IMG/VR virus record: IMGVR_UViG_2806310979_000001
Span: 32,001 to 96,000 of that record
Reading direction: 5' to 3' (one strand)
Source: a virus
Lineage: Duplodnaviria > Caudoviricetes
DNA length: 64,000 bases
Below, in pieces: positions 1 to 64,000 of this stretch (positions are counted from its first letter, which is position 1; every line of letters starts with the position of its first letter). The notes beneath the pieces were generated by a model. That model saw only the letters and a program-made list of their open reading frames with translations. It did no database searches and had not been told where the DNA came from. Made by a program: the position numbers and the translations under genes.

Positions 1-154
1 AAGGCTTTTTCTTTTGAAAGTGGAGGATAAATCCAAAATTAGATGAAAATATCAAAAATAATAAAGTGTGTTTTAAGGACGATAATCAGAAACAGAGTAT
101 CTGGTTGTGGTCCTTTTTGTGTGCTTAAAACACAGTCGTAAAAGGAGGGACAGG

Positions 155-862
155 ATGAAACGGAAGTTTTGGAACTGGGTAAGAAATGAAAATGATGAGA
201 GCAGAACCCTGTTTCTAAACGGAGAGATTTCCGATGAAACATGGTACGGAGATGAAGTGACTCCCAAAATGTTCAAAGAAGAATTACAAGATGGAGAAGG
301 AGATATCACGGTATGGATCAATAGTCCGGGAGGAGATGTATTCGCAGCAGCACAGATTTATAACATGTTGATGGACTACAAAGGGAATGTGACTGTGAAA
401 ATTGATGGGCTGGCTGCTTCAGCAGCATCCGTGATTGCAATGGCGGGAACGGAAGTACAGATGTCTCCTGTGGCGATGATGATGATTCATAATCCTGCGA
501 CCATTGCTATCGGTGATTCTTCAGAAATGAAAAAGGCAATCGACATGTTGGATGAAGTAAAGGAATCCATTATGAATGCTTATGAAATTAAAACGGGACT
601 ATCAAGATCGAGGATTTCACATTTGATGGATGCGGAAAGCTGGTTCAATGCAAAGAAAGCTGTAGAACTTGGCTTTGCAGATAAGCTCCTTTTTTCTAAA
701 GAGGAACCAGAAGGGGAAGAAGAAAAAGAGTTGGAAATGGAAGCAGTGATGTTTTCACGAAAAGCGGTGACGAATTCGCTGATGTCAAAACTGATTCCCA
801 AACCAGAAAAAAAGACACCCATTGAACAGTTAGAAAAGAGACTTAGTCTCTTGGCACATTAA
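155..862 (+). CDS. ClpP-type prohead maturation protease
   Basis: WINSPGGDV, GLAASAAS, MMIHNP, ESWFNAKKAVELGFAD; RBS AGGAGG before ATG 155. Confidence 0.95.
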   Translation: MKRKFWNWVRNENDESRTLFLNGEISDETWYGDEVTPKMFKEELQDGEGDITVWINSPGGDVFAAAQIYNMLMDYKGNVTVKIDGLAASAASVIAMAGTEVQMSPVAMMMIHNPATIAIGDSSEMKKAIDMLDEVKESIMNAYEIKTGLSRSRISHLMDAESWFNAKKAVELGFADKLLFSKEEPEGEEEKELEMEAVMFSRKAVTNSLMSKLIPKPEKKTPIEQLEKRLSLLAH

Positions 863-880
863 AAGAGGAGGATTTTTAAT

Positions 881-2083
881 ATGAATCAGATTTTAGCATT
901 AAGAGAGAAAAGAGCAAAAGCGTGGGAGGCAGCAAAGGCATTTTTAGAATCTAAACGAGGAACGGACGGGTTGCTTTCAGCAGAAGATACGGCCACTTAT
1001 GACCGTATGGAAGCGGATGTGGTTAATCTTGGAAAAGAGATCGAGCGTTTAGAAAGACAGGCAGCTATTGATGCAGAACTGAATAAGCCTACTAGTCATC
1101 CAATCACAAATCAGCCGGGGAAAGGCAATGGGGGAGAAGAAAAAACAGGAAGAGCCTCAGCGGTTTATAAAACTGCATTTTGGAATGCGATGAGAAAGAA
1201 AAATTATCTTGATATTCAGAATGCTCTTCAGGTTGGAACAGATTCAGAAGGAGGTTATTTGGTTCCCGATGAATATGAAAGAACTCTGGTGGAAGCGTTG
1301 GAAGAAGAAAACTTTTTCCGAAGTCTGGCAACCGTGATTCAGACCTCCAGCGGAGATCGTAAAATTCCTATCGTGGCATCCAAAGGAGAAGCAAAGTGGA
1401 TTGATGAAGAAGCGGCATATCCAGAATCTGATGACAGCTTTGGACAGATTTCCATTAGTGCATATAAGGTTGCGACCATGATTAAAGTTTCGGATGAGTT
1501 GTTAAACGATAACGTGTTTAATTTGGAAGCCTATATTTCTAAAGAATTTGGACGAAGAATCGGAACGAAGGAAGAAGAAGCATTTTTTACCGGAGATGGC
1601 AAGGGAAAACCGACAGGAATCTTTAATGCTACAGGCGGAGCTTCTGATGGAGTCACGACCGCAGGCGCAAGCATTACGTTTGACGATGTTATGGATTTAT
1701 TTTATTCTCTGCGTTCCCCATATCGTAAAAAAGCGGTATGGATGCTCAATGACAGCACCGTAAAAGCGTTGCGTAAATTAAAAGATGGGAACGGGAATTA
1801 TATTTGGCAGCCGTCCGTGCAGGCGGGAGTGCCGGACATGATTTTGAACCGACCATATTTTACGTCTTCATTTGTACCGGAAATTGCAGCCGGACAGAAG
1901 ATCATGGCATTTGGAGATTTTTCCTATTACTGGATTGCGGACAGGCAGGGACGTTCTTTTAAACGCCTGAATGAGTTATTTGCGGCAACCGGACAGGTTG
2001 GTTTCCTTGCGAGCCAGAGGGTAGATGGGAAATTAATTCTTCCAGAAGCAGTAAAAACGATGAAACTGAAAGAAACGAGATAA
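881..2083 (+). CDS. Major capsid protein, HK97 fold
   Basis: N-terminal coiled-coil delta domain, SEGGYLVP, LRKLKDGNGNYIWQP, FGDFSYY, QRVDGK. Confidence 0.95.
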   Translation: MNQILALREKRAKAWEAAKAFLESKRGTDGLLSAEDTATYDRMEADVVNLGKEIERLERQAAIDAELNKPTSHPITNQPGKGNGGEEKTGRASAVYKTAFWNAMRKKNYLDIQNALQVGTDSEGGYLVPDEYERTLVEALEEENFFRSLATVIQTSSGDRKIPIVASKGEAKWIDEEAAYPESDDSFGQISISAYKVATMIKVSDELLNDNVFNLEAYISKEFGRRIGTKEEEAFFTGDGKGKPTGIFNATGGASDGVTTAGASITFDDVMDLFYSLRSPYRKKAVWMLNDSTVKALRKLKDGNGNYIWQPSVQAGVPDMILNRPYFTSSFVPEIAAGQKIMAFGDFSYYWIADRQGRSFKRLNELFAATGQVGFLASQRVDGKLILPEAVKTMKLKETR

Positions 2084-2100
2084 GAAAGAGGGGTGTCTAC

Positions 2101-2370
2101 ATGCTGATTACACTAGAAGAAGCGAAAGAATATTTGAAGGTGGAATATGAGGATGAAGACACCCTGATTCAAACGCTGATCGATTCTTCCGAAATACTGT
2201 GTAGAGATATTATACGGCGTGATATTCTGCCAGAGAATGCTGCCGTAAAAACTGCTGTACTATATGCGGTGGGTGTGATGTTTGAAAACCGTGGCACGAA
2301 TGAAGAAACGGAAAAAATGATTCCTACATTGAAAAATATTCTTTCTTCCAATCGTGAGGAGGTGTTCTGA
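2101..2370 (+). CDS. Head-tail connector (HK97 gp6-like)
   Basis: ITLEEAKEYLKV...EDTLI...FENR; position after capsid. Confidence 0.9.
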   Translation: MLITLEEAKEYLKVEYEDEDTLIQTLIDSSEILCRDIIRRDILPENAAVKTAVLYAVGVMFENRGTNEETEKMIPTLKNILSSNREEVF

Positions 2371-2732
2371 TGGATATTGGTTCAATGCGACAACGGATTA
2401 TTCTTCAAAAGCATATATTACACACAGACGAAATCGGAAACCACCAGTCTCATTGGGAGAAATTTTATTCATGTTTTGCTTATGTAAATCTTGCGTCTGG
2501 AAAAGAAAATGTTACGGATATAGAAACGCTATCGGAAGATACATTGGTGTTTATATTACGCTGGTGTGAAAAATTGAGAGAAATCAATAAAAAACAATAT
2601 CGGATTTTGTTTGATAATGAGGTTTATAACATCATTTGTGTGGATGATGTGCAGTTTACGCATAAAAAATTAAAACTGACAGCAGTTCGGGAGATACGAG
2701 GTGGAAAGAATGAGCAGACGGGTGACATCTAA
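2370..2732 (+). CDS. Head closure protein
   Basis: MRQRIILQK...DEIGN...W, FILRW, YRILF..YNI; synteny. Confidence 0.85.
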   Translation: MDIGSMRQRIILQKHILHTDEIGNHQSHWEKFYSCFAYVNLASGKENVTDIETLSEDTLVFILRWCEKLREINKKQYRILFDNEVYNIICVDDVQFTHKKLKLTAVREIRGGKNEQTGDI

Positions 2733-3087
2733 TCAAATGGCATCAGAGATCATGAATGCTTTGAAAGAGTATAAAGAAGTGACAGATGATGTTGTAAAGC
2801 AGGCGGTCAATACAGTTTCTGAAGAAACAAAGAAAATGGTACAATCTGCTTCTCCCACAGATAGTGGTGGGTACAAGAAAGGGTGGACTGCGAAAAAGAT
2901 GAAAGATTCTGCAAGTAAAACAGAGGTTGTCGTTTATAATCGCAGCAAACCCGGACTAACTCATTTATTGGAGAAAGGCCATGCAAAGCGAGGAGGGGGC
3001 AGGGTAGAAGCAAAAGTGCATATTGCACCAGCGGAATCCTATGCCATATCACAGCTTGAAGATAAGATCGTGAAGGGATTGAAATGA
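2710..3087 (+). CDS. HK97 gp10-family neck/tail-completion protein
   Basis: SP..SGGYKKGW, THLLEKGHAKRGGGRV..HIAPA. Confidence 0.85.
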   Translation: MSRRVTSNQMASEIMNALKEYKEVTDDVVKQAVNTVSEETKKMVQSASPTDSGGYKKGWTAKKMKDSASKTEVVVYNRSKPGLTHLLEKGHAKRGGGRVEAKVHIAPAESYAISQLEDKIVKGLK

Positions 3088-3404
3088 TGGAATTAAAAAA
3101 TATTATGAAGTTATTAGGTGGTCTTGGAATTCCTATTGCATATCATCACTTTGCAGAAGGAGAATCTCCAGAACCGCCATTTTTAATTTATTTGACTCCG
3201 GGTAGTCATAATTTCTCCGCAGATGGAATGGTGTATTTTAAAGTAAAGCAATTAGATGTGGAACTATACACAGATAAAAAAGATCTTGCACTTGAAGAAA
3301 AATTGGAGAAGATTTTGGATGCACAGGGGATTTTCTATAACAAAACAGAAACATATATCAAATCAGAAAAATTGTATGAAGTGTTGTACGAATTGGAGGT
3401 ATAG
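3084..3404 (+). CDS. Tail terminator-like protein
   Basis: AYHHFAEGESPEPPF, NFSADG.VY, ELYTDKKD, EKLYEVLY; synteny. Confidence 0.75.
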   Translation: MMELKNIMKLLGGLGIPIAYHHFAEGESPEPPFLIYLTPGSHNFSADGMVYFKVKQLDVELYTDKKDLALEEKLEKILDAQGIFYNKTETYIKSEKLYEVLYELEV

Positions 3405-3406
3405 CA

Positions 3407-3994
3407 ATGGGAAATAAAGTAAAGTTTAATTTGAAAAATGTTCATGCGGCAAAGCTGACAGAAAAGGAAGAAGGGGGAAGTACAAAATTTGAATATGGTG
3501 TACCAAAGGCTATTCCGGGAGCTGTCAGTATCAGCCTGGACGCAGAAGGAGAATCCAGTCCGTTTTATGCAGATGGAATCGTATATTTCCGTTCTGTGAC
3601 AAACAATGGTTATAGCGGAGATTTAGAAATGGCGCTGATTCCAGAATGGTTTAGAACAGAAATTTTACAAGAAAAGCTGGATGCAAAGGGAGTGTTGGTA
3701 GAGAATAGTTCCGTTGCAGAAAGTGTAAAATTTGCCCTGTTATTTGAATTTGATGGGGATATTAATGCAATCAGGCACGTCCTTTATAATTGTAGTGCTT
3801 CACGACCATCCATTGAATCTGAAACAAAAGAAGATACAATTGAACCGGGAACGGAGACCTTGTCTATTACGGCAGATCCACGGTCTGACGGATTGGTAAA
3901 AGCACGAACAGGCGATACTACGGATGAGACCACCTATAAAGAATGGTATAAAACGGTGTACACACCAACGGAAGAAGGAGGCGGAATGGCATGA
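3407..3994 (+). CDS. Major tail protein (phi13 family)
   Basis: NKVKFNLKNVHAA, IPGAVSISLDAEG, FYADG, FALLFEFDGD, LYNC.A.RP. Confidence 0.92.
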   Translation: MGNKVKFNLKNVHAAKLTEKEEGGSTKFEYGVPKAIPGAVSISLDAEGESSPFYADGIVYFRSVTNNGYSGDLEMALIPEWFRTEILQEKLDAKGVLVENSSVAESVKFALLFEFDGDINAIRHVLYNCSASRPSIESETKEDTIEPGTETLSITADPRSDGLVKARTGDTTDETTYKEWYKTVYTPTEEGGGMA

Positions 3995-4365
3995 TTAAAA
4001 GAGAAATAGAAATCTGTGGAAAAAAGATTCCTTTTCGTTCTTCAGCAACAATTCCCCGATTATACAGGGCAAAATTCAAAAGAGATATTTTTAAAGATTT
4101 GAGTAAATTAGAAAAATCGTATGTTGGAACACAAAAAGATGGCGCAGAATTTCAGATTGATGATCTGGAAATTTTTGAAAATGTGGCGTATATCATGGCA
4201 TATCATGCGGATAACAGTATACCTTCTACAATAGAAGAATGGCTCGATCAGTTTGATATGTTTTCTATTTATGAAGTGCTGCCACAAATTTTGGAATTAT
4301 GGGGAGACAATGTGGCTACGGATATCAAAGCAAAAAAAGGCTTGGCAGAAGTGAGCGGGAGATGA
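3991..4365 (+). CDS. Tail assembly chaperone (gpG-like)
   Basis: Between major tail and TMP; ends in slippery GCA AAA AAA GGC. Confidence 0.8.
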   Translation: MIKREIEICGKKIPFRSSATIPRLYRAKFKRDIFKDLSKLEKSYVGTQKDGAEFQIDDLEIFENVAYIMAYHADNSIPSTIEEWLDQFDMFSIYEVLPQILELWGDNVATDIKAKKGLAEVSGR

Positions 4366-4526
4366 CAACGCCCCTGTTCCTTCTGCGATGTACGGAAATA
4401 GGAATTTCAATTGTAGATTTGGATTTTTTGACGATTGGTCTTGTGATTGATATGTGGACAGAAAGAGCCAATGATAGTGTAAAATATAAGCGTTTGGCCA
4501 GTCAGGAAGATTTTGACAAGTTCTAG
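4332..4526 (+). CDS. Tail chaperone C-terminal extension (gpT-like), reached by -1 frameshift or from ATG 4362
   Basis: A7G run at 4332-4339; -1 frame is open (KKRLGRSEREMTTPLFLLR...QEDFDKF); same arrangement in prophage 2. Confidence 0.75.
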   Translation, partial: KKRLGRSEREMTTPLFLLRCTEIGISIVDLDFLTIGLVIDMWTERANDSVKYKRLASQEDFDKF

Positions 4527-4538
4527 TATTTTATTTAT

Positions 4539-4568
4539 AGAACATCAGCTGATAGAAACTGATGTTCT
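4539..4568. terminator. Inverted repeat/possible terminator at left edge of moron
   Basis: AGAACATCAG ... CTGATGTTCT perfect 10-bp stem. Confidence 0.55.
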
Positions 4569-4591
4569 GTAAATAAAATTGAAAAAAGTAC

Positions 4592-4622
4592 TTGACCGTA
4601 CCCGGGGACGTTCTGATAATCT
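4592..4622 (+). promoter_or_regulatory. MerR-type promoter with dyad in a long spacer
   Basis: TTGACC-N19-TAATCT with near-palindrome CGTACCCGGGGACG (4597-4610) immediately upstream of a MerR gene. Confidence 0.7.
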
Positions 4623-4644
4623 ATGTATAAGAGGAGGCGGAACA

Positions 4645-5466
4645 ATGAGTTATAATACACATTGGATTGAAAAATACATAGGTATCACTAGAAAAACACT
4701 ATTAACATATGAGAAAAAGGGCTTTGTAAAGCCGGAAAGAAATTCCGTGACAGATTTTCGTGAATATAGTGATGAAGATTTAATGCGCATTTGGCAGATA
4801 AAATTACTGGTAGAATTAAAATATTCTTTTAAAGAAATTACTGAATTGATACTGGATGAAGATACTCCTATCCGAGATTCGATCGACAAAAAAATAAAGA
4901 AATTAGAAAAGGAAAAAGAAAAGATAGAGCAACTAATTGGGGTAGCACGGATGATAAAGGTTACAGGAAGGATGCCCACTATAAAAATGGATAGATTAGG
5001 AGAAACGGTATTCGAAGATTTTCTGCAGTTTGTTAAGGCAAATTGGAATGTTAATGTAGATCCTAAAGTATCTGAGTACGCTGCCTTAATAGAAAGGTTA
5101 TCAGAGAAGCCACAAAGTGAGTGGACTGAGGATGAAATGCTACAGTTTATGCAACATATGGATGAAACTCAGATAGAGATGTCATTAAGCATTCATAAGT
5201 ACTGTACGGCTATACTTGAGAGTGAATCATTAGGAATAACTGATTTATTTATACAGGATTTGGTGGAACAGTTATATGAATGTTTTGGGGAATTTTACGC
5301 TGAACAAGGAGTTAAACTTTCACCTATCAAATTTTGGGATTTGTTTGGAAATGCTTTAATTGATGGAAGTTCTGCACTAATGTTTGAACAACAATATGGA
5401 AAGAAGGGATGCCAGTTTATATTCGAAGCTATAGAATATTTTGCGAAAAATAGTGAAAAGAATTGA
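4645..5466 (+). CDS. MerR-family regulator, Mta/TipA-like (possible TipAS ligand domain)
   Basis: GITRKTLLTYEKKGFVKPER...FREYSDEDL MerR HTH, coiled coil, C-terminal YGKKGCQFIFEAIEYF; RBS GAGGAGG. Confidence 0.85.
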   Translation: MSYNTHWIEKYIGITRKTLLTYEKKGFVKPERNSVTDFREYSDEDLMRIWQIKLLVELKYSFKEITELILDEDTPIRDSIDKKIKKLEKEKEKIEQLIGVARMIKVTGRMPTIKMDRLGETVFEDFLQFVKANWNVNVDPKVSEYAALIERLSEKPQSEWTEDEMLQFMQHMDETQIEMSLSIHKYCTAILESESLGITDLFIQDLVEQLYECFGEFYAEQGVKLSPIKFWDLFGNALIDGSSALMFEQQYGKKGCQFIFEAIEYFAKNSEKN

Positions 5467-5493
5467 TTACGTCTTGGAAAGGAGCGGTTGGAT

Positions 5494-5706
5494 ATGGCGA
5501 GATATGAATGTCCAGAATGTGAAACAGAAATGAATCTTTTGTGGGAGGAAAACAAGGTTATTTGTCCTAACTGTGGATGCTGGGAAGAAATTAGTGACGA
5601 AGAAATGGAAGACTTTGATGGAGAAAGCAGCATGTCATATTGCAATGTATGTGAACACAGTGATGAATATCCTGAATGTAAGGATCGTTGTCCATATGAT
5701 GATTAA
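5494..5706 (+). CDS. Small acidic Cys-rich (double Zn-binding) hypothetical protein
   Basis: CPEC, CPNC, CNVC, CKDRC; many D/E; RBS AAGGAG. Confidence 0.7.
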   Translation: MARYECPECETEMNLLWEENKVICPNCGCWEEISDEEMEDFDGESSMSYCNVCEHSDEYPECKDRCPYDD

Positions 5707-5726
5707 AATGAGAAGGAGACGTTAAA

Positions 5727-6293
5727 ATGCAGTTATCAGCAACAGAACTCGGAAAAGAATATGGTTTATCAGGAGAAGAAATGAACCGTGTGTTGGTAAA
5801 ACTGGGATATTTAATGGGTGAACCCGGCGATTATGATGTAACGATTAAAGGAAGGCCTTATGCAGTAACAAAAAATTTTCATCGTGGAACAGGTGGTTAT
5901 GGATATTACAATCGGTATTGGAATACCAGAACTTTTGATGATTCCATAAAAGATGTGTTGGAGGTAACTAAGGAATTAGTTTCAGAAGTAAGGGCTGAAA
6001 TAGAGGAAGGTAAACTATTAAGAGCTGCTGTTAGAAAAGCGGCCAGAGAAAAAGCGAATGCAGAATTTTTAGCGAAAGAAGCTGCTAAACAGGCAGAAAA
6101 ATTAAAAGTAGAGAAAGAACTGGCAGAAGCTTTAACGAAGAAAGAAAATTGGAAAACAGTTGGAAAAGTAGGTTTAGTTGCTTCCGGAATTTTGCTTACA
6201 GGATATGGAGTTTATAAAGTAACACCATATCTGAAGCAATGGAGGGAAAAATCAAAAAAAGTCAAGGAAAAAGAAACTGTAGAAACTGAATAA
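5727..6293 (+). CDS. Hypothetical: KilAC/ANT-like winged helix, coiled coil and one TM helix
   Basis: LSATELGKEYGLSGEEMNRVLVKLGYL...VTIKG; hydrophobic VGLVASGILLTGYGVY; RBS AAGGAG. Confidence 0.65.
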   Translation: MQLSATELGKEYGLSGEEMNRVLVKLGYLMGEPGDYDVTIKGRPYAVTKNFHRGTGGYGYYNRYWNTRTFDDSIKDVLEVTKELVSEVRAEIEEGKLLRAAVRKAAREKANAEFLAKEAAKQAEKLKVEKELAEALTKKENWKTVGKVGLVASGILLTGYGVYKVTPYLKQWREKSKKVKEKETVETE

Positions 6294-6310
6294 TTACATA
6301 TATTGAAAGT

Positions 6311-6370
6311 GCATCGGTTCAGAAAAGAATCGGTGCTTTTTTCATGCTCGGAGAAATCCGGGCTTTCTTT
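6311..6370 (+). terminator. Tandem terminator-like hairpins closing the moron
   Basis: GCATCGGTTC-loop-GAATCGGTGC-TTTTTT then GCTCGGA-GAAA-TCCGGGC-TTTCTTT. Confidence 0.7.
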
Positions 6371-6396
6371 ATGTCTTTTTGGGAGGAGGTGCAGAC

Positions 6397-9387
6397 ATGG
6401 GAAACAGGATTAAAGGAATTACAGTTGAAATCGGAGGAGATACAACAGGTCTTGATAAAGCGTTACGCGGCGTGAATTCTTCAATTACTAAGACACAGTC
6501 TGCCCTCAATGATGTAAATAAATTGTTGAAACTCGATCCATCAAATACTGTATTGGTGGCACAGAAGCAGCAGTTGCTGTCGCAAGCGGTCAGTCAGACA
6601 AGTGACAAATTGGAAGTATTGGAATCTGCACAGGAGCAGGTTACGGCAGCTTTTCAAAGGGGGGATATAGGTCAGGACAAATATCAGGCATTTCAAAGAG
6701 AGATAGAGGAAACACGAGGAAAGCTGAATCAGTATAAAAATGATTTATCCTCTCTCCAAACGGAACAAGACCGTCTTTCTTCCAATACGGCAAGATTGGA
6801 AAAATTATTTTCTTTGACAGGAACACAAGTGGATGATTATGCGGATGTTCTTGGAAGTAAATTAGTTTCTGCGATTAAAAATGGAACTGCCAATTCAGAT
6901 CAAATGAAGACAGCCATCGAGAAAATTGGAAAGTCTGCAACAGGCGGGAAAGCAGATATCCGTCAATTGACCGATGCGTTAGATACGGTTGATGATGGAG
7001 AAGCTATCCGTAATCTGATTGAAGAATTAAAGCAGGCAGGGGATGCGGCTCAGGATACTGCCGAGGATGTGGGGCAGATTGCAGAAAATACAAAAGGTGC
7101 TGCCTTGATGCAGACTGCAGATCAGCTTTCTGCTGTAGGAGATAAAATTCAGGACATCGGAACAAAAGCAATGGATGCTTATTCGGAAACAGAGAATGCG
7201 GTCACAAAAGTAAATGCGTATTTTGGAGAAACCGGACAGGCAGCAGAAGAATCGGCAAATGTTATTAAATCTGTGTATTCGGATGGCGTTGGAGAAAGCA
7301 TGGACAGCGTGGCAGATGCCGTACTTATGGTAAAAAAGAACTTGGGCGATCTGAGTGAAACAGACCTTACTAATTTGACACAGCAGGCCATTACATTGGA
7401 CGAATTGTATGGAATTGATATGAATGAAACGCTTCGTGGTGTGAATTCCTTAATGCAGCAGTATGGTTTAACCGCACAGGAAGCGATGGATTATATCGTA
7501 GTTGGCACACAGAATGGCTTGGATAAAACGAATGAGTTAGGAGATAACCTGAGTGAATATGCAGGAAAGTTTTCTCAGGCGGGATATTCGGCATCGGAGT
7601 ATTTCCAATTGCTGGACAATGGCTTGAAGAATGGTGCGTATAATCTTGACAAGGTAAACGATGCCATCAATGAAGTGACTACCCGTCTTGTGGATGGAAC
7701 ACTTGGAGAGTCCATAGGTTCTTTTTCTACAAAAACACAGGAATTATTTACTTCATGGCAGAATGGAGGGGCAACACAGAAGCAGGTCATTGATTCTATC
7801 GTGGCAGATATCGGAAACTGTACGAATCAACAGGAAGCGTTAAACCTTGCTGCTTTAGCGTTTGGAACAATGGCGGAAGATGGAAACTTAAAATTCATTA
7901 CGTCCCTGACTTCTGTCGGAAGCACCTATGAGAGTGTAAAAGGTTCTGCACAGGGGATGTTCGATGCGACAACAACACCGATGCAGCAGATGGAGTCCAA
8001 TACAAGAAAATTACAGCAGGCATTAGTACCTTTAGGAGAAAAACTGGCGGAATTGGCAAATGCAATCCTTCCACCATTGGTATCCGTGATTACCACGATT
8101 GGAGGATGGTTTGAGAGATTACCGGGACCGGTTCAAAATTTCGTCATTATTTTAGGGACATTGTTGGCAGCATTCACAGCCCTTACTCCGGTCATTGCAG
8201 CGATTTCCGTGGCGATGGGTGCTTTGAATGTTTCAATGCTTCCTATTATTGCTGTCATTGCAGCGGTGGCAGCGGCGATTGCCGGAATTATTGCGATTAT
8301 ACAAAATTGGGGTGCGATTACACAATGGTTCGGAGAGCTGTGGAATACCATCTGTACCGGAATTGGTGCAATGGTAGATTCCCTAAAAGCATGGTTTTCA
8401 AATTTGTGGACGCACTTGCAGTCTGTATGGGAAGGAATATGTAATGTGGTACAGACGGCGGTCATGCTGCTCGGCTCTATTATTCAGGGTGCGGTGGATA
8501 TTATAACGTTACCGTTCCAGATGATTTGGGAGAACTGTAAAGGAATTGTTTCTTCCGTATGGGAGGGCATTAAATCTGTAGTGTCATCTGCAATCCATGC
8601 AGTTTCCAGTACAATCTCATCTGTGATGGGAGCGATAAAAAATGTGATTTCTACAGTATGGAATGCAATAAGCAGTAAGGTCTCATCTGTTTTAAATACC
8701 ATAAAAACTACGGTATCAACAGTATTTAATGCTGTGAAATCCGTGGCATCATCGATATGGAATGGAATCAAATCCGTAATTTCTTCGGTGGTGGATGGCA
8801 TAAAAAGTAAGGTCAGTTCCGTATTCAATGGCGTGAAAAGCACGGTTACTTCTATTTTCAACGGGATTAAAAGTACAGCTACTTCCGTTTGGAATGGAAT
8901 CAAAGATGCGATTATAAAACCAGTGGAAGCAGCAAAAAATGCGGTGAAGGGAATCATAGATAAAATTACAGGATTCTTTTCCGGTATGAAACTGGAACTT
9001 CCTAAAATCAAGCTGCCACATTTTAAGATTTCAGGAAAGTTGTCACTTTCGCCTCCGAGTGTACCGCATCTTTCCATTGATTGGTATAAGGAAGGTGGTA
9101 TTTTAACCAAGCCTACTGTTTTTGGGATGAATGGAAGCAGCTTAATGGCAGGAGGAGAAGCAGGTAAGGAAGCGGTTCTTCCATTGAAAGGGTTTTATGA
9201 TCAGTTAGAGCATATTTTATCAAGTCGGATGAATACAGGAAAAATGGAGCAGTATCTTGCCGTAATCGCCAATAACAGCAGTAAGGGCATTTATTTGGAA
9301 GATGGAACATTGGTGGGACATCTGCTTCCGGCTATTGACAGTCGTTTGGGACAGGCACAGAAGTTGAACAGGAGGTTGAGTTTATGA
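6397..9387 (+). CDS. Tail tape measure protein
   Basis: RIKGITVEIGGDTTGL N-terminus, hydrophobic central segment, about 11-aa periodic W/F repeats, C-terminal WYKEGGI...AGKEAVLPL. Confidence 0.93.
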   Translation: MGNRIKGITVEIGGDTTGLDKALRGVNSSITKTQSALNDVNKLLKLDPSNTVLVAQKQQLLSQAVSQTSDKLEVLESAQEQVTAAFQRGDIGQDKYQAFQREIEETRGKLNQYKNDLSSLQTEQDRLSSNTARLEKLFSLTGTQVDDYADVLGSKLVSAIKNGTANSDQMKTAIEKIGKSATGGKADIRQLTDALDTVDDGEAIRNLIEELKQAGDAAQDTAEDVGQIAENTKGAALMQTADQLSAVGDKIQDIGTKAMDAYSETENAVTKVNAYFGETGQAAEESANVIKSVYSDGVGESMDSVADAVLMVKKNLGDLSETDLTNLTQQAITLDELYGIDMNETLRGVNSLMQQYGLTAQEAMDYIVVGTQNGLDKTNELGDNLSEYAGKFSQAGYSASEYFQLLDNGLKNGAYNLDKVNDAINEVTTRLVDGTLGESIGSFSTKTQELFTSWQNGGATQKQVIDSIVADIGNCTNQQEALNLAALAFGTMAEDGNLKFITSLTSVGSTYESVKGSAQGMFDATTTPMQQMESNTRKLQQALVPLGEKLAELANAILPPLVSVITTIGGWFERLPGPVQNFVIILGTLLAAFTALTPVIAAISVAMGALNVSMLPIIAVIAAVAAAIAGIIAIIQNWGAITQWFGELWNTICTGIGAMVDSLKAWFSNLWTHLQSVWEGICNVVQTAVMLLGSIIQGAVDIITLPFQMIWENCKGIVSSVWEGIKSVVSSAIHAVSSTISSVMGAIKNVISTVWNAISSKVSSVLNTIKTTVSTVFNAVKSVASSIWNGIKSVISSVVDGIKSKVSSVFNGVKSTVTSIFNGIKSTATSVWNGIKDAIIKPVEAAKNAVKGIIDKITGFFSGMKLELPKIKLPHFKISGKLSLSPPSVPHLSIDWYKEGGILTKPTVFGMNGSSLMAGGEAGKEAVLPLKGFYDQLEHILSSRMNTGKMEQYLAVIANNSSKGIYLEDGTLVGHLLPAIDSRLGQAQKLNRRLSL

Positions 9388-10034
9388 TCCCTGATGTGAA
9401 ATTAAATGGAAAATCTGTTCGTGAGATGGGATGGATTCGGGAAAATATTGATTTTCCGACACCACAGTCCCAAACGAATACAATCGTTGTTCCGGGAAGA
9501 AATTCTCCAATCCGATATACAGAAGCGTTAGGAAGGGTATCGTATCAGCCACGGAGTTTTACCATTGTTTTGTCAATGCTAGGTACCAGAAAGCAATATG
9601 ATCAGAAGGTTTCCGAACTTGTGAATCAATATGCTGGAAAGCTGATTAAGGTAATCCGTTCTGAAGAAACCGATGTATATGCACTTGGGACTGTAGAGTT
9701 TGTCCCTGTATATGATCCGCTGCTTAGAAAAGGCACAATCACGTTGGAGTGTACGGATGGAGATTCCTATTTTTACCATGTGAAGGAAAGTGAAGCCGTG
9801 ATTTCTGGAAGTGGCACGGTTACACTTCAAAACGATTTTATGCCTGTGGTTCCGGTAGTGATCACCACAGGGGAGACCGCATTTTCTTGGAGAATAGGAG
9901 AAGATACCTATGAAAAATCCGTAAGTGCCGGAACATGGGAGTTCCCGGAAATGGAACTTGGAGCAGGGGAAAACCGCCTGAGTGTTAAGGGAGAGGGTGT
10001 CACAACATTCCGCTATCGGGAGGGGAGATTATGA
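9384..10034 (+). CDS. Distal tail protein (Dit)
   Basis: Follows TMP; IVVPGRN, L..GEN.L.V.G, FRYREGRL end. Confidence 0.8.
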   Translation: MIPDVKLNGKSVREMGWIRENIDFPTPQSQTNTIVVPGRNSPIRYTEALGRVSYQPRSFTIVLSMLGTRKQYDQKVSELVNQYAGKLIKVIRSEETDVYALGTVEFVPVYDPLLRKGTITLECTDGDSYFYHVKESEAVISGSGTVTLQNDFMPVVPVVITTGETAFSWRIGEDTYEKSVSAGTWEFPEMELGAGENRLSVKGEGVTTFRYREGRL

Positions 10035-11488
10035 AATTATTTCGTGTTTATGTGGATGGAAAGTTGTTCTACCATCCACATTTTTCTCGTCTTGCCATCA
10101 CTCAGGCACAGGTAAAAGAAGATGCAGAAAACATTGACAGTTTGATATTGTCTGCACCTTATAACCATCCGTATCTGAAGGATATGAAACCGATGTCTTC
10201 TGAAATCGTGTGTAAAAAAGGAGAGAATACTGTATTTGAAGGCAGGGCGTTGGATGATGGGATTGATTTTTATAATACTCATACATGGACTTGTGAATCA
10301 GCACTTGCATATCTGAAAGATTCCATGCAGCCGCCGTATTCATATAAAGGAAATTTAAAGGGGCTTTTGGAACTGTTTCTGACAGAGCATAACAAGCGGG
10401 TAGAAAAAAAGAAACAGTTTCATATAGGAAATGTGACTGTGAAGGATAACAATGATTATATTTCTTATAGCAGCTCTGAATATTCCGTAACATTGGACGC
10501 AATACAGGAGAAACTGATGAAAACGCATGGCGGTTGCTTACAGGTACGATATACACGAGAAGGGAAAATGTTGGATTATCTAGAAGATTTCACAGCCTTT
10601 TCTTTACAAAAAGTGGAGTATGGGAAAAATCTTTTGGATGTAAAAATTACTCAGGACCATACGGAGAGAATCACGGTTTTGATTCCACTTGGAGCAAAAA
10701 TTAAAGAAACTGATGAAGACGGGAATGAAGTGGAAACTGGAAAAAGAGTGACCATTACAGGCGTAAATGAAGGAGTAGAGTATGTTTATGATGAAAAAGC
10801 CTTAAAAGAGATAGGGTGGATTTGGACGGTAGAAGTTTGGGATGATGTAACCGAGCCGGGGAATCTTCTTAGAAAAGCGAAAAGCCGGGTGGCAGAATTG
10901 GCAAAAGGTATCACAAGTATGGAACTTTCCATTGTGGATGAATCGGATGCAGGTGTTGATATTATGGATATTCGTGCCAGACAATACGTGGACTGTTTGT
11001 CTCCGCCACATGGAATTGATGGAAGATATCTTTGCGTGAGTAAAACAAGGGATTATCTGAATCCATCAGGAAACACCATTACAATCGGTGCGTCCAGTAT
11101 AACGCTGACTTCCTTATCGGCGAAACAACATGGGAATCTGAATACATTGGAAAAAGATATCATGGATCAAGATTCCAAATTGGAAGATATGTCGGGGAAA
11201 GTAGAAGAAATACAATCTTCAAAGATGTATCGGACAGAACTATTGGTGGAGGGAGTAAATATTTTCAAAGACCGGGGGCAGAAAAGCACCATAAGGTGCC
11301 GGGTATATTCTTGGGATAAAGAGATAACGGATACATTGGATGCGTCTGCATTCTGTTGGCATCGTAACTCTGGAAATGAGGAAACAGATGCGGATTGGGA
11401 TCGGCTTCATGCAGGAAGGAAATCGATTGTAATCACGACAGAAGATGTGCAGGATAATGCATCCTTTTATTGTGAGATTAAGATTTAG
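10031..11488 (+). CDS. Tail-associated/baseplate hub protein (Tal, prophage endopeptidase tail family)
   Basis: VFEGR, CESALAYLKDS, VEYGKNLLD, TVLIPLG, SPPHGID; synteny. Confidence 0.8.
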   Translation: MKLFRVYVDGKLFYHPHFSRLAITQAQVKEDAENIDSLILSAPYNHPYLKDMKPMSSEIVCKKGENTVFEGRALDDGIDFYNTHTWTCESALAYLKDSMQPPYSYKGNLKGLLELFLTEHNKRVEKKKQFHIGNVTVKDNNDYISYSSSEYSVTLDAIQEKLMKTHGGCLQVRYTREGKMLDYLEDFTAFSLQKVEYGKNLLDVKITQDHTERITVLIPLGAKIKETDEDGNEVETGKRVTITGVNEGVEYVYDEKALKEIGWIWTVEVWDDVTEPGNLLRKAKSRVAELAKGITSMELSIVDESDAGVDIMDIRARQYVDCLSPPHGIDGRYLCVSKTRDYLNPSGNTITIGASSITLTSLSAKQHGNLNTLEKDIMDQDSKLEDMSGKVEEIQSSKMYRTELLVEGVNIFKDRGQKSTIRCRVYSWDKEITDTLDASAFCWHRNSGNEETDADWDRLHAGRKSIVITTEDVQDNASFYCEIKI

Positions 11489-11500
11489 GAGGAATTTTAT

Positions 11501-12568
11501 ATGGCTACAATTTTAACTTCCAGTCAACAGACATTTGTTGACATTACAGATCAAAGAAAACTATCAGCGTATATCACGTCCAATCTGCCGAAGACGCAGA
11601 GTGAAAATCCAAACGTGCTGCCACATACCTATGCTCCAAGCTGGGCGGTCACGAATCTGAAGTTAACTCCTGTTATTTTTCTGGATCAGACGAATCTTTC
11701 ATTAGGTGCGTCAGGATTATCCATCAATTGGAAACGAAAAGATGGAACAGGGGCGGAAAGCGCATTGATCGCAGGAGAGACCGTGGCGGGAGGAATCCTT
11801 ACCGTAAATAAGGATAATCTTGCTACGTCATCTTCGGGGATGATCACTTACATTTGTTATATCAGTTACTACGATTCAGAAACAAAAAACACCGTTAACA
11901 TTTCTTCAGATATTACCTATACGCTGGTTAAGAATGCACAAAATGCTAAGTTGGTATCCGTGACGGCAGATACCCATGTATTTAAATACGATGCGGGTTC
12001 TTCTTTGGTAGGGGCGGCACAGGCTACACTTACCGCACAGGTACAGGGAGTGTCTATCAGCAAATGGCAGCATAAAAATAGTTCTGGAAACTGGGTGGAT
12101 TATCCAACTACTTCTGATAATGGTAGCATTACTGGTGGAACGTTGGTGGTTAAACCGACACATTCCGTTTTCTTTAATAATGTAGCTCAGATTAAATTAT
12201 TGACAGATGATGTGGATGTTTATGATACGGTAACCATTACGAAAATTTATGATGGAGAAAAAGGTGATCCGGGTGCTGCTGGTGGTGATGGAAAAGGTGG
12301 TCTTTCGGTTATTTTAGGAAATGAAACACAGTCCATTGCTTGTACAGCAAATGGAGCTGTAGCGGCGGAAGTTCTTGTAAACATTCCTTTTACCGGGTAT
12401 GTCGGAATTGAACAGACTCCCTGTACATGTACGGTAGGAACATTGCCGGATGGAAGTCATACGCATTCCCTGACACCAAAGGGGACAATCGCAAAAGCGG
12501 GTGGTGGAGCTTCCCATTCGAATTTACAGCCATATATTGTCTGCTATATGTGGAAACGTACAGCATAA
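11501..12568 (+). CDS. Tail fibre/baseplate protein, probably a deletion-fused chimera
   Basis: Ig-like tail protein N-terminus, short collagen-like stretch GEKGDPGAAGGDGKG, abrupt switch to SHTH...HSNLQPYIVCYMWKRTA baseplate-type C-terminus. Confidence 0.7.
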   Translation: MATILTSSQQTFVDITDQRKLSAYITSNLPKTQSENPNVLPHTYAPSWAVTNLKLTPVIFLDQTNLSLGASGLSINWKRKDGTGAESALIAGETVAGGILTVNKDNLATSSSGMITYICYISYYDSETKNTVNISSDITYTLVKNAQNAKLVSVTADTHVFKYDAGSSLVGAAQATLTAQVQGVSISKWQHKNSSGNWVDYPTTSDNGSITGGTLVVKPTHSVFFNNVAQIKLLTDDVDVYDTVTITKIYDGEKGDPGAAGGDGKGGLSVILGNETQSIACTANGAVAAEVLVNIPFTGYVGIEQTPCTCTVGTLPDGSHTHSLTPKGTIAKAGGGASHSNLQPYIVCYMWKRTA

Positions 12569-12575
12569 GGAAAGG

Positions 12576-12597
12576 ACAGCCAATCGGCTGTTTTTTT
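12576..12597 (+). terminator. Intrinsic terminator
   Basis: ACAGCC-AATC-GGCTGT followed by T-run. Confidence 0.7.
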
Positions 12598-12630
12598 AAT
12601 ACCCGAAAGGGAGAAAGAGAGGAAAAGACT

Positions 12631-13044
12631 ATGAAGCAATTTGTAACAACCATGCAATATGTTTTTGCAGCAATGGGAGGAGCAATCGGAGCAGTTCTTG
12701 GAGGCTTTGATGGATTTTTGTATGCCCTGATCGTCTTTGTGGTGGTGGATTATATCACGGGACTTATGGCAGCAGTCATCAATAAAGAAGTTTCCAGTGA
12801 GGTTGGTTTTCACGGAATCGTGAAAAAAGTCGTGATTTTTTGTCTGGTAGCAGTCGGGCATATCGTGGACACACAGATTATTTGTGATGGAAGCGTTGTC
12901 CGTACAGCGGTAATTTTCTTCTATTTATCTAATGAAGGAATTTCCATTTTGGAAAATGTGACAAGAATCGGTCTTCCGGTACCACAGAAGCTGAAGAATG
13001 TGTTGGAACAGTTAAAAGAGGATGACGAAGAGCACCGTGATTAA
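12631..13044 (+). CDS. Holin (Phage_holin_4_1/TcdE-like)
   Basis: LGGFDG, VDYITG, SSEVGFHGIVKK, SNEGISILEN, GLPVP. Confidence 0.92.
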   Translation: MKQFVTTMQYVFAAMGGAIGAVLGGFDGFLYALIVFVVVDYITGLMAAVINKEVSSEVGFHGIVKKVVIFCLVAVGHIVDTQIICDGSVVRTAVIFFYLSNEGISILENVTRIGLPVPQKLKNVLEQLKEDDEEHRD

Positions 13045-13075
13045 ACGGTGCTTTTTTCGGGAAATGGAGGAATCT

Positions 13076-14038
13076 ATGAAGTTAGTACAGAGTATCATGA
13101 CTAAAAATCCATGCTATACAGCAGGAAGAAAGATTACGGTAAAAGGATTAATGCTGCATTCCGTGGGATGTCCGCAGCCAAATGCATCGGTGTTTATTAA
13201 AAATTGGAATACGCCATCTTATGGAACAGCCTGCGTACACGGCTTTATTGACGGAAATGATGGTACGGTATATCAGACGCTTCCGTGGAATCATAGGGGG
13301 TGGCATTGCGCATCAGGTCCAAAAGGAAGTGGAAATAATACCCATATCGGTGTAGAGATGTGTGAGCCTGCCAGCATCCGTTACACAGGAGGTTCTAGCT
13401 TTACCTGTTCGAATCTGTCGGCGGCAAGGACTTCTGTGAAGAAAACGTATGTAGCGGCGGTGGAGCTGTTTGCATATCTTTGTAAACTCTACGGTCTCAA
13501 TCCAACTGCCGATGGCGTGATTATCAGCCACAGGGAGGGGCATGCCAGAGGTATTGCGTCAAATCATGGAGACCCAGAACACTTATGGAACGGTCTTGGA
13601 ATGGGATATACCATGAATACTTTTCGTAAAGATGTAAAGGAAAAAATGCAGGGAGGGACTGTAAAGCCAGATGAAACAAAGGAAATGTATCGTGTCCGCA
13701 AATCTTGGGGAGATGCCGTTTCACAAAAAGGAGCATTTCATGAACTGGAAAATGCGAAGAAGTGTGCAGATGCGAACAAAGGATATGCCGTGTTTAATAC
13801 ATCTGGAAAACAGGTTTATCCAAAAACTGATTTTTCGCCATATTTAGTGGAAGTCACCGCGACGGATTTAAATATCCGTAAAGGTCCGGGGACAAATTAT
13901 GGAAAAACTGGGAAATTTACGGGAAAAGGAGTTTTTACTATTACTGAAGAACGAGCTGGTACAGGCTCCAATAAAGGATGGGGAAAACTGAAATCCGGTG
14001 CAGGCTGGATTTCACTTGATTATGTAAAGAGATTATAA
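13076..14038 (+). CDS. Endolysin: N-acetylmuramoyl-L-alanine amidase (Amidase_2) with C-terminal SH3b
   Basis: LMLHSVG, GWHC, IGVEMCE, ISHREG, NHGDP; LNIRKGPGTNY, WGKLKSGAGWISL. Confidence 0.92.
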   Translation: MKLVQSIMTKNPCYTAGRKITVKGLMLHSVGCPQPNASVFIKNWNTPSYGTACVHGFIDGNDGTVYQTLPWNHRGWHCASGPKGSGNNTHIGVEMCEPASIRYTGGSSFTCSNLSAARTSVKKTYVAAVELFAYLCKLYGLNPTADGVIISHREGHARGIASNHGDPEHLWNGLGMGYTMNTFRKDVKEKMQGGTVKPDETKEMYRVRKSWGDAVSQKGAFHELENAKKCADANKGYAVFNTSGKQVYPKTDFSPYLVEVTATDLNIRKGPGTNYGKTGKFTGKGVFTITEERAGTGSNKGWGKLKSGAGWISLDYVKRL

Positions 14039-14080
14039 AATTCTGCCGGGCGGTAAAATGCTGTCCGGCAGAATTTTTTT
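14038..14080 (+). terminator. Intrinsic terminator after lysis cassette
   Basis: AAATTCTGCCGGGCGG...CTGTCCGGCAGAATTTTTTT. Confidence 0.85.
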
Positions 14081-14125
14081 ACGTTATTTCCCATCATAGA
14101 AAACAAACGGTATCGGAAAAAAGAC

Positions 14126-14162
14126 TTGCTATTCTTGGGGGTTAGAGTGATATATAGACTAC
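14126..14162 (+). promoter_or_regulatory. Putative promoter, recurring AGAGTGATATAT motif (copy 1)
   Basis: TTGCTA-N12-AGAGTGA-TATATAGACTAC; same geometry at 50636 and 52510. Confidence 0.6.
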
Positions 14163-14187
14163 AAAAAAAAGAAGGGAGGAGACCAGT

Positions 14188-15684
14188 ATGCAAATTGAAG
14201 TCAGAAAAGCTGATATGGGAAAAGAGAAAAAACGTTTAAAAGTCTGTGCATATGCGAGAGTATCCACGGAAGCATCTGAGCAAGAAAATTCATTGGAAAA
14301 TCAAGTGTCTCATTATACAGAGATGATTCAGTCCAATCCAGCTTATGAGTTCGCAGGTGTTTATGCAGATTTTGGAATTTCCGGTTTTAAGGAAAGCCGC
14401 CCTCAGTTTCAGAAAATGATGCAGGATGCGAAAAATGGAAAGATTGATTTGATTATTACAAAATCTGTATCACGGTTTGCCAGAAATACCGCAATCGTTC
14501 TGAAGGCTTCCAGAGAGCTGAAGGAACGAAATGTCGGTATTTTTTTTGAACTACAAAACATCAATACGCTTACGGAAGCGGGGGAATTGCTGCTTACCAT
14601 ATTGGCAGCATTTGCACAAGCAGAAAGTGAATCTGCAAGTGAGAGTTCCAAGATGGCTTATTTACACCGCATTGAGAACGGAGAAGTCGTAGCCTATTTG
14701 GAAAGATCTTATGGATATGAAAAAGATGAAAATGGAGAATATAGGGCAAAAGAACCAGAAGCGTCCGTTATCAGGGAAATTTATGATTTGGTAATTCAGG
14801 GCGTGAACTGCACGAACATTGCAAGAGTATTGAATGCAAGAAATATTCAGACCGTTCAGGGGGCAGAATGGACAGCGAGTACCGTTTTCCGCATTGTGGA
14901 AAATGAAATTTACAAAGGTGATGTTCTTATGCAGAAAACTTTTATAGATGGGAAAAGACACCAAGTGCAGAATCGCGGCGAAAAAGCCATGTACTATGCA
15001 AAAGACAATCATCCGCCGATTGTATCGGAAAAAATATGGGAAAAAGCACAGCGGAAGCTGGAAGACATGAGGGCAGAAAGAGCCGAACACTCTGTGATTC
15101 AGGAATTCACGGAAGAAAATTATCCTTACATGAATCATATTTTTTGTGCAAAATGCGGATGGCCTTTGAAGCCACGGGTGTACAGTCATAGGCATCGGCT
15201 TTCTTGGGATTGCTCCGGACAGAAGAGAGGGACAAAAAAATTCTGTACAGGCATTCACGTTTTGGATAATGATTTACGGAAAATGAAGATTGAAGGAAAC
15301 AGATATTTTTCAGAAACCGTAGATAAGTATGGAGAGGTACATTTAAAGCATGTAGGTGAGAGGACATGGAAGAATAAGCATAAAAAGAAAAAATTCAATC
15401 ACAAAGATTTATATCCAGAATTAAATGAGGAAAATTATCCGTACTATAGACGATTGTATTGTGCAAGATGCGGAAGCAGGCTTGGACGGTATATTTCACA
15501 TGGAACAGTAAGATGGATATGTTCGAGCTATAAAAGAAAGGGGCAGACAAAATGTCCGGGAGTCCGTATTCCAGATGAAATTATAAAGGGATGGAATCTG
15601 CCTGATGGCAAAATATATATTATGGGAAAGGAAGATAAAAATGGCGAGAAGCATTACAGTTATACCAGCGAGTCAGCCTTATAG
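14188..15684 (+). CDS. Large serine recombinase 1 with duplicated Zn-ribbon
   Basis: AYARVST, TKSVSRFARN, YGY, NEIYKG; EENYPY..IFCAKCG and EENYPY..LYCARCG. Confidence 0.93.
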   Translation: MQIEVRKADMGKEKKRLKVCAYARVSTEASEQENSLENQVSHYTEMIQSNPAYEFAGVYADFGISGFKESRPQFQKMMQDAKNGKIDLIITKSVSRFARNTAIVLKASRELKERNVGIFFELQNINTLTEAGELLLTILAAFAQAESESASESSKMAYLHRIENGEVVAYLERSYGYEKDENGEYRAKEPEASVIREIYDLVIQGVNCTNIARVLNARNIQTVQGAEWTASTVFRIVENEIYKGDVLMQKTFIDGKRHQVQNRGEKAMYYAKDNHPPIVSEKIWEKAQRKLEDMRAERAEHSVIQEFTEENYPYMNHIFCAKCGWPLKPRVYSHRHRLSWDCSGQKRGTKKFCTGIHVLDNDLRKMKIEGNRYFSETVDKYGEVHLKHVGERTWKNKHKKKKFNHKDLYPELNEENYPYYRRLYCARCGSRLGRYISHGTVRWICSSYKRKGQTKCPGVRIPDEIIKGWNLPDGKIYIMGKEDKNGEKHYSYTSESAL

Positions 15685-17038
15685 AGTGGGTGGCAGGAGT
15701 CAGCAGAAAACGAGAAACCTTCAGGTAGCGGCATATTGCAGGGTTTCTACAGATCAGGAAGAACAGTTGAACAGTTTTGAAAATCAAGTCGAGTATTACA
15801 CAAAATATATTCAGGAAAATCCATTATATCAGATGGCAGGCATTTATGCAGATGAGGGAATTTCAGGCACAAATACCAAAAAGCGTGAGGAATTTAAACG
15901 TATGATTCGTGACTGTGAAGAAGGGAAGATTGACTTAGTCATTACAAAGTCCATATCAAGATTTGCCCGTAACACGCAGGATTGTTTGGAATATAGCAGA
16001 AGGTTAAAAAATCTTGGAATCGGAATATTTTTTGAAAAAGAGCATATCAACACTTTAGATGCATCAGGAGAATTATTGTTTACTATATTGTCTTCGCTGG
16101 CTCAGGACGAATCAAGAAATATTTCGGAGAACTGCAAATGGGGCATACGAAGTAAGTTTAAAAAGGGAATTCCGCAGGTGGACTGTACGAAATTTCTCGG
16201 ATATGATAAAGGTGAGGATGGGAAGCTGATTGTAAATCAGGAACAGGCAAAAATAGTGAAGCGAATTTATCGGGAGTTTTTGGATGGCTATAATCCGGCT
16301 GCTATTGCGAAAATGCTTATGGAGGATCATATCAAGACTGGTACAGGCAGGGAAGAATGGAGAAGTGCATCTGTAAAGGCTATTTTAAAAAATGAAAAAT
16401 ATATGGGTGATGCCCTTTTGCAAAAAACTTATACAGCAGATTTCCTTACCAAGAAAGTAAAAAAGAATCATGGGGAAGTGGAGCAGTTTTATGTAAAAGA
16501 GAGCCACGAAGCAATCATTCCAAAAGAACAATGGGAAGCGGTACAACTTGAATTGGAAAGAAGGGATTCCTACATGCAGGAATTGGGATTGACTTTCTAT
16601 GGATATGGCTCGGAGGTCAACCCATTTTCTTGCAGGGTAGTCTGTGGAAAGTGTGGTGCAGTTTGTGGGAAGAAAAGTTGGAAAAGCAGGGGAGTAGAGT
16701 TTTGGCAATGTAATAACAGAAGTAAAAATCATGGAGTGAAAGGATGTGCCAGTGAGAATCTCCCGCATGAAAACCTGCTTAAGGGGTTTATCACGGCGTG
16801 GAACCAGATTGTTGCGGAAAGAGAACAATATCTTCCAAAATGGGAGAAAAAGAAGAAGGAAGGAAATCCGTTAGAAAAACTTCGTGCAGAACAAATGATA
16901 GAATTGACGTTGCAACCGCCTCTTACAAAGATGTTACCAGAACTTGGACAGATGGTTTTGGAAAGGGTAATTGTACAGGGGAAAGAAATAATGGTGATTC
17001 GCTTTTTGGATGGTACGGAGATTAAGGTAAGGATATAG
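15641..17038 (+). CDS. Large serine recombinase 2
   Basis: AAYCRVST, YADEGISGT, TKSISRFARN, NEKYMGD, HEAII, CGKCG Zn ribbon. Confidence 0.95.
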   Translation: MARSITVIPASQPYRVGGRSQQKTRNLQVAAYCRVSTDQEEQLNSFENQVEYYTKYIQENPLYQMAGIYADEGISGTNTKKREEFKRMIRDCEEGKIDLVITKSISRFARNTQDCLEYSRRLKNLGIGIFFEKEHINTLDASGELLFTILSSLAQDESRNISENCKWGIRSKFKKGIPQVDCTKFLGYDKGEDGKLIVNQEQAKIVKRIYREFLDGYNPAAIAKMLMEDHIKTGTGREEWRSASVKAILKNEKYMGDALLQKTYTADFLTKKVKKNHGEVEQFYVKESHEAIIPKEQWEAVQLELERRDSYMQELGLTFYGYGSEVNPFSCRVVCGKCGAVCGKKSWKSRGVEFWQCNNRSKNHGVKGCASENLPHENLLKGFITAWNQIVAEREQYLPKWEKKKKEGNPLEKLRAEQMIELTLQPPLTKMLPELGQMVLERVIVQGKEIMVIRFLDGTEIKVRI

Positions 17039-17047
17039 GCTCTGAGG

Positions 17048-17977
17048 TTATTCCAACAGAGCCATATTTTCTTCGGTTTCTTCCGTAAAAATAGCGAGCT
17101 GTCCATCAACCATATCATCTTCGAATACATCGGTATTTTCTGATGTTTCAATATCCGCCTTTTTTCCTCGTGGAGTTTTATGAGCGTAGAGGGTATCCAT
17201 GCGGAGAGGGTGTTTGGATTTTTTGTTATAGGCAATCAGAATCGCTTCTGCAAATCCAAGAGATCCTCCGCGGCGTTCTCTTGCCTGACGTCCAATTTCA
17301 CGGACAGAAACACGGCCAACCCTTTCTTTGAAAGTGGTATCACTCATTTTATCTCCGAAAGCATTATCTAACCTTGCGACTGCGTTCAGCATATTGGAAC
17401 TGAAGGACATAGGTGCGCCTTCCCAAGTGGCCACGCATAAGCGGAGTACACGGTCAAGAGTATGGAAACCATATTTGTCATATATGTTTACCAATGTTGA
17501 TACCGCACAGATTCCGCCGGGGTGAGAAGAGGATGTGATAGATAAATCATAGGATTCCACTAAATCTTTGATAATCAATTCTTTTTCGCTTCCAGCCTCA
17601 ATGTTAGCCATGAAGATTTCATAAGGCAGCAGGGGCTTTACATATTTCATTTGGTTAGCAAAGATATCTGCTTCCTGAGTATAATTTAAATCATCATAGA
17701 TCATACACCAGACAGGAGTTTCACGGGAACCGGATACCAATGCCACGATTTCAATAGTATGCTGTCCATTAAACACATAATTAATGCCATTCCTACGGCT
17801 TACCTTTACAGGATTGATTTGATACAAATCGAAGTTTGCAGCCGCTTTTTCAACATGGCGCAAAGATAGGTTCCTTTGATAATTTTGGTCTGAAACAAGG
17901 TTTTTAATAGGTATCTGTTCAAAATGAACGTTTGGGACATATCTTTGTAATTCTTCAATATTTTCTTCCATAATCAT
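17048..17977 (-). CDS. ParB/DGQHR-fold protein (DUF6551-like)
   Basis: L.SDQNYQR, PVKVSRR, YVFNGQHT, EADIF. Confidence 0.7.
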   Translation of the reverse strand: MIMEENIEELQRYVPNVHFEQIPIKNLVSDQNYQRNLSLRHVEKAAANFDLYQINPVKVSRRNGINYVFNGQHTIEIVALVSGSRETPVWCMIYDDLNYTQEADIFANQMKYVKPLLPYEIFMANIEAGSEKELIIKDLVESYDLSITSSSHPGGICAVSTLVNIYDKYGFHTLDRVLRLCVATWEGAPMSFSSNMLNAVARLDNAFGDKMSDTTFKERVGRVSVREIGRQARERRGGSLGFAEAILIAYNKKSKHPLRMDTLYAHKTPRGKKADIETSENTDVFEDDMVDGQLAIFTEETEENMALLE

Positions 17978-18927
17978 GCTTCCTCCAAAATCTTTGTAAT
18001 TTTATCAATTACAGTCATTAGATTACTCAGTTGTATTTTTAAACGCTTTTTTCCTTCTTTAGAAGAACGTTGGAAATCAGTCACATTCATTACCCGTTCG
18101 ATGGAGCTGCACCAAGAAGGAATTGTGAGAGAAAGACTGGAAAGCTCGGCATCGGGATCAAATTTTGGCATTTGCTTGATGACGGGTTTCGGCTCTGCGA
18201 TTTTTTCCTTTTGGGTTGGAGCAACAACTTTTCTCCATTGAAGTTCACGCTTCATATCAGGATAGCTCAGATGTTCAATGCCTTTTTCAATCATGTAATC
18301 ATATAATTTTTTGAGTTCATAATGAGGCAGTCGGGAAAGCTCAATAATATTGGCGTGAGAAATGCGAAGTTTACCGGAACGGATTCGTTCTACCATTTGG
18401 GGAGTTTTCTCGCAAATATTATCCAATGCGCGACTATATTCATTGTATTTGTACACGGAAGCAGGAGATGTGTTGCATTCAGATGCTATCTGTGTTGCGG
18501 AAATGTGTCTGCAAGGAATTTTCTTTTCTATACGATATGTATGACCGCCTTTTCCGGTGGTGGAATTTTCAGATGAAATACGGGCAGTAATCGCTTTTAC
18601 GGCATCATATTTCTTTCCAATCACATATTTACGGTTGGCTTCTGTAAGGTCTTCACGTTTAAGTTGCTGTGTGCAGATCCATGAGATTGCATCCTCCCGG
18701 CTTAAAAAGTACATGCGTTTGATACGAAATTTGACTCCTCGTTTATGACAGATTTGATATGCTTCAACTCCATCCACAATCAATCCATTCCAAGTGTAAA
18801 TTGGATCACTGTATGCGTGGGAGCTTATTTTGCGTTCCAGTGATTTATGTTCGCGATCTTCTAAAGGCTGAATGAGATTTGTAAATTCCAGATCAAGTTT
18901 AAGGGTATAGTTGTTATAGTTACTCAT
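17974..18927 (-). CDS. ParB-like protein with HTH and degenerate GxxR motif
   Basis: EFTNLIQPL, DPIYTWNGLIVDGVEAY (canonical DGHNR), QLKREDLT, ATQIASECNTSPASV HTH. Confidence 0.7.
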   Translation of the reverse strand: MSNYNNYTLKLDLEFTNLIQPLEDREHKSLERKISSHAYSDPIYTWNGLIVDGVEAYQICHKRGVKFRIKRMYFLSREDAISWICTQQLKREDLTEANRKYVIGKKYDAVKAITARISSENSTTGKGGHTYRIEKKIPCRHISATQIASECNTSPASVYKYNEYSRALDNICEKTPQMVERIRSGKLRISHANIIELSRLPHYELKKLYDYMIEKGIEHLSYPDMKRELQWRKVVAPTQKEKIAEPKPVIKQMPKFDPDAELSSLSLTIPSWCSSIERVMNVTDFQRSSKEGKKRLKIQLSNLMTVIDKITKILEEA

Positions 18928-19325
18928 AATGTTTGTTCACTCCATTCAGTATTCTGTTGCATAGAAGGGGACGTTTCCAACATGGAAAACTGTATAACTC
19001 CTGCTTTGGAATTAAATTGCCCATATAAGCGGAAAATATTTCCATATTCCCAACCGCAGTCTACAGTCATCATGGTTTGTAATAAATCTTTACAGTATAA
19101 TTCATAACTGTATCCTGTTTCAAAACGATATTTTCTAACTTTATGTGCGAGATAATCCCGTTTATCGCCAGCCTTTATTGCTATCATTTTGGCATTGGGA
19201 TTAATCAGTAGCTGAATATAATCAGGATCACCGAGAAGCCGTAGTGTATTACGATGAACACGAATAAGGCTCTTTTTTAAATCAATACTCAGGATGGGTT
19301 GATATAGATTTTCTCGACTCATCAT
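18924..19325 (-). CDS. Hypothetical protein, paralogue of LSR3 C-terminal domain
   Basis: LRLLGDPDYIQLLINPNAKMIAIK and W...FRLYG match the two upstream proteins. Confidence 0.75.
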   Translation of the reverse strand: MMSRENLYQPILSIDLKKSLIRVHRNTLRLLGDPDYIQLLINPNAKMIAIKAGDKRDYLAHKVRKYRFETGYSYELYCKDLLQTMMTVDCGWEYGNIFRLYGQFNSKAGVIQFSMLETSPSMQQNTEWSEQTL

Positions 19326-20067
19326 CTAGCACCTCACTTTCGTTTGGGACTGGTATCTGCTCCGGTATAGGAGACTGTGTTTTCTTTTTTTCATGGACAT
19401 CAAATACTGCATATCCATCAAAAATATTGATCTGCAGGGCATTTTGATGCTCTTCGACAGGGACTCCGAATTGATTCTGCCACTCAGAAGGATAGCTTGC
19501 AGTTCGGGATACTCTTGGCTTTTCTCCTTCTTTGGAAGTGCGCATGAATATTTCCGGGGTTGTCAGGTCAAAAATGAATAATACTTCATCGCCGGATCGG
19601 ATGAGTTTTCCTAAAAGTTTGTAACGATAGTTAGGATTCCAGTTCATCAAAGAGATAACTTTCGCAAAGAATATCCGGCAGGTGATTTGTTTTGGATTTT
19701 TCTTTTTTCCTGCTGAACACCAACGGAAAGAGTCTTTTTCTTCCTCACGGCATGGCCTTACAGCAAGTTTTTTTTCTTCTGGATTTACGAGTATCTGTAC
19801 ATATTCTACAGAAGGAAGTTTTTTTATACAGGCCATATTTACAGATACTTTGTAATTGTTAAATGTAAAGGAAGGCTCAAATGTATGGGCGAAAAATTCG
19901 CCACGGACAACTTGATATCCATCAAAGCTGAAATCCATATCTTCAATGAGATCAGATTGTCCATCTTTTCCCGGCGTGATAGTTACTGGCAGGGGATTTT
20001 GAGGTTTGCTCATATCTTCGGGAATATTTTGTGCCAGTTCCCATGTGTTTACAGGTGTGTCAGTCAT
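19282..20067 (-). CDS. Hypothetical protein, standalone paralogue of LSR3 C-terminal domain
   Basis: GYQVVRGEFF, LAVRPC, WNPNYRYKLLG, YPSEWQNQFG shared with 20060-21928. Confidence 0.8.
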   Translation of the reverse strand: MTDTPVNTWELAQNIPEDMSKPQNPLPVTITPGKDGQSDLIEDMDFSFDGYQVVRGEFFAHTFEPSFTFNNYKVSVNMACIKKLPSVEYVQILVNPEEKKLAVRPCREEEKDSFRWCSAGKKKNPKQITCRIFFAKVISLMNWNPNYRYKLLGKLIRSGDEVLFIFDLTTPEIFMRTSKEGEKPRVSRTASYPSEWQNQFGVPVEEHQNALQINIFDGYAVFDVHEKKKTQSPIPEQIPVPNESEVLDDESRKSISTHPEY

Positions 20068-21928
20068 TACGATTCTCCTTTATTTCTTCCATAATTTCCA
20101 CGATTCCTTTCGTAAGATCCGCTTTGGACGTGGTATGCAGTTCTGATTCCTTATAGGGTTGTCCTTCAGAGGTGATCTGCCAATTCTTATTATTGGTAAA
20201 AGCAACCAGTTCTCGTGCGTGGGTTTGACTATAATAATTGTTTCCAAAGCTATTCATCCATTCTGCCGGATAGCCGAGGATAGTTTTAGGCGTGGAAGAA
20301 GCCTCTGCTGATTTATTAGGGGAATCTTTGTCTGTTGTTGCAGGTACTTCATTCGGAATGCGTACTTCGGTTTCTTTCATATTAAAAATCAGAACATTTT
20401 CAGATCCCTTTTGATGTGCTACTCCGAGAACACGGTATTTGCAGTTGGGATTCCAACCAAACAATTCATAAAGTGTTGGTAGGAAAGCTGCTCCATATAT
20501 ATAGCGAGGAACCAGAACGCCATTTCGCAGACGCGCCCATTGGACTTTATTTCGATTATCTTCAAGTGTGCAAGGCCGTACAGCGAGAAGATAAGAACTT
20601 GGATGTATCAGCAATTCTACGGTTTTGATTTCTCCAAATTTTCTGAGAGCCTCCGTACTAAAATTTAATTTTTCATAAGACAGAGTTGCTGATATTTTTC
20701 CGGTGGTTTCAAAAAACTGACCATGTGCGATTTCATATCCCCTTAAGTCGAAAGAACCAAGTTGTGCAGTAATGGGGATTGTATCAGAAGGTGTGCTTTC
20801 TGAATCGGATATACTTGATGAAGCGGCACGGTAATCATCTGGTTTGAAGCCGGCCCAACGGGGATTAACTGTGATGAATCCTTTTAATGCTCCATCTGGG
20901 ATTACGTGAAGTTCAGGAAGCAAGGCTTTGTTTCCATATTTAGCATTACTGATTAGTTTTTGAACCGCAATGAAATCGTCTCTTGAAATAATAGCCTCAT
21001 GATGTTCACGTTTTCTATATTGATTACGGTCTTGGTTATTTTTCCGTGACTTATGATCCAGATAATTTGGTGTCCATGTTTTACGGGCAAGAACATCGCC
21101 ACAATGTCTTTCATTTTGTAAAATTTGAAGAATAGAACCGGAAGACCATACTTCATTATTCTTTTTTGTTTTACAGCCAAGTTCCGTAAGTGTGTCAGCA
21201 ATTTCCTGACAGGTATTTCCATTTAAATACATGTAAAAAATCAGTTTTACGATTTTTGCCTCGTGTTCATTAATTTTTAATTCTCCGTTTTCGTCTTGAT
21301 CATATCCAAGCAAAGGTGGTGTCAGGAAAATTCCTCTTCTAAAACGCATCTCAATAGAGGCATTCATGATTTCACTTTTTGTATGACTCTCCTCTTGTGC
21401 AAGGGTAGACATGAAGGAAAGGATCATTTCGCTTTTGGGATCAAGGGTATTTAAATGTTCGGTTTCAAAAAATACACCGACTGGAGGGCGGAGAGAAAGA
21501 AGCTCCCGTACATAGCCGATACAGTCCACCACATTACGGGCAAATCGAGATACGCTTTTTGTGAGGATAAGGTCAATTTTTCCATCTTCGCAGTCTTGTA
21601 CCATCTGTTTGAAGGCTTCTCTATGCTGTAGAGATGTACCGGAAATTCCTTCATCGGCATATATTTTTACGAGATTCCAGTTAGGATTACGATCTACTAC
21701 GTCTTGATAATGATTTTTTTGAAGTTCATATGAGGATGTCTGCCGAGGATCGTCTGTGGAAACTCTGGCATAAACAGCTACCCTTAACATGGAAGATGTT
21801 TTGAATATATCCGGTTTGGGGAGAGCAGGAATGACATCAAGTTCATCTGGATTTATTCCTTTATATCGCTCACGAATGAGAGCTTTCTGCTGTTCGATTG
21901 TTTCAGTTCTTTCTTCATATTCTTTCAT
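20060..21928 (-). CDS. Large serine recombinase 3, no Zn ribbon, atypical C-terminal domain
   Basis: AVYARVST, YADEGISGT, TKSVSRFARN, LLGYD, NERHCGD, HEAIIS; no CxxC after recombinase domain. Confidence 0.93.
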   Translation of the reverse strand: MKEYEERTETIEQQKALIRERYKGINPDELDVIPALPKPDIFKTSSMLRVAVYARVSTDDPRQTSSYELQKNHYQDVVDRNPNWNLVKIYADEGISGTSLQHREAFKQMVQDCEDGKIDLILTKSVSRFARNVVDCIGYVRELLSLRPPVGVFFETEHLNTLDPKSEMILSFMSTLAQEESHTKSEIMNASIEMRFRRGIFLTPPLLGYDQDENGELKINEHEAKIVKLIFYMYLNGNTCQEIADTLTELGCKTKKNNEVWSSGSILQILQNERHCGDVLARKTWTPNYLDHKSRKNNQDRNQYRKREHHEAIISRDDFIAVQKLISNAKYGNKALLPELHVIPDGALKGFITVNPRWAGFKPDDYRAASSSISDSESTPSDTIPITAQLGSFDLRGYEIAHGQFFETTGKISATLSYEKLNFSTEALRKFGEIKTVELLIHPSSYLLAVRPCTLEDNRNKVQWARLRNGVLVPRYIYGAAFLPTLYELFGWNPNCKYRVLGVAHQKGSENVLIFNMKETEVRIPNEVPATTDKDSPNKSAEASSTPKTILGYPAEWMNSFGNNYYSQTHARELVAFTNNKNWQITSEGQPYKESELHTTSKADLTKGIVEIMEEIKENRND

Positions 21929-22052
21929 AGGTCATCAATTCCTTGTATTGCGATTTATTCTCATTATAATTTTTTTGTGAAAAAAAGACATAAACCACCA
22001 GTTAATCAAATAACGGATGGTTTATATAAAGTGAAATGGATTTGTGATTCAA

Positions 22053-22442
22053 TTATAGGTCTTTTAAATTGTTATCTTTTAGAAGTATTGTTTCAATTAA
22101 AGACCAATCATTGCTCCGAAGAATATCCTTTACTGCGGAAAGAATCAGATAGATGAAGCGTTTTTCGTTTTTGGAACAGTCTGCCATAAGTAAGTCAATA
22201 TCTGTTTGATATTCTGTAGGATTGTAAAGCAGATTTCCATAGAGCAGTTCATCCAACGTAATTCCCAGTGCATTGCAGATTTTGATAAGAGATTCTAAAC
22301 TGGGTTTCCGCTTGGCATTTTCAATGTAGCTGATATAGACAGAAGATAAATTTGCCAGTTCAGCTAATTCTTCCGCAGAGATTCCTTGCTGATTTCGGGT
22401 TTCTTTGATGCGGATACCAATTAATGAATAGTTTATAGGCAT
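22053..22442 (-). CDS. XRE-family HTH regulator upstream of LSR3 operon
   Basis: IGIRIKETR..GISAEELAE...YISYIENAKRKPSL; RBS AAGGAGGTGA. Confidence 0.9.
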   Translation of the reverse strand: MPINYSLIGIRIKETRNQQGISAEELAELANLSSVYISYIENAKRKPSLESLIKICNALGITLDELLYGNLLYNPTEYQTDIDLLMADCSKNEKRFIYLILSAVKDILRSNDWSLIETILLKDNNLKDL

Positions 22443-22661
22443 GTTATCACCTCCTTTCGCCGTTTGAGCAAGTTCTATTTGGAAATCTGCTCCCGGCTTT
22501 TAAAGGTGAATTGTACAAAAGTACATACTACACTAAAGAGGAGTATAGCACATGTTAAAAATAACGAGAAGATGTCGGAATAAAGGGAATTTCGTCGATG
22601 GATTTTTATTGCGGAATTTGTCTTCAAATGGTATTATCGTAGCGAAAGGAAGGTGGAATAA

Positions 22662-22874
22662 TTGTCAGAATATGAAGAAGAAATGCTTTTGAAAGAGCTT
22701 CAAAAATGTGGATTACATTTAAGAAAGTTAAAGGAGAAGTTATACCGCTACTGCGAAAAAAGAGTCTTTGTAAAAGGTTCGACAATTTTAAAGATGTATG
22801 CTAAAATTGAAGAAACTCAAAGAGAGTATAACAGACTGGATAATCGTCTGATAGAACTGGAGAATGCACAATAG
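22662..22874 (+). CDS. Small helical hypothetical protein
   Basis: RBS AAGGAAGGTG before TTG; 70 aa coiled-coil-like. Confidence 0.55.
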   Translation: MSEYEEEMLLKELQKCGLHLRKLKEKLYRYCEKRVFVKGSTILKMYAKIEETQREYNRLDNRLIELENAQ

Positions 22875-23000
22875 CATCTTATTTTTTTACCTATATAGTC
22901 AAGTGTAGTTGAGTAAATACTAAAGAAGTATGGTTCTAATAAATCTTTCGATTTACGTTTAAAATGAAAGTAACGTATATCGGAAGAGAGGTGTATTTAC

Positions 23001-23321
23001 TTGTGTGCAGAGGACTACATAGCTGATCGTCTTGTTGATTTATGTGAAAAGCGTGGATTGACAAAGTATCGTCTTGCTCAACTGACCGGAATGTCCCAAA
23101 CTGCAATTGGAAGCATAATATCAAAAGAGAGTATTCCGACCATACCAACTCTTGAAAAGTTATGCAGTGCCTTCGGCATTACATTAGCGCAGTTTTTTTC
23201 GAATGAGGAGAGTCATCCAAATTTGACAGAGACTCAAAGAGAAATCCTTATGATATGGGATTCGTTGGATGTTGAGGAACGGAAGGTATTCATGACAATG
23301 ATTCGTGGACTGAAGAAATAA
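23001..23321 (+). CDS. XRE-family HTH regulator (copy A)
   Basis: KYRLAQLTGMSQTAI...PTIPTLEKLCSAFGITLAQFF. Confidence 0.9.
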   Translation: MCAEDYIADRLVDLCEKRGLTKYRLAQLTGMSQTAIGSIISKESIPTIPTLEKLCSAFGITLAQFFSNEESHPNLTETQREILMIWDSLDVEERKVFMTMIRGLKK

Positions 23322-23323
23322 GA

Positions 23324-23363
23324 GGGACAGTTCTAAGAAAATATTGGACTGTTTCTTTTTTTA
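23324..23363 (+). terminator. Intrinsic terminator
   Basis: GGACAGTTC...GGACTGTTTC-TTTTTT. Confidence 0.7.
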
Positions 23364-23554
23364 TACGAAAGCGAAACAGGATAGCGATTATTGAATTAAG
23401 AAGAACGATATACTTATGAACCATCCGTATAATTTTTTTTGTACTAATACTAATCTATAAGTTAGTAAAATACTAAACTATTACGGTTCTAATCAAACCT
23501 CTGATAACGGGATAAAATAAATACATCTAGTATCAGAGGAGAGGTGTAGATTAC

Positions 23555-23878
23555 TTGCTTACAGAAGACTATGTTGCATTGAGGATTATTGAGTTGTGTG
23601 AAAAGCATAAAATTTCAAGATACCGTCTCTCTCAATTGACTGGAATGTCACAGACAGCATTGGGGAAAATTGTTTCAAAAGAAAGTATCCCAACGATTCC
23701 AACTATAGAAAAGATATGTGATGCATTTGGAATTACGCTGGCACAGTTTTTTACCAAAGACGGAATCCGCCCTGACTTATCAGCAGGTCAACTGGAACTG
23801 GTAGAAACTTGGGAGTATTTGGATGATAAAGAGAGGGAGATATTACTTACCTTCGTGCGGAGTTTACAGAAAAAGTAG
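23555..23878 (+). CDS. XRE-family HTH regulator (copy B)
   Basis: RYRLSQLTGMSQTAL...PTIPTIEKICDAFGITLAQFF; close paralogue of copy A. Confidence 0.9.
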   Translation: MLTEDYVALRIIELCEKHKISRYRLSQLTGMSQTALGKIVSKESIPTIPTIEKICDAFGITLAQFFTKDGIRPDLSAGQLELVETWEYLDDKEREILLTFVRSLQKK

Positions 23879-23919
23879 GACAGTTCATAAGTGAAAACAC
23901 TATGGGCTGTTCTTTTTTT
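23878..23919 (+). terminator. Intrinsic terminator
   Basis: GGACAGTTCATA...TATGGGCTGTTC-TTTTTTT. Confidence 0.7.
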
Positions 23920-23939
23920 GCCCTGAAAGGTAGGAGTTT

Positions 23940-24626
23940 ATGAAAAAATTAGTAATTCCGTTACTATTGGCATCAATGTGTGTGTTGTCTGGATGTACAG
24001 AAAAAGCAACCCAATCCGATTTTAAGGATAGAGTTCTTTCTGAAAGCATAGAAGAAAAAGATTATAGTATTCAGGTTGATTCTGAATTAAAAGGAGACTG
24101 TTACATTTGTGGTGACAATGAAAATAGTTTAATGCCATATTTCAAAAAAAGTGGAATGATAGGATTGGTGTGCCTTAATACAATGGATATTAGCAATTTG
24201 GATACGAGAGCTTATTCTGATGACGGTACAGAAGTTCTGGAGAACGGTACAATGGGGATTATGACAAGTGGACATGGTGATGGAGAATGTATGTTCCATA
24301 TTTCTGGTATGCCGGGACGAGGGATATTCGAAGCAAGTGTTACTTATGACGATGGTAGTGGATTGGACTTTGATAAGGCAAAGCAATTTCTATGTCAAAA
24401 ATGTTTAGACAAAGTGTGTGAGATGTACAAAGAAGAAATGGAGTGGAGTGATGGGAATGGCAGACTTCCTGAAGTATTTATTGTTGATTTCGCAACAAAT
24501 GAATTATATGCGATAGGTAACCATAGGGTAGGATTTTGGATCAGAGATTTTTGGATTAGAGTAGATCACAAAGAAAATGAAGAAGAAATTATGGCTATCT
24601 ATGCACCGGAAGGAAAGATGGAATAA
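23940..24626 (+). CDS. Putative lipoprotein of unknown function
   Basis: MKK, hydrophobic stretch, lipobox LSGC; CYIC and CQKC motifs. Confidence 0.8.
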   Translation: MKKLVIPLLLASMCVLSGCTEKATQSDFKDRVLSESIEEKDYSIQVDSELKGDCYICGDNENSLMPYFKKSGMIGLVCLNTMDISNLDTRAYSDDGTEVLENGTMGIMTSGHGDGECMFHISGMPGRGIFEASVTYDDGSGLDFDKAKQFLCQKCLDKVCEMYKEEMEWSDGNGRLPEVFIVDFATNELYAIGNHRVGFWIRDFWIRVDHKENEEEIMAIYAPEGKME

Positions 24627-24630
24627 AGCG

Positions 24631-24674
24631 TTTACCCCCTTATCCCCCTTTTGAAAGTGGGGTAAGGGGGTAAA
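24631..24674. repeat. Strong GC-rich inverted repeat (possible bidirectional terminator)
   Basis: TTTACCCCCTTATCCC ... GGGGTAAGGGGGTAAA. Confidence 0.75.
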
Positions 24675-24982
24675 ATTCTTTCTATATAAAAGAGTTTCTT
24701 TATAATGTGTACCGAGAGTGAGGTTAAACGGGTGTTAAGACTCTAAAGTTGGATATCCCCCTAGTGCCTGAAACCCGCATAAACTGGGCATTTGTGTCTC
24801 TACATATCGCTATAATTTACATTCTAAAACTGTGCTTAGACGAGGAAATTATTCCCCGTTGTCGTTTCCCTTATTCAAGGGGGTATTTCAAAAAATGTAT
24901 AAATTAGCAAAAGAAGCAATCATTCAGCGTAAGTCAATCTTACTGCAAAAGTCTAATAAATCAGCAAAAGGAGAAGAAGCCT

Positions 24983-25174
24983 ATGGCATATAAAAAATAT
25001 AGAGAAATGAAGGTTTATGAAGCAAGTGGATACCAGTATAAGCGGACACCGAGTATTGTACTTAAAGGGCAGTGGCTGTCGGAGTTGGGATTTGACATCG
25101 GAGAGCAGATTGAGGTGAAGTGTGAAGATGGGAGATTGATTATAACTAAAGCAAACGAAATATGGTGTGAATGA
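24983..25174 (+). CDS. SymE-family type I toxin
   Basis: PSIVLKGQWLSELGFDIGEQIEV....GRLII, AbrB-fold SymE signature. Confidence 0.85.
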   Translation: MAYKKYREMKVYEASGYQYKRTPSIVLKGQWLSELGFDIGEQIEVKCEDGRLIITKANEIWCE

Positions 25175-25205
25175 ATCGAATTATGATGTTGACAATGTCT
25201 GATGT

Positions 25206-25270
25206 AAAACAACGCAAAACAACGTCAAACAATATAAAAAGTTGAAAAAAGGAATTTGTAATGTTATAAT
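25206..25270 (+). promoter_or_regulatory. RM operon promoter with three phased 10-bp direct repeats
   Basis: AAAACAACGC/AAAACAACGT/CAAACAATAT then TTGAAA-N17-TATAAT with extended TG. Confidence 0.7.
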
Positions 25271-25314
25271 CCAATCTGTACTTTATTGGCCTTTTGTAAA
25301 AGAGGAGAAGATAA

Positions 25315-25500
25315 ATGGATAATAAAATTGATAATTATATAGGATTAGAGGAAACGGCTAACTACTTAGGCGTAAGACCGGCAACGGTTAGAAATTGGAT
25401 AAAAACTAAAGATTTGCCAGCACATAGAATTGGTAAACTATGGAAGTTTAAGCGCACGGAAATCGATGAATGGGTCGATAGTGGAAAAAGTGCAAACTAA
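25315..25500 (+). CDS. Excisionase-like HTH_17 protein, probable RM controller
   Basis: LEETANYLGVRPATVRNWI...LPAHRIGKLWKFKRTEIDEW; first gene of RM operon. Confidence 0.85.
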   Translation: MDNKIDNYIGLEETANYLGVRPATVRNWIKTKDLPAHRIGKLWKFKRTEIDEWVDSGKSAN

Positions 25501-25524
25501 AATTATTTTGAGGTGAACTCATAA

Positions 25525-26631
25525 ATGAAAAGATATCAATATATAGATTTATTTTGCGGTTGTGGCGGATTAAGCCTTGGATTTGAGCAAGCAGGTTTTA
25601 TTCCTAGGGCTGGAATTGATTTTAAAGAGTCAGCAATAAATACTTACAGGAAACATTTTAAGAATGCAAAAGCGATTTGCGTAGATATTTCATCAATGGA
25701 TGAGGAAAGAATAAAGAAAGAATTAGGGGATTTAAGTAAAATCGATGTTATAATCGGGGGACCGCCTTGTCAGGGGTTTTCAAATGCAAATAAAAATTTT
25801 GTAGAAGAGGATGATCCAAGGAATAAATTATTTTTTGAATTTATGAAATTTGTTGACTTGGCACAACCTAGTGTTGTGGTCATAGAAAATGTACCGCAAA
25901 TTATTACAAAGAATAATGGCTATGCAAAGAAACGAATTACAGAAATTTTTGAAGAGCGTAAGTATAATGTAATCAATGCTATACTAGATGCGTCAGATTA
26001 TGGAGTTCCACAAAAAAGAATGAGGAATTTCTTTATCATAACAAAAGGAGTTTCTTTTGATGTTAGTAGAATAGTAAAAAATCATGAAAAAATAACGGTA
26101 AAAGAAGCGATTGGCGAGTTATATGAGTTCGAAAATCAAGATAAGAATTCGGAGGTTGTTTTAAAATATCCTCCTGTAACAGAATATCAACGCTACTTAC
26201 GGGCGAGTGATGGAATAGTAAAAAATCATGATATCCATTACCCAGCAGAAATTCAACAAAAACGTATTTCATATGTACCACAAGGGGGAAATTGGAAAGA
26301 CGTACCAGAAGAATTGTGGGAGACAAAGCGAACACAAAAGACAGGTAGAAAAAATCGGCATTCATCAGCATACAAAAGATTAAAGGAAGATGATGTATCA
26401 GTTACAATTGATGCTGGAAATCAGCATAGTAACTATTATCATCCAATTTATAATAGAATACCTACAGTGCGGGAAGCAGCAAGAATACAATCTTTTCCGG
26501 ATGATTTTGTTTTCGAGGGAACAATGACAGAGCAATATTTGCAAGTTGGTAATGCGGTACCACCGCTTTTGGCAAAATGTATTGCGATGGCGATAAAGGA
26601 GCATTTACAGAATGAAGAAGAAAATAATTGA
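25525..26631 (+). CDS. DNA cytosine-5 methyltransferase M1
   Basis: DLFCGCGG, GGPPCQGFS, ENV, YGVPQKR.R, REAARIQSFPD, QVGNAVPP. Confidence 0.96.
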   Translation: MKRYQYIDLFCGCGGLSLGFEQAGFIPRAGIDFKESAINTYRKHFKNAKAICVDISSMDEERIKKELGDLSKIDVIIGGPPCQGFSNANKNFVEEDDPRNKLFFEFMKFVDLAQPSVVVIENVPQIITKNNGYAKKRITEIFEERKYNVINAILDASDYGVPQKRMRNFFIITKGVSFDVSRIVKNHEKITVKEAIGELYEFENQDKNSEVVLKYPPVTEYQRYLRASDGIVKNHDIHYPAEIQQKRISYVPQGGNWKDVPEELWETKRTQKTGRKNRHSSAYKRLKEDDVSVTIDAGNQHSNYYHPIYNRIPTVREAARIQSFPDDFVFEGTMTEQYLQVGNAVPPLLAKCIAMAIKEHLQNEEENN

Positions 26632-27649
26632 TTTATTTTGTGGTTGTGGAGGACTGAGTTTAGGCTTTGAACAAGCTGGCTTTGAAGTAGCATATGCAAT
26701 CGATATGTGGGATAAAGCCATAATGACTTATAATCATAATCATAAAAATAAGGTGGCAGAATGTAAAGATATACACGAACTGACAGATGAATATTTACAA
26801 CAATTAAATGCGAATGAGAAAATTGTTGGGGTTATTGGAGGACCGCCTTGTCAAGGGTTTAGTAAGGTCGGCACAAGAGATATAAATGATCCTAGAAATC
26901 ATTTATATTTAGAATATTGCAGAGTTGTAAAAACAATATCACCAGATTTTTTTGTGTTAGAAAATGTAGGAGGATTATTAACACTCTGCAAAGGCATGTT
27001 TAAAAATGATATTATTAATAGATTTAGTGAACTTGGATATAATGTTGTTTCCCAGGAAGTCTGCGCAGCAGATTATGGCGTTCCACAAAATAGACATCGA
27101 GTGTTTTTTGTCGGAATGAAAAAAGGAAATTTTTCCTTTCCAGAGAAAAAACACAAAATAATCACGAGTAAAGATGCTATTAGCGATTTACTGCCATTAA
27201 CGATGGAAGACGGTCTTGACGAAATGCATGGGTATGCATGCGCACCACAGAATGCATATCAGAAAAAGATGCGTGGAAATCAAAATATTGTTGCAAATCA
27301 TCAGATTACAGTTCATACACAAAAGACTATTGATATTATTAGTATGGTGCCAGACGGAGGAACAATTTATGATTTGCCAGATGAGTATTGGAATGTAAGA
27401 AAATACAGAAAAGGATTTGAAAGAATGCCAAGTTTGAAACCATGCCATACTGTAGATACTGGGCATAGAAATTATTTCCATTATTCGGAAAATCGCATTC
27501 CAACAGCTCGTGAAAATGCTAGATTACAATCATTTCCAGATAATTATGTCTTTTTAGGGACTAAAACAGATCAATATAAGGAGATTGGAAATGCAGTTCC
27601 ACCAATGTTGGCGTATAATATAGCCAAGGCAATTAGAGAACAGTTATAG
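26612..27649 (+). CDS. DNA cytosine-5 methyltransferase M2
   Basis: DLFCGCGG, GGPPCQGFS, ENV, YGVPQNRHR, RENARLQSFPD, IGNAVPP. Confidence 0.96.
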   Translation: MKKKIIDLFCGCGGLSLGFEQAGFEVAYAIDMWDKAIMTYNHNHKNKVAECKDIHELTDEYLQQLNANEKIVGVIGGPPCQGFSKVGTRDINDPRNHLYLEYCRVVKTISPDFFVLENVGGLLTLCKGMFKNDIINRFSELGYNVVSQEVCAADYGVPQNRHRVFFVGMKKGNFSFPEKKHKIITSKDAISDLLPLTMEDGLDEMHGYACAPQNAYQKKMRGNQNIVANHQITVHTQKTIDIISMVPDGGTIYDLPDEYWNVRKYRKGFERMPSLKPCHTVDTGHRNYFHYSENRIPTARENARLQSFPDNYVFLGTKTDQYKEIGNAVPPMLAYNIAKAIREQL

Positions 27650-27659
27650 GAGGTGCGAT

Positions 27660-28442
27660 ATGGATATATTGGTCTCTAGTCCGGGATCGCCCGGAACCAA
27701 TTTTACTGAAAATGTAAAGGAGCAAATATTACTTATTAGTGATGAACTAGACAAAAATGATGATTTTGCTTCTTTGATGGAGTTAAAAAAGCATTTAGAA
27801 AACTGTGGATTGAATCAAAATTATGTACGAAATATTTTGCCTTTTTTACAGAATTGCGGAATAGTAAAATATGATAATATAGATACATTCAAGAATAGTG
27901 AAATAGTGACCAATATAGGTCGAGCATACGTTGACGTCTTAAAGAGCATAAAGATTGCAAGGAACGAAGAAAAAAGCGAGATTAGAGATGACATTTTGGA
28001 AATGCTTGATAAAATTCAGCAGACGATATATTTTCAATGTCTTACGATTATGATGAAAAATCCTGATTGCAATTATGGTATTGATTTTTTGGATGTGTTA
28101 AGATTTGTTGATATGTATGGTCATATTGATTTAAACGAATATATGCTTATCTTGTACGAAAGAGAAAAAAATGGACATGATTATCTGCGTGATCTACAAG
28201 ATGTAGTTAAAAAATATCGAAATAAAGAAATTGAAATTCATGTAAAGACAAAAACCAAAAATGCTATGGAAGGCGATGGGAAATCTAAGAGCGTAAATTC
28301 ATTTCCATATGTCACAGGAAATTTCTGTAAATCAGGTATCATGAAAAAAATAGATGGAAAGTTTTATTTTGAGGAAAATAGAATTAAGGAAATTGAAAAT
28401 ACAATTGAGGAGGTGGCAAAATGTCGGAATTTAGTGAGGTAG
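27660..28442 (+). CDS. Hypothetical; candidate standalone DNA-recognition subunit (R1) of the restriction complex
   Basis: Lies between MTases and an McrB lacking an N-terminal specificity domain; overlaps McrB start; function inferred from position. Confidence 0.55.
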   Translation: MDILVSSPGSPGTNFTENVKEQILLISDELDKNDDFASLMELKKHLENCGLNQNYVRNILPFLQNCGIVKYDNIDTFKNSEIVTNIGRAYVDVLKSIKIARNEEKSEIRDDILEMLDKIQQTIYFQCLTIMMKNPDCNYGIDFLDVLRFVDMYGHIDLNEYMLILYEREKNGHDYLRDLQDVVKKYRNKEIEIHVKTKTKNAMEGDGKSKSVNSFPYVTGNFCKSGIMKKIDGKFYFEENRIKEIENTIEEVAKCRNLVR

Positions 28443-29461
28443 CAAAAAATAGCATTGTATCCAATATTGAAGACATTAAACAAAGACTGGGATTAGAAGA
28501 TCAAGTTGCAAATGTTATGCAATCCAATAATGATGCTCAAATAAAACATAAAAATTGTATGGAAATTCAGCGGATACCGAGGTCATGTTGTATACATCCT
28601 TTGAATTTTATTATTTATGGTGCACCTGGAACTGGAAAAACATATAATACTGCAGAATATGCTCTCGCAATTATAAATAACAGAGAACCTGATTTATTAA
28701 AGAAAACAGATACTGAACGTAGAAAAATATTGTCAGAATATAAGAAGTATATACAAAAGGGACAAATCGTATTTACTACGTTTCATCAAAATTATGGATA
28801 TGAGGAGTTTATACAGGGATTACGACCAGACCCTGATAAGGATGGAATCTCTTTTAAGACTGTCGATGGAGTATTTAAAAAATTAGCAGATAAGGCCATT
28901 TTAGATAATGATAACAACTATGTAATTATTATTGATGAAATTAATCGTGCTAACATATCAAAAGTGTTTGGTGAACTTATAACATTGATAGAAGAAGACA
29001 AACGCTGGGGAGAATTGAACGAATCTTGTGCTACACTTCAATCTGGAGATGTTTTTGCCGTACCTAATAATTTATACATTGTGGGAACAATGAATTCGGC
29101 AGACAAATCTATTTCGCTTATTGATGCTGCTTTACGTCGAAGATTTTCTTTTATAGAGCAAAAACCAGATGAATCATTAATAGAGGATGATGTCCTGAAG
29201 AATGTATTTTGTGAGCTTAATACACGACTTGTATCAGAACTCGACAGTACAGATTTGCTAATAGGGCATTCATACTTTATGAATAGAAAAAAAGAGGATT
29301 TATGCAAAATTCTTAATACAAGTATAATTCCATTGTTGTATGAATACTTTTATGATAATCGGAAAAAAGTTAGCAATATTTTAGCAGAAGCAATAAAAAA
29401 CACAGATGTAGAAATAGTAGATGACAAGATAGGACGATTGAACGTTAGAAATAAAGGATAA
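28421..29461 (+). CDS. mcrB: McrB-family AAA+ GTPase
   Basis: GAPGTGKT, TFHQNYGYEEF, IIDEINRAN, TMNSAD (NxxD), ALRRRF, IGHSYF. Confidence 0.93.
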   Translation: MSEFSEVAKNSIVSNIEDIKQRLGLEDQVANVMQSNNDAQIKHKNCMEIQRIPRSCCIHPLNFIIYGAPGTGKTYNTAEYALAIINNREPDLLKKTDTERRKILSEYKKYIQKGQIVFTTFHQNYGYEEFIQGLRPDPDKDGISFKTVDGVFKKLADKAILDNDNNYVIIIDEINRANISKVFGELITLIEEDKRWGELNESCATLQSGDVFAVPNNLYIVGTMNSADKSISLIDAALRRRFSFIEQKPDESLIEDDVLKNVFCELNTRLVSELDSTDLLIGHSYFMNRKKEDLCKILNTSIIPLLYEYFYDNRKKVSNILAEAIKNTDVEIVDDKIGRLNVRNKG

Positions 29462-29466
29462 ATGCT

Positions 29467-30855
29467 ATGGTAATTAATCGCTATGAAAATTCGCAGATAA
29501 AATTTGAGTCTCTTCCAATATCGTGGCAATCTCAGAATGTTTTGGATGAGTTGGCAGATTTTCTACAACAAAACTGGGAACAAAGGTCTGTGTTTTATGA
29601 AGATGGAACAATTACAAGCAAGCAGCAATTTATAGCATTTATAGGACAGCGTGGAATAAAAACAAAAAACTATATTGGGACAATTGTATTTAAAGGCGAG
29701 CAGATTAATATCTTTCCTAAAATGTTCCGGGAAGATGCAGATTACACAGAAACTGAAAATTTGACTCAAAAGCATCTTATGAAAAATCTAGTGCATTGGC
29801 TTGAGTATTGTCATAAAATTGAATATCCGTTTATTAATATTACGACTGCACTAGAAGACACGGAGGACTTAAGGGAGTTATTTATAACATTATACATAGG
29901 ATATGTCAGAAGTGCATTGGAGAGAGGTGCATACTATCAGTATGTGGAAAAAACAGAAGATTGCACAGGTATAAAAGGTAAGTTTGATATAAAGGATTAC
30001 TACATTAACAAGATTCCGAATGGGCAAATCAATCGTTTTAGGTGTTCATATTCAAAATTTGAATATGATAACAAAGTTAACAGGATTATTAAGTATACTT
30101 GCAAGCAAATAATGAATTCTACGACATCTAAAAATCAAAAGGAAATCAGAAAAATTTTAATGCGTTTAGATGAAGTAAATGATGTACCTTGTAGCCCTCA
30201 TGATTGTAATAGTATTCAATTGAGTAAAATGCATAGACACTATGATATTATATTAAGTATGAGCAAAATGTTCCTTTTAAACAGATTATCAAATTATACT
30301 GTTGATAATAATGAATCGTTTTGTTTTTTGTTTCCGACTGAACTATTATTTGAAGGCTTTATTGGTGGATTTATGCAAGAGGTACTGAGTGAATATGGAG
30401 CTAAAGTTAAATTACAACAAAGTGAGATGCATTTAATCGAGGATGTTATATATGGAGAGCGTTCATTGGGAGCTGCTTTCACGATGAGACATGATATATT
30501 GGTAGAAACTAAAAATAAAATATTTATTCTTGATACAAAATACAAACAGGTTTCAAGATTTGAAGGTAATGATGAAGAAGTAATGCGGGTTGTTAGAGAG
30601 GAACCTAAGCAGACGGATATATATCAGGTTTGTGAATATGCAAGAAAAAGAGGAATACAAGATGCATATTTGTTATATCCGATGTATCGATATGAAGATA
30701 GAGAGACAATATTCCCTGTGGGAATAAGCCCAAGCCCAAGTGGTGATATAAGGATTCATTTTATAAGAGTACCTTTTGTTTTTGAAGAAGATAGTGAAAA
30801 AATGAAAGAGCAGTTAAAAAGTATAATCTTGGATATAATAGGGATTGATGTATAG
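29467..30855 (+). CDS. mcrC: McrC-family PD-(D/E)xK nuclease
   Basis: NYIG.I, IFPK, IKGKF, LFEGFI, HDI...ILDTKYK, DIYQV.EY, LLYP. Confidence 0.9.
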   Translation: MVINRYENSQIKFESLPISWQSQNVLDELADFLQQNWEQRSVFYEDGTITSKQQFIAFIGQRGIKTKNYIGTIVFKGEQINIFPKMFREDADYTETENLTQKHLMKNLVHWLEYCHKIEYPFINITTALEDTEDLRELFITLYIGYVRSALERGAYYQYVEKTEDCTGIKGKFDIKDYYINKIPNGQINRFRCSYSKFEYDNKVNRIIKYTCKQIMNSTTSKNQKEIRKILMRLDEVNDVPCSPHDCNSIQLSKMHRHYDIILSMSKMFLLNRLSNYTVDNNESFCFLFPTELLFEGFIGGFMQEVLSEYGAKVKLQQSEMHLIEDVIYGERSLGAAFTMRHDILVETKNKIFILDTKYKQVSRFEGNDEEVMRVVREEPKQTDIYQVCEYARKRGIQDAYLLYPMYRYEDRETIFPVGISPSPSGDIRIHFIRVPFVFEEDSEKMKEQLKSIILDIIGIDV

Positions 30856-30936
30856 CTTGTATAATGATTAGTGTATAGGCTAATAACTTCATAGGAATCA
30901 TATGGATATCCCAACTAATATGAAAGCGGTGAAAAT

Positions 30937-31515
30937 ATGATTGTTTGTCCAAAATGCAGGTCAGACAGGACTGCACCAATATTATATGGTTATCCGTCCC
31001 ATGAAGCCTTTGAAGCAGAAGAGCGGGGAGAACTTATCTTGGGCGGATGTGAGATGATAGACGGAATGCCACACGAGGATTATGGCTGCCTTGACTGCGG
31101 ATGCCGATGGTCAAAGGAACTGCTCCCAGCTACTCAGATTACAAAAATACGATATAAAGTTGTTGAGAATGGTCCGTGCACGATAGACTCCCAACAGTCG
31201 TGGGTATATGAAATGTATCCTGATGGAAGGTGTAAAGAATATACATATCAAGGGCAGAATCGTAAATATCAGTTTAAGACGGAAGAGAAGGTATCTGAAA
31301 AGAAGGTATACAGACTTGCATGCAGTCTGCAGAAAATCATAGGAGCTCCCTTATGGGAGAAGAATGTTATTGAAGGACAGGTGTGTGACGGTTGGAGTTA
31401 TAACCTTCAGATAACTTATGCTGATAAGCGGAAAGAAATAATAAATGGTGATGTTGCCGGAGGAACGTTTGATTCTATACTGGAGAAATTCGTCCGCAGC
31501 GTATTTCCAGAATAA
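30937..31515 (+). CDS. Hypothetical protein with N-terminal Zn ribbon
   Basis: CPKC...ILYGYP...LGGC...CLDCG.RW. Confidence 0.7.
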   Translation: MIVCPKCRSDRTAPILYGYPSHEAFEAEERGELILGGCEMIDGMPHEDYGCLDCGCRWSKELLPATQITKIRYKVVENGPCTIDSQQSWVYEMYPDGRCKEYTYQGQNRKYQFKTEEKVSEKKVYRLACSLQKIIGAPLWEKNVIEGQVCDGWSYNLQITYADKRKEIINGDVAGGTFDSILEKFVRSVFPE

Positions 31516-31541
31516 AAATGATTATATAGAGGAAGTCACTA

Positions 31542-31570
31542 TTGACAAAACGAACGTATGTTCGTATAAT
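31542..31570 (+). promoter_or_regulatory. Consensus sigma-A promoter with a Firmicutes LexA (SOS) box in the spacer
   Basis: TTGACA-N17-TATAAT; CGAACGTATGTTCG at 31551-31564 matches CGAAC-N4-GTTCG. Confidence 0.92.
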
Positions 31571-31672
31571 TATCTCATCGCTACATTAGGAGTGTTGAAC
31601 AGTCTACAGAGATATGGTGTTTGGCAGACTATTTCCCTTGGTCGAACTTATATCGCAGGAGGCACGTTTAAT

Positions 31673-31903
31673 ATGACATACGAAACAGGTACAGAAGTTT
31701 TCTTCATTGAGAGCAATCGTATAATCCGTAAGGCAACCGTGGTCAGAAGAAGCGGTGATTTTTACATATTACGATTTGATGAAGGCGGTGGCATCCAGTT
31801 AAGAGAAGGCAGAATTTTTCCAACAAAAGAACAGGCAGAAGCAACGCTGCCTGGAGAAAAGGTTCAGAAAAAAGCTAACTCTCCATACGATTACTGGCAT
31901 TGA
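31673..31903 (+). CDS. Small (76 aa) beta-rich hypothetical protein, predicted SOS-inducible
   Basis: RBS AGGAGG before ATG 31673; downstream of LexA-boxed promoter. Confidence 0.75.
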   Translation: MTYETGTEVFFIESNRIIRKATVVRRSGDFYILRFDEGGGIQLREGRIFPTKEQAEATLPGEKVQKKANSPYDYWH

Positions 31904-31960
31904 AATGTAAATTCGCAGAAGGGGGTTGACAGTAATACCCCCTTTTGATATATTAATAGT

Positions 31961-31978
31961 GTCAACCGTTCAGTTGAC
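31961..31978. promoter_or_regulatory. Palindromic operator candidate GTCAAC-N6-GTTGAC
   Basis: Just downstream of TTGACA-N17-TATATT (31926-31954); second copy at 33373-33390. Confidence 0.6.
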
Positions 31979-32126
31979 AGTTGACACAGCATTCTACAAT
32001 GCCAAATGTAGCTTACCAAATTATTATAATTAATATGGATGACGCACATTAAATCAAGTAAAGTGTAAAGAAAACCAATGTATAAGAATGAATATTAAAA
32101 TTAATTAGAAAGTGCGGTTGAATAGT

Positions 32127-32513
32127 ATGAATGAGAACGAAAAGGTAAGTTTTGGAAAGTATATTGAAACGATACGAAAAGAGAAAAGAAAATCACTAAG
32201 AGAAACAGCAAAAGCAATCGAAGTATCTCCACAATTCCTAAGTGAAGTGGAGAAGGGGAGAAAAAGTACCCTGACAAATGAGAGAATTGAGAAACTGGCA
32301 AAATTCCTCATGTTATCTGAAACCCAGACTTATACACTTTATGATATGGCAGCGGAAGCAAGAACATCGAATGATGTGTTAATACCACAGGATTGTGTCG
32401 ATTATGCATCAAATCCTTATGTGCTTGAGGCACTGAGATTATCTAAAGAAACAGGAGCAGGGGAGGCAGAGTGGCAGGTACTTCTTGACGAATTAAGAGC
32501 TCGAAAGGGGTAG
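32127..32513 (+). CDS. XRE repressor (ImmR-like)
   Basis: SFGKYIETIR..KRKSLRETAKAIEVSPQFLSEVEKGR; paired with ImmA. Confidence 0.88.
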   Translation: MNENEKVSFGKYIETIRKEKRKSLRETAKAIEVSPQFLSEVEKGRKSTLTNERIEKLAKFLMLSETQTYTLYDMAAEARTSNDVLIPQDCVDYASNPYVLEALRLSKETGAGEAEWQVLLDELRARKG

Positions 32514-32522
32514 TAGCAGCCT

Positions 32523-33329
32523 ATGTATGAACCACAGTTTAGATGCAGAAGTAATGGTGTTCCCATTTTATCCCATGAGGATATTGAATCAGATGCAGAA
32601 ATGTTCATCCGTGATTTTGATCCGGATGTACTGAACAATCCTAAAGAAGTTAACATTGAGGAATTCGCAGAGTTCTATCTGGGATTGACACCAGAGTATA
32701 ATAATCTGACTCATTGCGGACTCATTCTTGGAAGAATGGTCTTCAATGATAGCAACAAGGTTCCGGTATATGATGCAGATGCAAAACGTGCAGAATATAT
32801 ATTTGCCGGAAGGGGAACGGTCATGATCGATAACACATTGTTGACAGACGAACATCGCTTCCGTTCAACGATGGGGCACGAATCAGGACACTGGATTTAT
32901 CAGCAGTCATATTTTTACAGAGACCCGAATCAGTTGGTCCTGTTCGATAATCTGGAACAGACATCAACTGCCTGTAGAAAAACAGACATAGAAGGCGGGG
33001 AAGCAGCGCAGAGTAATGGACGCAAGCAGTTATGTTCAGATCATGACTGGCTTGAACATCAGGCTAAATATTTCAGTGCAGCAATCCTTATGCCGAGAAC
33101 TGCAATGAGACAGGTCTGTGGTGATAAAGAATTAAGAAAAAGACTTAGAGAAGAGTTTCCGGGATTTGAGCTGGAAATGCTGGCAGCAGAAGTGGCAGAA
33201 ATCTTTAATGTATCATCAGAGTCAGCAAAGATTAGAATTAAACAGCTGGGATTTGATTTTGCAAAGTCACCAGTTAAACAGAAAACGCTTTTTACAATTG
33301 GTTATCCGAGTGGTGTTATCTCACTGTAA
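32523..33329 (+). CDS. ImmA/IrrE-family metalloprotease
   Basis: RFRSTMGHESGHW (HExxH), LEHQAKYFSAAILMP, FNVS..SAKIR. Confidence 0.92.
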   Translation: MYEPQFRCRSNGVPILSHEDIESDAEMFIRDFDPDVLNNPKEVNIEEFAEFYLGLTPEYNNLTHCGLILGRMVFNDSNKVPVYDADAKRAEYIFAGRGTVMIDNTLLTDEHRFRSTMGHESGHWIYQQSYFYRDPNQLVLFDNLEQTSTACRKTDIEGGEAAQSNGRKQLCSDHDWLEHQAKYFSAAILMPRTAMRQVCGDKELRKRLREEFPGFELEMLAAEVAEIFNVSSESAKIRIKQLGFDFAKSPVKQKTLFTIGYPSGVISL

Positions 33330-33332
33330 GCA

Positions 33333-33356
33333 TAAGCACCTCGAAAAGGGGTGCTT
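33333..33356 (+). terminator. Hairpin after ImmA
   Basis: AAGCACCTC-GAAA-AGGGGTGCTT. Confidence 0.6.
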
Positions 33357-33537
33357 CTATTATAGATAATGTGTCAACCAATAGGTTGACGAATATAATT
33401 CTACAAACAATGAAAAATAGGAAAATAAATAAAAAACATGGATTATATTTCAGAATAAGAAATATAGTTCTAAAGTAAATAAATATTGACATATAATTCA
33501 AATAACGTATAATAGTATGTAATAGGAGGTAGATAAA

Positions 33538-34302
33538 ATGGAGTTTGACAGAAGCAGATTAATGAACAATATAACGACTTTGATAAAAGAAAAAAATATA
33601 AAAATAGGTGAGCTTGAAAATTCAGTAGGTATCAGTACTGGATATTTATCCAAAATGGCAAAGCCTGAAAATGAATCAATGCCGGGAATTGATTTAATAT
33701 GGAAACTTGCAGAAAAACTTGGTGTAAGTATAGACATGCTTGTTGGCGGTGATTTCAGCAAATCAAATGATAATTTGTTTTATCTTGTGAAATTCCTGCA
33801 TGAATTGAAACTGGAAACAGATGTTCATGAAATAACATGGAGTAAATTTTCTAGCTACGATGCGGTTAAGGATCCATTAGATTTACCTGAATGGGATGAT
33901 CTGGAATGCAATGTTGAAGAAAAAATAGTTACATCGAATATTACAGACAGATATGTATCCTTATTTGATTCCCAAAGAAATCTTAAAGCAACAAAAGAAA
34001 ATTTTTATGCGTTTGTAGATACACTTCATATTGTTCTTCTGTTCAAGTGCATAGAGACAGTTGAAAATGAAGAAAAAGTGGTTTATGAATTATACTCTGC
34101 AACGGACAATGGTCCAAGTAATAACTATATTATTCCGTTGTGTTCCACATTGGAAAAAGACGGTGCGATATTTTTTGCTCTGAGTGATTTTTATGAATGC
34201 GTACAAAGGCACGATAAAGATATTCAGTTAAGAGAATCAGCACGAAAAGCAATTGGAGACTTTTTAAACCGTAATAATACAGAAGAATTGCCATTTAACT
34301 AG
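33538..34302 (+). CDS. XRE HTH protein with large unknown acidic C-terminal domain
   Basis: KIGELENSVGISTGYLSK...PGIDLIWKLAEKLGVSIDML; consensus promoter TTGACA-N17-TATAAT at 33486-33514. Confidence 0.8.
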   Translation: MEFDRSRLMNNITTLIKEKNIKIGELENSVGISTGYLSKMAKPENESMPGIDLIWKLAEKLGVSIDMLVGGDFSKSNDNLFYLVKFLHELKLETDVHEITWSKFSSYDAVKDPLDLPEWDDLECNVEEKIVTSNITDRYVSLFDSQRNLKATKENFYAFVDTLHIVLLFKCIETVENEEKVVYELYSATDNGPSNNYIIPLCSTLEKDGAIFFALSDFYECVQRHDKDIQLRESARKAIGDFLNRNNTEELPFN

Positions 34303-34318
34303 GAGGTGCAGCCTGAAC

Positions 34319-34519
34319 ATGGTAACAGAAAAAGTAAAAGGGGTAATTTCCTGCCCCATATGTAAAAAAGGAAAAGTAATAGCGTACGAAAGCGCATCAG
34401 GGAAATCATCAGTAGGATGTCACAATTGTGGAAGATACCTGTTGGTTGACTGGGATAAGATGACAGCCGTTGAAAATAAGGCCTGTAAAAATGCCTATAA
34501 GATGGTTGTAAATAATTGA
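34319..34519 (+). CDS. Small Zn-ribbon protein
   Basis: CPIC...CHNC; RBS AGGAGGTG. Confidence 0.7.
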   Translation: MVTEKVKGVISCPICKKGKVIAYESASGKSSVGCHNCGRYLLVDWDKMTAVENKACKNAYKMVVNN

Positions 34520-34572
34520 ATAACAATTTGCTGACTGAGCAATAGGGGCGTTTGAATAAAAACAGCTACCAC

Positions 34573-34647
34573 ATAGCCAGAGCAGATTATCAGAGGAAAT
34601 AAGAAAATTCTTGTTTCCCGTGATAATGTGCCCTGGCTATTTTTTTG
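34573..34647 (+). terminator. Unusually long hairpin with T-tract
   Basis: ATAGCCAG/CTGGCTAT, ATTATCA/TGATAAT, GGAAATAAGAA/TTCTTGTTTCC nested stems, then T-run. Confidence 0.75.
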
Positions 34648-35049
34648 TCCTTTTTTGAGATCGTTTTTGAAACCGTGAGTTGTTTCTACATTATACAGAA
34701 GGATGAAAATGTACGTCAGATTATGAAACACGAATGGCTATTTTGAATTTTATATCAAGATAAATCGGTCAGAAATTATTAGGTTGGTTAAGCAGATTAT
34801 TTTTTATGCTGCTGATAACAAACCGTTAATGATGAAAAAAGTCCCCCTTATATATTCTCCATTCGCCTGATTATATTTTGCGAAATAAATGAAATGGCAA
34901 GGAGAATAAGTAAGTGAGGATAAAAAAATGAAGTTTTGGTGCTTCTGAAAAAATAATTGAAATTTATTTTTAATCGTGCAAAAAGTCTGCACCTTTAAAA
35001 ATTATTCTTTAGTCACAAAGCAAGAGAACAGAGAGGAGGTGAGCGAGAG

Positions 35050-35382
35050 ATGGCAAAGAAAAGCATGACGCCAAGCGAACGCAGGGAAGCGATTCTTAAG
35101 GTCCTCTGTCAGAGAAGACAGGACAAGATCGACAACCTGGCATTTGAATTTGGCGTTTCAGTCCGGACTATAAAAAACGATATCGAAGAGCTGTCTCTCG
35201 CTTACCCAATCGAAACAGTTCGTGGCAGATATGGTGGAGGTGTAAAAGTGGCAGACGGATATTATGTCGGTCGCAATTATCTGAAACCAAAACAGCAGGA
35301 ACTGTTAAAGAAACTGCAGTCAACGCTTCAGGGTGACGACCTTGAGGTAATGAACAGCATCCTCTGTGATTTTGCTTTGTAG
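35050..35382 (+). CDS. Winged-HTH (HTH_11/DeoR-like) regulator
   Basis: ERREAIL...LAFEFGVSVRTIKNDIEEL...GRYGGG; upstream palindrome GTGCA-N7-TGCAC at 34976-34992. Confidence 0.85.
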   Translation: MAKKSMTPSERREAILKVLCQRRQDKIDNLAFEFGVSVRTIKNDIEELSLAYPIETVRGRYGGGVKVADGYYVGRNYLKPKQQELLKKLQSTLQGDDLEVMNSILCDFAL

Positions 35383-35441
35383 AACATTATTGACGAGTAC
35401 CCCACGGCCATGAGAGCCGAATGTGAAAGGATGATTTTATT

Positions 35442-35843
35442 ATGAAAAAGAAAATTTTTATCTGCAGCCCTTATCGGGGCAGAGTCGAGGAAAACAAAAA
35501 AGATGCAGTGAGCTACGCAAGAATCACTGCCATGTCAGGTGACGTTCCAATCGTACCACATCTCTATTTCCCATCATTCCTCGATGACAATATTCCAAAC
35601 GAGAGAATGACAGGCATCGCAATGGGTCTTGAACTCATGGATATGTGCGATGAGGTGTATGTATTCGGTTTCGACATTACGGAAGGCATGAAGTTTGAAC
35701 TCGACCATGCAAAGGAAACAAGGAAACCTGTAAGGCTTCATGATACGGATTTCAATCCCGTGAATGTCAGAACCATTCCTGTGGATGAACGTGCGGATGC
35801 CAGATACAAGGGCATCATCAGAAATCTGAAGGTGTTGAAGTAG
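35442..35843 (+). CDS. DUF4406-like nucleoside-deoxyribosyltransferase-fold phage protein
   Basis: IFICSPYRG, PIVPHLYF, CDEVYVFG..I.EGM..E. Confidence 0.75.
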   Translation: MKKKIFICSPYRGRVEENKKDAVSYARITAMSGDVPIVPHLYFPSFLDDNIPNERMTGIAMGLELMDMCDEVYVFGFDITEGMKFELDHAKETRKPVRLHDTDFNPVNVRTIPVDERADARYKGIIRNLKVLK

Positions 35844-35853
35844 GAGGTCCGCC

Positions 35854-36045
35854 ATGTCAGCAGTCAATGTCCGTTACGGACTGTATCCGGGTGACCGTCT
35901 TATGATCACTGCCGGAAAGAAAAAGAAGAGAGCAACTGTAGTAAATGAGTACCCGTTCCATATTCTGATGGACTGGGGGAAGTACAAGTCCAGCGTAAAC
36001 AAAATCGATGTGTATACAGGTGATGTGAAGCTGGCACGCATTTGA
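35854..36045 (+). CDS. Small phage hypothetical protein
   Basis: RBS AGGAGG; in operon. Confidence 0.6.
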   Translation: MSAVNVRYGLYPGDRLMITAGKKKKRATVVNEYPFHILMDWGKYKSSVNKIDVYTGDVKLARI

Positions 36046-36059
36046 AAGGAGAGAACGCC

Positions 36060-36401
36060 ATGAGTGAGGCATTGTTATTAGTGGCCGAGGGCTACGAGCA
36101 GATCGCTGCCGGAATCAGAAAGATGGTTGCAGCACAGAAAGATACACCAAAGAAAGAGGAGAAGCCTGTGAAGAAGGCTGAAAAGAAAGAAACTCCTGTG
36201 GCAGATACACCAAAGGAAGAAACTTCACCGAAGGAGACAGCCGTTGACAGAAAGACGGTACGTGCTTTCCTTGCGGACAAGTCCAGATCAGGAAAGACCT
36301 CGGAGGTAAAGAACCTGATCGAGCAGTTCGGATTCCAGAAGCTGTCAGACGTTCCTGATGAGAAACTGCCGGAACTGTATGAGAAAGCGCAGGTGCTCTA
36401 A
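36060..36401 (+). CDS. Conserved phage replication-region hypothetical protein
   Basis: VRAFLADKSRSG..EVKNLI..FG..KLSDV; precedes DUF2800. Confidence 0.7.
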   Translation: MSEALLLVAEGYEQIAAGIRKMVAAQKDTPKKEEKPVKKAEKKETPVADTPKEETSPKETAVDRKTVRAFLADKSRSGKTSEVKNLIEQFGFQKLSDVPDEKLPELYEKAQVL

Positions 36402-37528
36402 TGGGCGGACACGCAAGGTTCTCCCCATCGTCCGGCAAAAGACGTCTGGAATGCCCTCCATCGTTACTGTTGGAGGAGCAGTTCCCGGACGAAGAATCTC
36501 CCTTTGCAGCAGAGGGGAGTGCCGGACATGCGATGGCAGAGTACCTCATCAATAAATATCTGAAGAAAAGGACTAAAAGACCTGTATCTGATTATTATTC
36601 GGATGAACTGCTCGAAGCCGTGGATGATTACGTGGAATATAACATCACCCAGATCGAACAGGCAAGGAAGGACTGTGATGAACCATTCATCGGAGTAGAA
36701 CTGAAGGTCAGCCTTGCACACAGAATCAAGGACTGTTTCGGTACTGCAGATATGGTGGTGGTCGATTCCCATAAGATCCATATTATCGATCTGAAGCTCG
36801 GCAAGGGTGTGGTGGTCGATGCAGAACAGAATGTCCAGCTTATGATCTACGGACTGGGAGTGCTGGACATGCTCGGTTTCTTATATGAAATCGACACAGT
36901 GGAACTTACCATCGTCCAACCGAGGATCGAACATTTCTCCACCTGGGAGATATCAGCTGGGGAGCTGCTTGCATGGGGAAAGGATGTCCTTGAACCTGGA
37001 GCAGCAAAGGCTCTTTCGGGTAAGGGAGAGTTTAAAGCCGGAGGCCACTGCCGATTCTGCAAGGCAAGATTTACGTGCCGTGCAAGGGCAGAGGAATATT
37101 TAAAACTTGCCCAGATGGAATTTGCCGAGCCGGCCCTTATGTCGGATGAGGAAATTGCAGAAGTCCTTTCCAAGGCAGATGCGCTGAAAAAATGGGCAGA
37201 GGAGGTTTACACCTATGCTCAGAATGAAGCAGTAGTTAACTATAAAGAATGGCCGGGCTATAAGCTGGTCCTGGGAAGAAGCAACCGTAAATATACGGAT
37301 GAAGAGGATGTGGCAGAGGCAGCACAGAAAGCCGGATACACGGATATCTTCAAAAAGAGCCTGATCGGCATTACCGAGATGGAAAGACTGATGGGCAAAA
37401 AGAAATTTAATGAGATTCTTGGTTCACTGGTGTACAAGCCTGACGGCAAGGTCACACTGGTGCCGGATTCAGATAAAAGAGAAGCAGTTAAAACAGCAAC
37501 CGCAGAAGCGGATTTTAAGGAGGAATAA
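36401..37528 (+). CDS. DUF2800 PD-(D/E)xK exonuclease (Cas4-like fold)
   Basis: HARFSPSS..R..CPPS, FGTAD, IIDLKLGKG, QLMIY, HCRFC...C. Confidence 0.88.
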   Translation: MGGHARFSPSSGKRRLECPPSLLLEEQFPDEESPFAAEGSAGHAMAEYLINKYLKKRTKRPVSDYYSDELLEAVDDYVEYNITQIEQARKDCDEPFIGVELKVSLAHRIKDCFGTADMVVVDSHKIHIIDLKLGKGVVVDAEQNVQLMIYGLGVLDMLGFLYEIDTVELTIVQPRIEHFSTWEISAGELLAWGKDVLEPGAAKALSGKGEFKAGGHCRFCKARFTCRARAEEYLKLAQMEFAEPALMSDEEIAEVLSKADALKKWAEEVYTYAQNEAVVNYKEWPGYKLVLGRSNRKYTDEEDVAEAAQKAGYTDIFKKSLIGITEMERLMGKKKFNEILGSLVYKPDGKVTLVPDSDKREAVKTATAEADFKEE

Positions 37529-37531
37529 TTT

Positions 37532-38074
37532 ATGACAACAGCAAATTTAACAAAAGTAATCGTACCTTGCAGACTCAGCTATGCACACCTGTGGGAGCCG
37601 GATTCCATCAACGGAAGCGAACCGAAGTACTCCGTATCCTGCATCATCGACAAGAATGATAATGAGACCATCGCCAAGATCAAAAAGGCAATCGAGGTGG
37701 CAAAGGATGAAGGAAAAGGCAAGTGGGGCGGTAAGATCCCAGCGAACCTGAAGACCCCGCTCAGAGACGGAGACATCGACAGACCGGAGGATGAGGCATA
37801 TGCAGACAGTATGTTCTTAAATGCAAACAGTAAACAGGCCCCTCAGATCGTGGACAGACAGGTTCAGCCGATCCTTGACCAGAGCGAGGTATACTCCGGC
37901 TGCTACGGAAGGGTATCCATTACATTTTATGCTTACAACAGCAACGGCAACAAGGGCGTTGCTGCCGGACTTGGAAATGTACAGAAGTTAAGGGACGGAG
38001 AGCCTCTTGGTTCCAGAGCCAATGCCAGGGATGAGTTCGAGGCAGTGGATGCGGAGGATGATTTCCTCGCATAG
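37532..38074 (+). CDS. DUF2815 single-stranded DNA-binding protein (T7 gp2.5-like)
   Basis: RLSYAHLWEP, PLRDGD, VYSGCY, GLGNVQK, acidic C-terminus DDFL. Confidence 0.9.
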   Translation: MTTANLTKVIVPCRLSYAHLWEPDSINGSEPKYSVSCIIDKNDNETIAKIKKAIEVAKDEGKGKWGGKIPANLKTPLRDGDIDRPEDEAYADSMFLNANSKQAPQIVDRQVQPILDQSEVYSGCYGRVSITFYAYNSNGNKGVAAGLGNVQKLRDGEPLGSRANARDEFEAVDAEDDFLA

Positions 38075-38139
38075 GAACAAAGCAGCAGATCATAGGAAGG
38101 GCGGTGGCATACACCGCCCGGATACATAAAGGAGATGCC

Positions 38140-38310
38140 ATGAAGGAACTGATGAAAGAGTTAAACAGCATAAAAAAATATATTCCATATAATACGTTCC
38201 GCACCATCAAAGGACAGATAAAGTCCGGCAACGTGGAAGCAGCAAGAACGGGAATCAGCAGAATAAAGAAAAGAGCGGAGGGACAGATGCATGGACACAC
38301 TTGCAATTGA
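38140..38310 (+). CDS. Small phage hypothetical protein
   Basis: RBS AAGGAG; RTIKGQ..SG..EAA..GI; overlaps polymerase start. Confidence 0.6.
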   Translation: MKELMKELNSIKKYIPYNTFRTIKGQIKSGNVEAARTGISRIKKRAEGQMHGHTCN

Positions 38311-40225
38311 TATTGAAACTTATTCGGATGTGTCACTGCCGGACTGCGGGGTACACAGATATGCAGCATCGGAGCAGTTCGAGATCCTTTTGTTTGCATA
38401 CAGTCTGAATGACGAACCGACACAGATCATTGACCTGGCATCTGGGGAGAAGATCCCGGATGAGATCATGGAATATCTTATGGATGATTCCGTAATAAAG
38501 ACCGCCTATAATGCAGCATTCGAGCGGAACTGTATCAACCGATTCTTCGGTCTTTCCTTAAAACCGGAAGGATGGAGATGTACGCTTGTCCAGGCATCCA
38601 TGCTGTCACTTCCGCTGTCACTGGAAGGCGTGGGGGAAGCATTGAACCTTGATAAGAAAAAGATGTCCGAGGGAAAAGACCTCATCCGCTATTTCTGTAT
38701 GCCGTGCAGGCCTACCAAGGCAAACGGGGGCAGGACAAGGAATCTTCCGTCTGATGCACCGGAGAAGTGGGAACTGTTCAAGACATACTGCATCCGTGAC
38801 GTGGATGTGGAAAAACAGATCAGGAATAAACTTGCGAAGTTTCCGATACCGGACAGGGAGCAGAAACTCTACTGCATGGACCAGAGGATCAATGACAGGG
38901 GCATCATGGTGGATCAGGAGCTGATCGGACACGCTGTGGCATGCGACCTTCTGTATAAGGAGACGGTAACGAAGAAGGCATACGAGATATCCGGGCTGGA
39001 AAATCCGAACAGCGTATCACAGCTTAAGGACTGGCTGAATGAAAAGGGCATTGAGGTGGATTCCCTTGCCAAGGCTGCCGTGGAAGAACTGGTGGAGAAC
39101 ACACAGGGTGATGTGGCAGAAATGATGAAGCTGAGACTTGCCATGTCAAAGACATCCGTAAAGAAGTACGAAGCAATGGAGCGTTCGGTATGTCCTGATG
39201 GCAGGGTGCATGGATTATTACAGTTTTACGGGGCCAACCGCACGGGCAGATGGGCCGGCAGGCTCGTGCAGATCCATAACCTTCCGCAGAACCATATGGA
39301 AGACCTGGAACTGGCACGCTCCCTTGTAAAGGAAGGCAGATATGACCTGGTGGAGCTTTTGTATGATTCCACACCGGATGTGCTTTCGGAGCTGATCCGT
39401 ACCGCATTCGTGGCAAGACCCGGATGCAGATTCATCGTCAGCGATTTTTCGGCAATCGAGGCGAGGGTCATGGGCTACCTTGCCGGAGAGGGCTGGGTCA
39501 TGGAGGAGTTCCGTGGTGCCGGAAAGATCTATGAGCAGACGGCATCCAAGATGTTCCATATCCCAATTGGAGAGATCACAAAGGGAAGCCCGTACCGTGC
39601 AAGGGGAAAGGTGGCATCACTTGCCTGTCAGTATGGCGGTGCGGAAGGTGCGCTCATCAGCATGGGAGCATTAAATTTTGTGGAAGAAGAGGAACTGAAA
39701 GGGCTGGTGCAGTCATGGCGGACTGCAAATCCGCACATCGTAAATTACTGGTATGAAATTGACGGTGCAGTAAAGGCTGCCGTGAAAGAGAGGAAGATGA
39801 CAAAGGTCGGAATGGTGACGGTATATTACCAGTCCGGGATGTTAAAGATCGCACTGCCGTCCGGAAGGGTGCTGTCCTATGTAAGACCGAGGATGACCGT
39901 GAACCGCTTCGGCTCGGAAAGTGTCAGCTATGAAGGAATCGGCACGAACCGCAAGTGGACAAGGATCGAATCTTACGGTGCAAAATTCTGTGAAAATATC
40001 GTCCAAGCAACCGCAAGGGATGTGCTGGCAGAGGCAATGCTCCGTCTGGAAAAGAAGGGATTTGATATTGTGTGCCACATCCATGATGAAGTGGTGCTTG
40101 AAGTGCCGGAGGGGTCATCCTCGGTGGAAGAAGTAAATGAGATCATGGCGGTATGCCCTGACTGGTGTGAGGGGCTTCCACTTAAGGCTGCCGGATTTGA
40201 AAGTCCGTTTTACAAGAAAGATTAG
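38291..40225 (+). CDS. Family A DNA polymerase (3'-5' exonuclease plus polymerase), Leu at the position equivalent to E. coli F762
   Basis: DIETYS, AYNAAFE, RTGRWAG, DFSAIEARV, R..GKVASLACQYG, HIHDEV. Confidence 0.96.
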   Translation: MDTLAIDIETYSDVSLPDCGVHRYAASEQFEILLFAYSLNDEPTQIIDLASGEKIPDEIMEYLMDDSVIKTAYNAAFERNCINRFFGLSLKPEGWRCTLVQASMLSLPLSLEGVGEALNLDKKKMSEGKDLIRYFCMPCRPTKANGGRTRNLPSDAPEKWELFKTYCIRDVDVEKQIRNKLAKFPIPDREQKLYCMDQRINDRGIMVDQELIGHAVACDLLYKETVTKKAYEISGLENPNSVSQLKDWLNEKGIEVDSLAKAAVEELVENTQGDVAEMMKLRLAMSKTSVKKYEAMERSVCPDGRVHGLLQFYGANRTGRWAGRLVQIHNLPQNHMEDLELARSLVKEGRYDLVELLYDSTPDVLSELIRTAFVARPGCRFIVSDFSAIEARVMGYLAGEGWVMEEFRGAGKIYEQTASKMFHIPIGEITKGSPYRARGKVASLACQYGGAEGALISMGALNFVEEEELKGLVQSWRTANPHIVNYWYEIDGAVKAAVKERKMTKVGMVTVYYQSGMLKIALPSGRVLSYVRPRMTVNRFGSESVSYEGIGTNRKWTRIESYGAKFCENIVQATARDVLAEAMLRLEKKGFDIVCHIHDEVVLEVPEGSSSVEEVNEIMAVCPDWCEGLPLKAAGFESPFYKKD

Positions 40226-40234
40226 GAGGAACTT

Positions 40235-40381
40235 ATGGGAGGATGCAACAGGTAAGGGTATCCGGATCCGACCGCAGGTATTGCAATCGGACGGGTTATG
40301 AAACAGGAAAAGCGTAAAAAGAAGGAGGTAAAGAAGGATGTTCGTATCGATCGGAAACTCAAGAATGGACAAAAAGTTTAA
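40235..40381 (+). pseudogene. Small phage gene interrupted by nonsense codon
   Basis: RBS AGGAGG, MGGCNR*GYPDPTAGIAIGRV...; TAA at 40253 where GAA would restore the N-x-EGYxDPT motif; frame otherwise open to 40381. Confidence 0.65.
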
Positions 40382-42722
40382 CTGTACGGATATGACATAT
40401 GAAGATTTTGTCAGCCGTCTGTCCAAGACAAAATATACTGCGGAAACAATGGAGCAGTACAGGAAGATGCCGAAAGGACAGCAGGACAATATCAAGGATG
40501 TCGGAGGATTCGTCCTTGGAAAGCTGAAGGGCGGACGAAGGAAGAAGGACTGCGTAATCTCCAGATCCGCCATCACGCTTGATATGGATTACGGGACACA
40601 GGGCATTATTGATGAACTGGAAATGTTTTTTGACATGAAGATGGTGGTGTATTCCACACATAAGCATACACCAGAGAAACCGAGGCTTCGTATCATCATA
40701 TTCCTGACAAGGGATGTGACACCTGATGAGTACGGGGCTGCCAGCCGTATGCTTGCATCGGATATCGGCATCGAGCTTTTCGATGATTCCACCTATGAAC
40801 CATCAAGACTCATGTACTGGCCGAGCACCTCCAGTGACGGTGAGTATGTGTTTCAGGAGATCGAAGGAAACGAAGTTGATCCCGATGAAGTACTGTCCCG
40901 TTATAAGGACTGGCATGATGTATCAACATGGCCGGTCAGCAACCGTCAGGCATCCGTTGTGCAGAGGGATATCAAAAAACAGGCTGACCCGCTTTCCAAG
41001 GACGGGCTGATCGGAGCTTTTAACCGCACATACACGGTGACACAGGCAATCGACAAATTCATCCCGGATGTATACAGGCATTCAAGGGCAATCCCCGGAA
41101 GATACGATTATATTCCGGCGGACTCTGCTGCCGGAGTCGTGGTCTATGATGATCTGTTCGTATACAGCCACCATGCAACAGACCCATGCTGCGGAAAGCT
41201 GATGAATGCGTTTGATGTGATAAGGCTTCATAAATTCGGGGACAAGGATACAAGGGCAGCCGAAGGGACAGAGCCGGGAAAACTCCCGTCTTTCAAAGCC
41301 ATGCAGGATTTTGCTTCTGCAGATGAAGAAGTAAAGAACACACTTGCCAGGGAAAGACAGGAGCTGGCGGTACAGGAATTTTCCACCGAGCCAGACGAGG
41401 ACTGGCAGAACAAGCTGGCACTTGACCGCAGGGGAAATATTAAGGATACACTGCAGAACATCGCACTGATCATTCGCAATGATGAGAATTTCAAGCATAT
41501 CGTGTACAACGAGTTCAAGGACACCATTGATGTCATCGGTCCGCTTCCGTGGAAACAGGTAAAGCCTGGATGGAATGACTCCGACCTTGCCAATGCAAAG
41601 GTGTATTTCGAGCGGGTGTACGGGATCTGGTCACCGACCAAGTTTAAGGATGCACTGCTTGCCGTGGTGTCATCCGACAGGCTTTATCATCCAATCAAGG
41701 ATTATTTTGCAACACTTCACTGGGACGGACAGGAGCGTATCGATACACTGCTCATCGACTATTTTGGTGCAAAAGATTCACCGTACACAAGGGCAGTCAT
41801 CCGCAAGACACTGGTGGCTGCGGTAGCACGTATCTATAAGCCGGGAGTAAAGTTCGATTCCATCCTCGTATTGAACGGTCCGCAGGGAATGGGAAAATCC
41901 ACCTTCTTTGCCATCCTTGGAAAGCAGTGGTTCTCGGATTCCTTATCCATTTCGGATATGAGGGATAAGACTGCTGCCGAGAAGCTGCTCGGAAACTGGA
42001 TACTTGAGATCAGCGAGATGAATGGTATCCGCAAGACGGAAGTCGAGGTAGTAAAATCCTTTGTCACCCGTCAGGATGATAAGTTCCGTCAGGCATACGG
42101 AGTCAATGTAGAGTCCCACCCAAGAAAATGCATCATTGTGGGAAGCACCAACTCTGAAGGCGGATTCTTACGTGACGTAACAGGAAACAGAAGGTTCTGG
42201 CCGGTGCATGTGCCGGGAACGGGAAAGCACCATCCGTGGCAGCTTGACTGTGTCGACCAGATCTGGGCAGAGGCAATCCATCTGTATAACGAAGGCGAGG
42301 AGCTGTTCCTAAAAGGTGCGGAGGCAGAAGAAGCCTATAAGATGCAGCAGGAGGCAATGGAGTCGGATGACCGTGAAGGAATCGTGCAGGATTACCTTGA
42401 CAGACTGCTGCCGGATAATTGGGCATCGATGGATATCTACCAGAGAAGGGCATTCCTAGGCGGTGGTGAGTTTGAGACAGTTGGTGTAAAGGGAACGGCC
42501 GTGCGTGAGCGTGTCTGCATCATGGAGATATGGGTGGAGTGCTTCGGCAAGGAACGCCAGAACTTAAAAAAGGCGGATTCCTATGAGATTGAGGGCATCT
42601 TAAACAAGATCGGGGGATGGAAGAAGTATGATTCCAATACCACGGGCAAGACCAAAGTCCCCCTTTACGGAGTGCAGAAGACTTTTGTGCGGATGGATGA
42701 GAAACCAGAGGAAACCCGTTAG
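40338..42722 (+). CDS. Primase-helicase of VapE/VirE family
   Basis: TLDMD, YSTHKH.P..PRLR primase-like N-terminus; GPQGMGKS Walker A; LRD.TGNRRFWPV. Confidence 0.92.
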   Translation: MFVSIGNSRMDKKFNCTDMTYEDFVSRLSKTKYTAETMEQYRKMPKGQQDNIKDVGGFVLGKLKGGRRKKDCVISRSAITLDMDYGTQGIIDELEMFFDMKMVVYSTHKHTPEKPRLRIIIFLTRDVTPDEYGAASRMLASDIGIELFDDSTYEPSRLMYWPSTSSDGEYVFQEIEGNEVDPDEVLSRYKDWHDVSTWPVSNRQASVVQRDIKKQADPLSKDGLIGAFNRTYTVTQAIDKFIPDVYRHSRAIPGRYDYIPADSAAGVVVYDDLFVYSHHATDPCCGKLMNAFDVIRLHKFGDKDTRAAEGTEPGKLPSFKAMQDFASADEEVKNTLARERQELAVQEFSTEPDEDWQNKLALDRRGNIKDTLQNIALIIRNDENFKHIVYNEFKDTIDVIGPLPWKQVKPGWNDSDLANAKVYFERVYGIWSPTKFKDALLAVVSSDRLYHPIKDYFATLHWDGQERIDTLLIDYFGAKDSPYTRAVIRKTLVAAVARIYKPGVKFDSILVLNGPQGMGKSTFFAILGKQWFSDSLSISDMRDKTAAEKLLGNWILEISEMNGIRKTEVEVVKSFVTRQDDKFRQAYGVNVESHPRKCIIVGSTNSEGGFLRDVTGNRRFWPVHVPGTGKHHPWQLDCVDQIWAEAIHLYNEGEELFLKGAEAEEAYKMQQEAMESDDREGIVQDYLDRLLPDNWASMDIYQRRAFLGGGEFETVGVKGTAVRERVCIMEIWVECFGKERQNLKKADSYEIEGILNKIGGWKKYDSNTTGKTKVPLYGVQKTFVRMDEKPEETR

Positions 42723-42925
42723 GCGGTTTCCGAGGTTTCCCAGATGCAGATGGGCAACGGTAGTCGGAAACCGTGCTGACACCTTGGAAAATAAGGGGTT
42801 GCGGTTCTTAGTTTCCCAGTTTCCCATTAAATCCAGTTGAGAATTAAAAATAAAGATAAAAAGAGTAATTCATGTATATATGCGCGTATAGGAGTTAAAG
42901 GCATATGGCAACCGCAATCGGCAAA
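42710..42925. other. Putative phage replication origin region
   Basis: Non-coding cluster of GGAAAC/GTTTCC/GGCAAC short repeats plus AT-rich tract directly after primase-helicase. Confidence 0.45.
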
Positions 42926-42939
42926 GGAGGTATCTGGTT

Positions 42940-43221
42940 TTGCTAGAAAGTACAGTAGAGAGACATTTGAGGGAAGAAGCTAAAAAGCGGAAAGGCATGG
43001 CGTTAAAGTTCGTATCGCCCAGTATGAATGGAGTGCCTGACCGCATCGTCCTGATGCCGGACGGGAAAATGGCATTTGTGGAACTGAAAGCACCGGGGAA
43101 GAAGCCGAGACCGCTTCAGCTGAAGAGAAAGAGGATGCTTGAGAGGTTAGGATTTCCCGTTTATGTAGTTGATAATATCGAACAGATCGGAGGTATCCTT
43201 GATGAAATACAAAGCACATGA
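42940..43221 (+). CDS. VRR-NUC nuclease
   Basis: E..VE, KFVSP...GVPDRIV, FVELKAPG..PRPLQ. Confidence 0.92.
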   Translation: MLESTVERHLREEAKKRKGMALKFVSPSMNGVPDRIVLMPDGKMAFVELKAPGKKPRPLQLKRKRMLERLGFPVYVVDNIEQIGGILDEIQST

Positions 43222-44575
43222 TTATCAGCAGTATGCAACAGATTTTATAATCGAACATCCCGTGAGCTGCCTGATCCTTGACATGGGACTTGGCAAAACG
43301 GTCATTACGCTTACGGCACTGTGGCTTCTGCTGTTTGACTATTTTGAAGTAAGACGGATCCTGGTGATCGCACCAAAACGTGTGGCAGAGACCACATGGC
43401 CGGCAGAGATAAAAAAGTGGGAGCATCTTTACGGCATGACATCTGCAGTGGCAATGGGAACTGCAGCACAGAGAAAAGAAGCACTTCTGTCAGGAGCCGA
43501 TGTGACCATCATCGGAAGGGACAATGTTTCGTGGATGACAAAAAATATGTTTTTTGATTTTGACATGGTCATCATCGATGAGCTGTCGAGCTTCAAGTCC
43601 CCAAAGGCACAGAGGTTCAAAGACCTGAAAAAAGTAAGGCCGATGGCAAAGCGGGTGGTCGGACTTACCGGAACACCGGGAAATCTTATGGACCTGTGGG
43701 CGGAGATAGGGATTCTTGATATGGGGCAGAGGCTTGGGAGATTCATCGGTGGATACCGTGACAGGTTCTTTATTCCGGATAAGCGTAACCGGGAAATCAT
43801 CTTTTCGTATAAGCCAAGGGAAGGTGCGGAAGAAAAAATATATGAACTGATTTCCGATATCAGCATTTCCATGAAAGCCGTGGATTATCTTGATATGCCG
43901 GAATGCATAAGCAACCGTGTATCCGTTACCATGTCGGAATCCGAACAGGTTCTTTATGACAGGATGTCAGATGAGATGATCCTTGAATACGGAGAAGGAC
44001 AGGACATCGATGCGGTAAATGCAGCAGTACTTTCCAACAAGCTCCAGCAGATGGCGAACGGAGCTGTCTATGATGAATCCGGCAATGTCAGAAATATTCA
44101 TGACAGAAAACTGGATGCTTTGGAAGACCTTATTGAATCGGCAAATGGGAAACCGCTTCTGGTTGCGTACTGGTTCAAGCATGACAGGGAGAGGATACTA
44201 AAGAGATTTCCGGCAAGGGATATCAATACAAAGAAAGATATTGATGACTGGAATGCCGGAAAGATCCCCGTTGCACTGATCCATCCGGCATCGGCAGGAC
44301 ACGGACTGAATCTTCAGGAGGGCGGTTCAACCATCGTATGGTTTTCCCTTACATGGTCCCTTGAGTTATATCAGCAGCTTAATGCCAGACTTTACAGACA
44401 GGGACAGAAACACACGGTTGTCATAGAGCATCTGGTAACGGACGGGACGGTTGATGAGGATATCCTCCGTGCAATCGAGAGGAAGGACAATACACAGAAT
44501 GCAATGATAGAAGCGGTAAAGGCAAGGATTGGAGGTATGGCGGATGACGGCAGAAGTAATGATGAAGGAATATAA
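43202..44575 (+). CDS. SNF2-family helicase
   Basis: LDMGLGKT, IIDELS, GLTGTP, HPASAGHGLNLQ, QLNARLYRQGQ. Confidence 0.94.
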   Translation: MKYKAHDYQQYATDFIIEHPVSCLILDMGLGKTVITLTALWLLLFDYFEVRRILVIAPKRVAETTWPAEIKKWEHLYGMTSAVAMGTAAQRKEALLSGADVTIIGRDNVSWMTKNMFFDFDMVIIDELSSFKSPKAQRFKDLKKVRPMAKRVVGLTGTPGNLMDLWAEIGILDMGQRLGRFIGGYRDRFFIPDKRNREIIFSYKPREGAEEKIYELISDISISMKAVDYLDMPECISNRVSVTMSESEQVLYDRMSDEMILEYGEGQDIDAVNAAVLSNKLQQMANGAVYDESGNVRNIHDRKLDALEDLIESANGKPLLVAYWFKHDRERILKRFPARDINTKKDIDDWNAGKIPVALIHPASAGHGLNLQEGGSTIVWFSLTWSLELYQQLNARLYRQGQKHTVVIEHLVTDGTVDEDILRAIERKDNTQNAMIEAVKARIGGMADDGRSNDEGI

Positions 44576-45029
44576 GAACATGAAAAAGGAACTGACCGTG
44601 ACTGAGTTCCAGCTCTGTCAGTTTCAGGGAGTGAGCGAACAGGACATGATCGATTCCATGCTTTATTCCCACCCGGAAGGGGAAAGGGTGCAGACTAACA
44701 CTCTTTCCGATAAGACGGCAAACATAGCGATCAAGTATAGGACAGCGATGGAAAGGGAAAATGACGAGTGGTATGAATTCCTTTTCCACAGATATATGTT
44801 CCTGAAGGAAGAACTGGAATTTTTCGAGCATGCGGTAAGCAGACTGGAAGAAAAACATAGAAGCATCATCACGGATCTTCTGGATGAGGATATGACATGG
44901 GACATCATGATGGATCGATACCATGTGAGCCACACGATGATAGCAAAGTACAGAAAAGCAGCATTAAAGGAACTTGATAAACAGTATGAACTTAGGGACA
45001 GACAGGTGGAAGCCTTTGTTCTCGGATAG
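44544..45029 (+). CDS. Probable late transcriptional activator (RinA/ArpU-like)
   Basis: SDKTANIA, C-terminal sigma-region-4-like HTH; position at end of replication block. Confidence 0.65.
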   Translation: MTAEVMMKEYKNMKKELTVTEFQLCQFQGVSEQDMIDSMLYSHPEGERVQTNTLSDKTANIAIKYRTAMERENDEWYEFLFHRYMFLKEELEFFEHAVSRLEEKHRSIITDLLDEDMTWDIMMDRYHVSHTMIAKYRKAALKELDKQYELRDRQVEAFVLG

Positions 45030-45037
45030 GAGGTTTT

Positions 45038-45394
45038 ATGTGTAAGCGTGGAGATATTTACTATGTGGATTTTGGTGAGAAGGCAGGAAGCAAACAGGGC
45101 GGTATCCGTCCGGTACTGGTGGTAAGCAATAATAAGGCAAATAAGCATTCCCCTGTTGTTACGGTCGTTCCGCTTTCTGCAAGGGTGTGGAAGAAAAAGT
45201 ATCTTCCGACCCATGTGCAGATTCCCAAAGGCAGCGGTCTGAATAAGCCGAGCATGGCTCTGGCGGAACAGGTGGAAACACTTGATAAGACAAGGCTTGG
45301 TGACAGAATCGGGGAAGTGCTGGATGACATGGTCATGGAACAGATCACCGTGGCACTTCAGATACAGATAGGTGCATATGCAGAGTACAATTAA
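45038..45394 (+). CDS. PemK/MazF-family endoribonuclease toxin
   Basis: RGDIYYVDF...GSKQGGIRPVLVVSN..N, THV, SMALAEQVETLDK.RL. Confidence 0.92.
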   Translation: MCKRGDIYYVDFGEKAGSKQGGIRPVLVVSNNKANKHSPVVTVVPLSARVWKKKYLPTHVQIPKGSGLNKPSMALAEQVETLDKTRLGDRIGEVLDDMVMEQITVALQIQIGAYAEYN

Positions 45395-45419
45395 GGCAGT
45401 CAGACGGCTGTCTTTTTTG
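45394..45419 (+). terminator. Intrinsic terminator
   Basis: AGGCAGTC-AGAC-GGCTGTCT-TTTTT. Confidence 0.75.
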
Positions 45420-45482
45420 TTTGCACTATGGTAAAATCTTAATATGCTTTTAATGTGTGAAATTGGGAAGGCGTGATATTTT

Positions 45483-46886
45483 ATGTCCTATGAAGAAGAT
45501 TATAGAGAACCTTATCGTGCAAAATGCGTTTGTGGTCGGGGTTACTTACAATTTTACAGGATACATCTGTCAAATGACTGGGGACAGGAAAAAGAGAATG
45601 ACACGGCTGTTGAGATTTTCTGTGAAAGTTGTAAGAAAAAATATCATTATGAGAGAAATTACGGAAGCGATTATTTAGTCCCAGATGGATTATCATTTCC
45701 AAATCAGATCCCTGAATTGAATAGAAAATATTCTTATAACGATAAGGAACAGCTTGTAAAAAAATATGGACGGGAAAGAATAGAGGCTATGGTAGCAGAT
45801 ATGACTGCACCAAAGCATCGTTTTATAAAAAATCTGGAAAATGACGATGCAATTAAATTTGCAAATCGCTGGGCGCAGTGGTATAGAAAAAAATCACTGT
45901 CACCTATGATTTCATATTTACAAAATATTCTGGATCAATATAGTGATTTAGAGAGCAGCATTGAGTGTAAAAAACCATACAATGAAAAGTATCATCAGGA
46001 AATGAATGCTTTTTCAAAGATGGAAATGGAAACAGAGAAGAATAGTTATAGGCTGTCATTCCAATATGATAAAAAACAGGATGAAGCCGATAAAGAGAGA
46101 AGAAGACGGGAGCAGGAACGCTACGAAGAAGAACATCGATATGATGATTTTGAGGCAGTTGTTCATTATGATCCGTCATATAAAAGAGATTTTTCCAATC
46201 AATACTGGGACAGTTATTTTATAAAAGAGTGTACAGATATGCAGCATCTGTCTTTAGATAAGCCGGAATATGGAAAACCAGTAATAACAATTGCAAAAGA
46301 ATATGCCTGCGTGTGCCAGATTTGTGGAAAGGAAGAGAAGATACTTTCATCTAGCATGAAGATATCATATGATGAGGAACGAGGGTATTATCTGGAAAAA
46401 AGCTGTAGCTGTCACGGTGTTTCATCTTTTGAAGCAAAAACAATGGATATATTAGATCAACTGGGAATTACTTATATCCGGGAAAAATCCTTTGATGGCT
46501 TGGTTGGAGATTCCGGAAAGAATCTTCGGTTTGATTTCATATTGTCAAAATCAGTAGACGAAACTGGGAAAGCAATATTTGATCTGGCAATAGAATTACA
46601 GGGACCACACCATTATAAAAAAGGATATTATGATGAGTTCGGTACATACGTAACAGACGATTGTTCGGACAATAAAAGTATAAATGACAGGTTTGAGCGT
46701 CAGCTAAAATACGATGATAAAAAGAAGAAATATTGTCAGCAGCATGGAATCAGCTTAGAGTGCATTAAATATACGGCATCTAATGATATTGATCGTTTAG
46801 AAAAGATGCTTAGAAATATTTTGAAACAGCACGGATATCGGTATTTCGTTGAGAACGAGAAGCATGGTGAACAGATGGTGTACTAG
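45483..46886 (+). CDS. AT-rich moron: Zn-ribbon protein with C-terminal Vsr/DUF559-like PD-(D/E)xK nuclease domain
   Basis: CVCG/CESC, CQIC/CSC; S.FE...IL...Y.RE.SF..L...LRFDF...IELQG.HHY...D..KK.YC. Confidence 0.7.
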   Translation: MSYEEDYREPYRAKCVCGRGYLQFYRIHLSNDWGQEKENDTAVEIFCESCKKKYHYERNYGSDYLVPDGLSFPNQIPELNRKYSYNDKEQLVKKYGRERIEAMVADMTAPKHRFIKNLENDDAIKFANRWAQWYRKKSLSPMISYLQNILDQYSDLESSIECKKPYNEKYHQEMNAFSKMEMETEKNSYRLSFQYDKKQDEADKERRRREQERYEEEHRYDDFEAVVHYDPSYKRDFSNQYWDSYFIKECTDMQHLSLDKPEYGKPVITIAKEYACVCQICGKEEKILSSSMKISYDEERGYYLEKSCSCHGVSSFEAKTMDILDQLGITYIREKSFDGLVGDSGKNLRFDFILSKSVDETGKAIFDLAIELQGPHHYKKGYYDEFGTYVTDDCSDNKSINDRFERQLKYDDKKKKYCQQHGISLECIKYTASNDIDRLEKMLRNILKQHGYRYFVENEKHGEQMVY

Positions 46887-46909
46887 AGGTGCACTAAAGG
46901 TGTACTGAC
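46877..46909 (+). repeat. Three 11-bp direct repeats, putative late-activator binding site
   Basis: GGTGTACTAGA GGTGCACTAAA GGTGTACTGAC followed by extended -10 TGCTATGAT (46925-46933). Confidence 0.7.
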
Positions 46910-47044
46910 TTTTTATTTTACAGGTGCTATGATTAAGATGGCAAAAATCGAAGGGAGCAGAAATGCTCCTTTTCTTTATGCCCGGAGGCGGTGTCTTTCC
47001 AATCCTTTCACACCGCCCGTGTACATAGAAGGGAGGAATGGCAG

Positions 47045-47398
47045 ATGCCGATGAAACCAAAGAAACCGTGCAGACATCCCGGATGTCCGAAGCTGACAGA
47101 CGGTCTGTACTGTGAGGAGCATGAAGCACTGCACCGTGGTGACAGGGCGAGCAGCAGTAAGCGTGGTTACAATAGGCGGTGGCAGAAGGCAAGGGCGAGG
47201 TACTTAAAAGCACATCCTTTGTGCGTGCAGTGCATGAAGGAAGGCAGGGCAGTGACCGCAACCGTTGTCGACCATGTGAAGCCACACCGTGGTGATCCCG
47301 TTCTGTTCTGGGACGAGAAGAACTGGCAGAGCTTATGCAAACCTTGTCATGATAAAAAGACATGGAACGAGGATAACAATCCTGAGTATCGGTTCTGA
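47045..47398 (+). CDS. Packaging-associated HNH endonuclease (HK97 gp74-like)
   Basis: CRHPGC, YCEEH, PLCVQC, VDHVKPH.G, NWQSLCKPCHDKKT. Confidence 0.93.
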   Translation: MPMKPKKPCRHPGCPKLTDGLYCEEHEALHRGDRASSSKRGYNRRWQKARARYLKAHPLCVQCMKEGRAVTATVVDHVKPHRGDPVLFWDEKNWQSLCKPCHDKKTWNEDNNPEYRF

Positions 47399-47661
47399 TG
47401 GCAGACCGTGGGGGTATCAAAATCTCTACGGAGTGAACCGCTGAAGACCGATGGCCCCCTTTGCGTGAATTTTCGCAGAATTAAACAGGGGGGATATAAA
47501 AAGGGTATGGTAATTTTCGCAGAATGTACTTAAAACACGGCAAAAAGGGGTATTTCCTTTTGCCGGAAAATCAGGAAAAAAGCATTATTTAAGGCTGGAA
47601 AACAGTGTAAAAACATTGTTTTTCCGGTCTTTTTTTGTGTGCCGAAAGGAGAGTGGAAAGG

Positions 47662-48117
47662 ATGACGGACGCACAGGCAAAGCAGATCAACGAGATGCGT
47701 ATGCGTGGCATGGGATATAAAGCCATCGGGATGGCAATCGGACTGTCCCGTGACATCGTAAGGAATTACTGCAAGAGACACAACCTCGCCGGATACGCCA
47801 CTGTGGTTTCAAAAAATATGAAACTCATGGTGGACGGTAAAGAGGTGTGCCACTTCTGCGGTAATGCGATCACGCAGCCAAAAACTGGCAGACCGAGAAG
47901 GTTCTGCTGTGAAAAATGCAGGAGGGAATGGTGGAAAGCACATCCCGAAGCAGTACAGAAAAGTGAAAAGGCTTCTTACACGCTTGTATGTGAGCAGTGC
48001 GGGAAGTCTTTCATTTCCTATGGAAACAAGAACAGAAAATACTGCGGCCGTGAATGTTATTTCCGGCACAGATTTTTAGCAGAGGAGGATATGGAAGATG
48101 CAGTTTCAGAGTTATAA
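47662..48117 (+). CDS. HTH plus Zn-finger phage protein
   Basis: GMGYKAIGMAIGLSRDIVRNYC; CHFC, FCCEKCR, CEQC, YCGREC. Confidence 0.75.
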   Translation: MTDAQAKQINEMRMRGMGYKAIGMAIGLSRDIVRNYCKRHNLAGYATVVSKNMKLMVDGKEVCHFCGNAITQPKTGRPRRFCCEKCRREWWKAHPEAVQKSEKASYTLVCEQCGKSFISYGNKNRKYCGRECYFRHRFLAEEDMEDAVSEL

Positions 48118-49354
48118 AATAGCAGACCTTATCCCGGCTTCCTATAATCCGAGGAAGAAGTTAAAACCGGGCGATAAGGAATATGAAAAAATCAAGAACT
48201 CCATTAAAGAGTTCGGGTATGTCGAGCCGATCATCATCAACTCAGACATGACCATTATTGGAGGCCACCAGAGAGCTACGGTTCTTGCAGACCTCGGATA
48301 CACGGAAGTGGAATGTATCGTGGTCGATATCGACAAGACCAAGGAGAAGGCACTCAATGTTGCCCTCAATAAAATTACGGGCGAATGGAACAAAGAACTT
48401 CTGGCTGATCTCATCAAAGACCTTGAGGATTCGGATTTTGATGTCGGCATCACGGGCTTTGAACCGCCGGAGATCGAACAGCTTTTTAATTCCGTGCATG
48501 ATAAGAAGATCACGGAAGATGACTTCGATGTGGAAGCGGAGCTTGCAAAGCCGACCGTGGCAAAGACAGGGGATGTATGGCTGCTTGGAAAGCACCGTGT
48601 CATCTGCGGTGATTCCATCTTGCCGGAAACCTACGAAAGGCTGATGGATGGACGGAAAGCAAATCTTGTCCTGACTGACCCGCCATACAATGTAAATGTC
48701 GAGGAGACGGCCGGCAAGATCAAAAATGACAACATGCCGGATGAGGATTTCTATAAGTTCCTGTTTGCTGCATTTGTAAATATGGAGCAGTCAATGGAAC
48801 AGGATGCTTCCATTTATGTATTCCATGCGGATACAGAGGGGCTGAATTTCAGAAAGGCATTCAAGGATGCCGGATTTTACCTTTCCGGGTGCTGCATCTG
48901 GAAGAAGAACGCACTGGTCCTTGGAAGAAGCCCGTACCAGTGGCAGCACGAGCCGTGTCTGTTCGGATGGAAGAAAGGCGGGAAGCACCAGTGGTATTCC
49001 GACAGGAAGCAGACCACCATCTGGGAATATAACCGTCCGAAGGCAAGCAAGGACCATCCGACCATGAAGCCTGTGGCGCTTATGGCATATCCAATCCAGA
49101 ACTCCTGCAAGAGCAACTGCATCGTGCTTGATCCGTTCCTTGGTTCCGGCACTACGCTGGTCGCCTGTGAGCAGACACACCGTATCTGCTATGGCATCGA
49201 ACTGGATGAGAAGTTTGTGGATGTGATCGTAAACCGCTACATTGAACAGTGCGGTTCGGATGCGGATGTATTTGTCATCCGTGACGATATGAAAATTTCA
49301 TATCAGCAATTATGCAGGGGAGGGCAGTACAATGAAACAGATGACCTTCCTTGA
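48098..49354 (+). CDS. ParB-N fused N6A/N4C DNA methyltransferase
   Basis: YNPRK, IIGGHQR; TDPPYN; HPTMKPV; LDPFLGSGTT. Confidence 0.93.
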   Translation: MQFQSYKIADLIPASYNPRKKLKPGDKEYEKIKNSIKEFGYVEPIIINSDMTIIGGHQRATVLADLGYTEVECIVVDIDKTKEKALNVALNKITGEWNKELLADLIKDLEDSDFDVGITGFEPPEIEQLFNSVHDKKITEDDFDVEAELAKPTVAKTGDVWLLGKHRVICGDSILPETYERLMDGRKANLVLTDPPYNVNVEETAGKIKNDNMPDEDFYKFLFAAFVNMEQSMEQDASIYVFHADTEGLNFRKAFKDAGFYLSGCCIWKKNALVLGRSPYQWQHEPCLFGWKKGGKHQWYSDRKQTTIWEYNRPKASKDHPTMKPVALMAYPIQNSCKSNCIVLDPFLGSGTTLVACEQTHRICYGIELDEKFVDVIVNRYIEQCGSDADVFVIRDDMKISYQQLCRGGQYNETDDLP

Positions 49355-50600
49355 TCTATGTTCCGGCATCGGCGGCTTCAGGCTCGGTCTTGAAACTGCC
49401 GGCCATAAATGCATCGGGTACTGTGAATATGATAAATTTGCAAGAGCCTCATATGAGGCAATGTATGATACGGAAGGAGAGTGGAAAGCTCATGATGTCA
49501 CAAAACTCAAACCCGAAGATGTCCCCTATGCAGACATCTGGTGCTTCGGATTTCCATGCCAGGACATCTCCGTTGCCGGAAAACAGCGGGGACTGGTCGG
49601 AAAAAGAAGTGGAATATATTACAACATTATTGACCTCCTCAAAGGCAAAGAGGAAAGTGCTAAACCCTCATACCTACTTGTTGAGAACGTTAAGAACCTG
49701 TTATCGATCAATGCAGGATTCGACTTTGCCTCAGTTCTGTCTGAAATGGACGAAGCAGGGTATGACTGTCGGTGGCAGGTGCTTAACTCCAAAAACTTCG
49801 GAGTCCCGCAGAACCGTGAGCGTGTGTTCATTATCGCAAATCTTAGAAGCAGAGGTAGACGAGAAATATTACCTCTCACCGGAGAAAACGCAGCAGCTCT
49901 TAACCAGCTTATAGGAGGTATGCAGGGCTACCGTGTTTATGGGACGGACGGCATTTCCGCAACCCTTGTGGGGAATGCGGGCGGTGTCGGGGCCAAGACG
50001 GGTCTTTACTTCATCGACCAGAGCAACCATGATCCGAAGATCACGGATACGGCAAGATGCCTGACAGCGAGGTACACAGCCGGGATGACCAACCATACCG
50101 CCATGAACTCAGCCGTGCTGGAAGTCCACCCGGTGCTTACACCGGAGCGGATGGAGAAACGGCAGAACGGAAGACGGATGAAAGAGGACGGAGAGCCGAT
50201 GTTCACCCTGACCTCTCAGGACAGGCACGGTGTGTATGTCTGTGAAAAGGTGGATTTCGTCAAAGTAAAAAATGCCACGAAGGCAGGATATGAAGTGGCA
50301 CGGGAAGGGGACGGTATCAACCTTGCCTACCCAGACAGTGAGACAAGAAGGGGACGGGTCGGAAAAGGATGCTCCCAGACACTGGACTGTTCCGGGCAGA
50401 TGGGAACGCTCATGAGGGGCGGCCGCATCAGACGGCTGACTCCGAGGGAGTGCTTCCGCTTACAGGGATTTTCTGATGAGCTTTTTGACCGTGCCTCTGC
50501 CGTCAACTCTGCTGCACAGCTTTATAAACAGGCCGGAAATGCAGTCACCGCAACGGTTGCTTATGCGGTTGCGATGTCACTTCCGGAGTCCAGAAGCTGA
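49332..50600 (+). CDS. Orphan DNA cytosine-5 methyltransferase
   Basis: DLCSGIGG, GFPCQD, ENV, FGVPQNRER, TPRECFRLQGF, QAGNAV. Confidence 0.94.
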   Translation: MKQMTFLDLCSGIGGFRLGLETAGHKCIGYCEYDKFARASYEAMYDTEGEWKAHDVTKLKPEDVPYADIWCFGFPCQDISVAGKQRGLVGKRSGIYYNIIDLLKGKEESAKPSYLLVENVKNLLSINAGFDFASVLSEMDEAGYDCRWQVLNSKNFGVPQNRERVFIIANLRSRGRREILPLTGENAAALNQLIGGMQGYRVYGTDGISATLVGNAGGVGAKTGLYFIDQSNHDPKITDTARCLTARYTAGMTNHTAMNSAVLEVHPVLTPERMEKRQNGRRMKEDGEPMFTLTSQDRHGVYVCEKVDFVKVKNATKAGYEVAREGDGINLAYPDSETRRGRVGKGCSQTLDCSGQMGTLMRGGRIRRLTPRECFRLQGFSDELFDRASAVNSAAQLYKQAGNAVTATVAYAVAMSLPESRS

Positions 50601-50635
50601 CATTACATTTTCTTTTGGAAAGTACCATTATCTGC

Positions 50636-50674
50636 TTGACTATACGGGCATTCAGAGTGATATATGGTACTACC
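50636..50674 (+). promoter_or_regulatory. Putative promoter, recurring AGAGTGATATAT motif (copy 2)
   Basis: TTGACT-N12-AGAGTGA-TATATGGTACTAC. Confidence 0.65.
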
Positions 50675-50696
50675 AAAAGGAAAGGAGACCAGCAGA

Positions 50697-51479
50697 ATGG
50701 AAATTATTACAAACGCTGAGAACAGGAAAGAATTAGTAAAAGCCTTATCCGGACATTTCGGACAGAGGTCAGAATACCTTGGACCGCCATCCTTTGCATA
50801 CCGCATCGGGAGCATCACGGTGGACAGGGATGCAAAGGTCATACTTGAAGATGACAGCATGGAAGACGAGGTGAGAAGAGTGCTTTTCCGGAATGATGTG
50901 GCAGAAGAGACACAGGAAACACAGACGAAAGAACCGGAAGCGGAGATCAAAATACCAATCGGCAGCATGACACCACAGGGCATCATCAACCTGATAAATA
51001 TGATGCATTCCAAACAGTACCTTATCAACAGGGCAGTCGGCAGGGAGTGCATTTCCATAGCAGACAGCCTTATAAATGCCCTGACCGAAAGAACTTTCGA
51101 AGATACGGAGACGGCAGCAGGGTTCATTACGGAACAGGGCGGATGCAGCGGTGTCACCTTTGCAGACGGGATCATTGAGTTCACGGGATTTCCGCATACC
51201 GATAACATGACGGAATACTGCAGACTTGCATCGGCAATGGTAAAGAAAGCATCGGAACAGAAACGTGTGAATCCGAAACAGACCATTGAAGAGAATGAAA
51301 AATATTACATGAGGGCATGGCTGGTATCCATCGGATTTGGCGGGAGCGAAGGAAAGGAAACAAGGTCATTCTTTCTTAAGGGACTGAAAGGCCATACGGC
51401 ATTCCGGACTCCGGAAGATGCGAAAAAGTGGAAAGCCAACCGTCGGGCAGAAAGGGGGTCAACGGTATGTTCGGAGTAA
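50697..51479 (+). CDS. Conserved phage hypothetical protein; C-terminus resembles amidoligase C-terminal segment
   Basis: RKELV.AL, YLGPPSFAY; NEKYYMRAWLVSIGFGG...G.TAFR parallels NPKYAMRTWLLRLGFIG...GDTAFR in 52580-53527. Confidence 0.75.
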   Translation: MEIITNAENRKELVKALSGHFGQRSEYLGPPSFAYRIGSITVDRDAKVILEDDSMEDEVRRVLFRNDVAEETQETQTKEPEAEIKIPIGSMTPQGIINLINMMHSKQYLINRAVGRECISIADSLINALTERTFEDTETAAGFITEQGGCSGVTFADGIIEFTGFPHTDNMTEYCRLASAMVKKASEQKRVNPKQTIEENEKYYMRAWLVSIGFGGSEGKETRSFFLKGLKGHTAFRTPEDAKKWKANRRAERGSTVCSE

Positions 51480-51694
51480 ACAGACAGACACTTGAGAGAC
51501 TGAGAAAGGAATATCCTGCGGGGACCAGGGTGGAGCTTATCCGCCTTGATGACCCCTACCGAAAGATCCCGTCAGGAACCATCGGAACGGTGGAATTTGT
51601 GGATGATGCAGGACAGCTCCACACGGTATGGGACGGACACGGGGCATTGGCGATGATCTATGGAGTGGATGAATGGAGAAAGGTAAAAGACTGA
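51467..51694 (+). CDS. DUF4314 protein
   Basis: YPAGTRVELI..DDPY...GT.GTV..VDDAG.LH..WD.G. Confidence 0.85.
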   Translation: MFGVNRQTLERLRKEYPAGTRVELIRLDDPYRKIPSGTIGTVEFVDDAGQLHTVWDGHGALAMIYGVDEWRKVKD

Positions 51695-51873
51695 TGGATA
51701 AGATTGTGACAGTATGTTATGGAAAAGAAGAATCATGGGAATCAAAAGAAGCTGCGGAGCAGTTCTTCCTTCGAGCCATGATGGAATCGGATGGCAGCGA
51801 AAGGGAACGCTATACAAATATCTACATAAAACTGCAGATGGGGATGACCTTCTGCACAGATGAAGAATTTTAA
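51694..51873 (+). CDS. Small phage hypothetical protein
   Basis: VCYG, SDGSERERY.NIY; overlapping stop/start. Confidence 0.7.
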   Translation: MDKIVTVCYGKEESWESKEAAEQFFLRAMMESDGSERERYTNIYIKLQMGMTFCTDEEF

Positions 51874-51887
51874 AAGGGGAGAATGAA

Positions 51888-52457
51888 GTGAAAGAAGTCA
51901 GAGGAAAGCTGATGGCATTGATGAAAAAGCATCAGATGGATATAACGGAATTTTCGGAAAAATGTGGAATAAAGGAAGAACGGGTGGAACGGCTGCTTGG
52001 AGGCAGGGGAAAACCCAGCCATTTGGAGCGGATGTGTATCGCAGAAGCTTTTGGGATGACAGAGGAAGAGTTACAGGATATAGAACCGCTTTCTCAGACA
52101 GAGGTCAGGGAGGTGCAGACAGATGGCATTGAAAAAGTGATCGCAGAACGGCTTCAGGAGATCGTAAAGATTCATGGGATTGGAATTCCTGAACTTGCAG
52201 AACGATGTGGTTTAAAAAGACAGAGAGCAAAGAAACTTATGAATGGTGAAGTTAAGATGAGCATTGCAGAAGCAGTCAGCATCGCCAATGAATTTCAGGT
52301 CTCTTTGGAATATCTGTTAGGAAGATATCCATATCCGCTGCCAGCACCACAGACAGATGAAGAATGGTTGCTGTACGAAAAACTCGGACAAATGGATGAA
52401 AATGAAGCTCAGAAATATTTAGAAATGATGATGCCGATGAAAAGGGACTTGCCATAA
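51888..52457 (+). CDS. Tandem double XRE-HTH protein
   Basis: Two HTH units: EFSEKCGIKEERVERLLGG and ELAERCGLKRQRAKKLMNG...VSLEYLLG. Confidence 0.8.
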   Translation: MKEVRGKLMALMKKHQMDITEFSEKCGIKEERVERLLGGRGKPSHLERMCIAEAFGMTEEELQDIEPLSQTEVREVQTDGIEKVIAERLQEIVKIHGIGIPELAERCGLKRQRAKKLMNGEVKMSIAEAVSIANEFQVSLEYLLGRYPYPLPAPQTDEEWLLYEKLGQMDENEAQKYLEMMMPMKRDLP

Positions 52458-52579
52458 TTTACACAGGTTTCGGAACAAATCTTTGTGTAGTTTATGGCTC
52501 ACATATAACTGGATATATGTGTGTTTTAGAGCGAATATGTACCTACCGAAAGGGAAGAAAACAAACGGAGGTACAAGCC

Positions 52580-53527
52580 ATGAACGAAAGGATTACAAAG
52601 CAGATCGAGGAAATGAAGAAACAGACCATCGGGGTCGAGGTTGAGATGAATAACATCCGAAGGGATAAGGCTGCAGAACTTGCAGCGGCATTCTTCGGAA
52701 CAGGAAGATTTGAAAACACGGCTTCCAGAAACGGATATTATACATGGTCCGCATGGGATGCAAGCGGAAGGGAATGGAAATTCCAGAAGGATGTCAGCAT
52801 TGCGGGATCGGATGATAAAAAATGCGAGCTGGTCACACCGATCCTTCACTACGAAGACATCGAACTTCTTCAGGAACTGATAAGAAAGCTCAGACATGCG
52901 GGAGCCAAGAGTGATGCAACAAGGGGATGCGGAGTCCACATCCACATCGGAGCAAATGGACACACACCCCAGACTTTACGAAATCTTGCAAACATCATGG
53001 CGGGACACGAGAACCTTTTAGCGGATGCCTTAAACCTCGACAGCTGGCGGATGAACCGCTACTGCAAAACGGTAGACCCAAGATTCCTTAAGGAACTCAA
53101 TAAAAAGAAACCAAAAACGATGGCAGCCCTTGCAGACATCTGGTACACGGCAAACGGGGCAAGCTACGGAAGAGACCACCATTACAATGACAGCCGATAC
53201 CATATGTTAAACTACCATGCAACATTCACAAAGGGAACGGTCGAGTTCAGACTTTTCCAATTTGATGCCCCGGCTGACGGAAAGCTGAACGGACTGCATG
53301 CGGGACAGCTGAAAAGCTACATCCAGCTCTGCCTTGCCTTAAGCCAGATGGCAAAGGAAGTAAGGACGGCAAGCCCGAAACCGCAGCAGACAGAAAATCC
53401 GAAATATGCAATGAGGACTTGGCTTTTACGCCTCGGATTCATCGGGGATGAATTCAAGACCGCAAGGGACATCCTTACAAAGAGACTTGCAGGAGACACT
53501 GCTTTCAGAAGCGGAAGAGCTGCTTGA
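52580..53527 (+). CDS. Putative amidoligase (Amidoligase_2, COOH-NH2 ligase type 2)
   Basis: IGVEVEM, D.SI, ELVTPIL, CGVHIH, RYHMLN, TVEFR. Confidence 0.9.
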   Translation: MNERITKQIEEMKKQTIGVEVEMNNIRRDKAAELAAAFFGTGRFENTASRNGYYTWSAWDASGREWKFQKDVSIAGSDDKKCELVTPILHYEDIELLQELIRKLRHAGAKSDATRGCGVHIHIGANGHTPQTLRNLANIMAGHENLLADALNLDSWRMNRYCKTVDPRFLKELNKKKPKTMAALADIWYTANGASYGRDHHYNDSRYHMLNYHATFTKGTVEFRLFQFDAPADGKLNGLHAGQLKSYIQLCLALSQMAKEVRTASPKPQQTENPKYAMRTWLLRLGFIGDEFKTARDILTKRLAGDTAFRSGRAA

Positions 53528-53619
53528 AGAGAACAGCCTCCTGCCACCTTGGAGCATTGACCGCCATGTGCGGTCTTAAGGTGGTAGAAGGGTGTTCCCT
53601 TCAGAAAGGATGGAGCATT

Positions 53620-54093
53620 ATGGAGAAAAGATATTACATTGCTTATGGCAGCAACCTGAATTTACGGCAGATGAAAATGCGTTGTCCGACCGCAAAGGTC
53701 ATGGGGACTGCGGTCATCAAGGATTACGAACTGCTTTTCAAGGGAAGCCTTACAGGGGCATACCTTACGATTGAGCCGAAGAAAGGCAGTGAGGTTCCCG
53801 TTGCGGTCTGGACCGTTACCGAAGCAGATGAAGAGGCACTTGACCGTTATGAAGGATGCCCTGTTTTTTATTACAAAAAGGATATGGAACTGGATATCAA
53901 GGGAATACGGACAGGAAAAATAAGAAAAAGAAAATGCTTTGTGTATATCATGCACGAAGAGCGGAAAATCGGGATTCCTTCCCTTTCCTATGTAAGAACA
54001 TGCCTTGAAGGTTATATCAGTTTCGGATTTGATGAGCATTATCTTTCCGAGGCACAGATCAGGGCGGTGAAGGAGGCAGGATATGAAGACTGA
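53620..54093 (+). CDS. Gamma-glutamylcyclotransferase (AIG2-like)
   Basis: YIAYGSNL, QM..RCP.A, LDRYEG.P..Y. Confidence 0.9.
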   Translation: MEKRYYIAYGSNLNLRQMKMRCPTAKVMGTAVIKDYELLFKGSLTGAYLTIEPKKGSEVPVAVWTVTEADEEALDRYEGCPVFYYKKDMELDIKGIRTGKIRKRKCFVYIMHEERKIGIPSLSYVRTCLEGYISFGFDEHYLSEAQIRAVKEAGYED

Positions 54094-54280
54094 AACATTA
54101 AGAATAAGGATCTGCCCGAAATGCGGGGCAGGATACACACGGACACCTGCCCTTTCAAGGGAAGATAACCAGACGCTTATCTGTCCAGACTGTGGAACCC
54201 GTGAGGCACTTGCAAGCATGGGCGTGAGCAGGGAAGAACAGGAAGAAATTATAGAGACCATACACAGGTCAAACAGATAG
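54083..54280 (+). CDS. Small Zn-ribbon protein
   Basis: CPKCG..Y...PALSR.DN...ICPDCG.REAL. Confidence 0.75.
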   Translation: MKTETLRIRICPKCGAGYTRTPALSREDNQTLICPDCGTREALASMGVSREEQEEIIETIHRSNR

Positions 54281-54290
54281 CGGTTATGTA

Positions 54291-54318
54291 AAAAGGCTTC
54301 TTCGGGAGTCTTTTTTTG
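54291..54318 (+). terminator. Intrinsic terminator
   Basis: AAAAGGCTTC-TTCG-GGAGTCTTTTTTT. Confidence 0.75.
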
Positions 54319-54346
54319 TTGCCATTTTTACAGGGAGGTGAGGACA

Positions 54347-54826
54347 GTGGCACAGAGAGGAAGAAAACCAAAGCCTACGGCAGTAAAGGTGCTTGAGGGC
54401 AATCCGGGCAAGAGAAGCCTTAATACGGGCGAACCAAAGCCGGAGAAAAAAGCCCCGCGCTGTCCGGCATGGCTTGAGGATGAGGCAAAGAAAGAATGGA
54501 GAAGGATGGCGAAACAGCTGGAGCATCTCGGCATCCTGACAGAAATAGATATGGCAGCATTCGCAGGATACTGTCAGGCATATGCGAGATGGAAAGAAGC
54601 AGAGGAGTTTATTACACAGCACGGGACCATCGTAAAGACCCCGAGCGGATACTGGCAGCAGGTACCGCAGGTATCCATCGCACAGACATATCTGAAGATT
54701 ATGAATAAGTTCTGTGAGCAGTTCGGACTGACCCCGTCTGCAAGAAGCCGTATCTCCACGGACAGCGGGGAAGATAAGCAGAATGATGAAATGGAGCTTC
54801 TGCTTGTGAAAGGCGGTGCAGGATAA
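54347..54826 (+). CDS. terS: Terminase small subunit (P27 family)
   Basis: RGRKPKPT..K.LEGNPGKR, P.WL..EAKKEW, FGLTPSARSRI. Confidence 0.93.
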   Translation: MAQRGRKPKPTAVKVLEGNPGKRSLNTGEPKPEKKAPRCPAWLEDEAKKEWRRMAKQLEHLGILTEIDMAAFAGYCQAYARWKEAEEFITQHGTIVKTPSGYWQQVPQVSIAQTYLKIMNKFCEQFGLTPSARSRISTDSGEDKQNDEMELLLVKGGAG

Positions 54827-56373
54827 TGTTTGATGAAGCAAAAGCAGATCATGCAGTCAATTTTATAAACTGCCTGAAACATACCAAAGGAAGGTGGAGG
54901 GGAGTTCCGTTTGAACTTCTCCCCTGGCAGGATGAGATCATCCGTACCCTTTATGGGACGGTAAAGGAAAACGGATACAGGCAATACAATACCTGCTACT
55001 GTGAGATACCGAAGAAAAACGGAAAATCGGAGCTGGCGGCTGCCATTGCACTGTATATGACATGCGGTGACGGTGAGTGGGGAGCAGAGGTCTACGGCTG
55101 TGCTTCCGACAGACAGCAGGCTTCCATCGTATTCGATGTTGCGGTGGATATGGTAGACCAGTGTCCGGCACTGAAGAAAAGGATCAAGCCCGTCATGTCC
55201 GTAAAAAGGCTTGTATATAAACCGACCAACAGCTTCTATCAGGTGCTGTCGGCAGAGGCGTACACCAAGCACGGTCTGAATGTCCATGCGGTCATCTTTG
55301 ATGAGCTGCATGCACAGCCGAACCGGGAACTGTTCGATGTCATGACCAAAGGTTCTGGTGATGCCAGAACACAGCCATTGTTCTTTCTGATCACAACAGC
55401 CGGGACAGACAGGAATTCCGTGTGTTTTGAACAGCATCAGAAGGCTCTGGATATTATTGAAGGAAGAAAGATCGACCCGACTTTTTATCCGGTAATTTAT
55501 GGGGCTTCTGATGAGGATGACTGGTCGAGTGAGGATGTGTGGTATAAGGCAAATCCGTCACTTGGATACACGATTGATATTGAGAAAGTGCAGAATGCAT
55601 ATATCAGTGCAAAAGAGAATGCGGCAGAGGAGAATGTGTTCCGGCAGCTCCGTCTGAATCAGTGGGTGAAACAGAGCACCCGGTGGATGCAGATGGATAA
55701 GTGGGATGCCTGTTCCTTTGCAGTGAATGAAGAGGAGCTTCTCGGAAGGGAATGCTATGGCGGACTCGACCTTTCAAGTTCTACGGATATCACGGCATTC
55801 GTGCTTGTGTTCCCACCAAGGAATGATACCGAGAAGTATGTGATCCTTCCGTATTTCTGGATACCGGAGGATAACATGAAACTGCGTGTACGAAGGGATC
55901 ATGTTCCGTATGATGTCTGGGCAGCCGAAGGGTGTTTAAAGACTACGGAAGGAAATGTCATCCATTATGGATTCATTGAGCAGTTTATTGATGAACTTGG
56001 TACGAAATTCCATATTAAGGAAATCGCCTTTGACCGATGGGGAGCAGTACAGATGGTGCAGAACCTTGAGGGCATGGGATTTACCGTTGTTCCATTTGGA
56101 CAGGGATATAAGGATATGAGTCCACCGACCAAGGAGCTGATGAAGCTGACGCTGGAAGGGCGGATCGCACATGGCGGTCATAAGGTGCTGCGGTGGATGA
56201 TGGATAATGTGTTTGTCCGTCAGGATCCCGCAGGAAACATCAAAATGGATAAAGAAAAATCTACGGAGAAGATCGATGGGGCTGTTGCAACCGTTATGGC
56301 ACTTGACCGTGCAATCAGAAACGAAGGCAGTGACGGAAGTGTATATGATGACAGAGGAATTATAGTATTTTAA
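54826..56373 (+). CDS. terL: Terminase large subunit
   Basis: LLPWQ, PKKNGKS, IFDELH, ITTAG, GGLDLS, FDRW, KIDGAVA. Confidence 0.96.
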   Translation: MFDEAKADHAVNFINCLKHTKGRWRGVPFELLPWQDEIIRTLYGTVKENGYRQYNTCYCEIPKKNGKSELAAAIALYMTCGDGEWGAEVYGCASDRQQASIVFDVAVDMVDQCPALKKRIKPVMSVKRLVYKPTNSFYQVLSAEAYTKHGLNVHAVIFDELHAQPNRELFDVMTKGSGDARTQPLFFLITTAGTDRNSVCFEQHQKALDIIEGRKIDPTFYPVIYGASDEDDWSSEDVWYKANPSLGYTIDIEKVQNAYISAKENAAEENVFRQLRLNQWVKQSTRWMQMDKWDACSFAVNEEELLGRECYGGLDLSSSTDITAFVLVFPPRNDTEKYVILPYFWIPEDNMKLRVRRDHVPYDVWAAEGCLKTTEGNVIHYGFIEQFIDELGTKFHIKEIAFDRWGAVQMVQNLEGMGFTVVPFGQGYKDMSPPTKELMKLTLEGRIAHGGHKVLRWMMDNVFVRQDPAGNIKMDKEKSTEKIDGAVATVMALDRAIRNEGSDGSVYDDRGIIVF

Positions 56374-56388
56374 CAGCGGAGGTATCGT

Positions 56389-57687
56389 ATGGGAATTAAG
56401 AGTTTATTTGGATTTGGACAGGCGAGGGATAAACCTGTGGACAAGGCAGCAGATGCGGGATATTCGTTTCTGTTCGGAAGGACAACAAGCGGAAAGCCTG
56501 TAAACGAAAGAACTGCAATGCAGACCACGGCAGTATATGCCTGTGTCAGAATCCTTGCAGAAGCAGTGGCGTCTTTACCGCTTCATGTATATGAGTATCA
56601 GGATGACGGTGGCAAGAAGCTGGTGCATGACCATCCTTTATATTATCTGCTCCATGACGAGCCGAACCCGGAGATGACTTCATTTGTGTTCAGGGAAACA
56701 CTGATGAGTCATCTTTTAATATGGGGAAATGCGTATGCCCAGATCATAAGGGACGGTGCTGGAAGGGTGCTTGGGCTTTATCCGCTCCTTCCAGATAAGA
56801 TGGATGTGCAGAGGGATGACCGTGGAAACATCTATTATGTGTATTCCAGAAACAGTGATGAAAACCCCATGTTCAAGGAATATGGAGATATCAGGCTGAA
56901 AGCCGAGGATGTGCTTCATATACCCGGATTGGGATTTGACGGGCTGATTGGATATTCTCCGATTGCGATGGCAAAGAACGCTGTCGGCATGACGCTTGCC
57001 TGTGAGGAATACGGGGCGAGTTTCTTTGCGAACGGGGCAAATCCGGGCGGTGTTTTGGAGCATCCGGGAGTTCTGAAAGATCCATCAAAGGTGAGGGAAT
57101 CCTGGAACTCCGTATACCGTGGCGTGAATAACGCACACAAGATAGCAGTGCTTGAAGAAGGCATGAAGTATCAGCAGATAGGCATCCCGCCGGAAGAAGC
57201 ACAGTTTCTTGAGACAAGGAAATTCCAGATCAATGAGATCGCAAGGCTTTACAGGATACCGCCGCATATGGTCGGTGATCTTGATAAGTCGAGCTTTTCC
57301 AATATCGAGCAGCAGTCCTTGGAGTTCGTAAAATACACACTTGACCCGTGGGTGATCCGGTGGGAGCAGTCTTTACAGAGATCACTCCTTCTGCCGGGAG
57401 AAAAAGGAAAGTATTTTATCAAACTGAATGTGGATGGTCTGCTGAGAGGGGACTACCAGTCAAGGATGAACGGCTATGCGGTCGGAAGGCAGAACGGGTG
57501 GTTTTCTGCCAATGATATCCGTGAGATGGAGAACATGAACCCAATCCCGGATGAGCAGGGAGGAAACCTGTATCTGATAAACGGAGCAATGACCAAACTT
57601 GAGGATGCAGGGGCTTTTGCAAAGACAGATACAGGACAGCAGAACACTCCGGCACAGGAAAACAGCGGAAAGAGAGGTAAACGATGA
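56389..57687 (+). CDS. Portal protein (HK97 family)
   Basis: AVYACVRIL, PNPEMT, WGNAY, VLHI, G.SPI, IARLYRIPP, SNIEQ. Confidence 0.96.
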   Translation: MGIKSLFGFGQARDKPVDKAADAGYSFLFGRTTSGKPVNERTAMQTTAVYACVRILAEAVASLPLHVYEYQDDGGKKLVHDHPLYYLLHDEPNPEMTSFVFRETLMSHLLIWGNAYAQIIRDGAGRVLGLYPLLPDKMDVQRDDRGNIYYVYSRNSDENPMFKEYGDIRLKAEDVLHIPGLGFDGLIGYSPIAMAKNAVGMTLACEEYGASFFANGANPGGVLEHPGVLKDPSKVRESWNSVYRGVNNAHKIAVLEEGMKYQQIGIPPEEAQFLETRKFQINEIARLYRIPPHMVGDLDKSSFSNIEQQSLEFVKYTLDPWVIRWEQSLQRSLLLPGEKGKYFIKLNVDGLLRGDYQSRMNGYAVGRQNGWFSANDIREMENMNPIPDEQGGNLYLINGAMTKLEDAGAFAKTDTGQQNTPAQENSGKRGKR

Positions 57688-58490
57688 AGCGGAAGTTTTG
57701 GAACTGGATAAGGAATGAAGATGAGAGCGTGCCTGACATGGAAAGGACGCTCTTTTTAAATGGCATGATTTCGGATGAAACATGGTACGGGGATGAAGTC
57801 ACCCCGCAGCTTTTCAAAGATGAGCTGAATGCCGGAAATGGAAATATCACGGTGTGGATCAATTCACCGGGCGGTGATGTGTTTGCAGCAGCCCAGATCT
57901 ATAACATGCTCCGTGATTATAAGGGAAGTGTGACGGTCAAGATTGATGGTATTGCAGCTTCAGCAGCATCCGTGATCGCTATGGCAGGAGATACGGTCTG
58001 TGTATCCCCGGTGGCTATGATGATGATCCATAATCCTGCAACGATGGCAATGGGTGAGGCGAAGGATATGCAGAAAGCAATCGCCATGCTGAATGAGGTC
58101 AAGGAATCTATCCTGAATGCCTATGAATTCAAGACGGGGCTTACCCGTGCAAGGCTCTCACACATGATGGATGACGAGACCTGGTTCAATGCAAAGAAGG
58201 CGGTGGAGCTTGGCTTTGCGGATAAGATCCTTTTTGATTCCGATGAGGATGAGAAAAAGAAAAAGCCGGATGAGCCGGAAGAAAAGCCGGAGAAAGGAAG
58301 CAATGGAGAGAAAGGGGACGGAGAGGGCGATAAGGACAAAAACGGGAAAAAGAAGCTCCCGTTCCAGCAGGATTCCATGATGTTTTCCACCAAGGCGATG
58401 AATGAGTCGTTCCTTTCCAAGGTGTCCGATAAGGATGCCATGATACCGGTCAACCAGTTGGAGAAGAGACTGAGTCTCTTAGCACATTAA
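57684..58490 (+). CDS. ClpP-type prohead protease
   Basis: WINSPGGDV, AASAAS, IHNP; charged low-complexity insert near C-terminus. Confidence 0.95.
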   Translation: MKRKFWNWIRNEDESVPDMERTLFLNGMISDETWYGDEVTPQLFKDELNAGNGNITVWINSPGGDVFAAAQIYNMLRDYKGSVTVKIDGIAASAASVIAMAGDTVCVSPVAMMMIHNPATMAMGEAKDMQKAIAMLNEVKESILNAYEFKTGLTRARLSHMMDDETWFNAKKAVELGFADKILFDSDEDEKKKKPDEPEEKPEKGSNGEKGDGEGDKDKNGKKKLPFQQDSMMFSTKAMNESFLSKVSDKDAMIPVNQLEKRLSLLAH

Positions 58491-58504
58491 GGAGGATATG
58501 AACT

Positions 58505-59710
58505 ATGAGTAAGATTTTAGAATTAAGAGAAAAGAGAGCGAAGGCATGGGAAGCTGCAAAGGCATTCCTCGATGCCAAGAGAACACAGGAAGGTTTTGTA
58601 TCTGCAGAAGATGCAGCCACCTATGACAAGATGGAAGCGGATGTCGTAAATCTTGGAAAAGAGATCGAGAGACTGGAAAGACAGGCTGCCATTGATGCAG
58701 AGCTTGCAAAGGCAACAAGCACCCCGATCACAAACCAGCCGCATGCCGGAACTGGCGGGGAGGTAAAAACAGGAAGGGCAACCGATGAATACAGAAGAGC
58801 GTTCTGGAATGGTATGAGAAACAAAATGTCATACGAAGTACAGAACGCTCTTTCTATTGGTACGGATTCCGAGGGTGGATATCTTGTGCCGGATGAGTAT
58901 GAAAGAACACTGGTGGAAGCCCTGAATGATGAAGTATTCTTCCGTAATCTGGCTACTGTTATCAAGACATCGAGCGGTGACCGTAAGATTCCAATCGTCA
59001 CATCAAAGGGTGAGGCAGCATGGATCGATGAAGGAGGTCAGTTTACAGAATCCAATGACAGTTTTGGGCAGACAACCATTGGTGCTCATAAGCTGGCAAC
59101 CATGATCAAGGTTTCAGATGAGCTTTTAAATGACAGCGTGTTTAATATCGAACAGTATATTTCCAGGGAGTTTGGAAGAAGAATCGGTGCAAAGGAAGAA
59201 GAAGCATTTTTCATCGGTGACGGAGCAGGAAAACCTACAGGTATTTTCAACGCAACAGGCGGTGCTGAAACAGGAGTGACAGCTGCAAATACCACCATTA
59301 CGTTTGATGATGTCATGGATCTTTACTATTCCCTTCGTGCTCCATACCGTAACAAAGCGGTATGGCTTCTGAATGATTCGACCGTTAAGGCGATCAGAAA
59401 ACTGAAGGATGGAAATGGAAATTATATCTGGCAGCCCTCTGTAAGGGAAGGAGAGCCGGACAGAATCTTGAACCGTCCTTACCGTACATCCATTTATGTG
59501 CCGGAGCTTGCAGCAGGAAAACGTGTGATGGCATTCGGTGATTACAGTTATTACTGGATCGCAGAACGCCAGGGCAGAAGTTTCAAGAGACTGAATGAGC
59601 TTTATGCTACAACGGGACAGGTTGGATTTCTCGCTTCCGAGCGTGTTGACGGCAAGCTGATCCTGTCTGAAGCAGTGAAAACACTCGATGTGAAAGCTGC
59701 CGGAAAGTAG
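58505..59710 (+). CDS. Major capsid protein, HK97 fold
   Basis: Close paralogue of 881-2083. Confidence 0.96.
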   Translation: MSKILELREKRAKAWEAAKAFLDAKRTQEGFVSAEDAATYDKMEADVVNLGKEIERLERQAAIDAELAKATSTPITNQPHAGTGGEVKTGRATDEYRRAFWNGMRNKMSYEVQNALSIGTDSEGGYLVPDEYERTLVEALNDEVFFRNLATVIKTSSGDRKIPIVTSKGEAAWIDEGGQFTESNDSFGQTTIGAHKLATMIKVSDELLNDSVFNIEQYISREFGRRIGAKEEEAFFIGDGAGKPTGIFNATGGAETGVTAANTTITFDDVMDLYYSLRAPYRNKAVWLLNDSTVKAIRKLKDGNGNYIWQPSVREGEPDRILNRPYRTSIYVPELAAGKRVMAFGDYSYYWIAERQGRSFKRLNELYATTGQVGFLASERVDGKLILSEAVKTLDVKAAGK

Positions 59711-59719
59711 GTGGACTGA

Positions 59720-59995
59720 ATGTTTGTAACGCTTGAGGAAGCCAAAGGGTATCTGAGGGTGGATTCGTCAGACGAGGATAGTTTTATCCTCGGTCTGATG
59801 GAAACTGCAAATGCCCTGATTAAAAATGTAACAAGACGGACTCCGGCGGTACTTAAGAAGCATGAAGCAGTTGTGCGGACAGCGGAGCTGTATGTGATCG
59901 CTTATCTTTATGAGCACAGAGAGGAAGCTGACCATAAGACCATGACGGAGACCGTGAAATATCTGCTCTTTGGCATACGGAAGGAGAAATTTTAA
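59720..59995 (+). CDS. Head-tail connector
   Basis: VTLEEAKGYLRVD..DED, LYEHRE. Confidence 0.9.
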   Translation: MFVTLEEAKGYLRVDSSDEDSFILGLMETANALIKNVTRRTPAVLKKHEAVVRTAELYVIAYLYEHREEADHKTMTETVKYLLFGIRKEKF

Positions 59996-60324
59996 TGATC
60001 GAACTGATGCGTGACCGGATCACGATCCAGAAAAGTTCCGTGAAAACAGATAAGATCGGAAACCATGCGGCAGTCTGGGAAGATGTGTATTCCTGTGCTG
60101 CTTATGCTAATAACCTGTCAGGAAAAGAATACTGGGCAGCAAAGCAGTTGAATGCCCAGTCTGAACTGGACTTTATTATCCGGTACTGCAGTGAGGTGGC
60201 AGCCCTGGACAGCGAGCATTACCGCATCAGGTTTCGTGGGGATCTTTATAATATTACGTTTATTGATAACGTGCAGTATAAAAACAAATCCGTCAGGATC
60301 CGTGCGGAACGGGGCAAACGGTGA
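59995..60324 (+). CDS. Head closure protein
   Basis: RITIQK, DKIGN, FIIRY, YRIRF..YNI. Confidence 0.85.
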   Translation: MIELMRDRITIQKSSVKTDKIGNHAAVWEDVYSCAAYANNLSGKEYWAAKQLNAQSELDFIIRYCSEVAALDSEHYRIRFRGDLYNITFIDNVQYKNKSVRIRAERGKR

Positions 60325-60336
60325 GATGAATTGAAG

Positions 60337-60720
60337 ATGGCAAAGAAAATCAAAGCAGATGCCCTTGCATCGGAAGTCATGAAGGAGCTGGACGATTATT
60401 CCAGTCTGACTACGGAAGTGATGAAGAAGGCGGTCAGGAATGCCGGAAAAACAGTCCGGGAGGAGATCGCAGACACAGCACCGAAAAAGACCGGAACTTA
60501 TGGAAAAAGCTGGGCGGTCAAAAAGACCGGGGAAGACAGTAAGTCCCTGCAGGTAACGGTACATTCCAAAAACCGATACCAGATCGCTCATCTCCTGGAG
60601 CATGGACATGCAAAAAGGGGAGGCGGCCGGGTAGCAGCAAGACCGCATATTGCACCTGCAGAGGAGAATGGAATCCGGCAGCTTGAGGAAGAAATCGAGA
60701 GGGGGATCCGGAATGGATGA
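60337..60720 (+). CDS. HK97 gp10-family protein
   Basis: APKKTGTYGKSW, HLLEHGHAKRGGGRV. Confidence 0.85.
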   Translation: MAKKIKADALASEVMKELDDYSSLTTEVMKKAVRNAGKTVREEIADTAPKKTGTYGKSWAVKKTGEDSKSLQVTVHSKNRYQIAHLLEHGHAKRGGGRVAARPHIAPAEENGIRQLEEEIERGIRNG

Positions 60721-61030
60721 TCTGGTTAAGATGATGGAAGAAACAGGACTGCCATTTGCCTACGACCACTTTGAAGAGGGGGAAGCAGCAGAGCCACCGT
60801 TTGTATGCTATCTTCTTCCGCAGAGTAATCATTTTTCTGCGGACGGGAAGGTGTATCTGAAGATTACGGAAGTCCATATCGAACTGTATACCGACTGTAA
60901 GGACTTGTCGGCAGAACAGAAAGTAGAAGCCGTGCTGGATAAGCAGGGTATTTTTTATGAGAAATCCGAGGTATGGATTGAAAGCGAGAAATTGTATGAA
61001 GTCCTGTATTCATTTGAGATGGAGGTTTAG
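60713..61030 (+). CDS. Tail terminator-like protein
   Basis: Paralogue of 3084-3404. Confidence 0.75.
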   Translation: MDDLVKMMEETGLPFAYDHFEEGEAAEPPFVCYLLPQSNHFSADGKVYLKITEVHIELYTDCKDLSAEQKVEAVLDKQGIFYEKSEVWIESEKLYEVLYSFEMEV

Positions 61031-61032
61031 AC

Positions 61033-61629
61033 ATGGGAAATAAAGTAAAATATAATCTGAAAAATGTCCATGCAGCAAAGCTGAAGGAAACAGTGAGCAG
61101 CAGCGGTGAGACAACATTTTCTTATGAAAATCCAAAGGCAATCCCCGGAGCAGTCAGTATCAGCTTGGATGCGGAAGGGGAATCCACACCGTTTTATGCA
61201 GACGGTATCGTATATTTCCGTTCCGTGACCAATAACGGATACAGTGGTGATCTGGAAATTGCACTGATCCCGGAGTGGTTCCGGACGGAGATCTTACAGG
61301 AGAAGCTGGATGGAAAAGGCGTGCTTGTGGAAAGTACAAACATCGGGGAAAGTGTAAAATTTGCCCTGTTATTTGAATTTGACGGGGATGTGAATAGTAT
61401 CCGCCATGTGATGTATAACTGTACGGCATCCCGCCCGTCCATCGAATCCGAAACAAAAGAGGATACGATCGAACCTGGAACGGAGAAGCTGTCACTGACG
61501 GCTGATCCGAGAAGTGACGGACTGGTAAAGAGCCGTACCGGAGATACCACGGATGCAGCGACATATGCGAACTGGTATAAGTCCGTATATATTCCATCAG
61601 AAACAGAAGAAAGCAGTGCGAAAGGATAA
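61033..61629 (+). CDS. Major tail protein (phi13 family)
   Basis: Paralogue of 3407-3994. Confidence 0.92.
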   Translation: MGNKVKYNLKNVHAAKLKETVSSSGETTFSYENPKAIPGAVSISLDAEGESTPFYADGIVYFRSVTNNGYSGDLEIALIPEWFRTEILQEKLDGKGVLVESTNIGESVKFALLFEFDGDVNSIRHVMYNCTASRPSIESETKEDTIEPGTEKLSLTADPRSDGLVKSRTGDTTDAATYANWYKSVYIPSETEESSAKG

Positions 61630-61640
61630 GGTGAAAGGAT

Positions 61641-62015
61641 ATGTTAAAAAGAGAAATTGAAATCTGTGGGAAAAAGATCCCGTTCCGGTCATCTGCGACC
61701 GTTCCGAGATTATACCGTGCAAAGTTCAAGAGGGATATTTTTAAGGATCTGTCGAAATTGGAAAAATCCTATAAGTGTAAGACCGAGGATGGGGATGAGT
61801 TCAAGATTGATGACCTGGAGATCTTTGAGAATGTTGCATATATCATGGCCTACCATGCGGATAACAGCATCCCGGCATCCATTGATGACTGGCTGGATCA
61901 GTTTGATATGTTTTCCATCTATGAGGTACTGCCTCAGATCCTGGAACTGTGGGGCGATAATCTTGCAACAGAGGTGGCAGCAAAAAAAGGCCTGGCAGAA
62001 GTGAACGGGAAATGA
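61641..62015 (+). CDS. Tail assembly chaperone
   Basis: Paralogue of 3991-4365; slippery A7G at 61982-61989. Confidence 0.82.
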   Translation: MLKREIEICGKKIPFRSSATVPRLYRAKFKRDIFKDLSKLEKSYKCKTEDGDEFKIDDLEIFENVAYIMAYHADNSIPASIDDWLDQFDMFSIYEVLPQILELWGDNLATEVAAKKGLAEVNGK

Positions 62016-62176
62016 CAACACCGCTGTTCCTTCTGCGCAGCGTAGAGATTGGAATATCTATATCGGATCTGGATCTTCTGACGGTGGGGCTGGTGATCGA
62101 CATGTGGACGGAAAAAGCAAATGATAGCGTGAAATATAATAAGATCGCCACGCAGGATGATTTTGATAAATTCTGA
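61982..62176 (+). CDS. Tail chaperone -1 frameshift extension (absent from ORF track)
   Basis: KKRPGRSEREMTTPLFLLRSVEIG...QDDFDKF, paralogue of 4332-4526. Confidence 0.75.
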   Translation, partial: KKRPGRSEREMTTPLFLLRSVEIGISISDLDLLTVGLVIDMWTEKANDSVKYNKIATQDDFDKF

Positions 62177-62381
62177 TAGCAGCATCAGAAAAATCATGTT
62201 ATTATGATATTGTATAATTTCTGTTTGAAAGAATACAGAAATTATTCTCCACTCCTGAGAAAATAATTATGCAGGGATAATCCTTGGAAAATATTCTATG
62301 GATTCAGCTTAGAAGGTGACAAAAAGTGTCCGCTATCTTCTGCAGGTTGTTTAATGGAATCAGGAAGAAAGGAGGATAACT

Positions 62382-62582
62382 ATGGCTAAGAGAAAAGGAG
62401 TATCTGGTAAAACTCATACGAAACAGCAGCTTAATGATTATGCCAATCAGAATAATCCGAATAATAAGGCATACCGGGCGAGAAGAACAAACGAAGAAAA
62501 AGCCCGAAAAACAAGGAATCACTTTGACCAAGATATGATCTATTATGAGCCGGATCTTGGTTTTGGATGGTGTGATGACTAG
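62382..62582 (+). CDS. Small moron protein (basic N-terminus, ANQNNPNN motif, acidic tail)
   Basis: RBS AAGGAGG; AT-rich insert between chaperone and TMP. Confidence 0.7.
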   Translation: MAKRKGVSGKTHTKQQLNDYANQNNPNNKAYRARRTNEEKARKTRNHFDQDMIYYEPDLGFGWCDD

Positions 62583-62606
62583 GATTTGAGAAAGGCAGGT
62601 ATTTGT

Positions 62607-62795
62607 ATGGGAAACTTTTTTTATAACCTTTTTAATGGAAAGACGGGCTATACAATATCGGATAGCATGGCAGTGGATGAAGATGGTGATCTTTTAATGA
62701 GGTTATCTGATCATACGGTTATGGATATGGATACAGGGGAAATTGGTTTTTTATCATCGGCAGGAAATCTGTTTGATGAGGAAGATGAATGGTAA
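62607..62795 (+). CDS. Small acidic moron protein
   Basis: RBS-like GGCAGGT before ATG 62607; D/E-rich 62 aa. Confidence 0.65.
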   Translation: MGNFFYNLFNGKTGYTISDSMAVDEDGDLLMRLSDHTVMDMDTGEIGFLSSAGNLFDEEDEW

Positions 62796-62818
62796 TGTAA
62801 ACCTGATATGACGAATGG

Positions 62819-62914
62819 AAAAGCATCGCATTTTGCGGTGCTTTTCCTATACTTAGAGAATTATGATTTTATGAAAATAAGCATCGATCATTTAGTTGTG
62901 ATCGGTGCTTTTTT
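62819..62914 (+). terminator. Two AGCATCG...CGGTGCTTTT hairpins
   Basis: AAAAGCATCGCATTTTGCGGTGCTTTT and AAGCATCGATCA-loop-TGATCGGTGCTTTTTT. Confidence 0.7.
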
Positions 62915-62939
62915 CTGCCATGACGGGGGGTGTGTGCAG

Positions 62940-64000
62940 GTGGCAAGCAGGATTAAAGGAATCACGGTCGAGATCGGCGGGGATACCACTGGTCTTGACA
63001 AAGCCCTGAAAAATGTAAATGCAACGATCAGGTCGACCCAGTCCTCGTTGAAGGATGTCAATAAGCTGTTGAAACTGGATCCGGCAAATACAGAGCTGCT
63101 TGCACAGAAGCAGAAACTCTTAAAGGATGCCATTGGTTCTACCAAAGAAAAACTGGATGCTTTAAAAACAGCACAGGAACAGGCAAAGCAGCAGCTGGAG
63201 AATGGGGATCTGGGACAGGACAAATATGATGCCCTTCAGAGGGAGATCATCGAAACGGAACAGGAACTCCAAAAACTGGCACAGGAAGCAGTAAATTCCA
63301 ATGCTGCCTTGCAAAAATCGAAGAGGTTGGTGGGAAGCTGGAGTCAGTCGGAAATAAGATATCCGGTGTCGGAACAAAAATGCTTCCCGTTACAGCGGCA
63401 GTTGCAGGTCTTGGTACGGCAGCCGTGAAGACTACGGCAGATTTTGATTCTTCCATGAGCCAGGTACAGGCCACGATGGGAATTACGGCTGATTCCATGT
63501 CAAAGGTGGATGGACAGTCAGTAAATACAATGGATACCCTGCGTACCCTGGCGAAGCAGATGGGAGAGAAAACAGCCTTTTCTGCAAGTGAGTGTGCACA
63601 GGCACTTAATTACCTTGCTTTGGCAGGTTATGATACACAGCAGATGTGTGATACGCTTCCAACGGTACTGAATCTGGCAGCTGCAGGAGATATCGATCTT
63701 GCATCTGCATCGGATATGGTAACGGATGCCATGTCAGCCCTTGGCATGCAGACGGATGAAGCCAATACAATGGTCGATCAGATGGCAAAAACAGCATCGA
63801 CAACGAACACATCCGTGGCGCAGCTTGGGGAAGGAATCCTTACCATTGGTGCAACTGCCAAATCCGTAAAAGGCGGTACAGCAGAATTAAATACGGCCCT
63901 TGGTATTCTGGCCAATAATGGTATCAAGGGAGCAGAGGGCGGTACACATCTTAGAAACGTGATCCTTGCATTACAGAGCCCGACCGATAAGGCAGCTGCC
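62940..64000 (+). pseudogene. Tape measure protein, frameshifted at about 63307 (real or assembly error), truncated by window end
   Basis: ASRIKGITVEIGGDTTGL start; TMP-like sequence (LAKIEEVGGKLESVG...TADFDSSMSQV) continues in the -1 frame to the window end. Confidence 0.85.

What the first reader, a model, noticed from the sequence alone, without database searches (positions are those of the whole stretch)
17048..21928. Five-gene operon: serine recombinase with an unusual C-terminal domain, two free-standing copies of that domain, and two ParB-fold proteins
Seen: five minus-strand genes with overlapping stop/start codons. LSR3 has intact catalytic and recombinase domains but lacks the usual Zn-ribbon/coiled coil. 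Its C-terminus (about 20240-20755) aligns by eye with the next protein: GYEIAHGQFF/GYQVVRGEFF, VELLIHP...LAVRPC/VQILVNP...LAVRPC, WNPNCKYRVLG/WNPNYRYKLLG, YPAEWMNSFG/YPSEWQNQFG. The 133-aa protein carries a third, more diverged copy (YIQLLINP...IAIK, W...FRLYG). Established: in canonical LSRs the Zn-ribbon and coiled coil supply half of att recognition and directionality, and ParB folds are nucleotide-gated DNA clamps. Inference: the three paralogous domains (pattern reminiscent of AbrB-like swapped hairpins) hetero-oligomerise and replace the missing targeting/directionality module, with the ParB-fold pair licensing, targeting or partitioning the element. I know of no characterised system with this architecture.
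Basis: partly seen in the sequence, partly recalled or inferred. Interest (0 to 1): 0.88.

Follow-up and report, generated by a model that had tools for sequence, protein, structure and literature searches.

The report
Third recombinase module of gut phages
A very common group of human-gut temperate phages carries a fixed five-gene set: a serine recombinase with a new domain in place of its zinc ribbon, two stand-alone copies of that domain, and two ParB-like proteins; its job is unknown, but it does not choose the chromosomal insertion site.

Summary
Five overlapping minus-strand genes lie at 17048-21928. LSR3 has an intact catalytic and recombinase domain but no zinc ribbon or coiled coil. 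Its C-terminus (residues 388-592), the 261-aa protein and the 133-aa protein share one domain (profile comparisons 99.6%, 98.0% and 95.8% probability). The same gene order occurs in 95 of 104 related loci; eight others are cut by contig ends.

The window is a Ca. Heliusvirales prophage inserted in comEC. The insertion site follows the neighbouring canonical pair LSR1/LSR2, not LSR3. Two natural comparisons show this. Phages with 84-90% (Lachnospiraceae) or 99% (Streptococcus suis) identical LSR3-type genes sit in different host genes and carry different zinc-ribbon recombinase pairs.

Streptococcal phi1207.3/Tn1207.1 carries a split form: Orf2 is the recombinase core and Orf3 is the free domain. 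The domain is therefore a detachable partner of the recombinase.

The fold is a two-lobed beta-barrel. Its nearest solved structure is MraZ, but only weakly (Z 3.6-4.3).

No function has been shown. My best guess is a second recombination reaction directed at phage DNA.

This scan found and followed up the same module on other DNA (e1-5199401), with the same conclusion.

The parts
20060..21928 (-). LSR3, 622-aa serine recombinase. Layout: N-terminal extension 1-48, catalytic domain 50-199, recombinase domain 221-327, conserved post-RD motif about 330-366, Ser-rich linker, new C-terminal domain 388-592.
   Evidence: Pfam. Catalytic Y53, R55, S57, R128 and R131 are invariant in 15 diverse homologues. 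No Zn ribbon.
20153..20767 (-). C-terminal domain of LSR3 (residues 388-592), first copy of the new domain
   Evidence: hhalign against the profile of the 261-aa family: 99.6%, E 1e-24. BLASTP 2e-25.
19282..20067 (-). 261-aa protein, free-standing second copy of the domain (core residues about 40-215) with disordered ends
   Evidence: AF2 model has pLDDT above 90 over 40-210. The family has 1544 clusters at 50% identity. No Pfam match and no PDB sequence match.
18924..19325 (-). 133-aa protein, minimal third copy of the domain
   Evidence: hhalign A1 against A2: 98.0%, E 1.8e-13. AF2 model shows two beta-beta-alpha-beta-beta lobes. Best structural match is MraZ, Z 4.3.
17974..18927 (-). 317-aa protein, probably a ParB_N-like domain plus HTH. 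This copy has DGVEAY where about half of the family has DGHxRY.
   Evidence: Weak HTH_7 match and PHROG 21315. ParB_N support is weak. Motif alignment.
17048..17977 (-). 309-aa DUF6551 protein (ParB/DndB-like fold) with an invariant NGQHT motif
   Evidence: Pfam PF20188, E 6e-29; PHROG 1033. Faint DGQHR match. Motif invariant in family alignment A6.
22053..22442 (-). CI-like HTH repressor directly upstream, on the same strand; present beside the module in most related loci
   Evidence: Pfam HTH_3, E 1e-17. Present in most loci.
21990..22025 (-). Hairpin followed by a T-run between the repressor and LSR3, then a TATAAT-like box; possibly the module's own promoter
   Evidence: Inverted repeat I4. 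Sequence read. Inference only.
14188..17038 (+). LSR1 (498 aa) and LSR2 (477 aa), an overlapping pair of canonical zinc-ribbon serine integrases that converges on the module with a 9-bp gap. They are the likely comEC integrase.
   Evidence: Pfam. Co-variation with insertion site. LSR2 is 45-50% identical to the paired recombinases of streptococcal phages.
24731..24732 (.). Phage attachment junction. To the left is the right end of phage 1. In this record, the left end of a second phage follows (an attP-like hybrid). In other samples, the 3' half of host comEC follows.
   Evidence: Contigs of four runs all break here.

Best explanation
This is a conserved auxiliary site-specific recombination module of Heliusvirales-type temperate phages. 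It is a third recombinase beside the integrase pair.

Shown:
- LSR3 keeps every catalytic residue of a serine recombinase and keeps the recombinase domain.
- The zinc ribbon and coiled coil are replaced by a two-lobed beta-barrel domain of about 190 aa.
- The same domain is encoded twice more as free proteins.
- In streptococcal relatives the recombinase core (Orf2) and the domain (Orf3) are separate genes.
- The chromosomal target does not follow this module.

Inferred:
- The domain is a detachable DNA-binding or targeting subunit that works with the recombinase core in cis or in trans.
- The two free paralogues bind accessory or alternative half-sites, or compete with the tethered copy. Either way they would control which sites pair and in which direction. 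This is the job that accessory sites do for resolvases and that the coiled coil plus a directionality factor does for integrases.
- The reaction is a second one, on phage DNA rather than at comEC. The most likely candidates are resolving or circularising multimeric or tandem phage genomes, or another phage-specific rearrangement tied to lysogeny.
- The two ParB-like proteins act as DNA-binding partners, possibly nucleotide-gated.
- The fast-evolving parts (LSR3 C-terminal domain, the 133-aa protein, the 317-aa protein) would carry phage-specific DNA recognition. The slow parts (catalytic core, 261-aa protein, DUF6551 protein) would carry the common machinery.
For: Architecture and homology.

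Catalytic residues are invariant in 15 diverse LSR3s.

Conservation: the module is complete and in the same order in 95 of 104 loci, and 8 of the others are cut by contig ends. It is also present in divergent phage records.

Split form: phi1207.3 Orf2 matches LSR3 residues 1-358 at 41.5% identity and ends just after the post-RD motif. Orf3 matches the domain profile at 96.2%, E 2e-9.

The target is not set by LSR3:
- Eleven loci with an LSR1/2-type pair abut the 3' half of comEC, and loci without that pair do not.
- Blautia sp. MSJ-9 has an LSR3 module 84-90% identical to that of R. torques ATCC 27756. Its comEC is intact and it has a different recombinase pair at the other phage end.
- S. suis phages inserted in rum and in comEC share 99% identical orf2 and orf3. 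Their right-end recombinase pairs are only 36% and 47% identical.

Fold: both AF2 models rank MraZ first, with B3 DNA-binding domains close behind.

Two rate classes over 85 loci (mean pairwise identity): core 0.81, DUF6551 0.72, 261-aa 0.69, against C-terminal domain 0.52, 133-aa 0.50, 317-aa 0.46.

DUF6551 fusions bound CTP or ATP in a published screen (bioRxiv 10.1101/2025.10.10.680097).

Tandem phages occur, for example in this record and in L054. A resolution activity would therefore have a substrate.
Against: No recombination sites were found. No convincing repeats flank the module. No inversion or deletion variant appears among about 100 loci. No joints lie inside the module in contigs of four runs.

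DNA binding by the domain is inferred only from weak fold matches (Z below 5). There is no sequence link to AbrB/SpoVT.

The same fold occurs in lytic phages without recombinases, so the domain need not be specific to recombination.

The streptococcal form lacks the ParB-like genes, so they are not essential to the core reaction.

The co-variation argument shows which genes follow the target. It does not show that LSR3 is idle during integration or excision.
Confidence: 0.4

Rival explanations
1. LSR3 with its paralogues and ParB-like proteins is the element's own integration and excision machine, or an obligatory co-factor of it. The three domains would replace the zinc ribbon and coiled coil for att recognition and directionality.
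For: The module sits in the lysogeny region next to the repressor and 2.8 kb from the attachment junction. In streptococcal phages orf2 and orf3 lie directly beside attL. All studied phages carry LSR3 together with other serine recombinases, so joint action is possible.
Against: Near-identical LSR3 modules occur in phages inserted in different genes, while the zinc-ribbon pair changes with the target. LSR1 and LSR2 are complete canonical integrases related to those of comEC- and rum-targeting streptococcal phages.
Confidence: 0.15
2. The module is a passenger or cargo-handling element. LSR3 would be a transposase-like serine recombinase that moves itself or adjacent cargo cassettes between phages, as the name Tn1207.1 once implied.
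For: orf2 and orf3 are 99% identical in S. suis phages that differ in target and in adjacent cargo (mef/msr against tagatose genes). Variable cargo, such as restriction-modification genes, lies next to the attachment site in both phage groups.
Against: The position and orientation are fixed between the repressor and the lysis/integrase end in 95 loci. No terminal repeats or empty sites were seen. All five proteins diverge in step with one another, as vertically inherited phage genes do.
Confidence: 0.12
3. The role does not involve recombination. The proteins would form a DNA-binding complex for lysogeny maintenance, silencing, superinfection exclusion or defence, with LSR3 used as a DNA-binding scaffold.
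For: The module is on the same strand as the repressor and just downstream of it, a typical place for lysogeny-expressed accessory genes. ParB-like proteins can spread on and silence DNA (general knowledge). The fast-evolving components resemble immunity-type specificity.
Against: All catalytic residues of LSR3 are invariant across homologues down to 50% identity. There is no match to known defence families.
Confidence: 0.1

Closest known systems
Orf2 + Orf3 of Streptococcus prophage phi1207.3 / Tn1207.1 and phi-m46.1-type phages (sequenced, function never tested)
   Same: Orf2 shares LSR3's N-terminal extension, catalytic domain, recombinase domain and post-RD motif (41.5% identity over residues 1-358). 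Orf3, the next gene, is a homologue of the new domain (96.2%). The phage type is the same, with a paired zinc-ribbon recombinase at the lysis end and insertion in comEC or rum.
   Different: The domain is not fused to the recombinase. There is only one free copy and no ParB-like genes. The module lies directly beside attL and is preceded by a CpXC protein rather than a repressor.
Large serine integrases (phiC31, Bxb1, A118, SPbeta SprA)
   Same: Catalytic domain with the Ser nucleophile, followed by the recombinase domain.
   Different: No zinc-ribbon domain and no coiled coil, which are the parts that read the outer att half-sites and set directionality. An unrelated beta-barrel domain stands in their place. 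LSR3 does not track the chromosomal target.
Resolvase systems with accessory sites (Tn3/gamma-delta res, Sin, beta recombinase)
   Same: A serine recombinase whose selectivity could come from extra DNA-bound subunits. This is an idea only.
   Different: Those systems use more copies of the same enzyme, or HU/IHF, bound at mapped accessory sites. Here the extra subunits would be separate paralogous proteins, and no sites are known.
MraZ / AbrB-SpoVT swapped-hairpin barrels and plant B3 DNA-binding domains
   Same: Two beta-beta-alpha-beta-beta lobes in one chain. MraZ is the top structural match for both models: Z 3.6 (rmsd 3.9, 99 aligned) and Z 4.3 (rmsd 2.9, 84 aligned). B3 domains score Z about 3.
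   Different: The scores lie below the level where chance arrangements are common. There is no Pfam or profile signal. The domain has extra C-terminal elements, including a conserved YPxxWxxxFG tail, in LSR3 and the 261-aa protein.
ParB-CTPase-fold proteins including DUF6551 fusions and DndB
   Same: The 309-aa protein is a DUF6551 family member. Such fusions bound CTP or ATP in a screen.
   Different: There is no ParA, no recognisable parS, and NGQHT stands in place of the usual arginine-rich box. The 317-aa protein is only weakly ParB_N-like and has lost the DGHxRY motif in this phage.

Membership tests
Large serine recombinase (serine integrase) | N-terminal resolvase catalytic domain with Ser nucleophile and Arg cluster | tested here: met
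   PF00239, E 6e-27. Y53, R55, S57, R128 and R131 are invariant.
Large serine recombinase (serine integrase) | Recombinase domain (PF07508) | tested here: met
   E 5e-26, residues 221-327.
Large serine recombinase (serine integrase) | Zinc-ribbon domain with embedded coiled coil | tested here: not met
   No PF13408 match in LSR3 at E 0.1, whereas LSR1 and LSR2 match it. No CxxC pairs follow residue 330 (sequence). The whole C-terminus is accounted for by the new domain.
phi1207.3-type Orf2/Orf3 module | Zinc-ribbon-less recombinase core with the same N-terminal extension and post-RD motif | tested here: met
   tblastn 41.5% identity over LSR3 residues 1-358. Orf2 is 370 aa.
phi1207.3-type Orf2/Orf3 module | Gene for the free-standing domain directly downstream | tested here: met
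   Orf3 against A1: 96.2%, E 2.3e-9. Orf3 against A2: 92.8%.
AbrB/SpoVT/MraZ swapped-hairpin barrel | beta-beta-alpha-beta-beta unit, paired into a barrel | tested here: inconclusive
   The topology is present twice in both AF2 models. MraZ is the top match at Z 3.6 and 4.3 only. Foldseek against PDB gave nothing below E 0.01.
AbrB/SpoVT/MraZ swapped-hairpin barrel | Sequence or profile match to the family | tested here: not met
   No Pfam family in any of 71 members. hhalign of either half against the SpoVT N-domain gave probability below 1%.
ParB/Srx (ParB-CTPase) fold | Match to a ParB-fold family model | tested here: met
   The 309-aa protein matches DUF6551, E 6e-29. For the 317-aa protein the result is inconclusive.
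ParB/Srx (ParB-CTPase) fold | Arginine-rich nucleotide-binding box | tested here: not met
   The 309-aa family has an invariant NGQHT. The 317-aa protein has DGVEAY where about half of its family has DGHxRY.
ParABS partition system | ParA ATPase partner and parS centromere | tested here: not met
   No ParA-like gene lies in or beside the module in the window or the related loci. No conserved palindrome was found.
Known anti-phage defence systems | Match to a PADLOC model | tested here: not met
   Nothing at E 0.001 or better. One match at E 0.0076 without any matched stretch of its own.

The most novel reading that the evidence does not exclude
This would be a serine recombinase with an exchangeable targeting subunit. 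The catalytic core could take its DNA-recognition domain in cis or from free paralogous beta-barrel proteins. The mix of subunits would then set site choice and direction, and nucleotide-binding ParB-fold proteins would gate the reaction. That would be a new way of controlling serine recombination, and a natural modular scaffold for retargeting.
Probability: 0.2. Interest if true: 0.85.

Novelty: new variant of a known kind. Interest (0 to 1): 0.62.

Why it matters
Ca. Heliusvirales are among the most widespread phages of the human gut. This module is a fixed part of their lysogeny region, and the family of the free domain protein has more than 1500 clusters at 50% identity, none with a Pfam match. 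Nobody has described what it does.

For the recombinase field, it is a natural case of a large serine recombinase that has discarded the zinc ribbon and coiled coil. Current models treat those parts as the basis of att recognition and directionality. The replacement domain also exists as separate genes and, in streptococci, only as a separate gene.

If the domain proves to be a trans-acting targeting or directionality subunit, it would change how serine-recombinase control is understood and would interest genome engineers. If the module merely resolves phage multimers, it is a new accessory architecture for a familiar task.

A practical gain from this work: the comEC insertion of these phages can now be assigned to the LSR1/LSR2 pair.

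Tried and rejected
Hetero-oligomerisation is therefore untested.
- Foldseek against PDB gave nothing below E 0.01 for either model.
- PDB sequence and profile searches for the domain and for both ParB-like proteins gave nothing useful.
- Pfam on all 71 members of the 261-aa family found no family.
- hhalign found no similarity between the two halves of the domain, or between either half and the SpoVT N-domain.
- hhalign found no link between the 317-aa family and the DUF6551 family.
- PADLOC found no defence family.
- Repeat and palindrome scans around the module found no convincing recombination or parS-like sites. They found only a terminator-like hairpin and paralogy between LSR1 and LSR2.
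- The promoter and terminator scan found fewer sites than in shuffled sequence.
- Laying contigs of three RNA-library runs and one DNA run showed whole-phage contigs in all of them. Nothing can be said about expression in lysogens. No joints appeared inside the module. The single joint, 17725 to 19404, is a replacement by a divergent allele.
- A scan of viral contigs with a distant 221-aa homologue found nothing. An alignment that was too diverse could not be used for locus search.
- The Heliusvirales paper does not mention integrases, recombinases or ParB.
- A literature search for zinc-ribbon-less large serine recombinases with ParB found no description.
- I first read the window as a prophage boundary between LSR2 and the DUF6551 gene. 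I rejected this because the 9-bp junction is conserved inside complete phage genomes.


Full report
**What is there.**
Five minus-strand ORFs occupy 17048-21928. Successive genes overlap by 8, 44, 4 and 4 nt (translations).

LSR3 (622 aa) matches Pfam Resolvase (residues 50-199) and Recombinase (221-327). It does not match the recombinase zinc ribbon. The two recombinases on the other strand, LSR1 (14188-15684) and LSR2 (15605-17038), both do.

In an alignment of 15 LSR3 homologues down to 50% identity, Y53, R55, S57, R128 and R131 are invariant. A motif just after the recombinase domain (about residues 330-366) is also conserved. The enzyme therefore looks catalytically competent.

**The triplicated domain.**
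The LSR3 C-terminus matches the 261-aa protein by BLASTP (2e-25). A profile built from 71 homologues of the 261-aa protein gives these matches:
- LSR3 residues 388-592: 99.6% probability, E 1e-24.
- The 133-aa protein: 95.8%, E 7e-9.
- A profile of 21 homologues of the 133-aa protein: 98.0%, E 1.8e-13 over 112 columns.

The family of the 261-aa protein is large: 2014 word-based hits and 1544 clusters at 50% identity. It has no Pfam, NCBIfam, PHROG or PDB sequence match.

**Fold.**
AlphaFold models of the 261-aa protein (pLDDT above 90 over residues 40-210) and of the 133-aa protein (mean pLDDT 79) both show two beta-beta-alpha-beta-beta lobes. Foldseek against PDB finds nothing.

An exhaustive structural alignment ranks MraZ (1n0e), a protein made of two AbrB-like units, first for both models. 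The scores are Z 3.6 (rmsd 3.9, 99 aligned) and Z 4.3 (rmsd 2.9, 84 aligned). Plant B3 DNA-binding domains follow at Z about 3.

These scores are low, and no sequence signal links the halves to each other or to SpoVT. An AbrB/MraZ-like DNA-binding barrel is therefore a reasonable lead, not a finding. In a library of predicted viral structures the fold recurs in uncharacterised proteins of many phages, some of them lytic. The best match is Lactococcus phage KSY1 gp105, E 7e-5, TM 0.61.

**The two ParB-like proteins.**
The 309-aa protein is a clear DUF6551 member (E 6e-29) with an invariant NGQHT motif. ParB-fold fusions with DUF6551 bound CTP or ATP in a recent screen (bioRxiv 10.1101/2025.10.10.680097). 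Distant homologues occur in mycobacterial, Gordonia and staphylococcal phages without this module.

The 317-aa protein is less certain:
- It has a weak HTH match.
- Only 2 of 24 family members touch Pfam ParB_N, at E 0.07.
- Its nearest named ESM-Atlas clusters are ParB_N.
- It has no profile link to DUF6551.

About half of its family carries DGHxRY. The copy in this window has DGVEAY.

**Context.**
Window 1-24732 is 95-99% identical to Faecalimonas phage NatCom_26447 (PV036436, Ca. Heliusvirales). That record annotates all five genes as hypothetical. The paper on this phage order does not discuss recombinases.

The source is a 113.5-kb virus record that holds two different phages of this type in tandem. 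Each has its own set of LSR1, LSR2, the five genes, repressor and Cro.

The order in the window is: lysis, LSR1, LSR2, then the five genes converging on them. Upstream of LSR3 on the same strand lies a CI-like repressor, and Cro-like genes diverge from it. A hairpin with a T-run and a TATAAT-like box lies between the repressor and LSR3.

**Insertion site.**
Similarity to PV036436 ends at window 24732. Similarity to a prophage of [Ruminococcus] torques ATCC 27756 begins at the same base.

The flanks translate to the two halves of comEC, split inside the conserved GIGHLLAIS|GLH motif. The first 1.6 kb of the 'complete' phage record is host comEC.

In this record the junction joins phage 1 to phage 2, so it is attP-like. 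Contigs from four public runs all break at 24732, and two of them continue into comEC-like sequence that differs between them.

Eleven related loci with an LSR1/2-type pair abut the 3' half of comEC.

**Which recombinase picks the site.**
Two natural comparisons answer this.

(1) Blautia sp. MSJ-9 carries a module whose five proteins are 84-90% identical to those of R. torques. Its comEC is an intact 820-aa frame on another contig. The phage lacks the LSR1/2-type pair and has a different recombinase pair at its other end.

(2) Streptococcus suis phages inserted in rum and in comEC have 99% identical orf2 and orf3. Their right-end zinc-ribbon recombinase pairs are only 36% and 47% identical.

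LSR2 is 45-50% identical over its full length to these streptococcal paired recombinases. Phi1207.3 is known to insert at a GA dinucleotide in comEC and to encode three serine recombinases (PMC4260502).

The target therefore follows the canonical pair, not LSR3. This contradicts the implicit premise that the module supplies att recognition for the element.

**Conservation.**
In 104 loci from genomes and viral contigs, with the 261-aa protein down to 46% identity:
- 95 hold LSR3 with its domain, the 261-aa gene, the 133-aa gene, the 317-aa gene and the DUF6551 gene in the same order.
- 8 others are cut by contig ends.
- 1 (L025) looks decayed.

 A more distant homologue (34% identity) sits in the same arrangement. 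An LSR1/2-like pair is nearby in 75 of the 95.

Over 85 complete loci the mean pairwise identities fall into two classes:

| Slow-evolving | Identity | Fast-evolving | Identity |
|---|---|---|---|
| LSR3 core | 0.81 | LSR3 C-terminal domain | 0.52 |
| DUF6551 protein | 0.72 | 133-aa protein | 0.50 |
| 261-aa protein | 0.69 | 317-aa protein | 0.46 |

**The split form.**
Phi1207.3 Orf2 (370 aa) matches LSR3 from residue 1 to 358 (41.5% identity) and ends just after the post-RD motif. The next gene, Orf3 (138 aa), matches the domain profile at 96.2%, E 2.3e-9.

The same pair sits beside attL in S. suis phages, preceded by a CpXC protein. No ParB-like genes are present there.

This fusion-versus-split pattern is the best evidence available here that the domain works physically with the recombinase core, and that it can do so in trans. 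An earlier follow-up in this scan (e1-5199401, on other DNA) named the same relatives. I checked that claim here, and it holds.

**How it most likely works.**
From here on this is inference. A catalytically intact serine recombinase needs a way to recognise its sites and to control which sites pair. LSR3 has lost the usual parts for both and gained a barrel domain that resembles DNA-binding folds.

My best reading has four parts:
- The domain is a detachable DNA-binding subunit.
- The two free paralogues occupy accessory or alternative half-sites, or compete with the tethered copy, and so control synapsis and direction.
- The ParB-like proteins are further DNA-bound partners, perhaps nucleotide-gated.
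- The reaction acts on phage DNA, not on comEC. It could be resolution or circularisation of multimeric or tandem genomes, or another rearrangement linked to lysogeny.

The fast-evolving trio would then carry phage-specific recognition. That fits with two diverged modules co-residing in this record.

Against this reading, I found no sites, no rearranged variants and no joints. DNA binding is unproven.

The rivals are:
- a co-factor role in integration or excision;
- a passenger or cargo-moving element;
- a non-catalytic lysogeny or exclusion role.

Each is weighed in its own section above.

**Verdict.**
Oligomerisation and the roles of the ParB-like proteins are untested.

It is a new variant of a known kind (serine recombinases), widespread and uncharacterised. 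Sequenced relatives have sat in the literature since Tn1207.1 without any functional study.

Noticed in passing
window 24731-24732 (record position 56731-56732): The 113.5-kb source record holds two different Heliusvirales-type phages in tandem, joined by an attP-like hybrid site. Each has its own LSR1, LSR2, five-gene module, repressor and Cro. Locus L054 also shows one module following another.
   Followed up: partly
window 24732 onward in other samples; PV036436.1 1-1634; G001:C39:391671: These phages insert inside comEC, within the conserved GIGHLLAIS|GLH motif. The deposited 'complete genome' PV036436 includes 1.6 kb of host comEC at one end. The same host gene is the target of streptococcal phi1207.3.
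   Followed up: yes
window 25525-30855: This is low-GC cargo just across the attachment junction: two C5 cytosine methyltransferases followed by genes that another first-stage note in this scan reads as McrB/McrC-like (I checked only the two methyltransferases by Pfam). The layout resembles the SpyI/LlaJI-type restriction-modification cassette described in phi1207.3.
   Followed up: no
window 15103-15159 and 15418-15474 (inside LSR1): LSR1 contains a 57-nt direct repeat 315 nt apart, and Pfam finds two zinc-ribbon stretches. The zinc-ribbon region of LSR1 seems to be internally duplicated.
   Followed up: no
L019 6721-9960: In one Blautia MAG the LSR3 gene is interrupted by about 1.5 kb, between its N-terminal part (6721-7548) and its C-terminal part (9115-9960). 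This may be an insertion element or an intron.
   Followed up: no
L007 4311-5644: A near-identical phage has about 1.3 kb inserted in the 228-aa gene between Cro and the attachment site.
   Followed up: no
window 22662-22874 (+): A 70-aa ORF with a heptad-like, charged sequence (by eye; not tested) lies between the repressor and the first Cro-like gene, diverging from the repressor. It may be the first gene of the rightward operon.
   Followed up: no
window 23001-23321 and 23555-23878: Two paralogous Cro-like HTH genes lie in tandem (56% identical; 210-nt direct repeat at 70%).
   Followed up: no
window 18747-18800 (317-aa protein, residues about 43-60): This phage's copy of the 317-aa protein has DGVEAY where about half of its family keeps a ParB-like DGHxRY. 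The motif is not conserved across the family, which argues against a universal nucleotide-dependent role for this protein.
   Followed up: partly
model of window 18924-19325: The fold of the 133-aa protein recurs in predicted structures of uncharacterised proteins of unrelated phages, including Lactococcus KSY1 gp105, Klebsiella Menlow, Salmonella PhiSH19 and Bacillus Mgbh1. It may be a widespread phage domain that has not been named.
   Followed up: no
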